This document shows, piece after piece, positions 1 through 64,000 of a stretch of 64,000 bases of DNA. Position numbers and translations under genes: made by a program. The notes under the pieces are model-generated. The model searched no databases and was not told the DNA's origin. It saw only the letters and a program-made list of their open reading frames with translations. Source of the stretch: an uncultured Alphaproteobacteria bacterium (GTDB taxonomy: Bacteria; Pseudomonadota; Alphaproteobacteria; RF32; CAG-239). Positions within the stretch are counted from its first letter, which is position 1, and every line of letters begins with the position of its first letter. The stretch is taken from NCBI GenBank assembly GCA_944391405.1, contig CALXTN010000004.1, positions 11,293-75,292 on the forward strand, given 5' to 3'.

Positions 1-15
1 ATCTAACTGTGGGAG

Positions 16-1482
16 ATGGATATGGCAGAAGAAGCATTTGTAAGTGATGGGCGTCCTATTGATTTACAATGGGGACAAATTTGTAACCAATTGAAAATGG
101 AATTTGGAGAGACAGCTTTTGACAGTTGGTTAAAACCGCTTACAGTCGGTGACTTTAAAGATGGAGTTATGAATATATGCGCACCGACCGCTTTTATGAA
201 AAATTGGGTTGTAACTCATTATTCTGATAGAATTAATAAAATTTGGGAACAGCAAAACCCTGATATTAAAAGAATCAATTTTGTTGTTCAGACAGGTTTT
301 AGTGATAGACGCAGTGTCGATACTTCGCTTTTGAAAAAAATTTCGTCTTCTCCAACACCTCAGAACATTTACGGTTGCAATATCAATAGTAGTTCTTTTG
401 GATTGGTAGCTGGCGCCAGTTTAGCTAACGACACATCCAATAATAACAACAATGTTACCAATGGTACTCCATTGAATCCTAACTACACATTTGAAAACTT
501 TGTTGTTGGAAAAACAAATGAATTTGCGTATGCAGCAGCTCGCAAAGTTGCCGAATCAAAAAATGTATCTTTTAATCCTTTGTTTTTATACTCCAGCGTC
601 GGCCTTGGAAAAACTCACTTGATGCACTCAATTATTTGGCACATCAAGAAAAACGATCCAACACGTAATGTCATTTATTTGACTGCAGAACAATTTGTTT
701 ATAAATTTGTTAAAGCTTTGCGTTACAAAGATACAGCAGCATTTAAAGAACAATTCCGCTCTGTAGACGTGTTAATGGTTGACGACTTCCAGTTTATGGG
801 AAATAAAGGTACCACTCAAGAAGAATTCTTCCATACTTTTAGCTCACTGGTCGAAGAAGGAAAACAAGTCATTATTTCTGCCGATAAATCTCCAACAGAT
901 TTGGATGGCATTGAAGAACGTTTGAAATCTCGTTTAGTTGGAGGGTTGGTTGTGGATATTATGCCAACAAACTTTGATTTAAGAATGGGAATTCTTCAAA
1001 AGAAGGCAGAGCTCATGGGAATCGAACTCCCCCAGAAAGTTGCTGAATTTTTAGCTCAAAAAATAACTTCTAATGTTCGAGAGCTTGAAGGTTCATTAAA
1101 AAGAGTTGCCGCACACTCTCAACTTTTGTCTGGAAAAGAAATCACTTTAGACATGACACAAGATGTTCTAAAAGATATGCTGCGTTCTATTGACAGAAAA
1201 ACAACTATCGATGAAATTCAAAAGAAAGTTGCTGAACATTTTAATATTTCCGTTAAAGAGCTTCAGTCTTCTCGCAGAGCGAGAACAGTAGCCAGACCGA
1301 GACAAATTGCAATGTATTTAGCAAAACAATTAACTTCTCGTTCTTTACCAGAAATTGGTCGTAAGTTTGATAGAGACCATACAACTGTCATGCATGCCGT
1401 TAGAAAAGTTGAAGAGTTGATTATCGAAGATCAATCTTTGGCTGAAAATATTGAAATTTTGAGAAGAACTCTCGAAAACTAA
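16..1482 (+). CDS. dnaA: Chromosomal replication initiator DnaA
   Basis: Domain I (FDSWLKPL), AAA+ region (YTFENFVVGKTNEFA, NPLFLY..GLGKTHL, DVLMVDDFQF) and domain IV (RPRQIAMYL...SLPEIGRKFDRDHTTVMHA). Confidence 0.99.
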   Translation: MDMAEEAFVSDGRPIDLQWGQICNQLKMEFGETAFDSWLKPLTVGDFKDGVMNICAPTAFMKNWVVTHYSDRINKIWEQQNPDIKRINFVVQTGFSDRRSVDTSLLKKISSSPTPQNIYGCNINSSSFGLVAGASLANDTSNNNNNVTNGTPLNPNYTFENFVVGKTNEFAYAAARKVAESKNVSFNPLFLYSSVGLGKTHLMHSIIWHIKKNDPTRNVIYLTAEQFVYKFVKALRYKDTAAFKEQFRSVDVLMVDDFQFMGNKGTTQEEFFHTFSSLVEEGKQVIISADKSPTDLDGIEERLKSRLVGGLVVDIMPTNFDLRMGILQKKAELMGIELPQKVAEFLAQKITSNVRELEGSLKRVAAHSQLLSGKEITLDMTQDVLKDMLRSIDRKTTIDEIQKKVAEHFNISVKELQSSRRARTVARPRQIAMYLAKQLTSRSLPEIGRKFDRDHTTVMHAVRKVEELIIEDQSLAENIEILRRTLEN

Positions 1483-1540
1483 AATTCAATAAAAAAAATT
1501 GTTGAAGACTTATTTTTTGACTTCTGATTTTACTGATTTG

Positions 1541-1549
1541 TGATACAGT
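1541..1549 (+). promoter_or_regulatory. Putative extended -10 promoter (TGaTACAGT) for dnaN, lying between a 13-bp inverted repeat (1505-1517 / 1560-1572)
   Basis: TG-n-TACAGT at 1541-1549 and TTGACT at 1517-1522; aagacttattttt and aaaaataagtctt are exact reverse complements. Confidence 0.35.
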
Positions 1550-1589
1550 AGAGAAAGATAAAAATAAGTCTTTTTTTAGGATAAAGATA

Positions 1590-2708
1590 ATGAAATTTAC
1601 AATTGAACGTGCACATCTATTAAAGACTCTCAGCCATGTTCAGAGCATTGTTGAGAAAAGAAATACTATTCCGGTTTTATCCAATGTTAGAATCGAGGCA
1701 AAAGACTCTTGCATCAATTTTAAAGCAACGGATATGGATATTGAAATAACAGAAATTGTTGAAGCTCAGGTTATTGAACCTGGCGCAACGACAGCTCCTG
1801 CTCATATGCTTTATGATATTGTAAGAAAACTTTCTGATGGTTCTGATGTTGAAATTGCTTATCCAGATGAAAAAAATGCTTTAAGCATTTCATCGGGACG
1901 TTCTAAGTTTTCTTTATCTACTATTGGAGTTGAGGATTTTCCAATTATTTCGGGTGATGATTTACCTGTTAATTTTGAGATTAGCAGAGATGAACTTAAG
2001 ACACTTATTGACCGCACTCAGTTTTCTGCTTCTGTTGAAGAAGCGCGTTATTACTTAAATGGTCTTTATGTTCATGCAAAAAATGAAGGAGACACTAAGG
2101 TTTTAAGAGTTGTTGCGACAGATGGTCACAGATTAGCCTGTGCCGAATCCCCTCTTCCTGAAGGTGCTGAGAAATTAGAAGGCGTTATTATTCCAAGAAA
2201 GTCAGTTCTTGAAATCAGAAAATTACTTGATGACGCTTCTACTGAAACAGTTTCAATGGCTTTATCGGAATACAAGATTCGCATATCTTTTGAAGATATA
2301 ACCTTAACATCTAAATTAATAGATGGAACTTTCCCTGATTATGAAAGAGTCATTCCTACAGATAATGATAAAATTTTGGAAGTGAAAGTTAAAGAGTTAG
2401 CTTCTGCGGTTGATCGTGTTTCAGTTGTTACAGAAAGAAGTCGCGGTATTCGTATGATTACTGATACGAATCGAGTTACAATTGCCGCCTCTAACGCAGA
2501 ACTTGGTAATGCCACAGAAGAATTAGAAGCTAAATACGATAAAGATCCGATTGATACTGGTTATAATTTCCGCTATTTACTAGATATCTTAGCTCAAATT
2601 AAGGGTGAAGAAGTTCGTTTTAGTTTATCTGGTAACGCAGCCGCAACTGTTATCAATGACACTTCTGATAATAGCGCTATCTATGTTTTAATGCCAATGA
2701 GAATCTAA
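1590..2708 (+). CDS. dnaN: DNA polymerase III beta sliding clamp
   Basis: MKFTIER...KRNTIPVLSNV, ATDMDIEI, VATDGHRLA, LIDGTFPDYERVIP, C-terminal VLMPMRI; follows dnaA. Confidence 0.99.
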   Translation: MKFTIERAHLLKTLSHVQSIVEKRNTIPVLSNVRIEAKDSCINFKATDMDIEITEIVEAQVIEPGATTAPAHMLYDIVRKLSDGSDVEIAYPDEKNALSISSGRSKFSLSTIGVEDFPIISGDDLPVNFEISRDELKTLIDRTQFSASVEEARYYLNGLYVHAKNEGDTKVLRVVATDGHRLACAESPLPEGAEKLEGVIIPRKSVLEIRKLLDDASTETVSMALSEYKIRISFEDITLTSKLIDGTFPDYERVIPTDNDKILEVKVKELASAVDRVSVVTERSRGIRMITDTNRVTIAASNAELGNATEELEAKYDKDPIDTGYNFRYLLDILAQIKGEEVRFSLSGNAAATVINDTSDNSAIYVLMPMRI

Positions 2709-3947
2709 GTGAGCGCTATAGTTTCTTGCAATTTGATGAATAACAATACTGAGGTTAGGTCCGCTGTAAGGCGCCTGACCTTAGTTAATTTTCGGAACTA
2801 TAAATATCTTCGCCTAAATCTTAACATGCCGTTTATTGTCCTCGGTGGTGAAAATGGAACTGGTAAAACAAATGTGTTAGAAGCCCTGTCCTTTCTATCT
2901 CAAGGGAGAGGACTTCGTAGTGCTAAACTATCTGAAGTTAAAACTTTTGATTTTTTGGCTCAACAGCAGCCTTCTCCTGTTTTTATTAATAATAGCGGCT
3001 GGGCCGTTTCTGCTCAAGTTGAAAGATTTGGTGAAGAATTTAATATCGGTACGGCTGTTGAAAGTTTTGTTAAAGAAGTCGAATATAACGAAACAAAAGA
3101 AGTTGAGAGAAGAATTGTTCAAGTTAATAATCAGAAGCTTTCTTCTCAGAACGAATTAGGAAACTATCTTTCTGTTATTTGGGTTACTCCTCAGATGGAT
3201 AGACTATTTCAAGGAGGTTCACAACTACGTCGTAGTTTTCTTGATAGGATTGTTTATACTTTTGATGTAGAGCATGCTAGAAGAATTTCATCTTACGATA
3301 ATCTCTATAAACAATGGCTTCAAATTCTTAAGAGTGGCAATATTAATACCTCGTGGCTCAATGTTTTGGAAGAACAAATGTCTGCTATCGGTGTAGCCAT
3401 AGCTGCTGCAAGAAAAGAACAAATTCAGAAATTAAATACTTTTATTGAACAAAATCCAGATGATATTTTTCCAGATGCACTCCTCTCTTTAGATGGGACC
3501 ATTGAAAAAATGCTTGATAATAAACCAGCCATTTATGTTGAAGATTTTTATAGAGAATCCTTATTTAATCAAAGACGCAGTATTCTTTTTAACGATACCA
3601 ACAGTAACTTAAGTAAAACAGATTTATGTGTTCTTTATAAAAAGAAAAATGTTCCTGCATCTTTATGTTCTACAGGCGAACAGAAGGCTTTACTTCTGAG
3701 TATCATTTTAGCTCACTCCAGGTCTTTATTATACACAAAATCTATTCCTTCTATTTTATTATTGGATGAAGTGGCTGCTCATTTAGATGATATTAAAAAA
3801 AATGCCTTCTTAAACAAAATAAAACATATGCGACTGCAAGCTTGGCTTACAACGACTGATTTATCAGAATTTGCATCATTCAATAATATCTCGCAATTTT
3901 TTGAGGTAAAAAACAACACTCTCCGAGAGGTAACTTTATCATTTTAA
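2709..3947 (+). CDS. recF: DNA replication/repair protein RecF
   Basis: LVNFRNY, Walker A GENGTGKTNVLEA, CSTGEQK signature, ILLLDEVAAHLD; follows dnaN. True start may be ATG 2736. Confidence 0.96.
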   Translation: MSAIVSCNLMNNNTEVRSAVRRLTLVNFRNYKYLRLNLNMPFIVLGGENGTGKTNVLEALSFLSQGRGLRSAKLSEVKTFDFLAQQQPSPVFINNSGWAVSAQVERFGEEFNIGTAVESFVKEVEYNETKEVERRIVQVNNQKLSSQNELGNYLSVIWVTPQMDRLFQGGSQLRRSFLDRIVYTFDVEHARRISSYDNLYKQWLQILKSGNINTSWLNVLEEQMSAIGVAIAAARKEQIQKLNTFIEQNPDDIFPDALLSLDGTIEKMLDNKPAIYVEDFYRESLFNQRRSILFNDTNSNLSKTDLCVLYKKKNVPASLCSTGEQKALLLSIILAHSRSLLYTKSIPSILLLDEVAAHLDDIKKNAFLNKIKHMRLQAWLTTTDLSEFASFNNISQFFEVKNNTLREVTLSF

Positions 3948-4009
3948 ATTACATTTTGAATTATATTTAAATCTCAATTTTCTTAATCAGCATATTAAAA
4001 AATTTAGAT

Positions 4010-4393
4010 TTAAGATTTTTTCTTGATTCTTTGACGACCAATTATCGCATTTATATAATCAAATTTTGCAAAAGACTTGTATGCATAATCCAGCCCTTTG
4101 TTGTCATAACCATAAAAAACCTTATTAGCTAGACCTTTTATGGCATCATCAATTTTTTTAAATGCTTCATTATAATCTTTACTAAAATTATTTTTCGTTT
4201 TCTTTTGAACTAAATCATGATAAGCAGCTATAACTTTTGCTGTTTCATCTGCTGAATTGGCATATCCTTTTTTCTCAAATTCACGCATAATTTGAGCTGT
4301 TGTCTGGTAAAAACACTTGTTTGTCAAAATACTTTTTTGTGTTTCATTTTTGCTATCTATTATCATGGCGAAAACGTAACCCCCATAGTACAT
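4010..4393 (-). CDS. Hypothetical protein (orphan, predicted helical)
   Basis: 127-aa ORF filling the recF-rpmH gap; no motif recognised. Confidence 0.55.
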   Translation of the reverse strand: MYYGGYVFAMIIDSKNETQKSILTNKCFYQTTAQIMREFEKKGYANSADETAKVIAAYHDLVQKKTKNNFSKDYNEAFKKIDDAIKGLANKVFYGYDNKGLDYAYKSFAKFDYINAIIGRQRIKKKS

Positions 4394-4481
4394 AAGTTTT
4401 ATACCATATAGATTTTATTTTTTCAAGTAATTTGTTGCCTCTTTGTTTCTTTTAGAGTATTATCTATTTGTTAAAAAAATA

Positions 4482-4509
4482 TTGACTTCTTTTTCTTTTA
4501 TATTATAAA
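4482..4509 (+). promoter_or_regulatory. Putative sigma70 promoter of rpmH operon
   Basis: TTGACT (4482-4487) N16 TATAAA (4504-4509), ~70 nt upstream of the rpmH ATG. Confidence 0.45.
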
Positions 4510-4579
4510 CATCCTCGTAGAACCGAGAAGTAATTATATTTACTTTTAAATAATTAATAAATTAACCGGAGATTTTAAC

Positions 4580-4714
4580 ATGAAACGTACATATCAGCCA
4601 AGTAAATTGGTAAGAGCTCGTCGCCATGGTTTTCGTACTCGTATGGCTACAGCTAGTGGTCGGAAAGTTTTAGCTGCTCGTCGTGCTAGAGGTCGTAAAA
4701 AACTTTCAGCTTAG
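4580..4714 (+). CDS. rpmH: 50S ribosomal protein L34 (not in ORF track)
   Basis: Manual translation [44 protein letters not shown]; GGAG RBS upstream. Confidence 0.99.
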
Positions 4715-4721
4715 TCTTTTG

Positions 4722-5096
4722 ATGATGACTAAAATAATTGTTTTCAAAAAAAGAAAAGATTTTTTAAGAGTCGCTCAGGCATTTTATGTTGCTACTCATA
4801 ACATGGTGCTTCAGGCGGCTCCTAGTTTATCTAAAATGGATAATTTGTTTGTTGGTTATACAGCTACTAAAAAAATTGGCAATGCTGTTTGTAGAAATCG
4901 CAGTAAACGGCGTTTGAGAGCTGTTGTTCGAGAAGTCTTAAAAACGTATGCTATACCCCATGTTGATTATGTCTTTATTGCTAGAAACTCTACGGCATCT
5001 TGTGAGTATTCCGAATTAAAAAAGGATACTATTTATGCTCTTAAGCGAATTAATAAAAATTTTTTAGATCATACTGAAGATGTTGTAATAGATTGA
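4722..5096 (+). CDS. rnpA: Ribonuclease P protein component
   Basis: KKRKDFLRV, VGYTATKKIGNAVCRNRSKRRLR (RNR motif); follows rpmH; start moved to ATG 4722. Confidence 0.97.
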   Translation: MMTKIIVFKKRKDFLRVAQAFYVATHNMVLQAAPSLSKMDNLFVGYTATKKIGNAVCRNRSKRRLRAVVREVLKTYAIPHVDYVFIARNSTASCEYSELKKDTIYALKRINKNFLDHTEDVVID

Positions 5097-5109
5097 CTAG
5101 GCGAATAAC

Positions 5110-5382
5110 ATGTTTAATTTTTTCTTTTTTCCTCGCATTTTCTTTCAAAAAATGGCTCTTTTTATACTTAAGTTTTATAAAAATGCTATTTCTCCGTTTT
5201 TGCCACATGCTTGTCGTTTTACCCCTTCTTGTTCTGAATACATGATGCAAGCTATTAGTATTCATGGTCTATTGAAAGGTGGATATTTAGGGATAAAACG
5301 CCTTTTGAAATGTCATCCGTGGGGGGGGTGTGGTTATGATCCAGTACCACCTAAGAAAAACTTAAACAAAGATAATGATTAA
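5110..5382 (+). CDS. yidD: Membrane protein insertion efficiency factor YidD
   Basis: CRFTPSCSEY...KCHPWGGCGYDPVP; canonical position between rnpA and yidC. Confidence 0.96.
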   Translation: MFNFFFFPRIFFQKMALFILKFYKNAISPFLPHACRFTPSCSEYMMQAISIHGLLKGGYLGIKRLLKCHPWGGCGYDPVPPKKNLNKDND

Positions 5383-5461
5383 CTTTTTACTTAGACTTTA
5401 CAAACTTACTTTTTCATATTAAAAGGTTAGGAAATATTTAATTAGAGGAAAGATATTACAA

Positions 5462-7138
5462 ATGAAAGAAGATTTAAGATCTCTATCTTTGGCGATTTTA
5501 TTGTCATTTATTGCTATATACTCAGTCAATTATTTTTTCGGAATTAACAAAAGTAGTTCAGTTCAAAAACAAGTTTCCGAAATTGAACAAATTACAAACA
5601 AATTAGATCAAGTTGCCTATAAAAATTCAGATAAGAATCAATCTAAAACGGCTCAAGATGTCCTTGCTGAAGATAAACGTATTCATTTTAATAATGGAGC
5701 TGTTCAAGGAAGTATTCGTTTAAAAGGGGCTCGTTTTGATGATTTATATTTAACAAAGTATAATGTTTCTCTAGAAGACAACGGTTCTAAAGTTGAATTA
5801 CTACAACCTGCAAATACAGATAATCAATATTTTGCAGACTTAGGTTGGTTATCTTTAGATAAATCCTTAAAATTACCAACAGCTGATACTGTTTGGAATA
5901 CTTCTGATACAGAGTTAACATCTGATGGTACTATTACTCTAACTTGGAATAATGAAATGGGACTTGAATTTGTCCGTAAAATTTCTATTGATAAAAATTA
6001 TTTATTTACCATTAGTGATACTATTTTTAATAATTCTAATCAAGAAGTTGATCTATTCCCTTATGCTCTTATTAGTCGTAATATTAAAAATTTTGTGCAA
6101 GCTCGGTCCGTTGTTCATGAAGGCATGAGTGGAGTTATTGATAATACATTGCACGAATTTAAATATGCTGACTTAGGAACAAATGACAGCGAAAAATTTG
6201 ATACAGAAGGTGGCTGGATTGGATTTTCGGATCGCTATTGGTTCTCTGCTCTTGTTCTTAATGATAAAGATGTTGCTTCTGTATCTTTTAAAAATAATGG
6301 TAATTCTAATTATCAAATAGATTATTTAGGTTCAAGATTGATTATTCCTTCTCATGAGTCTATCTCTTATTCTTATCGATTTTTCTCAGGTGCTAAAGAG
6401 GTTAAATTGCTTGATACCTATACTAAGGAAAATAATATTCCTAAATTTGACTTAGCTGTTGATTTTGGGTGGTATTATTTTTTGACTAAGCCTTTTTTCT
6501 ATATTCTTGATTTTCTTTATGGTTTTCTTGGAAATATGGGATGGGCTATTTTGTTATTTGCTGCACTTTTACGCTTATGTATGTTCCCTATTGCTAATAA
6601 GTCTTATACAAATATGGCAAAAATGAAAGCGTTACAACCGAAGATTAATGATATTCGTGCAAAATATGGAGATAACCAAATGCTTATTCAACAAGCGACC
6701 ATGGAACTTTATAAACGTGAAAAAATTAATCCGGCTGCTGGTTGTTTGCCGTTATTTATACAAATCCCAGTTTTCTTTTCTCTTTATAAGGTTTTAAATA
6801 TCTCTATTGAAATCAGACATGCGCCTTTTATTGGTTGGATTAAAGATTTGTCTGCTCCAGACCCTTTAACACTCTCTCAAATTCTAAATATTTATGTTCC
6901 AGGATTTATTGATATTGGTTTATGGCCAATTTTTATGGGATTTACTATGTGGATGCAGCAGAAGCTCAATCCGACGCCTGTCAACAAAGATCAAGCAAGA
7001 ATGTTTGCTTTGATGCCTGTATTCTTTACATTTATGCTTGGACACTTTGCTTCAGGTTTGGTGATTTACTGGACTCTTAGCAATATTCTTTCTATTATTC
7101 AGCAAAAAGTTATCATGCATCAAAACGGAGTTGATTAA
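5462..7138 (+). CDS. yidC: Membrane protein insertase YidC
   Basis: N-terminal TM, large periplasmic domain, VDFGWYYFLTKP, GCLPLFIQIPVFF, DLSAPDP, GLVIYWTLSNILSIIQQ. Confidence 0.98.
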   Translation: MKEDLRSLSLAILLSFIAIYSVNYFFGINKSSSVQKQVSEIEQITNKLDQVAYKNSDKNQSKTAQDVLAEDKRIHFNNGAVQGSIRLKGARFDDLYLTKYNVSLEDNGSKVELLQPANTDNQYFADLGWLSLDKSLKLPTADTVWNTSDTELTSDGTITLTWNNEMGLEFVRKISIDKNYLFTISDTIFNNSNQEVDLFPYALISRNIKNFVQARSVVHEGMSGVIDNTLHEFKYADLGTNDSEKFDTEGGWIGFSDRYWFSALVLNDKDVASVSFKNNGNSNYQIDYLGSRLIIPSHESISYSYRFFSGAKEVKLLDTYTKENNIPKFDLAVDFGWYYFLTKPFFYILDFLYGFLGNMGWAILLFAALLRLCMFPIANKSYTNMAKMKALQPKINDIRAKYGDNQMLIQQATMELYKREKINPAAGCLPLFIQIPVFFSLYKVLNISIEIRHAPFIGWIKDLSAPDPLTLSQILNIYVPGFIDIGLWPIFMGFTMWMQQKLNPTPVNKDQARMFALMPVFFTFMLGHFASGLVIYWTLSNILSIIQQKVIMHQNGVD

Positions 7139-7782
7139 TGAATGAAATAAACGCTCAGAATATTGAAGATTTTTCTCTCGGTCGCGATTTCTTTAATAAA
7201 AAATGCACCTTTATGTTAAGTGTTGCGAATCTTAAGCAACTTCCTGATAGTGATCGTTCGGAGGTTGCTTTTGCTGGGCGTTCCAATGTAGGTAAATCTA
7301 GCTTAATCAATGCACTATTTGGGCAAAAAAAATTAGCTAAAACATCTTCTACTCCAGGACGTACACAGCAATTAAATTATTTTAATCTGGATGATAGGTT
7401 GTATTTGGTGGATTTACCTGGATACGGTTTTGCAAAAGCTCCAAAAGATATTGTTCATAATTGGCAGCAACTAATTAATTCATATTTGGTAGGCAGACCT
7501 AATCTCAGGCGTGTTTTCTTGCTTATTGATTCTAGACACGGTATCAAAAAAATCGATTCCGATATTATGAATATGCTTGATAAAGCAGCGGTTACTTATC
7601 AAATTGTATTGACAAAGATTGATAAAATCAGCACTGCTGCACTTGATCAAATTATGAATGAAACACAGCAACAACTTAAAGAACACACGGCTGCCCATAT
7701 ATCTATTTTAAAAACCAGTTCGGAGAAAAACCTTTTTTTAGATGAACTTAAAAATGAAATAGCAGAGCTTGCGACTTTCTAG
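7138..7782 (+). CDS. engB: Ribosome biogenesis GTPase YihA/YsxC (EngB)
   Basis: G1 AFAGRSNVGKSSLIN, TSSTPGRTQ, G3 DLPGYG, G4 TKID. Confidence 0.97.
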   Translation: MNEINAQNIEDFSLGRDFFNKKCTFMLSVANLKQLPDSDRSEVAFAGRSNVGKSSLINALFGQKKLAKTSSTPGRTQQLNYFNLDDRLYLVDLPGYGFAKAPKDIVHNWQQLINSYLVGRPNLRRVFLLIDSRHGIKKIDSDIMNMLDKAAVTYQIVLTKIDKISTAALDQIMNETQQQLKEHTAAHISILKTSSEKNLFLDELKNEIAELATF

Positions 7783-7786
7783 TAAT

Positions 7787-8767
7787 TTAGGTTATTTCTG
7801 TTATACCACGAATGTTTCCATCTCTTACTATTTGTACCACATGGAGTTTACGGCGCATTTCTTCTATTGTTTTCTCAACGTCGATATTTGGTTGAGTTCT
7901 CATTATACGCTTTACAAAAGCTTCATATGCTGCTGTTGAACTTTCTGCATGGATTGTTGCTAAGCAGTTATCATGTCCAGACCCCATCAGCTCCCATATT
8001 GCGCCAGCATTACTTGTTGAAATTTCTCCGCCGATAATTGCATCTGGAGTAAAACGCACAATCAAGTCAATTACTTTTGAATAATCCATCGTATTTGTTT
8101 GTTCTGTACGAGATAGTACAATGTGTACTCTATTGGGTTGTGGTACATTTAGTTCTCGTGTATCTTCTACTGTTATCACACGTTTATGAATATCTAGCAG
8201 TTTTAATAAATTATTTAATAATGTTGTTTTACCCGTACCGGTACCGCCACTCACTAATATGTGATCTCCTCTTCGCAGCGCTAGTAGTAATCTTTCATAA
8301 GCATCTGCTGGGTCTTTTATGTTTTTTAGAGGATTTATTTCTTTTAATTTTTTCCCCTGCTCTAAACCATAGTCTCCAAAACCGAAAGCAACATCATCTG
8401 TATGCAAACGGATTGTTATAGCAATTCCCCCTGTGGCGGCATCATCTAAATCATATTCAATATTTTTTCCAGCAATCCCTGTAAAACGATGCCCTCCAGG
8501 AATTCTGGCATAAACTACAGGTGATCCATTTATTGGATCAAATTCCTGATCATTTAAATTTGCAATAATATGTAGCAAATTTGTTAAATATTCTCTAGTT
8601 AATTTAGGGTCCTTGTAATTCACCCATGGGAAAGCTCTTTTTCCACGTAAGCGTAGCCATATATCACCTGGATGATTTATTGCAACCTCTTCTATATTTT
8701 CTTGTTCATACCAGTATGATAAAGGTCTTAATACTGAGCATAAAACTTCATCCTCTAGTTTTCCCAT
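7787..8767 (-). CDS. virB11: T4SS traffic ATPase VirB11
   Basis: EEVAINHPG N-domain, Walker A GGTGTGKTT, Asp box ITVEDTREL, RFTPDAIIGGE, His box GHDNCLATIHA; last gene of a virB cluster. Confidence 0.92.
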   Translation of the reverse strand: MGKLEDEVLCSVLRPLSYWYEQENIEEVAINHPGDIWLRLRGKRAFPWVNYKDPKLTREYLTNLLHIIANLNDQEFDPINGSPVVYARIPGGHRFTGIAGKNIEYDLDDAATGGIAITIRLHTDDVAFGFGDYGLEQGKKLKEINPLKNIKDPADAYERLLLALRRGDHILVSGGTGTGKTTLLNNLLKLLDIHKRVITVEDTRELNVPQPNRVHIVLSRTEQTNTMDYSKVIDLIVRFTPDAIIGGEISTSNAGAIWELMGSGHDNCLATIHAESSTAAYEAFVKRIMRTQPNIDVEKTIEEMRRKLHVVQIVRDGNIRGITEIT

Positions 8768-8793
8768 TTATATACTCCCTTTTTAATCCTTTT

Positions 8794-8822
8794 ACTTTAG
8801 CAAATTTTCAATATTTCGTCAA
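8794..8822 (-). promoter_or_regulatory. Putative sigma70 promoter for virB11
   Basis: Minus strand TTGACG-N17-TAAAGT in the virB10-virB11 gap, followed by AAAGGAG RBS. Confidence 0.55.
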
Positions 8823-8835
8823 TACTTTGCATAAA

Positions 8836-11800
8836 CTAGAATAGTTCAATATCTCCAGAAATATCTTCTTCTTCATCTGGCATTTCAGTTAGGGTTCCAT
8901 CTGCTGCTGGAGGAGGAATAGCTCCTATATTTTTTCTAGGTTGTGACTGATTATTTTGGTTGTTGTTCTCTTCAATTAATGGAGTTCCACCACTATTGTT
9001 TGAGTTATTGTTTTGTGATTGATTACCTAGAATAACTTTTTGACTACTTTGATTATTATTTCTATCTCCGGAAGATGTTGTTCCTCCTTGGCCTTCATAA
9101 TAAACTTCATTTACTAATTGTCCATCTGCGCTGTTTGGTATTCCGCTTATTATTCCTTTTTCAATGTCTTTTGTTGTTCTTAGCCATAAATCGCGCATAG
9201 GATAAATTATTACTCTTGTCCCTGCTGGAACATATGTTACAGGTTCTATTTGAGATTTGCTATCAATAATTTCTTGTAAAATCTGATCCATTTTCTCCAT
9301 AAATTGCTGACGCGCATCTGATGCTGCTTGTTGCTTAGAATTTTCTACTTCCCCAGTACTATCTTCATCGGCAGCCATCATATATGTTATTGCAGAGGTT
9401 ACCATTGTACCAACTATAGGTAATGTATACTTTTTAACTAATTGCTCATCAACATAACCTAGAGCGCCACCGCCTCGTCCTTGTGCATCACCTGTTTGTG
9501 TTCTACTTGGTGACAGTAAAAAGGCTATTCCGTCAGGACGAATAATTCTCTCCCATGATATTTCTAATTTAATTCCACCGCTTGTATTATCAAACCTTGC
9601 ATCGGCTTCTGTTGTTTGCAAACCGCCTATGATTCTGCTTCCTGCTGGAATTATAACATTTCGTCCTGAATCTCCGTAAATATTTCTCTCTACAATCGCC
9701 GTTACTGGGGCTGAACCTAAGGATATTAACGAGCGTGCGAGAACTGCTGGAATTGGTTTGTCTCCTGTAATCATATTATCCATATTTACTCTTAATGTCG
9801 AGACAGAACGATTTATCCCCCAGTCATCTTGCCAACCGGTATATGAAGCAGCATCGTATCCTGGATTTATTTTAGCAGCAACCATCGTTCTTCTTCTTTC
9901 ATCTTGAAGTTGGGATAATATTGCAGCCCTTCTTGGATTGTATCTTCCTCCTGGACCAACGCCTCCTCCAGGACCAACGTTTGTAATTTCATTGCCACTA
10001 CTATATGGATTTATAGTTGCTCCTGATGCTATTTGTTTCCACCAATTAGCATTTATTCCTTTACTATTTTTAGCTTCTTGTTGTTTTTCAAAGTTACCAA
10101 CTTTGTTTCCTTCTTTATCATATATTTCACCATTTTCATTTGCGCTTCCTATAACAGTTCCCGCATCATCTATAACTTTATTATTGCTATAGACATCGCC
10201 AATATATCTTCCGCCTGGAGTTACAGCTATTCCAACAATTTGGTAATCTTCTTTGGTTGCTTGCGCTTCTTGCTCTTCAGGACTTAAATTTGCTTCTTCT
10301 GGCTCTTTGTTAGGTTTATTTTTTTCATTTTCAGGTTCTGATTTATTTTCTTTTTCATCTTTAGTTTTTTCTGTTTCATTTGTTTCAGGAGTTTTTTCTA
10401 CACTGATTATTTCTTTAGGTTCTATGGGACGATGATAATATTGCAATTTCCATGCTTGTCCAAGTATCTCTCCTGTTGGCGATATAACTTTTCCCTCTTC
10501 ATTTATTTTCCCTATTTCAATATTTTTTGTATTGACTACGCTCCCATCCAAATTGAGATAACCAATTATCTGATTATTGTTATCTCTTATTTCATAATCT
10601 CTTAATCCTCTTCCTATTAAATTTTGTTTTTTATCTAATGCAAAACCTTGATATATTGAACCTTTTATTTCTCCCATTATACTATATACTCGACCATTTT
10701 TTGCAATATATCCTATTGTTTTTCCATCATTATTGTAAATATACAAATCATAAAGAGCATACCCACTCCCTCCTTTTTTAGTTTTTACTTCGCCGGTATA
10801 TAATACTGTTCCTAGATTTTCTCCTGTATCTGATACAACACTACCATCTGATTTTACTCTTCCCAAATATATGTTGTTTGAATCAAATGCTACTGTATAT
10901 TGAAATGGAACGCCAATATTCTTTCCTTCTTTTGATAAAACACTTCCATCAATGTCTATTGTAGCGATTTGCACCCCTGAATTATCTATTACATTTCCAT
11001 AAAAATTTGTATAGCCAAGAATTTTATTATCAAATCCCATGATAGACATATAAGGAATAATCTGTCCTATTATTTCCTTTTGTGCGTTTCGTACTTTTCC
11101 ATTAATATCAACACATCCTAAATTCTGATTAGAGTAGTTTAGAACATTTCCTGAGGTATTACTAACACCTACTACATCTCCACCTTTTCCATTTATTGGA
11201 CGAGATTGTGTTACATATCCAATCACTTCCTCTGTTTCATTTATAACTTGTTTATTAGGTAATATCATTCCCAAATATGCATCTTTTGATGTTCGAGCTT
11301 CACCATTATCTGATACAACACCTATAGTCTTACATTCTGTAGATATTACTGATCCCATTTCTAAAGTTTTTCCATATAAAGCTCCCATATTGTCTAAAAC
11401 ATAACCATTTGAGCTTATCTTCCCAATTATTTCCCCGCCTTTGATTACTTCTCCAGTTAGACTATTTGTTCCGAGGTAATCACCATTAATACTTACACTT
11501 AATAAAGAATTACTTGCTCGTCCAAAATTTTGGGAATAGCGTTCTGATATACCAACAACATTGTTATCTGGCAAAATTTTTGCAAAAATTTTATTTTGTG
11601 AATTTACAACTAAATTACCACTGTTTGCAACACCTAGCATTTCTCCTTCAAAATTTGTAATAAACTTGCTTTCAATCATTTTTCCCAATAATTTATTATT
11701 TTTATCTAGAAAAATTCCTGCTCCAGTAAATTTAGCTATCTCGTTCAGAGATTGATTTTCTGTTTGTCCATTATTTGAAGTATAAGATAATGTTGTTCCA

Positions 11801-13134
11801 TCTTCTGTATAAATACCTCCTTGTTTAATATTTATACCACTTATATCTCCTTTTTCATCAAAAATATATCCATAGGGCGATATTTTATACACGAGACCAT
11901 TTGCTCTTAAATTTGTTCCTATTCCATTTATTCCTAAAAATTCATTATTGTTATTAAAACATAGATTATCACCTAAAGTTTTTCCTATTACTCTACCATT
12001 GTTGTCAATAGCCTCACCTTGTCGTATTGTTCCTAGATCTACCCCTTCTAAAGATACTACTTTTCCTCCGACTGCTGCATTTGCTCGCAATTTTCCTAAG
12101 TAATCATATACAGGTCCTTCTGGATTTACTATGCCTATGACCTCCCCCTTTTCATCAATCACTTTTCCAGAAGCTCCAATTGTTCCAATTACATTACGTT
12201 TATTTAAAACTTTCCCTTCTGCTGTAACTCTTCCTAAATATTTTCCATCTAGCGTATTTATTGTTGCTGCCATATTTACAGTAAAACCTATCGTATTTCC
12301 TTCTTTATTTATTACTCTATTGCCGTTTACTGCATGAGCAACAACTGTTCCTTTATTTACGACTTCCCCATTATAACTGACGACACCTATATATTGACCA
12401 TTATTATTAAAGGCATAACCATTATTAACTATATGACCAATTGCTTGTCCATCTTTGTTATAAACGAACCCATTTGCATGGATGTTTCCTATAATATTCT
12501 TTTTTGCATCCATTACTTTTCCGTCTGGTGCTATACTTCCTAAATATTTTCCAGCCGTTGATATCACTATTTTTGATGTAATTAATTTTCCTATTAAATT
12601 AATTTTATTTTCTGTTCCTGTATAAGAATATACATAACCACTTGCTGTTACATAACCTGTATTTTCTCCAGATAGATTATAAAATTTTCCATCTCCAGAT
12701 ACTCTTCCAACTACTTGTCCATCATCATTGTATACTAAATTTGGAGATATTGAGGCTCCTAAAATATCGTAATTATCATTTACAATTAAACCATTGGGAA
12801 GAACTTTTCCTATTAACCTATCATTTATTGATGTAACTGAGCCATCATTATTAATTTTGCCAAGTATACTATTATTATATGATATTGCAATTCCCTGTGG
12901 AACCACTCCTCCTATTAAATTATTTTCATTATCATAGGCAAACCCATCTGCTGTTATATACCCAACTAATTCATTATCACTATTTATTACAGAACCATCA
13001 GGTATTACTTTCCCTATTAAATCTCCATTAAAATTAAGTGCACTAATATCTGCTGCCATTGTCTTCATACTTATAACAATACAGAAAAATGTTAGTCCTA
13101 ATATTTTACTTAACTTTATTGTGAATTTATGCAA
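8836..13134 (-). CDS. virB10: VirB10/TrbI-family core protein with ~18 N-terminal ~51-aa beta-hairpin repeats
   Basis: C-terminal region KPIPAVLARSL...AIVERNIYGDSGRNVIIPAGSRIIG...WERIIRPDG...GDAQGRGGGALGYVD...YVPAGTRVIIYPMRDL is VirB10-like; sits between virB9 and virB11. Likely start is TTG 13134 (GGAGGA RBS 6 nt upstream) rather than 13164. Confidence 0.9.
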   Translation of the reverse strand: MHKFTIKLSKILGLTFFCIVISMKTMAADISALNFNGDLIGKVIPDGSVINSDNELVGYITADGFAYDNENNLIGGVVPQGIAISYNNSILGKINNDGSVTSINDRLIGKVLPNGLIVNDNYDILGASISPNLVYNDDGQVVGRVSGDGKFYNLSGENTGYVTASGYVYSYTGTENKINLIGKLITSKIVISTAGKYLGSIAPDGKVMDAKKNIIGNIHANGFVYNKDGQAIGHIVNNGYAFNNNGQYIGVVSYNGEVVNKGTVVAHAVNGNRVINKEGNTIGFTVNMAATINTLDGKYLGRVTAEGKVLNKRNVIGTIGASGKVIDEKGEVIGIVNPEGPVYDYLGKLRANAAVGGKVVSLEGVDLGTIRQGEAIDNNGRVIGKTLGDNLCFNNNNEFLGINGIGTNLRANGLVYKISPYGYIFDEKGDISGINIKQGGIYTEDGTTLSYTSNNGQTENQSLNEIAKFTGAGIFLDKNNKLLGKMIESKFITNFEGEMLGVANSGNLVVNSQNKIFAKILPDNNVVGISERYSQNFGRASNSLLSVSINGDYLGTNSLTGEVIKGGEIIGKISSNGYVLDNMGALYGKTLEMGSVISTECKTIGVVSDNGEARTSKDAYLGMILPNKQVINETEEVIGYVTQSRPINGKGGDVVGVSNTSGNVLNYSNQNLGCVDINGKVRNAQKEIIGQIIPYMSIMGFDNKILGYTNFYGNVIDNSGVQIATIDIDGSVLSKEGKNIGVPFQYTVAFDSNNIYLGRVKSDGSVVSDTGENLGTVLYTGEVKTKKGGSGYALYDLYIYNNDGKTIGYIAKNGRVYSIMGEIKGSIYQGFALDKKQNLIGRGLRDYEIRDNNNQIIGYLNLDGSVVNTKNIEIGKINEEGKVISPTGEILGQAWKLQYYHRPIEPKEIISVEKTPETNETEKTKDEKENKSEPENEKNKPNKEPEEANLSPEEQEAQATKEDYQIVGIAVTPGGRYIGDVYSNNKVIDDAGTVIGSANENGEIYDKEGNKVGNFEKQQEAKNSKGINANWWKQIASGATINPYSSGNEITNVGPGGGVGPGGRYNPRRAAILSQLQDERRRTMVAAKINPGYDAASYTGWQDDWGINRSVSTLRVNMDNMITGDKPIPAVLARSLISLGSAPVTAIVERNIYGDSGRNVIIPAGSRIIGGLQTTEADARFDNTSGGIKLEISWERIIRPDGIAFLLSPSRTQTGDAQGRGGGALGYVDEQLVKKYTLPIVGTMVTSAITYMMAADEDSTGEVENSKQQAASDARQQFMEKMDQILQEIIDSKSQIEPVTYVPAGTRVIIYPMRDLWLRTTKDIEKGIISGIPNSADGQLVNEVYYEGQGGTTSSGDRNNNQSSQKVILGNQSQNNNSNNSGGTPLIEENNNQNNQSQPRKNIGAIPPPAADGTLTEMPDEEEDISGDIELF

Positions 13135-13135
13135 A

Positions 13136-16100
13136 TTAGTTCCTCCGGTTTTGCGCAACTTCATCTAATATATATCCGGAAACTTGGCCTCGTATATTTA
13201 TGTACGCACCATTGCTTTTTAAATATCCGATCTGCCCATTTGTTAGACTGTATATTACTCCGCTTGGAGATAGTCTACCCAAAAACTTTCCGTCATTGCT
13301 TAATATATTAGCACCTATTTTATAACTGTGTCCCAATATTTTTCCATTGTTATCTACAACTAAATTTGATGATATAATTCTTCCAATAACCATTCCTTCT
13401 TTATTTAAAACCTTACCTTCTGTATTTACGATACCTACAACTTGGTCTTCCTCGTTAATCACAATATCGTCATCTATGATTTCCCCTATTAAATATCCTT
13501 TTTTATCAATAGCTTGTCCTGAATTTAAGATTTTACCTATTTTAGTATTTTCTGTGGATATTATGTTCCCATCTGCCGCAACTTGACCTATTATTTTTCC
13601 AGAATAATTAAGAACAACACCTCTTTTTATTACATTATAATTTTTATTTGATATTCCTCCTGGAAGAATTGTCGCTATTATTTTATCTTCTTCATCAATA
13701 ATATCGCCTAAGGTATTCAGGTATCCGCGTATTTTTCCTTGCATATCTATTATGAAGTCTTCTTTTATTACCTCTCCTATTATTTGTTTATTTTCATCTA
13801 GAATATGACCTTCTGATCCAACATTACCACTTATATTTCCATCTACATCTATAACTTTACCACTTTTGCTAACGTATCCTAAATATGCTCCATCGTATCC
13901 AATACCTACTCCTGTTTTAACTAAGCCTCCTTTATATTCTCCTTGTTCATCAAACATTCTTCCTTTACCATCTATATGTCCCAATTCTGTACCAAGAACA
14001 TCTATTACTTTCCCCGAATCATTTACTATTCCTATATAATTTCCGTTAAAATCAACTACAGTGCCTTTGCTTATTATTTTCCCGGCTTTTTTCGAATAGA
14101 AAGAACTTCCATCATATACAAATTTATCTATAGCTATTCCTCTTTGATTATAGATATATCCGTCTGCAAAGAGATGACCAATTGTATTTCCATTTGCATC
14201 TACTACAACATTTTTTTCTGGTAATAGCACTCCTTGTACTTCTAATTTTGGATTTACTAAATATTTAGTAAATAATATCTTTGTATTAGGAATTATATCT
14301 TTGCTTTCATATTTAAAAATTGATAAATTATTTATAAAATCACCATTTATGCCAAACGCCTGTGTTTTATCCATAACTTGTCCAATAATAAAGCCATCTT
14401 TATTTAATATCTCGCCATCAAAATTTGCACAGCCAACCGCTTGGGAGCCATTTTTCACTGTACCATCCTGATTGATAGGGCCCATCATTTCTCCACTATA
14501 ATACAAAGCATAACTAGGTTCAAAAACTTTTCCTATTAATTTTCCATCTTGATTTAAAACTCCCCCGTCTGGATTTACACATCCAACATATCCCCCTTCA
14601 TTGTTTCGAACAAAACCATCATATCCGGCATTGCCTATAATATTACATTTTTCATCTCTGACTGCTCCTACCTTTGCTATGTCGCCTACGTAATTTCCTT
14701 CTTTATCAATTATAGAGCGATCAAATAACATTCGGTATTCGGTTTCTTTTCCATCTTTTTTTACTTTTGCATCTCTATCTACATAACCTAAATGTCTGCA
14801 TCCCCATCCTACAGCCATTCCTCCAATGACTGTTTTTCCAATTATTTTATCCCCTTCTTTTGATTTTATTAATGAATTTGGTAGTATCTGCCCAATTACT
14901 TCCTCTTTACTATTAATCACTTCACCTTTATTGTTGATTATTCCTAAACTGTATCCCATGGGGGAAATTGCTATCATATCTTTTTTTACAACAATTCCTA
15001 TTCTTACCCCTCGTGAACTAATTACATTACCATTTTCATCTATATATCCAATTACTATTCCCCTTCCGTCATAAACTTTTCCATCCTCGTCTATATAGCC
15101 TATAACGTTACCATTTTCGTCTATAGCCAGATTTGAGTAATCTCCTACCTGACCGACAATCTTACCATTTTCATCTATTGTAAAATCAACGTTTCCACCG
15201 ACTCTGCCAATGATATTTCCTTTTTCATCTTTTATACTACCATCTTCTTGAACTGTCCCTATTATATTGCCATTTAAATCCCTTGCTATTCCATTTTCAT
15301 CTATATATCCAATAACATTTCCTGCTTCATCTAGTATAGATTTTCGAGAAACTATTTTTAGGTTTCCATCTCCCTTTTCAGCTAATCTTCCAATATTTTC
15401 TCCGTTTACACCGTAAACATTTCCATCTTCGCCCACAACACCGATAACTTTACCATCTTTTCCTATAACTCTTCCTTGGTCATCAACGTAACCTATAATA
15501 TTACCATTTTCGTCTAGTACTACTTTTGCAAGTTCACCTGCTCTACCTATAATATTTCCGTTTATATCATTTATACTACCATCTTCACCTAAATATCCAA
15601 GCAGATTTCCTTCAAAATCACGCACTGTTCCATCTTCGTCTATATAACCGATAACATTCCCATTATTATCATATGCAAGTCGGCGATTTATATCAGCTTT
15701 GCCCAGAACTTCATCCGTTACACCAATGATATTTCCATCTTCATCAACAAAGCCTATCAGTTTACCATTTTCTCCATATACTTTTCCATCATCACCAACA
15801 TAGCCAATTACATTACCATTTTCATCTACAGCTAAAGTTTTTGTCTCACCTACCTTACCTATTTCTCGGCCATATGCGTCTATTATTCTTCCATCTTTGG
15901 TTGCTTTTCCTATTAAATTACCTTTAAAATCATATACATTTCCATCTTTATCAACGTATCCCATAACCTTTCCATTTTTGTCATAGGCCAAAGCTCCCTT
16001 TTTATCGACTTGTCCGATAATTTCTCCAGTATTTTTTAAAATGTTTCCATTTTCATCAACATAACCTAGAATATTTCCTTTGAAATCTTTAACTGTGCCG

Positions 16101-19100
16101 TCTTTGTCTACAAAACCTATAACCTTTCCATCTTTGTCATAAGCTAAATTTTTTGCACTGCCTACTTTTCCAATAATATTTCCATTTTTGTCTACTACAT
16201 TTCCTTTTTCATCTATTTTGCCAACAATATTGCCTTTCTCATCAATGACATTACCATTTTCATCAACATAACCTAGAATATTTCCGTCTTTATCATATGC
16301 AAGTCTTACACTTTTGCATGCGGTGCATATTACTTCGCCTGCGGCTTTTACTTCCTTATTTGTTGTTACATAGCCTATTAGTTTATTATCTTTGTTAAAT
16401 GCAAAATTATTTTCTTTCATATAGCCAATAATATTATTTCCGCTGTCTTTTATTGTTTTATTGTCTGCATCTAATTTTCCTATTATATTTTCTTTTGTTC
16501 TTAAAACATCACCTTTGATATCAACAATTCCTATTATTTCATCATCATTACCTCTTACATAATTTTGTGCATCTATATATCCAATAACATTACCTTCTGC
16601 TATTTGAGCAACGTTTAAGACTTCTCCTTTTAAACCTAGTAGCAGTCCTTTGTTATCAACTACATCTTCTCCTTTATTTGTTCCTATTATTTTATTCTTA
16701 AAATCTTTTACTACGTTATTTTTATCTAAATAACCAATAATCTTTCCTTTTTTATTTTTTATAATTCTTTTTCTTACACAGGTTCTCCCTATTACTGTAT
16801 TTCCTGCCTTTATTACATTTCCATTTTTATCAAGAAAACCTACTAAATTTCCATTTTCGTCAACAACTCTTCCGTTTTCATTCACGTACCCAATGATATT
16901 GCCATTTTTATCCGTAGCAACTTGTTTATATTCTCCAGCTTTACCAATTACACGACCTTTTTTATCCAGAATACTACCATCCTCAGCCATTCTTCCTATT
17001 AGATTACCTTTAAAATCTTTTACCGTTCCATCTGGAGTGATATATCCAATAACTTTGCCATTCTTGTCATAAGCTAACCTTTTGAAGTTTCCGGCAACTC
17101 CAAGCTTCTCTCCACTTGATGCAATTATATTACCATTTTTATCGACAATTCCAATGATTTTACCATCACAATTTATTACTCTCTTTTGGGCATCAATGTA
17201 ACCTATAAATATACCCTGATTATTAAACGCTAATTCTTTTATTCCGCCTGCTTTTCCTATTATTTTTCCATTTTTATCTACTATATTTCCAGAGGCATCC
17301 TTCTTACCAAGAACGCTTCCTCCGCAGCCTTTAGCCGTACCGTCTGTATCAACATAACCTATAAATTTTCCATTTTTATCATACACTATTTCTCTTGATG
17401 TTCCGGCTTTTCCTATTATTTTTCCATTTGTACCTATTACGTTACCTTTTTCGTCTACATATCCAACAAGAGCTCCATTTTTCCCTATTACGCGCCCTTT
17501 GTCATCAACAACACCTATTACATTGCCTTTTTTATCAAAAGCTACTGTTGCATAATTTCCAGCTTTTCCTATTATCTTTCCATTTTTATCTACTATATTT
17601 CCATTTTTATCTACTTTTCCGATAATATTACCGGCAAAGTCTATCACATTTCCATCATCATCGATATAACCTATCGGTTTACCATCTTTTCCTAGAGCTA
17701 TTCTTTTTTTATTACCACTTGTATCTGCCTGATTTATACCTATAATGTTTCCATTTTTATCTACATTACCGATATGTTTACCATTATGATCAAAAACTCG
17801 GCCTTGTTCATCAACGTATCCTATAACTTTTCCATCTTTGTCTAGCGCTAGTTTGGCATAATTTCCAGCTCTTCCTATTATATTTCCATTTTTATCTACT
17901 ATATTTCCGTTTTTATCTACTTTTCCGATAATATTGCCCTTAAAATCTTTTACTGTTCCATCTTTATCAACATAACCGATAATGTTCCCATCTTTATCAT
18001 AGGCTAATCTTCGGCTTGCTCCCACTTTACCTATTATGTCTGCTTTTTTGTTGTCTTTATCAAATTTTACAACTTTCCCATTTTCATCAATATAACCTAT
18101 TGCTTTTCCATCTTTGTCATAAACAATTTTACGACTATCTCCATTCGTACCTATTTTTTCTTTTGCAACTTTATAAACATTACCATTTTCATCCACATAA
18201 CCAACAATATTGCCGTCTTGATCAACAACACTATTGTCTGGCATTACCACACCTAGCACATTACCATTTTCATCAACCACAATGTTTCCTGATGATGTTA
18301 CTTTACCAATAACATTACCATTTTCATCAACAACTTCTCCCTTTTCATTAAGGCGACCTATAATTTTTTTAGGATCATTAATATCAACTACGGTTCCATC
18401 GGGTAGAACTCGTCCGATAATTTTACCATTTTTATCATACACAAATCCTGCTTCTACAGCTTTTCCTATAACCTCACCCTTACTGTTTACAATAGTACCA
18501 TCGGGAAGAGCCTTTCCAATTACCTCTCCTTGTAAATCTACAACAGTTCCATCGGTTTTTACATAACCGATAATGTTCCCATCTTTGTCATATGCTAATT
18601 TCATATTTTGGGCTACACCTATTATATTACCATCAGCATCAACGATAAGACCATCTTCATTTACTTTACCGATAATATTCCCATCTTTGTCATGAACATT
18701 ACCTGCTTCATCAATGTATCCTATAATTTCACCATTTGGCCCTATCGCAAGACGATGTGCACCTATACCACTCCCTTCTCCTATTACACATCCTTCTCCC
18801 GTACCACAATTTTGCTGATTGTCTTCAGGATATACAGCACTTCCTCTTATACTTACTTCTTCCGATTTTGCGCTCGATTTATCTAAACGCGTCTCATACC
18901 ATATTACTTTGAAATTATTTTGAACATTTCCTGGTAAATGCGGAATCCAAGTTATTAATACGTTACAAGTTTCATCTCCACGTAAATCTCTGTTTCTGCA
19001 TTTGTCCCTATACTCAAATCCATCTTCTGTTTCTTCGACAAGCTCTACTCTTTCAATATGAATACTTTCACTACCATCGGTTCCTATAGTTAAGACACTT

Positions 19101-19417
19101 TGATTTTGGGTATCTACTCCTAAAACAAATTTATTCATATTTATTTGTGCTGGCGTAATTTTGATCGGTTTGCTTTTATCTTTATCTGAAGCGGCTTCTG
19201 TATCAATAAATATTGGGCCTTCATCTGCATTTATTTCTGGGAGAATATTTTGATTTTCTACAAAATTTGGAACAGCTTCTTCTGGATTGTAAACTTCAGT
19301 CTCTGAAGAAATCATCAGTAATCCAATTAGAAAAAAGCAAAATGCGATAATTCCTATTGCGAAAATTATCTTTCGAGTTTTTCTTTCATATTCTTCAAAC
19401 CGAGTATTCTCGTTCAT
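13136..19417 (-). CDS. 2093-aa membrane-anchored repeat protein: N-terminal TM, Ig-like (ASH/choice-of-anchor-D-like) domain, ~35 tandem ~51-aa beta-hairpin repeats
   Basis: Basic N-tail plus one hydrophobic helix (IIFAIGIIAFCFFLIGLLMI); C..L...ETC.VLITW.P..PG pattern; repeats such as LAYDKDGNIIGYVDKDGTVKDFKGNIIGKVDKNGNIVDKNGNIIGRAG; overlaps the virB9 stop by 4 nt. Confidence 0.85.
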   Translation of the reverse strand: MNENTRFEEYERKTRKIIFAIGIIAFCFFLIGLLMISSETEVYNPEEAVPNFVENQNILPEINADEGPIFIDTEAASDKDKSKPIKITPAQINMNKFVLGVDTQNQSVLTIGTDGSESIHIERVELVEETEDGFEYRDKCRNRDLRGDETCNVLITWIPHLPGNVQNNFKVIWYETRLDKSSAKSEEVSIRGSAVYPEDNQQNCGTGEGCVIGEGSGIGAHRLAIGPNGEIIGYIDEAGNVHDKDGNIIGKVNEDGLIVDADGNIIGVAQNMKLAYDKDGNIIGYVKTDGTVVDLQGEVIGKALPDGTIVNSKGEVIGKAVEAGFVYDKNGKIIGRVLPDGTVVDINDPKKIIGRLNEKGEVVDENGNVIGKVTSSGNIVVDENGNVLGVVMPDNSVVDQDGNIVGYVDENGNVYKVAKEKIGTNGDSRKIVYDKDGKAIGYIDENGKVVKFDKDNKKADIIGKVGASRRLAYDKDGNIIGYVDKDGTVKDFKGNIIGKVDKNGNIVDKNGNIIGRAGNYAKLALDKDGKVIGYVDEQGRVFDHNGKHIGNVDKNGNIIGINQADTSGNKKRIALGKDGKPIGYIDDDGNVIDFAGNIIGKVDKNGNIVDKNGKIIGKAGNYATVAFDKKGNVIGVVDDKGRVIGKNGALVGYVDEKGNVIGTNGKIIGKAGTSREIVYDKNGKFIGYVDTDGTAKGCGGSVLGKKDASGNIVDKNGKIIGKAGGIKELAFNNQGIFIGYIDAQKRVINCDGKIIGIVDKNGNIIASSGEKLGVAGNFKRLAYDKNGKVIGYITPDGTVKDFKGNLIGRMAEDGSILDKKGRVIGKAGEYKQVATDKNGNIIGYVNENGRVVDENGNLVGFLDKNGNVIKAGNTVIGRTCVRKRIIKNKKGKIIGYLDKNNVVKDFKNKIIGTNKGEDVVDNKGLLLGLKGEVLNVAQIAEGNVIGYIDAQNYVRGNDDEIIGIVDIKGDVLRTKENIIGKLDADNKTIKDSGNNIIGYMKENNFAFNKDNKLIGYVTTNKEVKAAGEVICTACKSVRLAYDKDGNILGYVDENGNVIDEKGNIVGKIDEKGNVVDKNGNIIGKVGSAKNLAYDKDGKVIGFVDKDGTVKDFKGNILGYVDENGNILKNTGEIIGQVDKKGALAYDKNGKVMGYVDKDGNVYDFKGNLIGKATKDGRIIDAYGREIGKVGETKTLAVDENGNVIGYVGDDGKVYGENGKLIGFVDEDGNIIGVTDEVLGKADINRRLAYDNNGNVIGYIDEDGTVRDFEGNLLGYLGEDGSINDINGNIIGRAGELAKVVLDENGNIIGYVDDQGRVIGKDGKVIGVVGEDGNVYGVNGENIGRLAEKGDGNLKIVSRKSILDEAGNVIGYIDENGIARDLNGNIIGTVQEDGSIKDEKGNIIGRVGGNVDFTIDENGKIVGQVGDYSNLAIDENGNVIGYIDEDGKVYDGRGIVIGYIDENGNVISSRGVRIGIVVKKDMIAISPMGYSLGIINNKGEVINSKEEVIGQILPNSLIKSKEGDKIIGKTVIGGMAVGWGCRHLGYVDRDAKVKKDGKETEYRMLFDRSIIDKEGNYVGDIAKVGAVRDEKCNIIGNAGYDGFVRNNEGGYVGCVNPDGGVLNQDGKLIGKVFEPSYALYYSGEMMGPINQDGTVKNGSQAVGCANFDGEILNKDGFIIGQVMDKTQAFGINGDFINNLSIFKYESKDIIPNTKILFTKYLVNPKLEVQGVLLPEKNVVVDANGNTIGHLFADGYIYNQRGIAIDKFVYDGSSFYSKKAGKIISKGTVVDFNGNYIGIVNDSGKVIDVLGTELGHIDGKGRMFDEQGEYKGGLVKTGVGIGYDGAYLGYVSKSGKVIDVDGNISGNVGSEGHILDENKQIIGEVIKEDFIIDMQGKIRGYLNTLGDIIDEEDKIIATILPGGISNKNYNVIKRGVVLNYSGKIIGQVAADGNIISTENTKIGKILNSGQAIDKKGYLIGEIIDDDIVINEEDQVVGIVNTEGKVLNKEGMVIGRIISSNLVVDNNGKILGHSYKIGANILSNDGKFLGRLSPSGVIYSLTNGQIGYLKSNGAYINIRGQVSGYILDEVAQNRRN
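16047..16285. repeat. 32-bp exact direct repeat within the giant repeat gene (16047-16078 and 16254-16285)
   Basis: ccattttcatcaacataacctagaatatttcc occurs twice, 207 bp apart (in frame). Confidence 0.9.
17550..17935. repeat. 80-bp near-identical direct repeat (17550-17629 and 17856-17935), 306-bp period
   Basis: 3 mismatches in 80 nt by manual alignment; partial third copy near 17251-17290; a further 26-bp exact repeat at 17970-17995 / 18561-18586. Confidence 0.88.
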
Positions 19418-21375
19418 TGCACTCTGACCACACTACAAAATATACCGTTACGCCCTAATTGACTACAAATATTATCACCTTCTTCTAAGGATTTCACTGG
19501 ACCGACACGAAGATGAAATACTTCTTTTCCTTGTCCATCTGCTGGAGTATCTACCGAGTAGAATGGTTGATATTTACCTAATGTTGCTGAATAATTTTTT
19601 GAGATATCATTCCATAATTTTTCTAAATTATTTACATCTTTATCCGTTCCTAATTCTATTGAAATATTACTTTCATTACTATTTGCAAATGCCTTTCCAT
19701 CTCTAAACTCTTTAAGCAATGCTTCTGTTTCAGCTGAAACCATTGAATTTTGTTTTTCCAAATTATTCTCTTTGGGTGTAATTAAAACTGGACTAGAGTT
19801 ATTGTTTGAACTTCCTACTTTAGGTGCGACATTATTTGTTCCCGTATTTTGTTGTATATCTTTTTGATAAATTACAGAAGCATCTGACTTATTATTATAT
19901 TGAGGAGTTATCAATTCTGCACCATTTGCCTTAGTATCATACTGCCCAGTTACTGTCACCTCATCTGATGTCTGTTCTGCATTTGGAGCTGATACGAGAG
20001 GCTTTGCTTTGGGTAATGTATCAAGTAAAGTAACACTATTCGTTTTAGGCGTTTCTTTAATTTGGCTATTAATGATTTCCTTTGATGTAGTTTGAGGCGC
20101 AATATTATTTACTGCATTTTTTTTACTACTTATCATATCTTCATAGCTCAAGCTCGAGCTTTTCTCTGTTGAAGAATTATTGGTGCTTTCTGCTGGCCCA
20201 AAAAATGAGTTTATACCAAAAAATGAATCTTTTGTACTGTTTGTGCTATTTTTATTCTCGCCGTAAACATCCTCATAATTTTCTGTATTTTCTTCTTCCG
20301 GCGTTTTCGAATTCTGGTAGTGTTTTGCCTGCAAATCCCATTCATTCGTTTTGGCATAAACTGTATTTTCTAAGCCATCTGAATCTGTTCTCCTTAATTT
20401 TAAACAAACAATCCTTTTACCGCTCCGAAGAACCATATCTCCCATACCTTCAACGATTATCAAACGGTTATTTGGACCTGCGGTTCTAAAACCAACCGGC
20501 GTTTCCGATCTTTCTACAATTAAGGTCACTATAGGTCTCTGATTTGCTGTTAAAGCCTTATCTCCTAAATCTATATAAGTAAAAATATTATCTCGCCATA
20601 CACGTTCCGGGGCTATTATTATATCATCAGGATTTGGTACATATACTTCTATATCAAAACGAAATTGTGTCGGATCTACTGGTATTTTTTCTATCCAATC
20701 TTCTTTCTGCAAATCTCTCGTGAATGTTGAATCTGCACTGTTTCCATTTTGACCATAACTACTTGCGTTGATGTGTCCGCCACTATTATTGTTGCCAATT
20801 ACCGCAGAGCCTGTAGCATTTTGACCTCTTTTGACCACTTCTATATCAATTATTGCATTAGTTATTCTATCTGTATTGACTGTTTCGCTTTGAACATAGA
20901 AAACATATTTATTACCTGAGCGGCCAAAAACAATCATATTAGTATCCACCCCCACAAATTGTGAAGAATCCGGATACACCATTAAACTAGATGGACCTTG
21001 TATTTCTGCATTAAAAGATTGTCCGTCACCAATGTATACATTTTCTATTACTTCCCAATTAGGAAAATTTATTAAAGTATACATTCCTTCACGAACCCTT
21101 ACCGGCAAAACCAATTCCGGTGTCCAATAATATTTTGTATATCCTGGACGACTTTGTCCTTCTCCCATATGTTGAAGAGGATCTTTCCAGGCACTTTGCA
21201 TCATCCCGAGAGACCCTACTCCTCCTAAATAATTTAAATTTGTTGCAGCATAATTCCCTTGGCTTTGATCTGCATTTTGGTCTAAATTATCTTTTGTAAC
21301 CTGTGCTTGCACGGCAGGAGCAAAAATGCCTGCTGAGATTAATATTACAGATAAAATGCTCACTATCTTCATCAT
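19414..21375 (-). CDS. virB9: VirB9/TrbG-family protein fused via a low-complexity linker to a C-terminal SPOR-like domain
   Basis: Signal peptide; VRVREGMYTLINFP...TNMIVFGRSGNKYVFYV (VirB9 NTD); PERVWRDNIFTYI...RPIV...MVLRSGKRIVCL (CTD); C-terminal LWNDISKNY...FHLRVGPVKSLEEGDNICSQLGRNGIFCSVV (SPOR-like). Confidence 0.85.
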   Translation of the reverse strand: MMKIVSILSVILISAGIFAPAVQAQVTKDNLDQNADQSQGNYAATNLNYLGGVGSLGMMQSAWKDPLQHMGEGQSRPGYTKYYWTPELVLPVRVREGMYTLINFPNWEVIENVYIGDGQSFNAEIQGPSSLMVYPDSSQFVGVDTNMIVFGRSGNKYVFYVQSETVNTDRITNAIIDIEVVKRGQNATGSAVIGNNNSGGHINASSYGQNGNSADSTFTRDLQKEDWIEKIPVDPTQFRFDIEVYVPNPDDIIIAPERVWRDNIFTYIDLGDKALTANQRPIVTLIVERSETPVGFRTAGPNNRLIIVEGMGDMVLRSGKRIVCLKLRRTDSDGLENTVYAKTNEWDLQAKHYQNSKTPEEENTENYEDVYGENKNSTNSTKDSFFGINSFFGPAESTNNSSTEKSSSLSYEDMISSKKNAVNNIAPQTTSKEIINSQIKETPKTNSVTLLDTLPKAKPLVSAPNAEQTSDEVTVTGQYDTKANGAELITPQYNNKSDASVIYQKDIQQNTGTNNVAPKVGSSNNNSSPVLITPKENNLEKQNSMVSAETEALLKEFRDGKAFANSNESNISIELGTDKDVNNLEKLWNDISKNYSATLGKYQPFYSVDTPADGQGKEVFHLRVGPVKSLEEGDNICSQLGRNGIFCSVVRVQ

Positions 21376-21394
21376 ATTAATATCCTACATTCTA

Positions 21395-22153
21395 TTAATT
21401 TGTTTTCCGTTCTACCTGCTTATAATCAAGCACTGTGAATCCTAATGGATTTTTTAATCTTTCACCAAATGTTACCTTATTAGATCTATATTGTATTTTT
21501 ATAGATGCTAACCACACACTTAATCTTGGAGTTTCATATTCCGGCATCATGTCTTCCACTCTAAATTCTACCTGCCACCATGTTTCTCCTCGTTCTCCAC
21601 CTACTTCTGATACAGACGATATTTTAATATTTCTGGTTATATTATGATTGCGTATTAAATCAATTGCTTTATCTGCAAAATTCTCTCGAAATTGACTATA
21701 AACACCTGTTGAAGACATTTCTTGTAATGTACTGCCCACCCCCCAGCGTCGCTCCATTTCATCTATATCATTAACAAATGTATTTCGCAATAAAACATAT
21801 TCTTTTATAAATATCTCTGTAAGATACTTATATTCATATATTCTTTGCACTGGATGAATCGTATAAATCTGGTCTTTTTTATCTTTAAAACTAAACAGAT
21901 ATGGCTCTATTCGATAAAGCGGTATAATTGTAAATATCACATATGTCAGTATTAAATTACAGCACATACTAACCGCAAAAATTATAGCAAATGCGCGGGC
22001 TGTCCACAAATATCTTTTTTCTGTTGAATTTTCAACAACAACATCTGCATTTCCTCTCCTCTGGGGGTGAGGTATTCTTGGACGAACTTTTTCAGTTCTC
22101 TGTCCCTCCAGCAACAGTTTTTTCGTATTTTCGGAAGATATTTGCTCAACCAT
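21395..22153 (-). CDS. virB8: VirB8-family protein (copy 2)
   Basis: Single TM, IEPYL, FIKEYVLLRNTF, NTF2-like domain ending KNPLGFTVLDY (NPxG motif). Confidence 0.88.
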   Translation of the reverse strand: MVEQISSENTKKLLLEGQRTEKVRPRIPHPQRRGNADVVVENSTEKRYLWTARAFAIIFAVSMCCNLILTYVIFTIIPLYRIEPYLFSFKDKKDQIYTIHPVQRIYEYKYLTEIFIKEYVLLRNTFVNDIDEMERRWGVGSTLQEMSSTGVYSQFRENFADKAIDLIRNHNITRNIKISSVSEVGGERGETWWQVEFRVEDMMPEYETPRLSVWLASIKIQYRSNKVTFGERLKNPLGFTVLDYKQVERKTN

Positions 22154-22163
22154 ATCTTTTACC

Positions 22164-22352
22164 TTAGCTTATAGCTTTAAACCAATCCGGTAAAGTCTTG
22201 GGCAACTCTACTTCTATACAAGCACACGGCGATAATTTCAATTCATAGATATCTTTACCAATGCCAACCGGCTCCGGCTCGTAGTAACTACCTACTAAAT
22301 TGCATGCTGCTAATACTAAAACAGCAAGACCGATAACTAATGCTTTATACAT
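22164..22352 (-). CDS. virB7: VirB7-like small lipoprotein
   Basis: Lipobox LAAC; LKLSPCAC resembles the K.SPC motif of ComB7/RvhB7-type lipoproteins; lies between two virB8 genes. Confidence 0.7.
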   Translation of the reverse strand: MYKALVIGLAVLVLAACNLVGSYYEPEPVGIGKDIYELKLSPCACIEVELPKTLPDWFKAIS

Positions 22353-22432
22353 GGCTACTCCTCTAAATAATTTTCCATTTATTATTGTTAAAACTTTTAT
22401 TTTTAAAAGTCTAACGAGAAAATAAATTGGTT

Positions 22433-22455
22433 CGACTTATCAACAGGCTAAGTCG
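22433..22455. other. Inverted repeat/hairpin in the virB8-virB7 intergenic region
   Basis: cgactta (22433-22439) / taagtcg (22449-22455), with imperfect outer arms acgagaaaa / ttttcgt. Confidence 0.4.
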
Positions 22456-22492
22456 TTTTTCGTATTATAACTTATTAATGCTTAAAAAATTT

Positions 22493-23251
22493 TTAACTAT
22501 TTATCTCACTTTGGAAATAACCATATACAACAAACCCCAATGGATTTAGCAGACGACGATATGCTGTTCTTCTGCTGGGATCAACATAACTGCGAATATT
22601 GGCTGTCCAATATCTTTCTTCTATAACAGGTTCCACACTGGCTCGACGACTTAACCTGTCTTTCTTGAAAGTAAAATCATAAGTCTTAAACTCAATTTTC
22701 CATGTGTTACTATTTTCACCACCTACTCTTTCAACCGAGAGTATTTCTACTGAACGGCTACTTTCGTTCTCTTGCATTTCTTCTTTTAATTTGGGATAAA
22801 CTTTTTCAAAATCTTTATACACAGGATATGTTGACAAATATGAAACCAACCCGCCCCATAACCAACGTTTGTTCATCTCACTCTCATCTTTTAAGTAGGT
22901 ATTTCGAAGTTCTACATACTGTTTCATAAAATTTATCATTATTTTTTCGCGAGACTCCATCCACCGATCCACGCGTTCTCTTTTGACCAAAGACTGAGAA
23001 TCCGACATATCTACAAATATTTGGGGCTCTATTATTATTTCTGGAGCAAGTTTTAGTATTGATAACGTTGTACATACTCCATATAATAATGATATTGTCG
23101 CAAGCAATGCCATTAAGCGACTTATCCATTTATAATAGATTAGTTTCGCTCTTTTTACTTCTATAACATCTTCTGTTATAAATGCAGGCGCTTCTTTAGT
23201 CTTCCCCTTATTTGTAATCTGTAATATTTTCTGGTTTATTAAATTTACCAT
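22493..23251 (-). CDS. virB8: VirB8-family protein (copy 1)
   Basis: Single TM, IIEPQIF, FMKQYVELRNTY, C-terminal LNPLGFVVYGY (NPxG motif); alignable by eye with 21395-22153. Confidence 0.86.
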   Translation of the reverse strand: MVNLINQKILQITNKGKTKEAPAFITEDVIEVKRAKLIYYKWISRLMALLATISLLYGVCTTLSILKLAPEIIIEPQIFVDMSDSQSLVKRERVDRWMESREKIMINFMKQYVELRNTYLKDESEMNKRWLWGGLVSYLSTYPVYKDFEKVYPKLKEEMQENESSRSVEILSVERVGGENSNTWKIEFKTYDFTFKKDRLSRRASVEPVIEERYWTANIRSYVDPSRRTAYRRLLNPLGFVVYGYFQSEINS

Positions 23252-23270
23252 TTTTTATGTTTATTCCTCA

Positions 23271-26200
23271 CTAGTATATTGGTGCATACGGCACAGCTTG
23301 GCTTTGGTTATCCATAGATTTTAGACCTTCTTCAGTTGCTTCCATAGAGGTTTCACGATTGACTTCAGCCTCGACCTTAGCTGCTTCTACATCTTCTGGT
23401 CTAGAATCAGGTTGAATAAAGGTTACTTCCTCCTCATCTTTTTCGAAGGAGTTTAAGTAGTTTTGAATATTTCGAATACGTTCCGTTACTTTGTCGTGAC
23501 CTTCCATCGTCTTAACGTTTTCGAACCCTTCATACGTTCCTTCTTCATCTGTATAACCCTGCTCTGCTTTATTTATCGCTTCACCTTTTAATTCGTCAAG
23601 TTTACAGAAGATTGTTTCATAATAAGAACCAGAGTTGGATTGTTCACAATTTATCTTATCTTCAAAATATGCGTTATCATTTGAATCCTTAGCTAATCCT
23701 CCGTTTTCCATTATGTATTCTGCACAAACACTATCTGCATCATCGCCACTTTCACCGTTCACCGTTTCTCCATAATTGTGAAGCTGATTGCATAGTGTTT
23801 TTAGAGAATCCTTAATATCTTCTTCATTCTTTTCCAGAGCTTTTTGCGCAGAATGTTCCGCATTTACCGCATCTAAGAATGAACCGATGAGATTGCGTTT
23901 GTACACTGCTGTATCTGCACGTTGGCGCTCAATATTATTTTCTTGGTTTTCGTCACTAAGCAAGTAATCATAAATATTCTTTAATATTGGACGATACTTT
24001 AACTCATCATTTAGCAGTTGACCAAGTTCACTGTATTTACCATACATTGGTTCATTGCTTATTTCTAGCTCCGGTTGGATAGCTTTATCTTGATCTGCTA
24101 ACAAATGGCGTACTCCATTTCCAGATAATGCGATTTCTCGACAATCTTTTTGGTATACTTCCGGCAACTGAGGAGGCGTTAAACGACGCATAAATTGAAT
24201 TTCTGCCACGCTATCATCACCACCACCTGCTATATCTATATATTTATCACCTAATTTACATGGATATATACCGGCTCTATTGATTATAGTTCTGTAGTGT
24301 TCAGGTTCTGCACTGTCAATTCCTTTGTTTTTTAATTGATTTTTTAATTTATCCAAACCATATGAGCGTTCAACAAATGTATGTTGATATTTTCGATCAT
24401 TCCTTAAGTTTGGCGTTGCTAATAAATAACGCCACGTTTCCGGTAAATATTCAACTTGATGCTTCTCGGTATCTTTGTATTTCATATCAACAAGTGCTGA
24501 TAATGATGGTTTTCCATCATTTTGCGGAACGTCATCATAATCTAACGCACTAAAGTAAAATACTTCTCTTACCGGTGCTAAGTTTAATAATGGCTTTCTT
24601 GGCGCATAATAATCGCGACCATCATTGTTATCAACGATAAAATCCTCTGCATTTCGTCCAAATTGAACAAATGTATTTGTTTGTGAGTCATTATCTTCTT
24701 TTTTACCAAAATATCCTCTTGCCGGCAGGGCTACAAAGTAGTCATCATCCGTTTTAATCTCATCCGGAATGCCAAAGATTTTTTGTAACTCAATATCTGC
24801 TTCGTCAAGTATCTCTTTATTTTCCTCTGTAGGTTGTTTTAAATCCTCCAGCAATTTATAGTGTGTTGCGGTTATTATTTGCGTATCTGTTTTTTGGGCT
24901 TCAGTTGCTCCATCCTTAGCATATTTGTCATGTTCAAAAATAGCTGAATCTGCACCATTATTATCTGTTCCGGTTATTTTCCATCTTTGCATGACGGATG
25001 TAACTTTTTTAGCGGCTGCTTCAATTTCTGTTTCAATGATTTCATCAGCTCTTAAAATTTTCTTTTTCAATTCTTTTGCCGCATCTTTAACAGCTTTTTC
25101 CTTTATTGCTTGAGCCAGCCTCTCTCGTGTATAGGTTCCGCCATTTATTCCATCAAAGACATTATCTTCAATATAAAATTTCTCAACGACGCCTGCTTGC
25201 TTTAACTTTTGAGCAGCCTGATTTTCCCAATTTGGGGTAAACCATCTATCATTAATACTATCTTGAATAATGCCTTCAAGTTCACTCTCTACTTGATTTT
25301 GATTGTTTGTATTTGTATTTCCAAACATTACTCGAGCCATTGTCCAACTTAAATTGTCAGATTTATATCCATACTCTGTGTTGTATTCGTTACATGGTAA
25401 CCAAGGAAGTATCTGATTACACCTTTCTCTATTTTTGTTCTCCATTCTATCCGGAAATGTGCCATCCTCTTTGGGCTCTAATTTATTTTCTAATTTTCTA
25501 TTTTCGTTTTCTATTTTCGTTTGTCCTTCTTCTGATTCCTTAATATAATCCTCAGCAAACTCGGTTGCCGTTGTTTCAAGTTTTTGATTTAGTTCATCAA
25601 CTTTTTCTTGTAATACACTCATCATCGACTTTGCACTAGTGATTTCTGTATTCATTTGAGTTATTATATTGGACAATTCTCCAACATTTTGGAATTCTAT
25701 GTCAGTACCTTGGTATATTTCTTCTTTTTCTTTACTAGCTTCGGAACGATATTCTTTGCATACCTCATGATTATCATCTTCAGGAGCTTGATAGCATATA
25801 TATTTTAATTCTTCTTTTAGCGCAGGAATTTGACCTTTTTTCTGTGCTAATGTTGGATTGTCAAATTTATTTGAGTCGTCACCAGCCCCTTTTTCTATTG
25901 ATTCAATTTCCTTTTGCAATCCAGCTTTTTGTTTTGGATTATTGTTTTGAAGCTCTTCTAGTTCTTCAACGCGATTTTCTAGTTCGGCAATTTGTGAAAT
26001 AATTGCAGATACGCGTTGTAATGAGCGTTGACGTTCTTCTACAGCATTATTTTTATTTGTTGTTGCCGTATCTAACTTATCAACATAGTTGTTTCTTTGA
26101 TTTATGGTTTCTTCAAGCTCTTTTTTGATAGCATCTATTTTGGTATTATAATCCTGTATAAGGTCCTGCAGATTTTGTTCTACTTTTTTTCTTGTATTTA

Positions 26201-28682
26201 AGATGCCTATGAAGTGATCTGCCGCAACAACTCTTCCAGCTTTGTTAGTTTGTTTATATAAGTGCTCATTTTGTTTATCATAATCACGCGGACAAGTTTG
26301 TTCATATGTTCCGTCTTGCTTCCAGCTGGCAATTACTCCTGGAATATATTTTTTGACTAGGAATTTAGTAGAGAAATCCCATTCTCCAGGGCATTTATCT
26401 CCTTTATCTTCTATTTTACTATAATCAGTCTTCTCTTTTGTGAAATCGCAGCCACCATTTTCACTCTTAATAGCTTGGCTGTAGCTTTCGCTCCTTACAG
26501 TGATATTATCACAACTATCCCTTTTGGTAAGTTTTATTTTACCAGTGCTATTATCACCTTTTACAATGCATGTGTTTACTATTCTTTCTCCTGAGCACGA
26601 TATCGTTTTAACCGCAACGCATTCTAGAACGTCATTTGTTGGAGAGGAAGGACATTCGCCTACATAGCCGCCATTTTTACATTTCTCATTGAATAAATTT
26701 TTTGCCACCTCTGTTGTCAATTGACACGAAGACACCGCCGGCAATATTTTTTCAATTAGACCATTTTCGTTATAGCTATTTGTTAAAATATTTGCCACAC
26801 GTTGCGAAAGCATGCCTTGGTCTACAGTATTAATCATCATGCGTATATTGCGGTATTTATTGCGCAGATATTCTGTTTGCAGGTCCTTTTGATCATTCCA
26901 TGGGGCAAATTTTAGTGTTCCGTTCTCGGTTAGCTCCATTATGTTGTCATAGCCTATACGCCAATTTTTCTCGGCCTTTATTCTGTTTTCTGTTTCTATA
27001 TTTTCAGCCTCATTTCCATCTTTTAAATAATCCATATCGTTATACTTGAGTTCTTCAACGATACTGTAATCATCTAATTTGGGTGTATATGATACTTTGG
27101 GATCTTCTTCCGGATCTGTATCTGATGTTATTGTATTTAATACACAAGCAAATTTTGTTGTGCTTTCTACTTGTTTTCCGGTGCTGTCTGTGTAGACACA
27201 TGGATTTCCTTCATCTGGTGTATAGCCGTCTGGACAAGTTTCATAGAATCCACTGCAGTCATCCGAATCTGTACCGATTAATTTATCTGTCGCGTCTTCT
27301 TGATACTCCTCAATAACTTTCTTTGATAAACCTCCGCGATTTTCATGGTCATTGACTTTGGACGGTTTCCGGCCTTCATACCATATCTTTTCTCCTTGAT
27401 TATTACTATATTTATCTAGGAAACTTACCACATTTTTTTCACTTTCTTCTAATACTTTGAGCATTCTTTCGTGTATTTCTTTTGATTTTAGGTATTTTCT
27501 GTATTGGGTTTTATATTCTGCTAATTGCGATTTTAGATTATGCAGATTCATTGCTTTGTTTATCTGCTCATCAATTGGCTGTAGTTTACCTAAAATTGTT
27601 GTATCATCTGTATTAAGAATTTCAGTAGAATCATCATTTTTATCTGGACAGTTGCTGCCTCCTTGGGCACATACGTCGCTTCTTTTATACTCTCCTCCCA
27701 GCATTTTTCCTGCTGCTAAAGCATAATCTCTACTTTCATTGTATGCAAATCTATATCTTGTATTAATATAATCCTCTGCTGAAGATTGATTGTCTAATTC
27801 AGAAGATTGATTGTCTGGCTCTACCGGATCAACACTATCTATTTGTACTGCTGATAAAAATTGAGCTTCAGTTCCGGTCAAATCTTCAACGATGCGCATT
27901 AATCTATCGTATACTGTTGTGACAATATAGGCGTTCAAAACTTCCCCATATTGCCCCGGATTTGTACTGTCTTCTGGTTTACCTTCTTTATCTAAACTGT
28001 CTTTTTGGGGCTCAACATAGGCCATTTGTAATCCAAAAAACACACAATGCTTTTCCACCTCTGGATACATCCCTTTTTGGCAGTTATCTAGGCGCTCTAT
28101 AGTTTTTTCTACTAAGGCAAGGTAATTTTCTGTTACACGGCCAGTTAAATATGTTTCCATAGTAATATCTTGCATGTATTCATTTGCCTTGCGTTTATAT
28201 GCTTGCTTTACTGCCGGATAATTTACAACGGGGGATGTTCCATCTTCTGCATCGCTCTCTGGTAGTTGATAGCTGTTTTTTGGGGGATATACAAAAAATA
28301 GAGTATGAAACGCGTTAAAGTACTCTTCTTCATTTATATCACCCGATATCCCTAATAAACTACTTGCTTTTAATTTTCCTTTTCCCGGAGCTTTGTTGGT
28401 GTCTCCTTCTTCCTCTGCACTAAACGTAGTCTTCAAAAACTTTTGTCCTTTTTTTAGAATTTCAAGTTTTTGACTGTTTAATTCCGACTTTATGGTCTGA
28501 AGTTGGCGGTATGTAGCTTTTATATTTGACACAATCTTATTGGCATTACCAGGAATATCCACTTCAATATCCCATGGCATTGGGGGTAAGAGCCCAAAAG
28601 CTTTTGCTTCTTGTATCCCTGCTCCTAAGATAAACACACTCAGAATTAGGCTTTGTAAAACTTTTAACTGCTTTCTAACCAT
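23271..28682 (-). CDS. 1803-aa secreted Cys-rich / coiled-coil protein (putative T4SS adhesin or tip protein)
   Basis: Signal peptide ending AKA; helical N-domain like neighbouring paralogues; several Cys clusters; central heptad coiled coil (QNLQDLIQDYNTKIDAIKKELEE...); no other TM segment. Confidence 0.75.
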   Translation of the reverse strand: MVRKQLKVLQSLILSVFILGAGIQEAKAFGLLPPMPWDIEVDIPGNANKIVSNIKATYRQLQTIKSELNSQKLEILKKGQKFLKTTFSAEEEGDTNKAPGKGKLKASSLLGISGDINEEEYFNAFHTLFFVYPPKNSYQLPESDAEDGTSPVVNYPAVKQAYKRKANEYMQDITMETYLTGRVTENYLALVEKTIERLDNCQKGMYPEVEKHCVFFGLQMAYVEPQKDSLDKEGKPEDSTNPGQYGEVLNAYIVTTVYDRLMRIVEDLTGTEAQFLSAVQIDSVDPVEPDNQSSELDNQSSAEDYINTRYRFAYNESRDYALAAGKMLGGEYKRSDVCAQGGSNCPDKNDDSTEILNTDDTTILGKLQPIDEQINKAMNLHNLKSQLAEYKTQYRKYLKSKEIHERMLKVLEESEKNVVSFLDKYSNNQGEKIWYEGRKPSKVNDHENRGGLSKKVIEEYQEDATDKLIGTDSDDCSGFYETCPDGYTPDEGNPCVYTDSTGKQVESTTKFACVLNTITSDTDPEEDPKVSYTPKLDDYSIVEELKYNDMDYLKDGNEAENIETENRIKAEKNWRIGYDNIMELTENGTLKFAPWNDQKDLQTEYLRNKYRNIRMMINTVDQGMLSQRVANILTNSYNENGLIEKILPAVSSCQLTTEVAKNLFNEKCKNGGYVGECPSSPTNDVLECVAVKTISCSGERIVNTCIVKGDNSTGKIKLTKRDSCDNITVRSESYSQAIKSENGGCDFTKEKTDYSKIEDKGDKCPGEWDFSTKFLVKKYIPGVIASWKQDGTYEQTCPRDYDKQNEHLYKQTNKAGRVVAADHFIGILNTRKKVEQNLQDLIQDYNTKIDAIKKELEETINQRNNYVDKLDTATTNKNNAVEERQRSLQRVSAIISQIAELENRVEELEELQNNNPKQKAGLQKEIESIEKGAGDDSNKFDNPTLAQKKGQIPALKEELKYICYQAPEDDNHEVCKEYRSEASKEKEEIYQGTDIEFQNVGELSNIITQMNTEITSAKSMMSVLQEKVDELNQKLETTATEFAEDYIKESEEGQTKIENENRKLENKLEPKEDGTFPDRMENKNRERCNQILPWLPCNEYNTEYGYKSDNLSWTMARVMFGNTNTNNQNQVESELEGIIQDSINDRWFTPNWENQAAQKLKQAGVVEKFYIEDNVFDGINGGTYTRERLAQAIKEKAVKDAAKELKKKILRADEIIETEIEAAAKKVTSVMQRWKITGTDNNGADSAIFEHDKYAKDGATEAQKTDTQIITATHYKLLEDLKQPTEENKEILDEADIELQKIFGIPDEIKTDDDYFVALPARGYFGKKEDNDSQTNTFVQFGRNAEDFIVDNNDGRDYYAPRKPLLNLAPVREVFYFSALDYDDVPQNDGKPSLSALVDMKYKDTEKHQVEYLPETWRYLLATPNLRNDRKYQHTFVERSYGLDKLKNQLKNKGIDSAEPEHYRTIINRAGIYPCKLGDKYIDIAGGGDDSVAEIQFMRRLTPPQLPEVYQKDCREIALSGNGVRHLLADQDKAIQPELEISNEPMYGKYSELGQLLNDELKYRPILKNIYDYLLSDENQENNIERQRADTAVYKRNLIGSFLDAVNAEHSAQKALEKNEEDIKDSLKTLCNQLHNYGETVNGESGDDADSVCAEYIMENGGLAKDSNDNAYFEDKINCEQSNSGSYYETIFCKLDELKGEAINKAEQGYTDEEGTYEGFENVKTMEGHDKVTERIRNIQNYLNSFEKDEEEVTFIQPDSRPEDVEAAKVEAEVNRETSMEATEEGLKSMDNQSQAVPYAPIY

Positions 28683-30064
28683 TAGTCGTCTCCCGCATTT
28701 ACATTTTTCTCTTCTAACTCTTTTATGGCACTATTTTCTGTATTGGCTTCTTCAATCGCTTTATCCACATCTTCTTGTGTTAGTATGTATCTCTCTAAAT
28801 TAAACTCAGTATAGGGAATTTCTTCATTATTTGGTACTTTAATAACATCCAAGCTTAGTAATTTTTTGGCTGCCATATACTGTAATCTTGCACTTTGCAG
28901 TTTTGCATACATTAATAAAGCTTTCATACTTTCTATCCTTGTAGCTGAATATGATGATATTGCTTCTAACTCTCCTGACGCCGCCGGGGTGTTTTGGAAT
29001 ATTTCATCTATTGTCTCACTTCTTTCTGGTATCTCTCTTCTTAATGTCGCTGTTACTTGTAACAAATGAGCCGCACTATTTACTAATAGAAAACGACGCT
29101 CTCGCATGGCTGCATCTATTTTTGTTTGATGCTTAACTCGCTCATCAGACTTTATTTCCGCATCTGTTTTTGTTTCTCCAAAATCATTATTTTCTGCCGA
29201 TGATAAGTCTTCAGGGTTATAAAAATATCTCGCAAGAAAAGCATTATAATCATCCTTTGTCGGAGAAAAATCGTTTACCACCTCCTCTGAATCCCACTCT
29301 TCATCTTCTTCTGATGATTTGTTAAGTATAGCATCTTCATCTCCGTCGGCTTCTTCTTTTTCACTATCTAACTCTTCTAAGCGTTTTTCATACAGCATAT
29401 ATTCCGGATCTTCTTCTGTTCCTACTTTCTTTTTTTCTTTCTCTAAAACAGTTTTTTGTTTTTTTAATGTTTCTAATAATTCATCTAGTTCATTACATAC
29501 AACTACTAATTCTTCATATTGCATCCATGCATTTTTATAATCATCCAGAGCGTTGGGTTCTTTTGAAAAATCATTTTTTACGGTTTCGTAATAATTCTTT
29601 TTTGTCTCTGTTTCCACTTTTTTTTCATCTCTTTCTTCCTGTTTTTTTTGTAGCTCTTCCTCCGTTTTCTGGATACTTTCATCCATAATTCCTATTTTTT
29701 CATCATAATAAAGATTTTTATTGTTTACATAGAGAGTTTTCTCTTCATCTATTTTCTCTCTGTTTTTCTTTTTAGTACCTTTGACAATTTTTTCCATTTT
29801 TATTTTAAGTAGATCGTTACCATTCCGTGACATATACTTATAGGCTATATTATATAAGTTTTCTTTATTAAACCCTTGTGATGTCATTTGTTTTATTTGA
29901 GAAACTTGTTGCGTTATTTTTGTTGTAGCTTCCGTCAGCTTTCCAACCCATTCACTAATTTTTGCAGCAAGTGTAGACGCATCAATAATTAACGCATGAG
30001 CATTATTTGGAATACTTGTAATCAGGGCAATGACTGTGCAGATGATCATTAATTTTTTCTTCAT
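28682..30064 (-). CDS. Secreted coiled-coil protein, VirB5/TrbJ-like
   Basis: Signal peptide ending AHA then LIIDAST; long E/K coiled coil; C-terminal helical module; located in the virB5/6 slot. Confidence 0.6.
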   Translation of the reverse strand: MKKKLMIICTVIALITSIPNNAHALIIDASTLAAKISEWVGKLTEATTKITQQVSQIKQMTSQGFNKENLYNIAYKYMSRNGNDLLKIKMEKIVKGTKKKNREKIDEEKTLYVNNKNLYYDEKIGIMDESIQKTEEELQKKQEERDEKKVETETKKNYYETVKNDFSKEPNALDDYKNAWMQYEELVVVCNELDELLETLKKQKTVLEKEKKKVGTEEDPEYMLYEKRLEELDSEKEEADGDEDAILNKSSEEDEEWDSEEVVNDFSPTKDDYNAFLARYFYNPEDLSSAENNDFGETKTDAEIKSDERVKHQTKIDAAMRERRFLLVNSAAHLLQVTATLRREIPERSETIDEIFQNTPAASGELEAISSYSATRIESMKALLMYAKLQSARLQYMAAKKLLSLDVIKVPNNEEIPYTEFNLERYILTQEDVDKAIEEANTENSAIKELEEKNVNAGDD

Positions 30065-30777
30065 TGTTCTTCTCCTTCTTCCTCATAATCTCTTGTCTGC
30101 TGTGTTAATTCGGCTGTAGAACCCGCACTTGTCATGTATGCTTTCATTTCAAGTATCTTGTTTAATCTTTGTTCTGTTGCTATTGCCACTAGATTTTGGG
30201 CATGTAAAATTTCATCCATATTTTCGTTCTTAAATACTTTCTGATATAAGGTGCCATCTTCTTTTAAGATACTTTGCCGCGCGGATACACCTTTGGCAAA
30301 TAATATAGCTGTATCATCTGCTATTATTGCATTTATGTAACGGCGATTTTCTGTTGTGTTTGCAATATCCTTTCCTTGTCCTCTTTTGTAGATATATGCA
30401 TTTTCAACTGTTTGCGCTAAAATTTCATCTCTTTTTTTCTTTAAATCACCTTGTTTTAATTCGCTAGCCCCTGGCATTACTCGTATTTCTGTTATGCTAT
30501 TCTTTACATATTCTTTAGAATATTCTGTAAATGCCGTCAGAGATTCAACATCGCATTTTGTTGGATTCTTATAGCAGTTGCTTGCGATATCAAATCCTTG
30601 TCTTGCTCTTTTTTCTATATCCCTTAATTTTTTCTGCACCTCTTGTACTTTGTTTTCCACATCCTTATACAATTCCAGAACTGTTTCTACTTTTGCCATT
30701 ATATCAAATATTGCATATGCTTCACGCGTATATACAAATAATGAGAAAAAGAGAATTATCCAAACTTTCTTTTTCAT
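30061..30777 (-). CDS. Secreted helical protein, VirB5/TrbJ-like
   Basis: Signal peptide ending AYA then IFD; VirB5-like size (238 aa) and predicted all-helical. Confidence 0.6.
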   Translation of the reverse strand: MKKKVWIILFFSLFVYTREAYAIFDIMAKVETVLELYKDVENKVQEVQKKLRDIEKRARQGFDIASNCYKNPTKCDVESLTAFTEYSKEYVKNSITEIRVMPGASELKQGDLKKKRDEILAQTVENAYIYKRGQGKDIANTTENRRYINAIIADDTAILFAKGVSARQSILKEDGTLYQKVFKNENMDEILHAQNLVAIATEQRLNKILEMKAYMTSAGSTAELTQQTRDYEEEGEEQ

Positions 30778-32906
30778 TGTTCATCTCCTTCCTCTTGTTG
30801 ACCAAAGTAATTATAGTTAAACGTTTCCAAGTCTTTTAAAATCTCGGTTTGCTGATTTTGCGCATCTGCATCAACAATACTCAGTATTTGCTGTGTGGTG
30901 TAATAGTTAATCTGAGCACCTATAGAATAGTCATCTTTTGTGGTTGTGCTTTCTTTTAATCCATCTTGAAGGCTTACAATGTTTTTGTCACCATTCTGTG
31001 GTAATTGGTTTGGCTCTATATAATCTAAACTTGATTTATAGTTATTTACGACCGCTAGAGTTAAATTATTAAATGCAGAATCGTTGTACGCTTTTCTTTG
31101 ATTCTCGCGCCATTGTTTTTTTTCATCTTCGGAACCTCTACTCGCTTTTAATGCATATTGATATAAACAGTTTGCTATTTTTTTCTCAGCTTCCTTTATT
31201 TTGTCTGCATCAGTTTTGTCTTCTTTTTTAACAGAAATATCTTCAGCTTCTATTCCGCATTTATATAGTATTACATTAGAAAAAATTAATTTTTTTTCTA
31301 CCTTCCCTGGAGCTTTCCTTGTGGCTTCATAAAAATCCTCATCTCTTTCATCTAGATATAATGTTATTCCTCTCTCAAAATCTTGTATTACACCTTTTGC
31401 CCTTTTTAGAGCATCTACTCTGCGGATTTCACTCCAAAGCTTTGGCGCTTCTATATCTGTCATTCCCATTAATTGATATCCGGCACGGGTGTTGTCTACA
31501 TTCTCTAATGTTTTTCTTAAAACAGATAGCGTGCTATCTTCTTTGTCCAAATTTCCCCATGTTGCTGAAAATTGTTTAGCCTTGCTTACACTTACAAGAT
31601 TGGCGATGCTATAATCCTCTCGCAAGTGTTTATATATACCGTCTTTTTGAAAATCTTTATATAAACTTTCTTCATAGATCTTTGGATACAACTCTACTTC
31701 TGCCTTGGCTTTTATAACGCATTTTCTTAATTTACTCGCATCACTTTCTATATCCTTTATATCGAGACTTTCACACTGTAATTCAGCTGGCAGCAAAAAA
31801 CTTTTGTCCTCTTCTTCTGCATATACTCCTGTTAATAATTGATGCTCGTAATTTGATATATATTTAAACGCATATATTTTTTTCATCTCTCTTTTTATGC
31901 TTGCTTCTTCACTTCCATCTGAGTATCCTTTTGAATTACTTATACTGTTCATAACGTCTTCTTCAAAAGCATCAATTTTATCTGCTATTTTTTGTGCGTC
32001 TGATACAATGCCGTTTATTGCATTTGCGTCTACTCCAGTTTCTAACCTTTCAATGTTATTCTTAAAGTTTTCTCCTGCTTGAGTTAAACCGGCTCTATCA
32101 ATATTTCCGTCATAGTAATCGCTTATGGCTTGGCTATATTCATCAAAGGCTGATGCTATCTGTTCATTATATATGGAATTTACCTCTTCCTTGGTTGCAC
32201 TGATTATGCTTGAGGCGTTTCCTTTTAATTCTTCAATTTCATCCTTAATTTCATTGGCTCCCCCATTTAATCTGCTCTTATCTTCGTCACTTAAGTCTCC
32301 ATTTTCATTTAGACTATTCATTAACATATCTACAGCTGTTTGTGCTTTGTCCATTGAATCATCAATTGTTCCTTCTGCATCACTTAGAATTTTTTCTATA
32401 TCTTCTTTATTTTTGTCTGATTCAATTTTAGCTTCTTCTAAAGAGGCTTGAACTTCACCTTCACTGCCTCCACCTGATACTTGACTTTCAACTGTTTCTA
32501 CTGTATTTTCAGCATTCTGCTTTTCTTGATTTAAATTTTCATCTACGGCTTCTTTCACATCTGAAACAATACCTTCAACCCCATTTATTGCATCTTTGAC
32601 ATCATCTGTTATTTTTGTAATACTATCTTTTATTGAAGTTATCGTATTTTTTAAATCTGCAGCATACTTTCTTACTGATGAAACTTGGTCGCCTATAGTT
32701 TTAATTGTATTTGTAATATTATCTAATTGACTTTTTGCATTGCTTATTTGATTTAGTCCCGTTGTTATACTATTTACAAAGGAGACTATTTCAGTCAAGT
32801 CTATTACAGGCCAGACAAAGGCCTTTGCAGGGCGCACACTTAATATTAGGCAAAGACACCCTATCATTGTCCCTTTTATTAAGTTGGATATTATCCTTTT
32901 TTTCAT
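30774..32906 (-). CDS. Secreted helical protein, VirB5/TrbJ-like (710 aa)
   Basis: Signal peptide ending PAKA then FVWPVIDLTEI (PV.D motif typical of VirB5/TrbJ N-termini); N-half paralogous to 32973-34115. Confidence 0.65.
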   Translation of the reverse strand: MKKRIISNLIKGTMIGCLCLILSVRPAKAFVWPVIDLTEIVSFVNSITTGLNQISNAKSQLDNITNTIKTIGDQVSSVRKYAADLKNTITSIKDSITKITDDVKDAINGVEGIVSDVKEAVDENLNQEKQNAENTVETVESQVSGGGSEGEVQASLEEAKIESDKNKEDIEKILSDAEGTIDDSMDKAQTAVDMLMNSLNENGDLSDEDKSRLNGGANEIKDEIEELKGNASSIISATKEEVNSIYNEQIASAFDEYSQAISDYYDGNIDRAGLTQAGENFKNNIERLETGVDANAINGIVSDAQKIADKIDAFEEDVMNSISNSKGYSDGSEEASIKREMKKIYAFKYISNYEHQLLTGVYAEEEDKSFLLPAELQCESLDIKDIESDASKLRKCVIKAKAEVELYPKIYEESLYKDFQKDGIYKHLREDYSIANLVSVSKAKQFSATWGNLDKEDSTLSVLRKTLENVDNTRAGYQLMGMTDIEAPKLWSEIRRVDALKRAKGVIQDFERGITLYLDERDEDFYEATRKAPGKVEKKLIFSNVILYKCGIEAEDISVKKEDKTDADKIKEAEKKIANCLYQYALKASRGSEDEKKQWRENQRKAYNDSAFNNLTLAVVNNYKSSLDYIEPNQLPQNGDKNIVSLQDGLKESTTTKDDYSIGAQINYYTTQQILSIVDADAQNQQTEILKDLETFNYNYFGQQEEGDEQ

Positions 32907-32972
32907 ATCACGCCCTCCCTAATAATCTTTATTGTACTCCAATTATCTTAAACTTATTGATAATACGTTAAT

Positions 32973-34115
32973 TTAATTTTTTTTCTTTGCCTCTACTTCT
33001 GATGCAATTGCTTTTAATTCTTTTTTTATTTCCTCGGTTGCTTTTTGCTGCTGTTTTAGCACTTCTTTATCTATATTGATATCTATTTGAGAATATGTCA
33101 TTTTTAATTCTTTACCTTTCTTTATGACATCTTCTTTGCTTGCATCTCCTCTAAAGTAACTTTCTACTATATTTTTGTAGCCCTGTATTTCATCTATTAA
33201 TTTGTTTTGATATTCTGTATTATAGTTTTCTTTCGCATTCTCTATTAGAATAACTGATTTATCTGCAACATTCTGATATTTATTTTTCAAATCAGCCACT
33301 TTTTGAGCTATATTTTCCTTATCCTTGATTTCCAATTGTTCGGACGCCTTTATTGATTTTTCTAAATTGTCCAATATTTCATTGGTACGCTTTGATGATT
33401 GATTCAATGTGTTTATTGCAGTGTCCAAAACATCACTCATTTGGGCTATAACTTGCTTACTTTCATCTTCAAATGCTGTAATATTATCTATAATTTCTTC
33501 TTTTTGCAGAAATAATTCTTCATCATCTGCGACTTCTTCTTCCTCTTCCTCTTCTTCTATTTCTTCAGATGCTTGTTCTCTTTTGGCCTTTTCAACTTCA
33601 TTTTTTGCATTTAATTTTTGCATTCCTTCATCTGCTTTTTGGCTCGCTTTTTGTACACTATCTATTCCTGAGCTTCCTTTATCTATATATTCGTTGCCCT
33701 TATTTAAAATGCTTTCTGTTTCATCTATTAAATTATTTAGATTATTATCCAACGCATTATTCGTTGCGTCAAAGCTATCGTTTATCTTTTCAGGAATTTC
33801 TATGTTTGTTCCTAGATTTTCATTTATCCCATCAATGGCATTATTTGCAACTTCTTGTATGTCGCTGATTGTATTTCTTAAATCTTGACCAAATTGCGCA
33901 ATATTATTTATACTTTGCCCTATTGCATCCAAAGTTTTTTTCATTTCCATAATTTGTGATTTTGCTTCTGATAATGAGCCAATTGCCGTATTTACACTTG
34001 AAACAATTTCTGGAACTTCCCCAAAATCCATTACAGGCCAAAATGCTTTGGCGGGCTTATACATCATTATGGTACAGCCTAAAATTACAACGCTTAAAAT
34101 CTTAGTTTTTACCAT
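32973..34115 (-). CDS. Secreted helical protein, VirB5/TrbJ-like (380 aa)
   Basis: Signal peptide ending PAKA then FWPVMDFGEV; acidic linker; aligns by eye with the first ~320 aa of the 710-aa neighbour. Confidence 0.65.
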   Translation of the reverse strand: MVKTKILSVVILGCTIMMYKPAKAFWPVMDFGEVPEIVSSVNTAIGSLSEAKSQIMEMKKTLDAIGQSINNIAQFGQDLRNTISDIQEVANNAIDGINENLGTNIEIPEKINDSFDATNNALDNNLNNLIDETESILNKGNEYIDKGSSGIDSVQKASQKADEGMQKLNAKNEVEKAKREQASEEIEEEEEEEEVADDEELFLQKEEIIDNITAFEDESKQVIAQMSDVLDTAINTLNQSSKRTNEILDNLEKSIKASEQLEIKDKENIAQKVADLKNKYQNVADKSVILIENAKENYNTEYQNKLIDEIQGYKNIVESYFRGDASKEDVIKKGKELKMTYSQIDINIDKEVLKQQQKATEEIKKELKAIASEVEAKKKN

Positions 34116-34153
34116 AATTCCCCCTCTTTTCTAAATAATACTAAACGCTATTT

Positions 34154-34182
34154 ATTGTACTACATTTTCTTGTTTTTGTCAA
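34154..34182 (-). promoter_or_regulatory. Near-consensus sigma70 promoter for the secreted-protein cassette
   Basis: Minus strand TTGACA (34182-34177) N17 TACAAT (34159-34154), then AGAGGGGG RBS before ATG 34115. Confidence 0.7.
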
Positions 34183-34193
34183 TAAAATTATAC

Positions 34194-36641
34194 CTATACT
34201 CCGTTGAGATATTTAGTTACAAACCCGTCTTCTCCAAACTCTTTTACCAAACTTTCTACTAGTAATACATTTTTGATGCCAGAATTGTACAACTTTAGAT
34301 ACGGTCCTAATCCACTTAAGTTTACATCTAAAATAACTGATTCACCCTCCCCATTTTCTCCAGCATCCGGTCGCTTTAGTAAAATAGCATATGGACAATC
34401 TCTATATGATTTACCACTTATAAAATCGTATTCGCTATCTGTTAAATTCCATTTTTCATATGATTCAGGTGTGGCTTGAGTATTACGGAAAAATATCATA
34501 GTTTTACATTGACCTCTAACAGCATCACCTACACCTAGCGAATCTACAATATTTGGTTGTTGAAACGCACATAAATACGCTTGACGCTTTTTACGTCCTT
34601 CTTGCAAGCCTTTAATAAAATTATCCCTAAACATTTCATGCTTAAGCATTGGTGCTGTTTCATCGATCATAATCAATGCCGGATTTCCCGTTTCTGTACT
34701 TTCTGCGTGTATTCTGTGCATTATGTAACTAATTGATGCTGCAGCCAATACATCATCATCAAAAATTTCTGTAAAATCAAAGGCTACAAATCTATTCGTA
34801 CTTAAATCCAAACTATCGTGTTCTGCATTAAATATATTTCCGTATTGATCCGGATTTATCCACCTGTATAATTCTCGACGCATTGTACCTGTTGGTGAAA
34901 AGCAACTTTTATATAAATTTTTTAAAACACGTTCTTCTGGACGCAGATAATCAAATGCTGTTGTTACTGCTCGAGCTGCTTCTCTTTCGGATAATGCATC
35001 TTTTGCCATTGTAATTGCTTTTAGCCAGTTTCGTAAAAAGGCTCTATTACTCATTGTATCTCTTGTATCAAAAGGATTTAATGATACATTTTTCCGCTCT
35101 CCGCTAAAACCAACATACGCACCTTGCACCATATGTGTAAATATTTCGGCACCTCTATGTCTATCAAAAAAGTATACCTTTAAATCTCCATGACGCATAG
35201 CTTGTCCTGCTAGAAATGTCAGTAATGTAGTTTTACCTTGCCCGGTCGGACCTACGATACAACAGTGCGCAACAGCTGATTCTGCCGCAGATATATGAAA
35301 TTGGAATCTGTAGGGAGAACCACTCATTGTTCTAAATACAGTAATCGCTCCTTCACCCCAGTCGCTTCGCGGCAGACCAGTTGACAATTGTTCAAATGAT
35401 ACGGCTAGTGAAACTATTCTTGATAAATAAAAATACGTTCTTCCGCATGTGTCATACCCAGGAAATTGATTAAAAAATGTTGCTTGCGCTATCCAGTTTT
35501 CTCGCACGGGTGTTACACTGAATAGTCTGCATATTCTTTGGATTTCACTTTCTCCAAATTCTATCTCTTTTATCGTATCTCCCTTTAATATGAAACTCAT
35601 TGAGTATTCAACTAGTGATTGGTGGTCGGCATCGCTTTCTTCTATTGCTGCCAATGCTTCGCTATATTGGTCCACAACATCAGATGAAAAACTAGTTACT
35701 TCAGCCATTTTCTGCTGTTGTATCAAAATCATTCGTGCTTTGGGCTTAAATAACGGATGAATATGATGAAGTACGGTTAATTCACAATCTATTGCCAATA
35801 GTGATGATATCATACTTTCATCCATGTAATCACCAGAGCTTCTTATTCCCATCGTTAGAGCAAATTTTTCTTTGCCTCCTGAGAAAAATTTTATAATCCC
35901 TTCTTCGCCCGTAAAATGTATACCATCTGAGCTGAGCATTTCTTTTAGTTGAAAGCCTTGCGCTCCTCTTATTTTGGGTAAGGGCTTGCTTATGGGATTT
36001 AAAATTCTGACAAAGGGATATACCGGGCTCATTTCAGCGGGACTCTCATCATTTTCATATAAGACCTTTATGCCATAATCATTTAAGTTGGCCATTATAG
36101 ATTGAGAGGCGAAATTTAAATCTTTTACTGCATCTTTTCTGTCTTCTATAGATAAAATAATATAGTGATCATTTTTATATACTCGACTTAAATTTTCGCG
36201 CCATGTATCATCTACTATTTTAAGCCATTTATTTCCAAAATCTGCCTTGTTTTTTTCCATTGGCACACGATCACGTATTGTTATTACTCTACAGGTCACC
36301 TGTAAATCTGCCATATTATCAAGCCACGCTTTTCTTGCTTCAAACATTGATAAAACTGTTTCTTCGCGCGCTGATGTTAAATCAACTCCTTCAACCTTGA
36401 ACACTCTTACATATGTTCCATTGTTACATCTTATGGTAGAACCATCTGATAATAAGCTATCAAATGGTAAAAAATCTGCTACTCGTGATTCACTTGGTTG
36501 TGGTAGAACCCATGTTCCTATTTTTGAAACTAATGAAATTGCTATGGCTGCAGCTGATATAATTCCAAATACCGCAACAGCAGAATCCATGCTTTGCAGC
36601 CCTGCCATAAACAATGTATAAAAATCAAAATCAAGGTTCAA
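34194..36641 (-). CDS. virB4: T4SS ATPase VirB4/TrbE
   Basis: ADFLPF N-terminal motif, NQFPG, Walker A VGPTGQGKTT, FFDRHRG, LNPF, Walker B IMIDET, EGRKKR...FQQP, IFFRN. Confidence 0.96.
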   Translation of the reverse strand: MNLDFDFYTLFMAGLQSMDSAVAVFGIISAAAIAISLVSKIGTWVLPQPSESRVADFLPFDSLLSDGSTIRCNNGTYVRVFKVEGVDLTSAREETVLSMFEARKAWLDNMADLQVTCRVITIRDRVPMEKNKADFGNKWLKIVDDTWRENLSRVYKNDHYIILSIEDRKDAVKDLNFASQSIMANLNDYGIKVLYENDESPAEMSPVYPFVRILNPISKPLPKIRGAQGFQLKEMLSSDGIHFTGEEGIIKFFSGGKEKFALTMGIRSSGDYMDESMISSLLAIDCELTVLHHIHPLFKPKARMILIQQQKMAEVTSFSSDVVDQYSEALAAIEESDADHQSLVEYSMSFILKGDTIKEIEFGESEIQRICRLFSVTPVRENWIAQATFFNQFPGYDTCGRTYFYLSRIVSLAVSFEQLSTGLPRSDWGEGAITVFRTMSGSPYRFQFHISAAESAVAHCCIVGPTGQGKTTLLTFLAGQAMRHGDLKVYFFDRHRGAEIFTHMVQGAYVGFSGERKNVSLNPFDTRDTMSNRAFLRNWLKAITMAKDALSEREAARAVTTAFDYLRPEERVLKNLYKSCFSPTGTMRRELYRWINPDQYGNIFNAEHDSLDLSTNRFVAFDFTEIFDDDVLAAASISYIMHRIHAESTETGNPALIMIDETAPMLKHEMFRDNFIKGLQEGRKKRQAYLCAFQQPNIVDSLGVGDAVRGQCKTMIFFRNTQATPESYEKWNLTDSEYDFISGKSYRDCPYAILLKRPDAGENGEGESVILDVNLSGLGPYLKLYNSGIKNVLLVESLVKEFGEDGFVTKYLNGV

Positions 36642-36921
36642 ATTTGTGCCCTTTCACTTTGTATAAATTTTGTGGTACAATGTTTGTTTGCCCAAAAGCT
36701 TGAATCATACCTGACAAATGTGGATCTTTAGCCCCTAATGCTATAACTATTAAATGCCCAACCACAATGCTTATTATGAATACTAGAGGATTTATATCTC
36801 CCATTCCTATTGCCATAAACATAAAGGGTATTTGTAATCCCGCGTTTAATGCGGTTGGCAACACTGGTCCCCAAAATAATTTTGGAGGATTAGCTACAGC
36901 TTTTAGTATAACATCTTTCAT
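36631..36921 (-). CDS. virB3: T4SS inner-membrane protein VirB3
   Basis: LKAVANPPKLFWGP, two hydrophobic helices, KDP motif, C-terminal FEP; directly upstream of and overlapping virB4. Confidence 0.85.
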   Translation of the reverse strand: MKDVILKAVANPPKLFWGPVLPTALNAGLQIPFMFMAIGMGDINPLVFIISIVVGHLIVIALGAKDPHLSGMIQAFGQTNIVPQNLYKVKGHKFEP

Positions 36922-37000
36922 GACTTTCTCTCTTTATATCTTGCTGTCTATATTAAGCTCGAAAATCTTAAAAATTATTAAATTATTATACTTTTTATTT

Positions 37001-37357
37001 TTATCCAAGACTACTATGAGGTACAGCTCTCATGTATGTATCATTAAATTCTGTTTCTAAACGCGCATGACTTCCCGTAAAGTAATCAATAATCGCACCT
37101 GTTGCAGAGAGCATAAATAAGCTAATAAAAATATACCCTAAGTGTTTAAAATTAATTTTTCCGCTTATCGCTAAGAATGTAAACATTACGATGCCAAAGC
37201 AAGATATTGCATATGCAAATATACGTAGCTGCCTTGCAAAAGATGCTGTTTTAGCTCTTATGGTTTCAAGAACTGTTACTTCTGCCGCCATTGTTTCTCC
37301 GCTCATTAGAAACAATACTAATATACAGACAAAGCAGAAAAGTATACCTTTTTTCAT
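37001..37357 (-). CDS. virB2: TrbC/VirB2-family pilin (copy 3)
   Basis: Signal peptide, two hydrophobic helices flanking GKINFKH loop. Confidence 0.78.
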   Translation of the reverse strand: MKKGILFCFVCILVLFLMSGETMAAEVTVLETIRAKTASFARQLRIFAYAISCFGIVMFTFLAISGKINFKHLGYIFISLFMLSATGAIIDYFTGSHARLETEFNDTYMRAVPHSSLG

Positions 37358-37367
37358 CGTTTTCCTC

Positions 37368-37682
37368 CTATGAACCTATAGCTATATCTTGAGGTATTGC
37401 AGATACCGCATTTGGAGCGAACATTGCAACAAAACCTGCACACAAACTGATGACTATTAGTCCTAATATGATTGCAGTCAGCCACTTCCAATTAATATTT
37501 CCAAAAAAGCCACCAATACATATTGCTATTATACCAACGGCAGACGCCGGATAGATAATTTCTCGCAAGCCTTTAAAAATTTTTGCACCTGCGTCAATCA
37601 ACTCTTCAAATGCAGCATAAGCTGGAACAGGCATAAATAAAAAAAACAACATCAATATGTAGAAAAATTTATACTTTTGCAT
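37368..37682 (-). CDS. virB2: TrbC/VirB2-family pilin (copy 2)
   Basis: Signal peptide ending AYA, two hydrophobic helices flanking GNINWKW loop. Confidence 0.8.
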   Translation of the reverse strand: MQKYKFFYILMLFFLFMPVPAYAAFEELIDAGAKIFKGLREIIYPASAVGIIAICIGGFFGNINWKWLTAIILGLIVISLCAGFVAMFAPNAVSAIPQDIAIGS

Positions 37683-37850
37683 TTCAAATTCTCCCTATAG
37701 ATATCTGTATTGTACCACAAATTGCTCAAAATTTCTAGAAAAAAAAGCACTTACTTCTTTACAATATCTTACTGTTTTTATTTATTTTATTTGGCTGTAA
37801 CAAAAATTTCATACAATGAGTTATTAGATACTTTTTTTATTTCTTTATTC

Positions 37851-37881
37851 AAAAAAGGAGTGCTTGTTAGCACTCCCTTTT
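37851..37881 (-). terminator. Rho-independent terminator after the first virB2
   Basis: 8-bp stem ggagtgct/agcactcc (37857-37876), 4-nt loop, T6 tail on the minus strand. Confidence 0.8.
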
Positions 37882-37898
37882 TCTTATTTATTATTTTA

Positions 37899-38249
37899 TT
37901 AGATACCTTCAGCAGAGTTAACAAATGTATCACCTGTTTGACCAGAAGTAACATTAGCATCACCAGTAGCATAGTTAACAATTGCACCTGCTGCTGCCAA
38001 AATTGCCAATCCGACAGCCAAACCAGCAAACCATGTCCACTTAACTTTACCAAAAATAGCCTGGAATGCAATACCTACCAAACCAAAAGCACCTACTACG
38101 AAAATAATAGTCTTTATATGTTTAAATAATGTTATGGCCTTATCTACACCAGTTTGCATAACACTATTAGCAAATGATGCATCTGCAAACAATGCTGTAA
38201 ACACAAGCGCCAAAGAGCATAGTGTAAACATCTTTTTTAAATTTTTCAT
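37899..38249 (-). CDS. virB2: TrbC/VirB2-family pilin (copy 1, probable major pilin)
   Basis: Signal peptide ending SFA, two hydrophobic helices flanking FGKVKWTW; GGAG RBS before ATG 38249; own promoter and terminator. Confidence 0.85.
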   Translation of the reverse strand: MKNLKKMFTLCSLALVFTALFADASFANSVMQTGVDKAITLFKHIKTIIFVVGAFGLVGIAFQAIFGKVKWTWFAGLAVGLAILAAAGAIVNYATGDANVTSGQTGDTFVNSAEGI

Positions 38250-38281
38250 ATCAGTTCTCCTAAATTCATTATACATTATAT

Positions 38282-38310
38282 ATATTACAGCAAATTTTAA
38301 AAAAATTCAA
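38282..38310 (-). promoter_or_regulatory. Putative sigma70 promoter of the virB operon
   Basis: Minus strand TTGAAT-N17-TAATAT just upstream of the first virB2. Confidence 0.5.
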
Positions 38311-38483
38311 GTATTTTGAAGCCATACACACCTTACTTAACTCACTGTTTTTACACTTTTTTTACTCTTGTAACAAAAACTTCACACAATATCTCTCATG
38401 TGTTTCTTATTTTTCCTGTCCACTCTTCGCCATTTTGTTGTTATTAGTTTATAAATATGCTTGCTAATGTTTTTATTTAATGT

Positions 38484-38498
38484 TTAAAATATGGTTAA
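38484..38498. promoter_or_regulatory. CtrA-like box TTAA-N7-TTAA containing TTAACCAT (minus strand)
   Basis: ttaa-aatatgg-ttaa overlapping the TAAAAT -10 of a TTGCTA-N18-TAAAAT promoter for 38531. AT-rich context lowers significance. Confidence 0.3.
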
Positions 38499-38530
38499 AA
38501 TTATGAGTTTTCTCTTAGTATTTTGAAAGT

Positions 38531-39910
38531 TTGTATTTTATGCAGGAATTTAGGAATTTTGTTTTAGGGTTTTGTCTATCTCTAGTTAGTGTTTCATTAA
38601 CTAGTCATTTATTAGCTTCCCCTTCTCGCATAAGCAAAAAAAAATTTGAAGGAACAAACATTTCTATCGATCTTTTTAAAAATAGCACAAATTCTTCTAA
38701 GGTGTTTTTTTCTAATATTAGCAAAACTTCTTTAATCAGAACGCAGCCGTTAGTTGATTCAAAGTCTTCAGTTATCACACCCAATTCAGATGAAGTAAAA
38801 CTAGCAGACTTGTCTTTTTCTCAAGAAGAGGGTAGCTCCTCTGATATTGTTTATTCTCCTGTAAATATTGAAGGTTTAGAAGATGATGAAATATTGAATA
38901 TCAACATTGACAACAATATTCCAATAGATACAGAGACCGATAACAATGCTTCATTTGCAGCTGAAGTTTCTTATAGTAACGATACAGACAATAAGGTAGC
39001 CCTGCTGCCTACAGACACATCCCTTACATCTACGGAAGCTTTCGATAACAACCCTTGGGTTATTGCGCAGGGAAGTAAGCACATAAAAAACAAAAAACTA
39101 CTAGAAAAATACTCGGACGAAGCCCCAAAAATAACACTAAACAATCTTACAGAATCTTCCGATGAAGATAATCTGTCTTATAAAGTTGCCGAAAAAATTA
39201 AACAAAGTATCATCTTTCCAATTCCTGATGAAATTTTAAACGATGAGAATCTAACACCTACATTCATTTCTTCAAAAAAGAAAACTTTAGAAAAAAAAGA
39301 TGATACAACGAAGCAGAAAACAAAAAAAGCTACAACAGCCTCAAACCATGACGATAAGCAACTAAAATTAATCTCCAAAGAGCTTCCTCAAAAAAAAGCG
39401 CAACAAGAGACTTCTAAAGGACTTTTAGATAATATATCTTCTTGGTTTTCATCACCTTCCGAAGAGAAGAAGGAGGTTTCTCGTCCCGTAAAAAACAATC
39501 CTGCCCCACTATATAGCAGTCAAACAGATTCAAAGGCAAAAGACACCTCTAACACAGCAAATGACGCCTTAATAAGTTTTTATGAAACCATTCAAGAGAC
39601 ACAAAAGGAGCAAACAATAAATAAAATTATACCTTCAGAGCTCAAACTTTCTTTTCAACCGGATAGAGCCGAAATCTCTGGACAAACTCTTCGTTGGCTA
39701 AAGGCCTTTTCCGAAAAATCTAAAGAAAAGAACAATTACATTCAAATAAGGCTTGATGCAACAGCACCAATTGAGTTGCAGAGAAAACGTTTAAATCTTC
39801 TTTATACAATTTTTATGAATAATGGTGTTGATTTCAAAAAAGTAGATACAGTATTTTCACTGACTGAACCCAACACTTTCATTATACGGAACATAAAAAT
39901 AAAGGAGTAA
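38531..39910 (+). CDS. Exported protein with low-complexity middle and C-terminal degenerate OmpA-like domain
   Basis: N-terminal hydrophobic segment; C-terminus LSFQPDRAEISGQTLRWL...IQIRLDA...RKRLNLLYTIFMNNGVD resembles the OmpA-C pattern. Confidence 0.5.
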   Translation: MYFMQEFRNFVLGFCLSLVSVSLTSHLLASPSRISKKKFEGTNISIDLFKNSTNSSKVFFSNISKTSLIRTQPLVDSKSSVITPNSDEVKLADLSFSQEEGSSSDIVYSPVNIEGLEDDEILNINIDNNIPIDTETDNNASFAAEVSYSNDTDNKVALLPTDTSLTSTEAFDNNPWVIAQGSKHIKNKKLLEKYSDEAPKITLNNLTESSDEDNLSYKVAEKIKQSIIFPIPDEILNDENLTPTFISSKKKTLEKKDDTTKQKTKKATTASNHDDKQLKLISKELPQKKAQQETSKGLLDNISSWFSSPSEEKKEVSRPVKNNPAPLYSSQTDSKAKDTSNTANDALISFYETIQETQKEQTINKIIPSELKLSFQPDRAEISGQTLRWLKAFSEKSKEKNNYIQIRLDATAPIELQRKRLNLLYTIFMNNGVDFKKVDTVFSLTEPNTFIIRNIKIKE

Positions 39911-39969
39911 ACTTTTTATAAAAAAAAATTAATCAACAAAACGTTTTATAAATAAAGTGTTAGACTTGA

Positions 39970-39985
39970 TTAATTAAATTTTAAC
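39970..39985 (+). promoter_or_regulatory. Full CtrA-type box TTAA-N7-TTAAC overlapping a putative pil operon promoter
   Basis: ttaa-ttaaatt-ttaac overlapping TTGATT(39966)-N17-TATTGT(39989), upstream of ATG 40027. Confidence 0.4.
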
Positions 39986-40026
39986 ATTTATTGTAGTGTT
40001 AGGTTGGATTTAAAATGGGTTAAACT

Positions 40027-41157
40027 ATGAAAAAAAATTTTTTATTACCGCTTTATTTATTGTGCGCTTGTGGTTTCTCCGCTTGCAGTAGTATTAATAG
40101 CAAAAATCAGACGAGTACTTTTGTTTCAGAAGAAGAAGCTCCTATAATTGATGCAACTACAGCTCCTAATAATCGTTGTGGAGTTAATGGCATTAGTTGT
40201 AACGACACAGCTTTAGTTAATTATACAAAAACTGAAGCAGACTACCGTACTTATGGAGAAAGAACCAAAAAGGATCATCTTTATACACAATCCTCAGCCG
40301 GAAACAATTTAACTGCAACAATTCAGCCCGATATCGAGAATGATATTGTTATGCCAACTTTAACCATTAGTGATACTGTTAGAAAAAATCAAAAACCCAA
40401 GTATGTTGTTGAAGATGGCGTTTTTAGTGAAACAGGAAAACTTGAATTAGAGACTTCTAGAAAATCATATGAAGCACCAAATTATACTTTAGATGAACAA
40501 CATTCAACGAGTAAGTCAGCTAAGTCTTCTAACAAAACACCCCCTCAAATACAAGAAACTGTTTCGAATAAAGTTGAGATACCACAAAATTCCGGTTCTA
40601 CAGTTCAGCAAAGCAAAGTAGGTCATGCTGATAATATTAATCTGCCAGAAATTAAAGAAATAAAGCAAATAAAGAAGAGTGTTGCTGAAGATGGTTCATC
40701 TTATGAAATTATTTGTGAAGAGGACTGCGAAGACATTATTGATGATGATGTTATAACTTCTGAGTTTACAGAAGATTCTTTTGATATAGCGGACTATATT
40801 GATGATGAAAATATAGAATTTACAGAGATAGGATCACCTAATAAAATTATTACCGACATAGACATTAAAGAAATACAAGTGGGCGATGATACAGTACTCA
40901 CATGGGAAGCCGAAGAAGGAGAAAATTTGCGTGAATTATTAACAAAATGGAGCGCAATGTCAGGCTGGAAGCTTTTGTGGAATACTAATAGAAATTATAT
41001 TTTAAGCGCCGGGGTAATGTTTAAGGGAAAATTTGCTGATGTTAGCTCTGCATTAATTCGAGCTTTTGCGAGAGCAAGACCTGCCCCTATTGCTACTTAT
41101 TATAAAGGGAATCGTGTTATAGTTGTTGAAACAATGGAGAATGAGAATGCATATTAA
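40027..41157 (+). CDS. Lipoprotein with C-terminal TcpQ/PilL-like domain
   Basis: Lipobox FSAC; C-terminal WEAEEGENLRELLTKWSAMSGWKLLWNTNRNY...F.G.F...YKGNRVIVV matches the TcpQ-type pattern; precedes the secretin. Confidence 0.75.
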   Translation: MKKNFLLPLYLLCACGFSACSSINSKNQTSTFVSEEEAPIIDATTAPNNRCGVNGISCNDTALVNYTKTEADYRTYGERTKKDHLYTQSSAGNNLTATIQPDIENDIVMPTLTISDTVRKNQKPKYVVEDGVFSETGKLELETSRKSYEAPNYTLDEQHSTSKSAKSSNKTPPQIQETVSNKVEIPQNSGSTVQQSKVGHADNINLPEIKEIKQIKKSVAEDGSSYEIICEEDCEDIIDDDVITSEFTEDSFDIADYIDDENIEFTEIGSPNKIITDIDIKEIQVGDDTVLTWEAEEGENLRELLTKWSAMSGWKLLWNTNRNYILSAGVMFKGKFADVSSALIRAFARARPAPIATYYKGNRVIVVETMENENAY

Positions 41158-42751
41158 TAAAAAATGTTCACTTGGACTGGCTACTTTTTTGCTTTTTGGT
41201 GTCGCTTCTTGTTCTTTGCCTACAGACTATGATGCTGCAATAGAGAGAGATGTTGATGCAACTATAAAATATAAAGAAGATGCAAAAGCACCTCAGGCAG
41301 TTGCAGATACCGATGTTATTAGAATTAAAGATGATATTTGGCTTGGAGATACGAGCGAAATAGAATACGAAGGTGACAAGCCCTTACCTCATTATTTGGA
41401 AACTCCTGATGGTGTTACATTGGTAAGTAATAGACCAATCACTCTTTACGAAATTGGAAATATGGTTAGCCAGATAACCTCCATAAAAGTTCGTTTTGCC
41501 TCTCAGCTGGAAAGTGCAGCTAAGGCTGCGGCTGATAAGAATGCTCCAACTATTTCTAAAGTTGGGTCGAAATGGTCAGATACGTCTCGTATGCTTGTTT
41601 CTTATAAAGGTTCATTGAGTGGACTATTGGATGAAGTATGTTCTCATTTTGGAGTATGGTGGAAATATGAAAATGGAGAAATATACATATATAAATATAC
41701 AACAAAAACATTTACACTATATACGTTGCCTACAAAGCCATCTATGACATCTAGTGTTAGTAGTTCTTCTGGCGGAGGTAGTATTACTAGCGGTGTATCG
41801 AGCATAGATTTATGGGGAAATATTGTTACAGCTGTCAAATCTATGCTTGGAAAAGGTTCTAGTTTAGTTACAGATCCTATGAATGGGACTTTGACAATTA
41901 CAGCAACACCGACTGAAATTAAGAAAGTTGCAAAATTTGTTAATGAGCAGAATATAAGATTGTCTCGTCAAGTTGCGATTAGTGTTAAAGTTCTTCAAGT
42001 TGAAGTTGATGAAAATCGAGGTTTTGGCTTTGATTTAGATGCTGCGTTTAAAGATAGAACAGCATCTGGAGGGAATATTACATTAGGAGACAATAACTTT
42101 GGTCCTACAGGATTAGTGGATGGCAATAGTGGTATGTCAATGAAAATTTTGAGTGGTGACGTTACTGTTAATGCAGCAATTCAAGCGTTATCTACTCAAG
42201 GTGTTACAACACTTGTTACGAGTGGTACGGTTACAACAATGAACAACAAACCAGCTCCAATTCAAGTGGTGAAAACCCAAAATTATATTTCTGAATATAC
42301 TAAAACAAATAATGGTACTGTTGGTGGTGAAGCTAGTTATGATGTTACTGTTGAAACTGAAGAAATTGAAACTGGTTTTACTTTAGACGTATTACCTAGG
42401 ATTATGGATCACGGACGTCTGATGATGTTGTTTAGCTTAAATCTGTCAGATTTATTAAGCTTGGAAAATGTTAATTTGGATAGTTCAGAAGAATCTGGAT
42501 ACATTCAAAATCCTATTATAGAAGAAAGAGGTTTTTCTCAAGAAGTAGCATTAAAATCTGGTGAAACGTTGGTTCTTTCTGGTTATGAGCGTGTTGAAAC
42601 TTCAAGCGACAAAGCTGGATTAGGAGCTGTGAATAATAACATTCTTGGAGGACATCAAAAAGTAGAAAAAACTCGTAGTATTGTTGTTATTTTGTTAACT
42701 CCTGTTGTATTAGAATCACCTTTAATGCCGGAATCTCGTATGAAATTTTAG
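41147..42751 (+). CDS. pilN: Type IVB pilus secretin lipoprotein (PilN/BfpB/TcpC family)
   Basis: Lipobox VASC; YKGSLSGLLDEVCSHFGVWWKY N-domain; RQVAISVKVLQV, TTMNNKPAP, ETGFTLDVLPRI, VALKSGETLVLSG, VILLTP secretin motifs. Confidence 0.9.
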   Translation: MHINKKCSLGLATFLLFGVASCSLPTDYDAAIERDVDATIKYKEDAKAPQAVADTDVIRIKDDIWLGDTSEIEYEGDKPLPHYLETPDGVTLVSNRPITLYEIGNMVSQITSIKVRFASQLESAAKAAADKNAPTISKVGSKWSDTSRMLVSYKGSLSGLLDEVCSHFGVWWKYENGEIYIYKYTTKTFTLYTLPTKPSMTSSVSSSSGGGSITSGVSSIDLWGNIVTAVKSMLGKGSSLVTDPMNGTLTITATPTEIKKVAKFVNEQNIRLSRQVAISVKVLQVEVDENRGFGFDLDAAFKDRTASGGNITLGDNNFGPTGLVDGNSGMSMKILSGDVTVNAAIQALSTQGVTTLVTSGTVTTMNNKPAPIQVVKTQNYISEYTKTNNGTVGGEASYDVTVETEEIETGFTLDVLPRIMDHGRLMMLFSLNLSDLLSLENVNLDSSEESGYIQNPIIEERGFSQEVALKSGETLVLSGYERVETSSDKAGLGAVNNNILGGHQKVEKTRSIVVILLTPVVLESPLMPESRMKF

Positions 42752-42760
42752 GAGTGGATA

Positions 42761-44038
42761 GTGTCTGAAGAAGATGGGAAAGATTTAGAGGTTTTTGACG
42801 ACTCTTATCGTGAAAGCAGTAAAGAATGGGCATCTAGTTTTACTGTCGATGGGGTACAGTATGCTGCAAGTATTTTTTGGGAAAGCTTACAGAATGTTGA
42901 TGCACCATTTTTGGATGCAAAAGAAGCCGCTGAAAACGTTTTAGTTGGAGCAGATTTATTTTGTGTGAAACATGGTAAATCGCCTCAGCTTGGACTGGCT
43001 GTGTCTTCTCAGGGATTTAAAAAAGGCATGAATGTTGCAGCTGTAACGGCTGTAACTGCTATGAGTGATGCTTCGTCTCTTTTGGCTGTTTTTAAAGTAG
43101 ATGCTGGATACTGGTATTTATGTGTAAGAAACGATGTTATCTTGTCTGATGGAGACGTCCTTTTTGTAAAAGAGGAAGATGCTAAAGAACAGTTTATGTC
43201 TATGCTTTCTGTTCCTGATTGGTCGAAAAAAATTGCACCTCAAGAATGGGGAATAGATGATACTGAACAAAAAGATATTTCTGAGATTTTCGCACAAGGA
43301 TTAGATGTTCAATTAGAAAAAATTAATGCGCTTCGCGGTGCTGAACTTGCGATTGTTGTTGTTTTATCGATTGCTGCTGGCGCATGGTTGGTTATGTTTA
43401 TTGCCAATACTTTTTTTGCAACAAAAACTCAAGAAAACAAAGTTGTTACAAGAAGAGCTAAGAAAAAAGCAGTTAAAGAAGTTGAAAAAATAGTTCCTGC
43501 CCCATGGGAATCTATGGTCGAAACTAATTGGTTATTAGATAATTGTAGGACAAAAATGCTTTCTTTGGTTGCCATTACAACCCCTGGATGGAAAAATGGA
43601 GGTGTTACTTGTTCAGCATCTGGTGTTGTAACATCCTGGAGAAGAGAATTTGGACGACTTTCATGGATAGAAATGGCTCTATCATATTCGGGGATGTCTT
43701 TTACAAATAAATCTATTGATGCCAGGGGAACGTCTGTTACTGTATCTATCCCATTTCAGTCCGTTAAAAAAGTTAATTCTATTCCAAATAAGACAATGTC
43801 TGAATTACGGAATATGATTAATGATTTATTTCAGACGCTTAACATGTCAATTTCTTTATCCAATGGTAAAGTTAAAGCTGGTAGTAAGGTGTATGAGGCT
43901 CTAAATTTTAAAATTAATTCAAGATACGACCCTGAAGTTTGGAAACCAATGTTAACAAAATTTTCAGGACTTAAGATTAATAATATACGTTATAATAATG
44001 GCGTATGGAATTATGAGGGGACAATTTATGTTCAATAA
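42761..44038 (+). CDS. pilO: Type IVB pilus accessory protein (PilO2/BfpC-like)
   Basis: YAASIFW...GYWYLCVRNDVILSDGD cytoplasmic domain, one TM, periplasmic PW...PGW..C; R64 pil gene order. Confidence 0.78.
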   Translation: MSEEDGKDLEVFDDSYRESSKEWASSFTVDGVQYAASIFWESLQNVDAPFLDAKEAAENVLVGADLFCVKHGKSPQLGLAVSSQGFKKGMNVAAVTAVTAMSDASSLLAVFKVDAGYWYLCVRNDVILSDGDVLFVKEEDAKEQFMSMLSVPDWSKKIAPQEWGIDDTEQKDISEIFAQGLDVQLEKINALRGAELAIVVVLSIAAGAWLVMFIANTFFATKTQENKVVTRRAKKKAVKEVEKIVPAPWESMVETNWLLDNCRTKMLSLVAITTPGWKNGGVTCSASGVVTSWRREFGRLSWIEMALSYSGMSFTNKSIDARGTSVTVSIPFQSVKKVNSIPNKTMSELRNMINDLFQTLNMSISLSNGKVKAGSKVYEALNFKINSRYDPEVWKPMLTKFSGLKINNIRYNNGVWNYEGTIYVQ

Positions 44039-45572
44039 AAATAAATTTTATGGATTAATTATATCTGCATTTGTTATTAACGTTGCTAATGCACAGGCTG
44101 TAAGTGTTGCAGATGCTTCCGCAAATGTCGCTAATTTGTCTTTGAATGTTTCTTCGCAATCATCGGGAAACACTGTTCCGAGTGGAGCAAAGGAACTAGT
44201 ATCCCCTTCACAAGCAAAAATAGTGCCAAACGCAAATTCTGTTTCAGTTCATTCTGAAAAAACTGAAACTATACAAAATCCTTCCGCAAATGCACAACAA
44301 GGAACGCCAAATACCTTAAGTGCAAATGTTGTGAATAAAGATAATTCTATACAGAAATCATCGGCTGAAATACGAAATGTATCTCAACAACCACAAATTA
44401 GCACTCAAAACACTAATACACCCCAGTCTTTACCTAAAGAGGATTTTGATTTTGATTTAAAAATGAAGTCTTTAGAGGGATCTTCTCAATCTCAGGGACA
44501 AACGTCTAAAGAACAAGATAATAGCGTAACTTCTGCTATTAATGATGCTGATTTGCCTAAAGATATTCAGTATAAAGCTAATCCAGTTGAGTCATTAGGA
44601 AATAGTATTTTATCACAAATGGATAGCGATTTGTTCTCTCAGATGTCTGAAATAGAGAAAAGTACTACTTTGTTAACTTTAGAGTTGCGTAGAGAAAAAA
44701 TTCGTAATGAAATTGAAGCTCAGAAAGCTATCCGTCAAAAAAACATTGATGATCAAGCTAGGTTAAAAGAAGAGCAAAAATTAAAAGATTTAGAACGAAA
44801 GAAAAAAATAGAAGCTCAGGTTTTACAGGAAAAACAAGCTCTCTTGGATAAAGAGCGGTTATTTGAAGTTCTTAAACAAAGAAAGCTTCTTAACGCTTAT
44901 ATGAATCAAATGCTTGTCAATCAGCAAGAATGGTTGAAAGAAAAGGAAAGCTTATATGCACAGATTTCTGCTCTAGAAGGTGAAAAGAAAGAACTTATTG
45001 AATTGTTTAAAGAACGCATTAATAAAGTTTTAGAAGCTTCAGCTAAAAATATACAAGTTGCAGAAGCAGCTCGTGCAAATTTTGAAAGAATTGTAAAAAA
45101 CCTTAAGGCTAGAAATGAGCAACTTCGTAAAAGAGTTGAAGCTGATGCTCAGATTATAAAAAATGTAAAAAATAATTTGTATCTTAAATCTCAATCTATT
45201 CAAGAGCTAAAAGATAAAAACGCATCTGCTGCAGCTGCTTTAGCAGCAAATGCAGCTACTGTTGCTCCAATCGATGATACTACTGAGGTAATTGAAGAAG
45301 ATGTACCTCCTGTAAAATTAAGTGCTCAATATGCTATTTTAGGGATTACCGGAAGGGCTGGTAATATGTCTGTTGATGTTATTGATATTAATGGTCAGCC
45401 GTTGTCTCTGACTGTTGGGTCTCCTTTGCCGACAGGGCATATCCTCAGTGAAATTGGATCTGATTACGCGAAATTTAGTAGAGATGGAAGCGATGACTAT
45501 CTTTATGTTGGTAGATCAATTGATGGTTATGTTCCAACTCTTGGATTAACTGACGAGAAAAAAAAGAAATAA
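44028..45572 (+). CDS. PilP-like protein, elongated by low-complexity and coiled-coil segments
   Basis: Signal peptide, long heptad region, C-terminal AILGITGRAGNMSV...LTVGSPLPTGHILSEI beta domain as in plasmid-type PilP; position between pilO and pilQ. Confidence 0.6.
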   Translation: MFNKNKFYGLIISAFVINVANAQAVSVADASANVANLSLNVSSQSSGNTVPSGAKELVSPSQAKIVPNANSVSVHSEKTETIQNPSANAQQGTPNTLSANVVNKDNSIQKSSAEIRNVSQQPQISTQNTNTPQSLPKEDFDFDLKMKSLEGSSQSQGQTSKEQDNSVTSAINDADLPKDIQYKANPVESLGNSILSQMDSDLFSQMSEIEKSTTLLTLELRREKIRNEIEAQKAIRQKNIDDQARLKEEQKLKDLERKKKIEAQVLQEKQALLDKERLFEVLKQRKLLNAYMNQMLVNQQEWLKEKESLYAQISALEGEKKELIELFKERINKVLEASAKNIQVAEAARANFERIVKNLKARNEQLRKRVEADAQIIKNVKNNLYLKSQSIQELKDKNASAAAALAANAATVAPIDDTTEVIEEDVPPVKLSAQYAILGITGRAGNMSVDVIDINGQPLSLTVGSPLPTGHILSEIGSDYAKFSRDGSDDYLYVGRSIDGYVPTLGLTDEKKKK

Positions 45573-45607
45573 TTGTTTAATTTAATTGCTGTTTACAGGT
45601 GTAGTAC

Positions 45608-47272
45608 ATGCCGGAAGAGTTAAAGAAAGAAAATGCTGTTAACGAAAAAATGACTTCAGAATCTAATTTTGAAGAAGAAGATTCCAGTGCTGAACAGACA
45701 AAAAAAGTAAATTTGTTTGACCAGCTTTTTGCCAATAATAATAGATTGTTGACAGTTAATGGCTCTGATTTTGCTATATCTAATGAAACAAGACGATTAT
45801 TAGCTTTGTTTTCTGATGGGACGTATCTTGTTTCTAAAGATAATAGATTTGATGGTGCTGTCTATAATTTTGAAGCAAATGTAAAAAGAAGAAAAATTCC
45901 AATTAAAGCCCCCAGATATGTAACACTTAATGAAATATCGGCTATTTATGCTTATGCTGAACGTGGAGCAGGTACTGTTGATGTGTCTGCTGAAGAAGCA
46001 GAAGATATGCAGATGCAAATAGACTTTATTAATATTATTCAAAGAGCATCTCAAAAAAAAGTATCCGATATTCATGTTATTGTTGGCTCGTCTTCTACTA
46101 TTCTCTTTCGCGAAAATGGTATTATGGTTAAGCAAAATGAGTATGGTGGTGAATGGGGAGAAGCTTTTGTACGCTCTGTTTTCGCATCAGCTGATATTTC
46201 TGACTCTAACTATTCTCAGAATGAGTTTCAAGGTGCTCAAAAGCTTGGTTCAACACCTTTGCGTGGTTCCAATGGTAAATTGATGTTGCCACACAATGTT
46301 TTGGCTATTCGTCTTCAATTTAATCCTATTGCATTTGGTTCTCAATATTTGGTTATGCGTCTTTTGTATGCTGACGATAATCCAGAAGGAAGTTCTGATT
46401 TGCGCTCTTTGGGGCTTGGGAAATATGAGGAAGATCTTTTTTATAAAATGAGAAGTATGGCCGTTGGATTAAATGTTGTTGCTGGACCAACGGGATCGGG
46501 TAAGTCAACTACTCTGCAACGCAATATGATTAAATTGCTTCAAGAAAAAAATTATCAAATCAACTTACTTACTGTGGAAGATCCTCCAGAGTATCCTATT
46601 CCGGGTGCTCGACAAATGCCTGTTACGAATGCAAATACTGAAGAAGAAAAAAATGAGCAGTTTACTAAAGCGTTGTCTGCTGCACTTCGTTCCGACCCTG
46701 ATGTTATTCTTGTAGGTGAAACTCGTTCTTTGTCTACCGCTGAATTGACTTTTAAAGGGGCATTGTCTGGTCACGGTGTATGGACAACATTGCACGCTAA
46801 CTCTGCTCCGGCAATTGTTACTCGTTTGCGTGATATGGGAATTCAACCTTATTTGCTGAACGATCCGGAATTAGTAAAAGGGCTTGTTTCTCAACGTCTA
46901 TTTAGAAAATTATGCCCTAATTGTCGACAATCCATTAAAACAAAAGAAGGTTCTCCTGAGTTTGAGCGCTTGCGTAATGCTTTGGGTGATTATGGAATTG
47001 AAAATGTTTACGTCAGCGGGCCTGGGTGTAAAGCATGTGGATATAAAGGCTTTAAAGGGCGCATGGCTGTTGATGAAATTATATTGCCTGATTCTCGTTT
47101 TTTAAGACTTATGATAGATAACGAAACCGCTAAAGCTATTGACTACTGGGTTAGCGAATTAAATGGACGCCCATTAAAGGACGCTGCAATTGAACGTATG
47201 ATTAAAGGGCAAATAGATATGGATGAAGTTGAACGTTGGTGTGGGTTAATTGATCAGCGTCCTGTATATTAG
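45608..47272 (+). CDS. pilQ: Type IVB pilus assembly ATPase (PilQ/BfpD, GspE family)
   Basis: SDIHV, Walker A GPTGSGKSTT, TVEDPPEY, LRSDPDVILVGETR, GHGVWTTLHANS, Zn motif CPNC...CKAC. Confidence 0.93.
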   Translation: MPEELKKENAVNEKMTSESNFEEEDSSAEQTKKVNLFDQLFANNNRLLTVNGSDFAISNETRRLLALFSDGTYLVSKDNRFDGAVYNFEANVKRRKIPIKAPRYVTLNEISAIYAYAERGAGTVDVSAEEAEDMQMQIDFINIIQRASQKKVSDIHVIVGSSSTILFRENGIMVKQNEYGGEWGEAFVRSVFASADISDSNYSQNEFQGAQKLGSTPLRGSNGKLMLPHNVLAIRLQFNPIAFGSQYLVMRLLYADDNPEGSSDLRSLGLGKYEEDLFYKMRSMAVGLNVVAGPTGSGKSTTLQRNMIKLLQEKNYQINLLTVEDPPEYPIPGARQMPVTNANTEEEKNEQFTKALSAALRSDPDVILVGETRSLSTAELTFKGALSGHGVWTTLHANSAPAIVTRLRDMGIQPYLLNDPELVKGLVSQRLFRKLCPNCRQSIKTKEGSPEFERLRNALGDYGIENVYVSGPGCKACGYKGFKGRMAVDEIILPDSRFLRLMIDNETAKAIDYWVSELNGRPLKDAAIERMIKGQIDMDEVERWCGLIDQRPVY

Positions 47273-47281
47273 GAGATTAAT

Positions 47282-48403
47282 ATGGCTAAAAAAGAAGAAG
47301 CAAATGTCGGTGCTTTCAATAAAGCGATGAAGTCTTTGGGCTCATTGGAGGTTTCTTTTGCTCAGTTTCGAATTGGAATGTCCGGTAAAGCTCGTCTTAA
47401 AGTCTATAAGAAATTAGCATCTCTACTCAGAAATAGATTTTCTTTAATGAATGCTCTTGATATTATGTACGATAGTATTACTGATAACGGTAAACACCCT
47501 GGAGAACCTATGGCAATTGCTATTGCTTCTTGGGGTAAAGCTTTGCAAAATGGTTATGCTTTCTCTGATGCTTTGAGAGGTTGGGCGCCAAGCCGCGAGA
47601 GATTAATGCTTTCTGTTGGTGATATGTCTGACTTGGAAAGTGCTTTAATTAACTTAATCCGTGTTGCTGAGGGCACTGATAAAATGTTAAAACCAATTAT
47701 TGGTGCTATTGCTTATCCATCGTTTTTGTTGCTTATGTCTGTTTTAGTTATTTATGCTATTGGCGCGTATATGGTACCGCCCATGATGGATGCTGCCCCT
47801 AATGCGCGATGGTCAGGAACTGCTAAAGATTTGGTTGCGGTTTCGTTGTGGATACAAAAAAATTGGTTAATTGCTTTTGCCTTTTTTCCGGCAATATTTA
47901 TTCTTATTTACGCTACGATTGGTATTTGGACTGGCCCTACAAGAAAAGCTATTGATGATTGTCCACCTTGGTCTTTGTATAAAATGTTTATGGGTATTAC
48001 TTGGTTGCTCTCTCTATCAGCTTTGATTAAAGGTGGTGTACCGATATCTGTTGCATTGACTTCATTGCGAAAAGATTCTAATCGCTATCTTCAGGAGCGT
48101 ATTGATAAAGCGATGGATTTTATTAAAAATGGTGATAACTTAGGGCAAGCGCTTTCTAAAACAAAATTAAATTTTCCTGATAAAGATATTGTTGCTGACT
48201 TGCGTATTTATGCAGAATTGGATAACTTTGAAGAGGCTCTAGATCGTTTAGCTAATGATTGGCTTGACGAATCTGCTGAAGCAGTTGAGCAAAAAGCCTC
48301 TATTTTAAACATGGTGGCGATGTTTGCTATTTCTGGTATTATTGCTTGGGCAGTATTTGGTGTGTTTGAAATGCAAGATCAGATTACAAGCGCTATGGGA
48401 TAA
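47282..48403 (+). CDS. pilR: Type IVB pilus inner-membrane platform protein (PilR/BfpE, GspF family)
   Basis: Two GspF-like repeats (NGYAFSDAL; NGDNLGQAL), three TM segments; follows the ATPase. Confidence 0.9.
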   Translation: MAKKEEANVGAFNKAMKSLGSLEVSFAQFRIGMSGKARLKVYKKLASLLRNRFSLMNALDIMYDSITDNGKHPGEPMAIAIASWGKALQNGYAFSDALRGWAPSRERLMLSVGDMSDLESALINLIRVAEGTDKMLKPIIGAIAYPSFLLLMSVLVIYAIGAYMVPPMMDAAPNARWSGTAKDLVAVSLWIQKNWLIAFAFFPAIFILIYATIGIWTGPTRKAIDDCPPWSLYKMFMGITWLLSLSALIKGGVPISVALTSLRKDSNRYLQERIDKAMDFIKNGDNLGQALSKTKLNFPDKDIVADLRIYAELDNFEEALDRLANDWLDESAEAVEQKASILNMVAMFAISGIIAWAVFGVFEMQDQITSAMG

Positions 48404-48407
48404 TTGA

Positions 48408-64000: not shown

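Follow-up and report, generated by a model that had tools for sequence, protein, structure and literature searches.

The window (i.e., the whole 64,000-nt stretch of DNA analyzed here) contains a same-strand type IV secretion system (T4SS) cluster that encodes VirB2, VirB4, two VirB8 proteins, a VirB9 protein with a C-terminal SPOR-fold domain, a 2093-aa repeat protein, VirB10 (TrbI domain, 98.6 bits), and VirB11 (a T2SSE match). The virB9 open reading frame (ORF; 19414-21375, minus strand) specifies a secreted protein of 653 aa and is preceded by an AGGA ribosome-binding site approximately 8 nt 5' of its ATG. Residues 1 to 24 (21304..21375, minus strand; MMKIVSILSVILISAGIFAPAVQA, followed by Q) form a Sec signal peptide that can be read straight off the sequence and that ends in VQA/Q; the A24-Q25 cleavage motif was identical in 25 aligned relatives. 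At the 3' end, the stop codon of virB9 and the start codon of the gene for the 2093-aa repeat protein just downstream share the sequence ATGA (19414..19417, minus strand; ORF coordinates and GCAATGAACG), indicating translational coupling. Giant β-flower repeat expansions were observed in VirB10 and in the extra 2093-aa protein, and the β-flower repeat proteins just downstream of virB9 are Lys-rich.

Pfam family PF03524 (CagX/TrbG) matched residues 80 to 325 (20401..21138, minus strand) with 52.3 bits (cut-off, 34.2), covering positions 4 to 195 of the 198-position profile. The strand layout in the predicted model is that of an N-terminal β-sandwich and a C-terminal β domain, divided by a variable Gly/Ser/Asn-rich loop (approximately residues 184 to 222). 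Ahead of this core, the mature protein has an extension at its N terminus (residues 25 to 79; 21139..21303, minus strand), which was without a match in the Pfam search and was almost unchanging in the alignment of the 25 relatives (63 to 84% identity). A PDB sequence search with the VirB9 core returned only TrwF and Xanthomonas VirB9, both weakly (E, 0.1 to 0.7). The NCBIfam P-type VirB9 equivalog (TIGR02781) scored 35.5 bits, over residues 85 to 166 only, which is far below its cut-off (217.7); the protein is thus a divergent VirB9 and no close orthologue of the Agrobacterium type. We conclude that the product is VirB9, the outer-membrane core subunit of a T4SS that is chromosomal and inherited vertically.

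Canonical VirB9/TraO/TrwF/TrbG proteins (PDB 7O3J, 6GYB, and 3JQO) likewise belong to the CagX family, carry a signal peptide and a two-domain β core, and are encoded between virB8 and virB10. They are approximately 250 to 300 aa long and end at the C-terminal β domain, whereas the present protein gains the conserved 55-aa N-terminal extension, a linker of approximately 200 aa, and the SPOR-fold domain. The Rickettsiales rvh T4SS is also alphaproteobacterial, chromosomal, vertically inherited, and of the P type. Its duplicated virB8 genes flank virB7, virB9-virB10-virB11 come next, and virD4 and a VirB1-like gene are located elsewhere. The present system resembles it in the duplicated virB8 and in having virD4 (contig C1) and an SLT gene (contig C13) apart from the cluster, and differs from it in the giant repeats of VirB10 and in the extra 2093-aa protein. 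A SPOR tail on RvhB9 is not known to us.

Linker and SPOR-fold domain

On the basis of composition and predicted structure, residues 346 to 547 (19735..20340, minus strand) constitute a low-complexity linker in which N, S, T, K, and E are abundant (Asn, 13%; Ser, 13%; Thr, 10%, for residues 346 to 553). No secondary structure was predicted in the linker, and its length and sequence differ among the aligned relatives. Conserved islands within it are FF..N.F (approximately residues 385 to 391), LPK (454 to 456), TGQYD.K..E..P.YN (476 to 494), and NNSSPVLI.PK (524 to 534). A short predicted helix, AETEALLKEFR (residues 548 to 558; 19702..19734, minus strand), is conserved in the alignment and lies shortly ahead of the SPOR-fold domain.

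The SPOR-fold domain comprises the last 84 aa (residues 570 to 653; 19417..19668, minus strand). Its C terminus reads FHLRVGPVKSLEEGDNICSQLGRNGIFCSVV(RVQ), with a conserved VVR-x-Q-COOH. PF05036 scored 21.3 bits on the full-length protein and 26.5 bits on the isolated 101-aa tail, a narrow margin over the cut-off of 21, and matched 17 of 17 aligned relatives (best E-value, 3.2e-07). The AF2 model of the tail (mean pLDDT, 81.6; domain blocks, 83 to 93 [about 90]) has an RNP-like β-α-β-β-α-β topology (β1, 570 to 576; α1, 584 to 599; β2, 604 to 609; β3, 619 to 627; α2, 630 to 642; β4, 646 to 652). Foldseek against the PDB ranked the SPOR domains of RlpA (6i09), CwlC (1x60), and RlpA (6i05) first to third and DedD (6ztg) 14th; superposition on 6i09 gave an E-value of 6e-4, a TM score of 0.78 on the target, and an rmsd of 2.3 Å. 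A profile made solely from this domain recovered none of the solved SPOR domains through sequence alone; searched against 1.84 billion representatives, it led to canonical multi-SPOR proteins that score 80 to 110 bits on PF05036. The Cys637-Cys647 pair, an α2-β4 disulfide common to canonical alphaproteobacterial SPOR domains, was conserved in 100% of 353 aligned domains. The profile matches and the predicted structure indicate that the tail is a genuine SPOR-fold domain and no chance match, and the signal peptide and conserved Cys pair point to a periplasmic location.

These results bear out the architecture proposed in a first-pass annotation of the locus. VirB9 domains had been placed at approximately 20390-21150, in agreement with the PF03524 match, and the S/T/N-rich linker had been estimated at approximately 230 aa, which is off by no more than about 20 aa. 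The SPOR-like domain of approximately 85 aa ends as quoted there and is supported by both sequence and fold, and the two Pfam families suggested as a check (i.e., PF05036 and PF03524) both scored above their cut-offs.

The SPOR domains of RlpA, FtsN, DamX, DedD, and CwlC (PF05036; 6I05/6I09, 1UTA, 2LFV, 6ZTG, and 1X60) have the same fold (TM, 0.69 to 0.78 on the target). Features in common are the G-P turn after β3, Arg at the RlpA R311 site, and the α2-β4 disulfide of alphaproteobacterial SPOR domains; in FtsN, DamX, and DedD, the domain is likewise C-terminal behind a long low-complexity linker. However, canonical SPOR domains sit on divisome proteins or lytic transglycosylases, whereas the present one sits on a secretion-machine subunit and has its own conserved β2, loop, and C-terminal R-x-Q.

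Distribution and conservation of the fusion

A survey of the VirB9-SPOR architecture, as the first-pass annotation had proposed, detected the fusion in 150 of 151 sampled genomes and in all 20 genera (20/20) of the host's order, as well as in more distant T4SS loci. The gene order around the fusion is conserved, as seen in L045 and L078. The host order consists of uncultured, small-genome Alphaproteobacteria of the gut and rumen. Fixation across a whole order of such abundant bacteria makes the fusion part of the build of the core secretion machine. In the tree, the VirB9-linked SPOR domains formed one clade (support, 0.975), and their ancestor was captured once, from alphaproteobacterial SPOR domains. 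Among relatives of 72 to 93% identity, 46 of the 101 tail columns were invariant while the linker drifted; the conservation of the tail equals that of the VirB9 core, and there were no stops or truncations. The tail is thus under strong purifying selection.

Altered glycan cleft

The β1 Gln of SPOR domains (RlpA Q270, FtsN Q251, and DamX Q351) hydrogen-bonds the MurNAc lactyl and GlcNAc N-acetyl groups and is the most conserved glycan contact. At the end of β1, RlpA F274 makes a CH/π contact with the glycan, and a basic patch around β2-β3 (RlpA R302, R309, and R311; FtsN R285) binds the lactyl carboxylate.

The hallmark Gln (RlpA Q270 and FtsN Q251; Pfam HMM position 8) aligns with Glu574 (codon 19654..19656, minus strand) in the present protein. 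Of 120 close relatives, 119 have Glu at this position, as do 16 of 19 divergent VirB9-linked representatives; Gln stands at the equivalent position in 129 non-VirB9 SPOR domains matched by the same profile. The PF05036 local alignment begins at HMM position 9, one residue past Glu574. Asp578 (19642..19644, minus strand) aligns with the glycan-stacking RlpA F274 and was conserved in 120/120 close relatives. In the VirB9-linked domains, this position is occupied by D, N, G, A, H, or S and never by Phe or Tyr, and 112 non-VirB9 SPOR domains have Phe, Tyr, or Trp. In β3, His621-Leu622-Arg623 (19507..19515, minus strand) places His at the RlpA R309/FtsN R285 site and Arg623 at that of RlpA R311. 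His621 was present in 120/120 close relatives, and of the 19 distant VirB9-linked representatives, 12 have Arg at this site; Arg623 was kept in 100% of VirB9-type domains. The G-P turn and the backbone-binding strands of the cleft are intact.

The domain is acidic (net charge, -2; pI, 5.2), whereas canonical SPOR domains have a pI of about 8 to 10; the median net charge was -3 for VirB9-type and +1 for canonical SPOR domains. The two canonical SPOR domains of the same genome have the Gln, a basic pI, and net charges of +2 and +5, and thus the change is specific to VirB9. Outside the canonical cleft, the family has an invariant surface of its own, made up of β2 (YFYSVD; family consensus, P-Y/F-Y/F-S-V-D), an ADG loop, Leu584-Glu585, Gly633-Asp634, and the C-terminal VVR-x-Q. 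Glu-type SPOR repeats were also found as the first repeat in tandem-SPOR proteins. FtsN Q251E serves as a mutant defective in denuded-glycan binding (bioRxiv 10.1101/2024.05.13.594014; PMC6895207), in which the septal signal is only halved (bioRxiv 10.1101/2024.05.13.594014) and binding is down about 2-fold. The SPOR-glycan contact is made largely via the backbone (PMC6895207).

Possible roles of the tail

Large envelope machines must cross and grip the peptidoglycan layer, and wall-binding modules are known from type II and type VI secretion, type IV pili, flagella, and the Legionella type IVB system (DotK). A full-text literature search returned no description of a type IVA system in which VirB9 itself carries a wall-binding fold. 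Given the observed architecture, fold, conservation, single origin, and altered signature, we tentatively favor a role of the VirB9 tails as a multivalent wall anchor. The disordered linker (approximately 200 aa) and the disulfide-stabilized SPOR-fold domain would extend from an ordinary two-domain VirB9 core, and roughly 14 copies per core complex would hang in the periplasm and tie or position a very large machine on the peptidoglycan sacculus. Because the tail is without the residues by which known SPOR domains read the septal wall, a general tether is likelier than a septum-homing device. The cleft is remodeled, with Glu in place of Gln, Asp in place of the aromatic, and an acidic surface, so that binding to denuded glycan with the high affinity and septal specificity of FtsN, DamX, DedD, and RlpA is probably lost; wall binding may be either weak and avidity-driven or aimed at a different feature. 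Several points speak against wall binding: the acidic domain would be expected to repel denuded glycan through the lactyl carboxylates of the latter, the two most diagnostic cleft side chains are replaced, and the surface that is conserved within the family might just as well serve to bind a protein.

As a tether, the tail would have its nearest functional analogue in DotK of Legionella pneumophila, likewise a peptidoglycan-binding module within a T4SS outer-membrane core, which binds sacculi and is needed to hold Dot/Icm at its polar place (PMC10266036). However, DotK is a separate lipoprotein of a type IVB system with an unrelated, OmpA-like fold that reads the peptide stem, and its binding is shown, whereas that of the VirB9 tail is inferred.

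It is also possible, though we are doubtful, that the tails linked to VirB9 make up a SPOR subfamily with a changed specificity, which reads another wall chemotype or a secretion-machine protein and not septal denuded glycan. The candidate marks of such a subfamily are the fixed Gln-to-Glu change, the lack of a stacking aromatic, the acidic surface, the private conserved face, and the invariant R-x-Q carboxy terminus. If true, the SPOR fold would have acquired a second function, outside the divisome, within an order-wide core secretion system. The tail amounts to a natural "Q251E-like" SPOR domain under strong purifying selection and offers a useful test case for SPOR ligand specificity; a Pfam SPOR match is no automatic sign of septal targeting.

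We consider it rather unlikely that the fold has been re-purposed altogether, with the tail binding a protein or a chemically different envelope ligand instead of peptidoglycan. Candidate partners would be a T4SS component, such as the Lys-rich β-flower repeat proteins immediately downstream, or other SPOR tails. The acidic domain, the invariant surface outside the cleft, the translational coupling of virB9 to the 2093-aa repeat protein, and the Glu-type first repeats of tandem-SPOR proteins are all in line with this, as is the SPOR-SPOR self-interaction proposed for FtsN (bioRxiv 10.1101/2024.05.13.594014). However, a floppy linker of 200 aa is better suited to a target that is far away and extended, such as the sacculus, than to a neighboring subunit. 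De-N-acetylated glycan as the ligand is without phyletic support: across the order, PF01522 occurred in 1 of 41 genomes and was absent from the present one, and PF04748 (SddA type) was absent from 6/6 sampled genomes of the genus, although the Glu-type tail is kept there.

The first-pass annotation had suggested a working reader of denuded glycan that recruits the core complex to the septum or new pole or retains it there, with assembly in already opened wall without VirB1. The SPOR fold and Pfam membership agree with this proposal, and the AmiC-type amidase encoded in the genome should give rise to denuded glycan. The largely backbone-mediated contact and the residual septal signal of Q251E also count in its favor; the avidity of fourteen copies could compensate for the altered cleft, and the Legionella T4SS provides a precedent for polar placement through mid-cell assembly (PMC10266036). 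Nevertheless, septal targeting is improbable in view of Glu574 with its Q251E precedent, the loss of the aromatic (Asp578), the Arg-to-His change (His621) in close relatives, and the acidic charge, while the two canonical SPOR proteins of the same genome retain the Gln and a basic pI. No SLT domain was detected within the window, in agreement with the missing VirB1 for which the tail was suggested to substitute. However, VirB1 is missing from the locus only; the genome carries a VirB1-sized SLT protein (213 aa) on contig C13 and an RlpA lytic transglycosylase homologue with a canonical SPOR domain. The substitution is a weak proposal in any case because a glycan-binding domain cannot itself open the wall.

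Finally, the loss of canonical ligand-binding residues would fit a decaying or neutral, functionless appendage, which is effectively refuted by the conservation pattern, i.e., core-like conservation with 46/101 invariant columns, retention in 150/151 genomes and 20 genera free of stops and truncations, and a conserved disulfide pair.

Architecture and genomic context of the VirB9-SPOR protein

The virB9-SPOR ORF (19414 to 21375 [−]) encodes a 653-aa protein, for which the coordinates, domain order, and C-terminal sequence reported in the first-pass annotation proved correct when the codons were checked. The protein consists of a Sec signal peptide (MMKIVSILSVILISAGIFAPAVQA|Q), a CagX/VirB9 domain (residues 80 to 325; Pfam, 52.3 bits versus a cut-off of 34.2), a linker (residues 346 to 553; Asn 13%, Ser 13%, Thr 10%), and a C-terminal SPOR match that barely exceeded its threshold in the whole protein (residues 579 to 651; Pfam, 21.3 bits versus a cut-off of 21). 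A full-length AF2 model built from an alignment with 25 relatives was poor (mean pLDDT, 40; pTM, 0.26) and was used for the layout of secondary structure only, not for fold searches; secondary structure was absent from the linker in this model. A search of the PDB with the full-length profile gave zero matches at E ≤ 0.01, and the VirB9 core alone gave weak matches only (TrwF and Xanthomonas VirB9).

The linker was the sole region that drifted in length and sequence in the alignment. Within it (residues 346 to 547; 19735 to 20340 [−]), four islands (i.e., FF..N.F, LPK, TGQYD.K..E..P.YN, and NNSSPVLI.PK) were kept across the 25 relatives, while the stretches between them drifted. They may serve as short linear motifs or as sites of strand addition.

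The gene lies within a single-strand T4SS cluster in the order VirB2 (TrbC), VirB4, five secreted proteins, VirB8, a 62-aa lipoprotein, a second VirB8, VirB9-SPOR, a 2093-aa repeat protein, a 1442-aa VirB10, and VirB11. The stop codon of virB9 overlaps the next start codon (ATGA). The two giant genes downstream of virB9 (8836 to 19417 [−]) share beta-flower repeats (Pfam PF21785, PF21784, and DUF3659). The 2093-aa protein is membrane anchored and carries these repeats without a VirB10 domain; the 1442-aa VirB10 comprises ~1100 aa of the same repeats followed by a TrbI domain (residues 1132 to 1328). The size class of both proteins was kept at L045 and L078, two divergent loci. The five consecutive ORFs from virB4 to virB8 (23271 to 34115 [−]; 380, 710, 238, 460, and 1803 aa) had no Pfam/NCBIfam matches above threshold, and none of the ORFs covered by the general Pfam/NCBIfam scan matched VirB6/TrbL.

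The T4SS genes of this genome are scattered, as in the Rickettsiales rvh system, since the sole VirD4 coupling protein (746-aa frame; contig C1:55919-57508; L089, L090) is encoded off the virB-cluster contig and the only clear SLT protein is encoded on contig C13. No SLT domain was found within the window. The first-pass annotation had regarded VirB1 as missing, which holds for the window but not for the genome; the SLT protein on C13 is VirB1-sized (213 aa) and adjoins lepB, the gene for signal peptidase I, and the genome also encodes an RlpA lytic transglycosylase outside the window. Because of these two proteins, and because another accessory gene, virD4, is likewise placed apart, the lack of a virB1 gene at the locus is weak grounds for a compensating role. 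We therefore rejected the missing virB1 as an argument that the SPOR tail replaces VirB1; the proposed substitute would also be a binding domain without lytic activity.

SPOR homology and distribution of the tail

Because the whole-protein Pfam score was marginal, the SPOR assignment was assessed by three independent tests. First, the isolated 101-aa tail scored 26.5 bits against Pfam SPOR, and all 17 aligned relatives matched SPOR (best E value, 3.2e-07), with other families not consistently matched. Second, an AF2 model of the tail (17-sequence alignment; mean pLDDT, 81.6; domain blocks, 83 to 93) showed the element order b1-a1-b2-b3-a2-b4, and its top three Foldseek matches in the PDB were solved SPOR domains (RlpA 6i09, CwlC 1x60, and RlpA 6i05). 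The match to 6i09 had an E value of 6.1e-4, a TM score of 0.78 on the target, and an rmsd of 2.3 Å. DedD (6ztg) ranked 14th, and the rest were generic ferredoxin-like folds (TM, ~0.3 to 0.4). Third, a tail-only profile retrieved 180 of 1.84 billion representative proteins, the strongest being other VirB9-SPOR proteins and the weaker ones canonical tandem-SPOR proteins (81 to 111 bits on PF05036). Neither the single tail sequence nor the 17-sequence profile detected SPOR chains in the PDB by sequence alone, as expected in so divergent a family; the fold comparison was needed because SPOR domains are too divergent for such a search. Homology of the tail to SPOR domains is thus established, and the fusion with VirB9 recognized in the first-pass annotation is upheld. 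Two tail-profile matches from outside the window (P0153 and P0187) carried ankyrin repeats at the N terminus and tandem SPOR domains at the C terminus, an unusual setting for a domain that binds the wall in the periplasm.

The first-pass annotation had also proposed a survey of VirB9-plus-SPOR architectures. In our sample of the order, the tail was present in 150 of 151 genomes and in all 20 genera, and VirB9-SPOR proteins were 515 to 700 aa long where no contig end cuts the frame. The genome containing the window is itself a MAG (1.72 Mb; 100% complete). Named tail-carrying relatives comprised 149 species-level genomes; the 80 of these that were listed all belonged to uncultured Alphaproteobacteria and all came from guts (human, ruminant, rabbit, and others). 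The full gene order was kept at L045 and L078, and alphaproteobacterial loci that are more distant and higher in GC also had VirB9-SPOR genes beside VirB8 or VirB10. The VirB9-linked tails grouped as one clade in a domain tree (support, 0.975). From this distribution, gene order, and single clade, we conclude that the fusion arose once, is old, and is part of the core genome of the lineage. At one JGI metagenome locus (L087), a distant VirB9-SPOR protein (P0156) was accompanied by only a 663-aa VirB10; the region upstream of both holds housekeeping genes (clpB, ruvA, and a mitofilin-like gene), and the downstream contig end follows closely. The T4SS of L087 seems to be broken up into islands.

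Modules that bind the wall are well known from envelope machines. A full-text literature search found nothing on VirB9 joined with a SPOR domain, and searches on type IV secretion combined with SPOR domains and core complexes, or on type IV secretion in RF32 Alphaproteobacteria, returned nothing relevant. The variation described here is a type IVA core subunit to which an atypical SPOR-fold tail is fused, a fusion fixed across a whole order of gut bacteria.

Remodeling of the glycan-binding cleft

In RlpA crystal structures, the side chains of Q270, R302, and R309 contact denuded glycan, as does R311 via water, and F274 forms a CH/pi stack on the glycan; of these, Q270 alone (position 8 of the profile HMM) is highly conserved across SPOR domains (PMC6895207). 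Septal localization requires Q251 and R285 of FtsN, the equivalents of RlpA contacts, and FtsN Q251E has been used as an allele defective in denuded-glycan binding (bioRxiv 10.1101/2024.05.13.594014). We scored four of these positions in 353 domains aligned to the tail profile, comparing VirB9-linked tails with the non-VirB9 SPOR domains retrieved alongside them. The Q270/Q251 position is Glu574 in the tail, and Glu was found in 119 of 120 close relatives and in 16 of 19 divergent VirB9-linked domains (the others having Gln, Asp, and a gap), versus Gln in 129 non-VirB9 domains. The local Pfam alignment of the tail starts at HMM position 9, one residue past the Gln position, in agreement with the 353-domain alignment. 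The F274 position is Asp578 (Asp in 120/120 close relatives; never Phe/Tyr in the 19 divergent domains), versus Phe/Tyr/Trp in 112 non-VirB9 domains. The R309/R285 position is His621 (120/120), versus Arg in 12 of the 19 divergent domains and in 141 non-VirB9 domains. Arg623, at the R311 position, was shared by all 120 close relatives and all 19 divergent domains; Gln-type non-VirB9 domains have Arg (50%) or Gln (43%) there.

VirB9-type domains were also acidic (median net charge, −3; median pI, 5.0; net positive in 15%), versus a median net charge of +1 and a pI of 8 for canonical domains. The two canonical SPOR proteins of the same genome, i.e., the RlpA homologue and a 324-aa bitopic protein, both carry the hallmark Gln (net charges, +2 and +5; pI, 8.9 and 9.75, respectively). 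Features private to the VirB9 type were P-[YF]-[YF]-S-V-D in b2, A-D-G in a loop, Leu584-Glu585 in a1, and V-V-R-x-Q at the exact C terminus.

Candidate functions of the tail

The tail is universally retained and hence functional; 46 of its 101 columns were invariant among relatives of 72 to 93% identity, a conservation equal to that of the VirB9 core. The disulfide (Cys637-Cys647) was 100% conserved in VirB9-type tails, and only one of the 353 aligned domains lacked it. This disulfide, the periplasmic location, and the placement of the domain behind a flexible linker of ~200 aa are compatible with a predicted wall-binding module. Such a module would extend from the outer-membrane ring to the sacculus, and ~14 copies per complex would add avidity. 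The best functional precedent is Legionella DotK, an OmpA-like core-complex lipoprotein that binds sacculi and is required to hold Dot/Icm at the poles (PMC10266036).

A serious rival reading, which we consider possible but doubtful, is that the tail binds a protein partner or some other ligand. Were the tails to be a SPOR subfamily re-specified for a new ligand, the finding would gain interest. The first-pass annotation had instead proposed targeting of the core complex to the septum. The remodeled, acidic cleft speaks against such targeting through high-affinity recognition of denuded glycan. A septal model operating through backbone contacts and avidity is improbable, although its ligand should exist, because the genome encodes an AmiC-type amidase.

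Reading of the amine of de-N-acetylated GlcN by a Glu-type cleft was unsupported, as the tail tracked neither PF01522 nor PF04748, although other deacetylases may exist. Among 41 genomes of the order, 1 had a PF01522 deacetylase, and the genome of the window had none. PF04748, the SddA/YibQ type, which in E. coli removes acetyl groups from denuded strands (PMC12440217), was found in 35 of the 41, usually in two copies; its absence from the window's genome and from all six sampled genomes of its genus indicates a genus-level loss. The six genomes of the genus nevertheless retain the Glu-type tail. The tail is therefore independent of both known families.

Glu-type domains were not confined to VirB9, since some tandem-SPOR proteins have one as their first repeat; SPOR domains of this type therefore also occur naturally outside T4SSs. 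These proteins (P0159, P0166, P0198, P0226, and others) belong to a family of ~400 to 480 aa in which the Glu-type repeat comes first and the second repeat is more canonical.

Follow-up and report, generated by a model that had tools for sequence, protein, structure and literature searches.

Among the closest described systems, TraN of F-like plasmids (PF06986) is a mating-pair stabilisation adhesin, and its variable region sets recipient specificity. The VirB5/TrbJ/TraC/TrwJ family (PF07996) has a fold made up of a three-helix bundle plus a globular appendage, as in TraC (1R8I) and TrwJ (in 7O3V). In the Trw system of Bartonella, amplified trwL and trwJ surface-subunit genes serve host-specific adhesion; the diversity there arises through tandem duplication of small pilus genes, and the system lacks VirD4. 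In the Cag system of Helicobacter, CagY varies by intragenic repeat recombination.

The protein analysed here, hereafter the giant, is encoded in a 64,000-nucleotide stretch of DNA (the window) from an uncultured Alphaproteobacteria bacterium. It resembles TraN in being an exported, Cys-rich T4SS accessory and in combining a conserved scaffold with a variable region whose alleles are exchanged between similar elements. This likeness is functional only: the giant has no TraN Pfam/NCBIfam or sequence match, is three times larger, contains a long coiled-coil hairpin that is missing from TraN, and belongs to a P-type/VirB-like chromosomal operon rather than an F-type one. With the VirB5 family it has in common a Sec signal, a place in the gene cluster after virB4, and a short proline/aspartate motif at the mature N-terminus that is followed by a helix, but it measures 1803 aa against ~220-250 aa, carries 28 Cys, and has no profile, Pfam or PDB-sequence similarity to that family. 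The parallel with Bartonella Trw is that of a chromosomal VirB-type T4SS in an alphaproteobacterium whose presumably exposed subunits are multiplied or diversified around a conserved core, with the difference that here one giant single-copy gene carries exchangeable modules and VirD4 is present in the genome. The parallel with Cag lies in an oversized machine with a repeat-expanded VirB10, in lineage-specific exported proteins of orphan fold (CagL/CagI/CagH), and in the remodelling by recombination of a component that is exposed in Cag and putatively so here; there is no homology, however, and the giant varies by imported divergent blocks, with silent copies not found in the genome. A literature search found no relevant paper on this T4SS.

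The gene, its operon and its genome

The first-pass annotation had read an ORF of 1803 aa at 23271-28682, and this holds: the gene is a single uninterrupted ORF of 1803 codons plus stop on the minus strand, which the annotation had left unstated, and the plus-strand frame across the same interval is riddled with stops. Its ATG overlaps the stop codon of the upstream 460-aa gene (TAATG), which indicates translational coupling, and virB8 starts 19 nt past its own stop codon, preceded by GAGGA, so that the giant sits within a tightly packed operon. All genes of this operon lie on the minus strand. VirB2 and another pilin-like gene come first, then VirB3 and VirB4, then the genes for the 380-, 710-, 238- and 460-aa exported proteins, and after these the giant and VirB8. 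Past this first VirB8 follow a small gene, a second VirB8, a VirB9-SPOR fusion, a 2093-aa protein, a 1442-aa protein and VirB11. The small gene that separates the two copies of virB8, 62-63 aa long in related loci, is taken as VirB7. The 2093-aa protein is membrane-anchored and carries beta-flower repeats, and the 1442-aa beta-flower protein (gene 8836-13164) ends in a VirB10/TrbI domain (PF03743). The giant itself was rejected as a VirB10/TrbI or CagY candidate, as it has no PF03743 match and this domain sits in the 1442-aa gene. With VirB2, B3, B4, B8, B9, B10 and B11, the operon is of the VirB/P-type and not of the F-type, and the gene of the giant, the last of five consecutive Sec-signal genes that follow virB4, falls between virB4 and virB8.

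The window lies on the chromosome near the origin (dnaA, dnaN, recF, rnpA, yidC and engB are present), with ATP synthase F0, xerD, aroK, rph and addAB on its far side. A type IVb pilus operon adjoins the T4SS operon, and a DsbA-like gene lies within the window at 52401-53114. VirD4 is encoded on a separate contig of the same genome, which is estimated to be 100% complete and in which none of the three main Pfam relaxase families is represented. Conjugation is therefore an improbable function of the machine, and with VirD4 there and such a relaxase missing, proteins are its probable cargo. VirB6 is absent from the T4SS operon. Polytopic paralogues of ~510 aa that were first suspected as VirB6 look like GT-C glycosyltransferases instead, and weak TrbL-like polytopic paralogues occur on contigs C14 and C60, with E values of 0.003-0.24 that are below the Pfam cut-off. 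The giant was discarded as a VirB6 substitute (PF04610, at least five TM segments) because its signal peptide is the sole hydrophobic segment and because these weak VirB6-like paralogues exist elsewhere in the genome.

Domain map and the VirB5 question

The features of the gene are as follows, with residue numbers referring to the giant and coordinates to the window.

23271..28682, minus strand: whole gene, 1803 codons plus stop (ORF, TAATG overlap, virB8 19 nt on)
28599..28682, minus strand: Sec signal peptide, residues 1-28, predicted cleavage between AKA and F, no lipobox Cys
27273..28598, minus strand: N-terminal, mostly helical head, residues 29-470 (conservation and AlphaFold2 model)
27144..27257, minus strand: first Cys cluster, residues 476-513, CSGFYETCPDG...NPCVY...FAC (alignment and model)
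26748..27014, minus strand: highly conserved helical block, residues 557-645, with many invariant residues
26253..26750, minus strand: variable Cys-rich beta module, residues 645-810, a site of block replacement between strains
25893..26231, minus strand: ascending arm of the coiled coil, residues 818-930 (heptads and AlphaFold2)
25683..25895, minus strand: hypervariable tip of the coiled-coil hairpin, residues 930-1000, second block-replacement site
25479..25685, minus strand: descending arm of the coiled coil, residues 1000-1068 (heptads and AlphaFold2)
24783..25460, minus strand: domain D1, residues 1075-1300, with Cys pair 1088/1097 and the third variable block at ~1110-1235
23883..24830, minus strand: domain D2, residues 1285-1600, the family signature
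23274..23885, minus strand: helical C-terminal domain D3, residues 1600-1803, with Cys pairs 1631/1653 and 1679/1693

Much of what had been noticed earlier in this protein stood up. The N-terminus is a Sec-type signal peptide (MVRKQLKVLQSLILSVFILGAGIQEAKA, followed after the cleavage site by FG; its end reads …GAGIQEAKA), lipobox and further hydrophobic segments are absent, and A26, A28 and F29 are invariant or nearly so across the family; the signal peptide argues against a cytoplasmic location, and the giant is an exported protein integral to the T4SS locus. The two dense Cys clusters that had been quoted were located at residues 476-513 and, within the variable module, at 668-705; the first has four Cys, each conserved at 96-100%, and takes the form of a beta-hairpin in the model. 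The giant carries 28 Cys, an even number; ~22 of these recur in 85% or more of the 51 aligned homologues, for the most part in closely spaced pairs (201/213, 338/345, 476/483, 495/513, 653/668, 1088/1097, 1475/1514, 1631/1653 and 1679/1693), and the protein is probably disulfide-bonded. The heptad stretch of more than 100 aa proved to be a long coiled coil, seen both by a heptad heuristic (818-915 and 991-1048) and as long AlphaFold2 helices (820-930 and 1000-1068), and the further globular regions are likewise real.

Conservation is distributed in blocks along the giant (174-198, 247-276, 387-402, 590-619, 1366-1381, 1415-1436 and 1593-1608). The head opens with the invariant motif F-x3-PP-x-P and contains the first three of these blocks as well as the conserved Cys pairs 201/213 and 338/345; the helical block 557-645 follows the pattern W..G...F..WNDQK.LQ.EYLRNKYRNI. 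D2 has 39 invariant columns among 25 species and is recognised by the motifs FGIP, LPARG, GRDY, PP.REVFYFS, EYLPE.WRYLLARPNLR, TFVER and R.GVYPC, and D3 ends in the near-invariant tail MDNQSQAV.Y(C/A)P.Y-COOH. Three segments are prone to indels: 645-810 (112-227 aa across homologues), the coiled-coil tip at ~920-1000 (33-116 aa), and 1120-1300 (up to 409 aa in homologues). In some homologues, D1 contains inserted arrays of beta-flower repeats, the same repeats as in the split VirB10.

AlphaFold2 was run on two fragments, residues 27-1100 and 810-1803, and gave moderate models (pLDDT 66.6 and 76.9; pTM 0.34 and 0.49). Residues 27-103 have pLDDT <50, so that the first ~77 mature residues are effectively without a model; further on in the head, long helices were modelled at 155-202, 242-283 and 387-425, and the C-terminal 200 residues were also modelled as helices. 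Since the hairpin is antiparallel, the 645-810 module and D1 would lie at its base and the 930-1000 tip ~14 nm off, a distance estimated from ~95-110 helical residues, and all three variable blocks would thus lie at the two ends of the arm. The structural check that had been suggested, AlphaFold followed by Foldseek, delivered the coiled coil and little on the rest: Foldseek of both models against PDB and BFVD gave 0 matches at E<=0.001, with the coiled coil swamping the globular domains, and the top matches were SMC, Rad50, JetC and dynein-stalk coiled coils (antiparallel, SMC/Rad50-type). Pfam, NCBIfam and PDB-sequence searches of the whole giant returned SMC-like coiled-coil noise only, the best PDB sequence match being a coiled-coil fragment at E=0.6, and the D2 and head profiles had 0 matches among PDB sequences at E<=10. 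Sequence and fold searches, the latter dominated by the coiled coil, revealed neither an adhesin-type domain nor an outer-membrane anchor nor a known fold, and no match to a known non-T4SS family emerged. An autotransporter or trimeric autotransporter adhesin was also considered and dismissed, given that there is no Pfam match to a C-terminal beta-barrel translocator and that the C-terminus is modelled helical.

Two of the earlier claims concerned kinship, and neither held. The head had been called VirB5-like, and a helical module had been likened to the modules at the C-termini of the 460- and 238-aa neighbours. BLASTP of the giant against its operon neighbours gave nothing significant (E 0.27 or worse for the 380/710-aa pair). 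With HHalign profiles built from ~30 orthologues per family and signal peptides removed, the head reached at most 7.7% probability against the 380-, 710-, 238- and 460-aa families, and none of ten segments of the giant exceeded 8% against these four. Values of 26-65% that were obtained with signal peptides included are artefacts that vanish on trimming; the 380- versus 710-aa comparison, a positive control, stays at 99.9% without signal peptides.

The giant could in principle still be a true enlarged VirB5/TrbJ homologue, its N-terminus placed in a VirB5 pentamer at the stalk or pilus tip as in R388 and the remainder acting as an adhesin. Its position as the last of five Sec-signal genes after virB4, the first two of which are mutually related by the same HHalign control, speaks for this, as do a weak PF07996 match in one orthologue of the 380-aa gene and a motif likeness just after the cleavage site, without statistical support, between PPMPWDIE in the giant and IPVTD/WPVMD; the giant of the sister locus L043 has GIPVIEP at this point, and the first genes of the sister loci L043 and L045 have IPVTD and IPVVD. 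Against it stand, besides the HHalign result and the empty profile search of PDB sequences, the failure of PF07996 to match the whole protein or any of 25 orthologous heads at E<=1, and a head-profile search of 5.8 billion proteins that yielded no VirB5-sized relative but only truncated copies of the same gene. No VirB5 structure appeared among the best 50 Foldseek matches either, in a search swamped by the coiled coil. On balance, I consider descent from VirB5 improbable.

Family distribution and module exchange between strains

A word-indexed search returned 52 homologue clusters, all of 1670-2030 aa, unnamed and without a Pfam domain. Species-representative genomes contained 33 loci. For 32 of them the label is that of a MAG of uncultured Alphaproteobacteria from gut or rumen, the samples being of human, mouse, deer, buffalo or rumen origin; the other bears a doubtful 'Lactobacillaceae' label. 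An exhaustive hmmsearch with D2 (1285-1600) against 1.84 billion representatives found 88 proteins only. These are members of the close family, a few of them truncated but most of 1612-2028 aa, and a sister form, mostly of ~1220-1630 aa, in which D2 occupies the corresponding place along the chain; D2 occurred in no other protein architecture. Going by these searches, the giant represents an unannotated family found only in the T4SS operon of uncultured gut Alphaproteobacteria.

Its place in that operon is strictly kept. The same order of the five secreted genes is found in ~30 of the 33 species loci, orthologues down to ~22% identity are still syntenic with the T4SS, and the gene stands immediately upstream of the first virB8 in every locus examined (~30 species loci, four loci found through the protein, the sister forms, which fill the same slot, and three genomes missed by the profile). 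Because the slot is filled in every case, absence from homologous T4SS loci was not seen. Of 151 genomes sampled from the whole order, at least 97 have a D2 match, always as a single copy; these include all 19 that belong to the genus, and the cognate VirB4 is present in 150 of the 151. Three of the genomes in which D2 was missed were looked at more closely: each encodes a secreted protein of 1225-1318 aa just upstream of virB8, and two of these proteins end in the family tail YCAIY.

This distribution bears on the earlier suggestion of a delivered effector, which becomes less likely in view of order-wide synteny, co-inheritance and Sec export. A periplasmic route such as that of pertussis toxin through Ptl could apply, with the giant as a Sec-dependent substrate that is released from the periplasm via the T4SS and acts on a host or competitor cell; the probable protein transfer by a machine with VirD4 and no relaxase of the three main families would fit, and a factor destined for release could well be so large and so variable in its modules. 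However, it is rare for an effector to keep a single operon slot throughout an order and down to such low identity, the giant is translationally coupled to structural neighbours, and no toxin or enzyme domain was matched by Pfam, NCBIfam or PDB-sequence search. I therefore regard a released substrate as very improbable, more so than a VirB5 homologue.

The same strict co-inheritance with the core genes is compatible with a different structural role, in which the giant would be a periplasmic or envelope-spanning scaffold of an oversized machine, its coiled coil serving as a strut beside the split VirB10 and never being exposed, in a role like that of Cag3/CagM/CagT, which surround the core complex of the Helicobacter Cag machine. 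That the machine studied here is oversized is plain from its 2093-aa plus 1442-aa beta-flower VirB10 pair and from the VirB9-SPOR fusion; some giants and the VirB10 halves have beta-flower repeats in common; and in sister loci the giant and the N-terminal VirB10 half are shorter in parallel (giants of 1225-1573 aa co-occur with a half of 1137-1148 aa versus 2093 aa). The strong purifying selection on the giant as a whole, set out below, points in the same direction.

Comparisons between strains, made inside 90%-identity clusters, revealed a patchy polymorphism in which different clusters vary in different modules. Pairs of alleles that are 97-99.6% identical elsewhere differ at ~640-730, where amino-acid identity is 46-53%; other near-identical pairs differ at ~920-1015 (40-46%), and yet others at ~1112-1160 (61-64%), the third replaced region extending overall over ~1110-1230 across allele pairs. 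The DNA of L042 and L009 is 99-100% identical from the upstream gene through the giant into the downstream flank, except in two blocks, namely residues ~627-725 at 63-66% and ~1176-1225 at 87% DNA identity. Modules and backbone are incongruent: P0002 and P0004 have a backbone identity of 97% with 59% in the module and 39% in the tip, and P0007 and P0008 have a backbone of 61% with a module of 75%. The 655-735 module of the window is 13-34% identical to those of the ten homologues compared, against 50-68% for the backbone. Within these alignments, the block pattern demonstrates recombination, not its cause. No silent cassettes in the manner of a pilS-like donor array were found in the genome itself, and so the replaced blocks must come from other strains. 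This block replacement of modules between otherwise near-identical strains is what is new here.

Rates of evolution were compared between species pairs, in which VirB3, VirB4 and VirB7 are 98-100% identical, VirB8 93-97%, the giant 79-91% and the first VirB5-like gene 68-72%. The dN/dS of the giant is 0.05, with a maximum of 0.10 in 645-810, compared with 0.01 for VirB4 and 0.13 for the 380-aa gene, at dS ~1; at non-synonymous sites, the giant evolves 5-10 times faster than VirB4 or VirB8. It is thus constrained but faster than the core. Segment-wise dN/dS, far below 1 and at most ~0.10 in all segments at dS ~1, does not demonstrate positive selection and carries little information on it. Of the two measures the first-pass annotation had put forward, variability brought out the modules and their replacement, and dN/dS stayed low throughout.

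A buried strut would hardly explain block replacement that is limited to three modules in otherwise identical strains, nor the faster non-synonymous rate relative to VirB4 or VirB8. A scaffold that is never exposed, the chief rival reading, therefore seems to me unlikely, if less so than a VirB5 homologue.

A putative exposed subunit and what it would mean

I propose that the giant belongs to the structure of the chromosomal VirB-type T4SS as a Sec-exported subunit that is peculiar to this lineage and stabilised by disulfides, and that it serves as an exposed, modular target-contact subunit, TraN-like in its working though outside the TraN family. I give this reading about even credence. The Sec signal, the conserved Cys along with a DsbA-like gene in the window, operon membership, synteny, block replacement and evolutionary rate support it; on the other side, the searches gave no adhesin-type domain or outer-membrane anchor, dN/dS is far below 1 in every segment, a periplasmic protein would show the same pattern of signal peptide and Cys, and the beta-flower repeats in common with the split VirB10 could equally mean a common periplasmic location. 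In such an exposed subunit, the conserved parts (the head 29-470, the block 557-645, D2 and the invariant C-terminal tail) would dock the giant to the machine. The three exchangeable modules, that is, the Cys-rich beta module 645-810, the hairpin tip 930-1000 and the D1 block at ~1110-1235, would be exposed outside the outer membrane and touch the target cell or surface, and the allele of a given strain may set what the machine attaches to, or what host antibodies or phages recognise. The earlier suggestion of a target-recognition adhesin gains from the replacement of three modules and from an evolution faster than that of the cytoplasmic and inner-membrane subunits; the adhesive function and the surface or tip location are what I infer from this pattern.

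More tentatively, and with a good deal less confidence, the giant and the four smaller secreted proteins might together form a previously unseen extracellular tip or stalk assembly in which the giant is a swappable 'specificity cartridge', its three recognition modules passing by recombination between strains of the Alphaproteobacteria of human and ruminant guts. Were this true, a T4SS would have its own equivalent of the allele switching seen in phage tail fibres or TraN, built on a wholly novel fold, and the machine concerned would be a core trait universal to an entire order of bacteria.

With no Pfam model, no solved relative and no detected fold match, the giant would repay structure determination, and it is a neat case from nature of modules being exchanged within a core gene that exists as a single copy. 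The bacteria that carry it are common yet uncultured in human, mouse and ruminant guts and have genomes of 1.3-2.0 Mb; nearly all of them keep a very large T4SS, and the machine must therefore be central to their lifestyle. The giant is the part of this machine that differs most sharply between otherwise identical strains, which makes it the best handle on what the machine touches, be it host cells, bacteria or mucus, and an obvious candidate for strain-level specificity or for immune or phage evasion.

Conserved tail and repeat arrays of the giant protein

The C-terminal end of the 1803-aa Cys-rich exported protein (the giant) and its homologues is near-invariant and reads MDNQSQAVAYCP.Y-COOH, and the shorter sister forms from the same operon slot end in YCAIY. 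The tail Cys is lost in the giant of the window and its closest relatives (AVPYAPIY, AVSYSPIY). One possible role for this tail is as a signal for docking or sorting.

Window 23274-23321 (-): near-invariant C-terminal tail, also found at the C-termini of homologues
Homologues P0032/P0033 (residues ~1281-1491), P0031 (in a C-terminal extension) and P0051: inserted arrays of beta-flower hairpin repeats

The hairpin repeats inserted in these homologues of the giant are those of which the split giant VirB10 encoded downstream is built (compare window 13136-19417), and in tblastn searches the arrays matched the gene of its 2093-aa part.

Neighbouring secreted and pilus genes

Window 28682-34115 (-): four smaller secreted genes (380-, 710-, 238- and 460-aa products)
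Window 40027-49070 (+) and 49087-50034 (-): type IVb pilus operon, adjoining the T4SS, and a PilT-like ATPase

Clear kinship among the four smaller secreted proteins was confined to the 380-aa and 710-aa products (HHalign 99.9% without signal peptides); the 710-aa and 460-aa pair showed a weak relation (42%, HHalign), and the 238-aa protein, with its signal peptide removed, matched none of the other three. The pilus operon encodes a TcpQ-like protein, a secretin, PilO, an ATPase, a platform protein and a bundlin-like pilin. The PilT-like ATPase comes after the ATP synthase F0 genes.

T4SS and polytopic genes elsewhere in the genome

Contig C1:55778-58003 (-), outside the window: 741-aa VirD4 coupling protein
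Contig C60:263-3031 (-), outside the window: polytopic paralogues with weak TrbL/VirB6 matches
Contig C14:35089-38447 (-), outside the window: further such paralogues
C3:5838-8868; C4:80012-83003 (~5 kb beyond the window end); C9:57265; C8:71013; C6:1164: ~510-aa polytopic paralogues

The VirD4 gene is separate from the virB operon, and its end is overlapped by a 269-aa polytopic gene. No relaxase of families PF03432, PF03389 or PF08751 was found in the whole genome. The C60 and C14 paralogues (at least four, 450-830 aa) match TrbL/VirB6 below the Pfam cut-off (E=0.003-0.24), and are candidate VirB6 genes located outside the virB operon; in the Rickettsiales rvh system, VirB6 genes likewise lie apart from it. 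The ~510-aa family, with at least seven members sharing the motif D..EH.H … PY.DFFQHHNPL, looks like GT-C glycosyltransferases and is unusually large given the 1.7-Mb genome.

Relatives of the locus

The same Gram-negative T4SS, including VirB9, a beta-flower VirB10 and a sister giant, is borne by a 391-kb contig labelled 'Lactobacillaceae bacterium' (L004/L039, JAISVX010000001.1), a label that is doubtful. The closest plasmid-borne VirB4 (36.5% identity) belongs to a compact T4SS on Microvirga sp. VF16 plasmid pMVF16-3 (L007, 671-686 kb of the record), with three products encoded between virB4 and virB7:

273-aa VirB5-like protein
228-aa membrane protein (three hydrophobic segments)
428-aa secreted protein

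This layout is possibly a small-scale ancestor of that of the gut-alphaproteobacterial locus.
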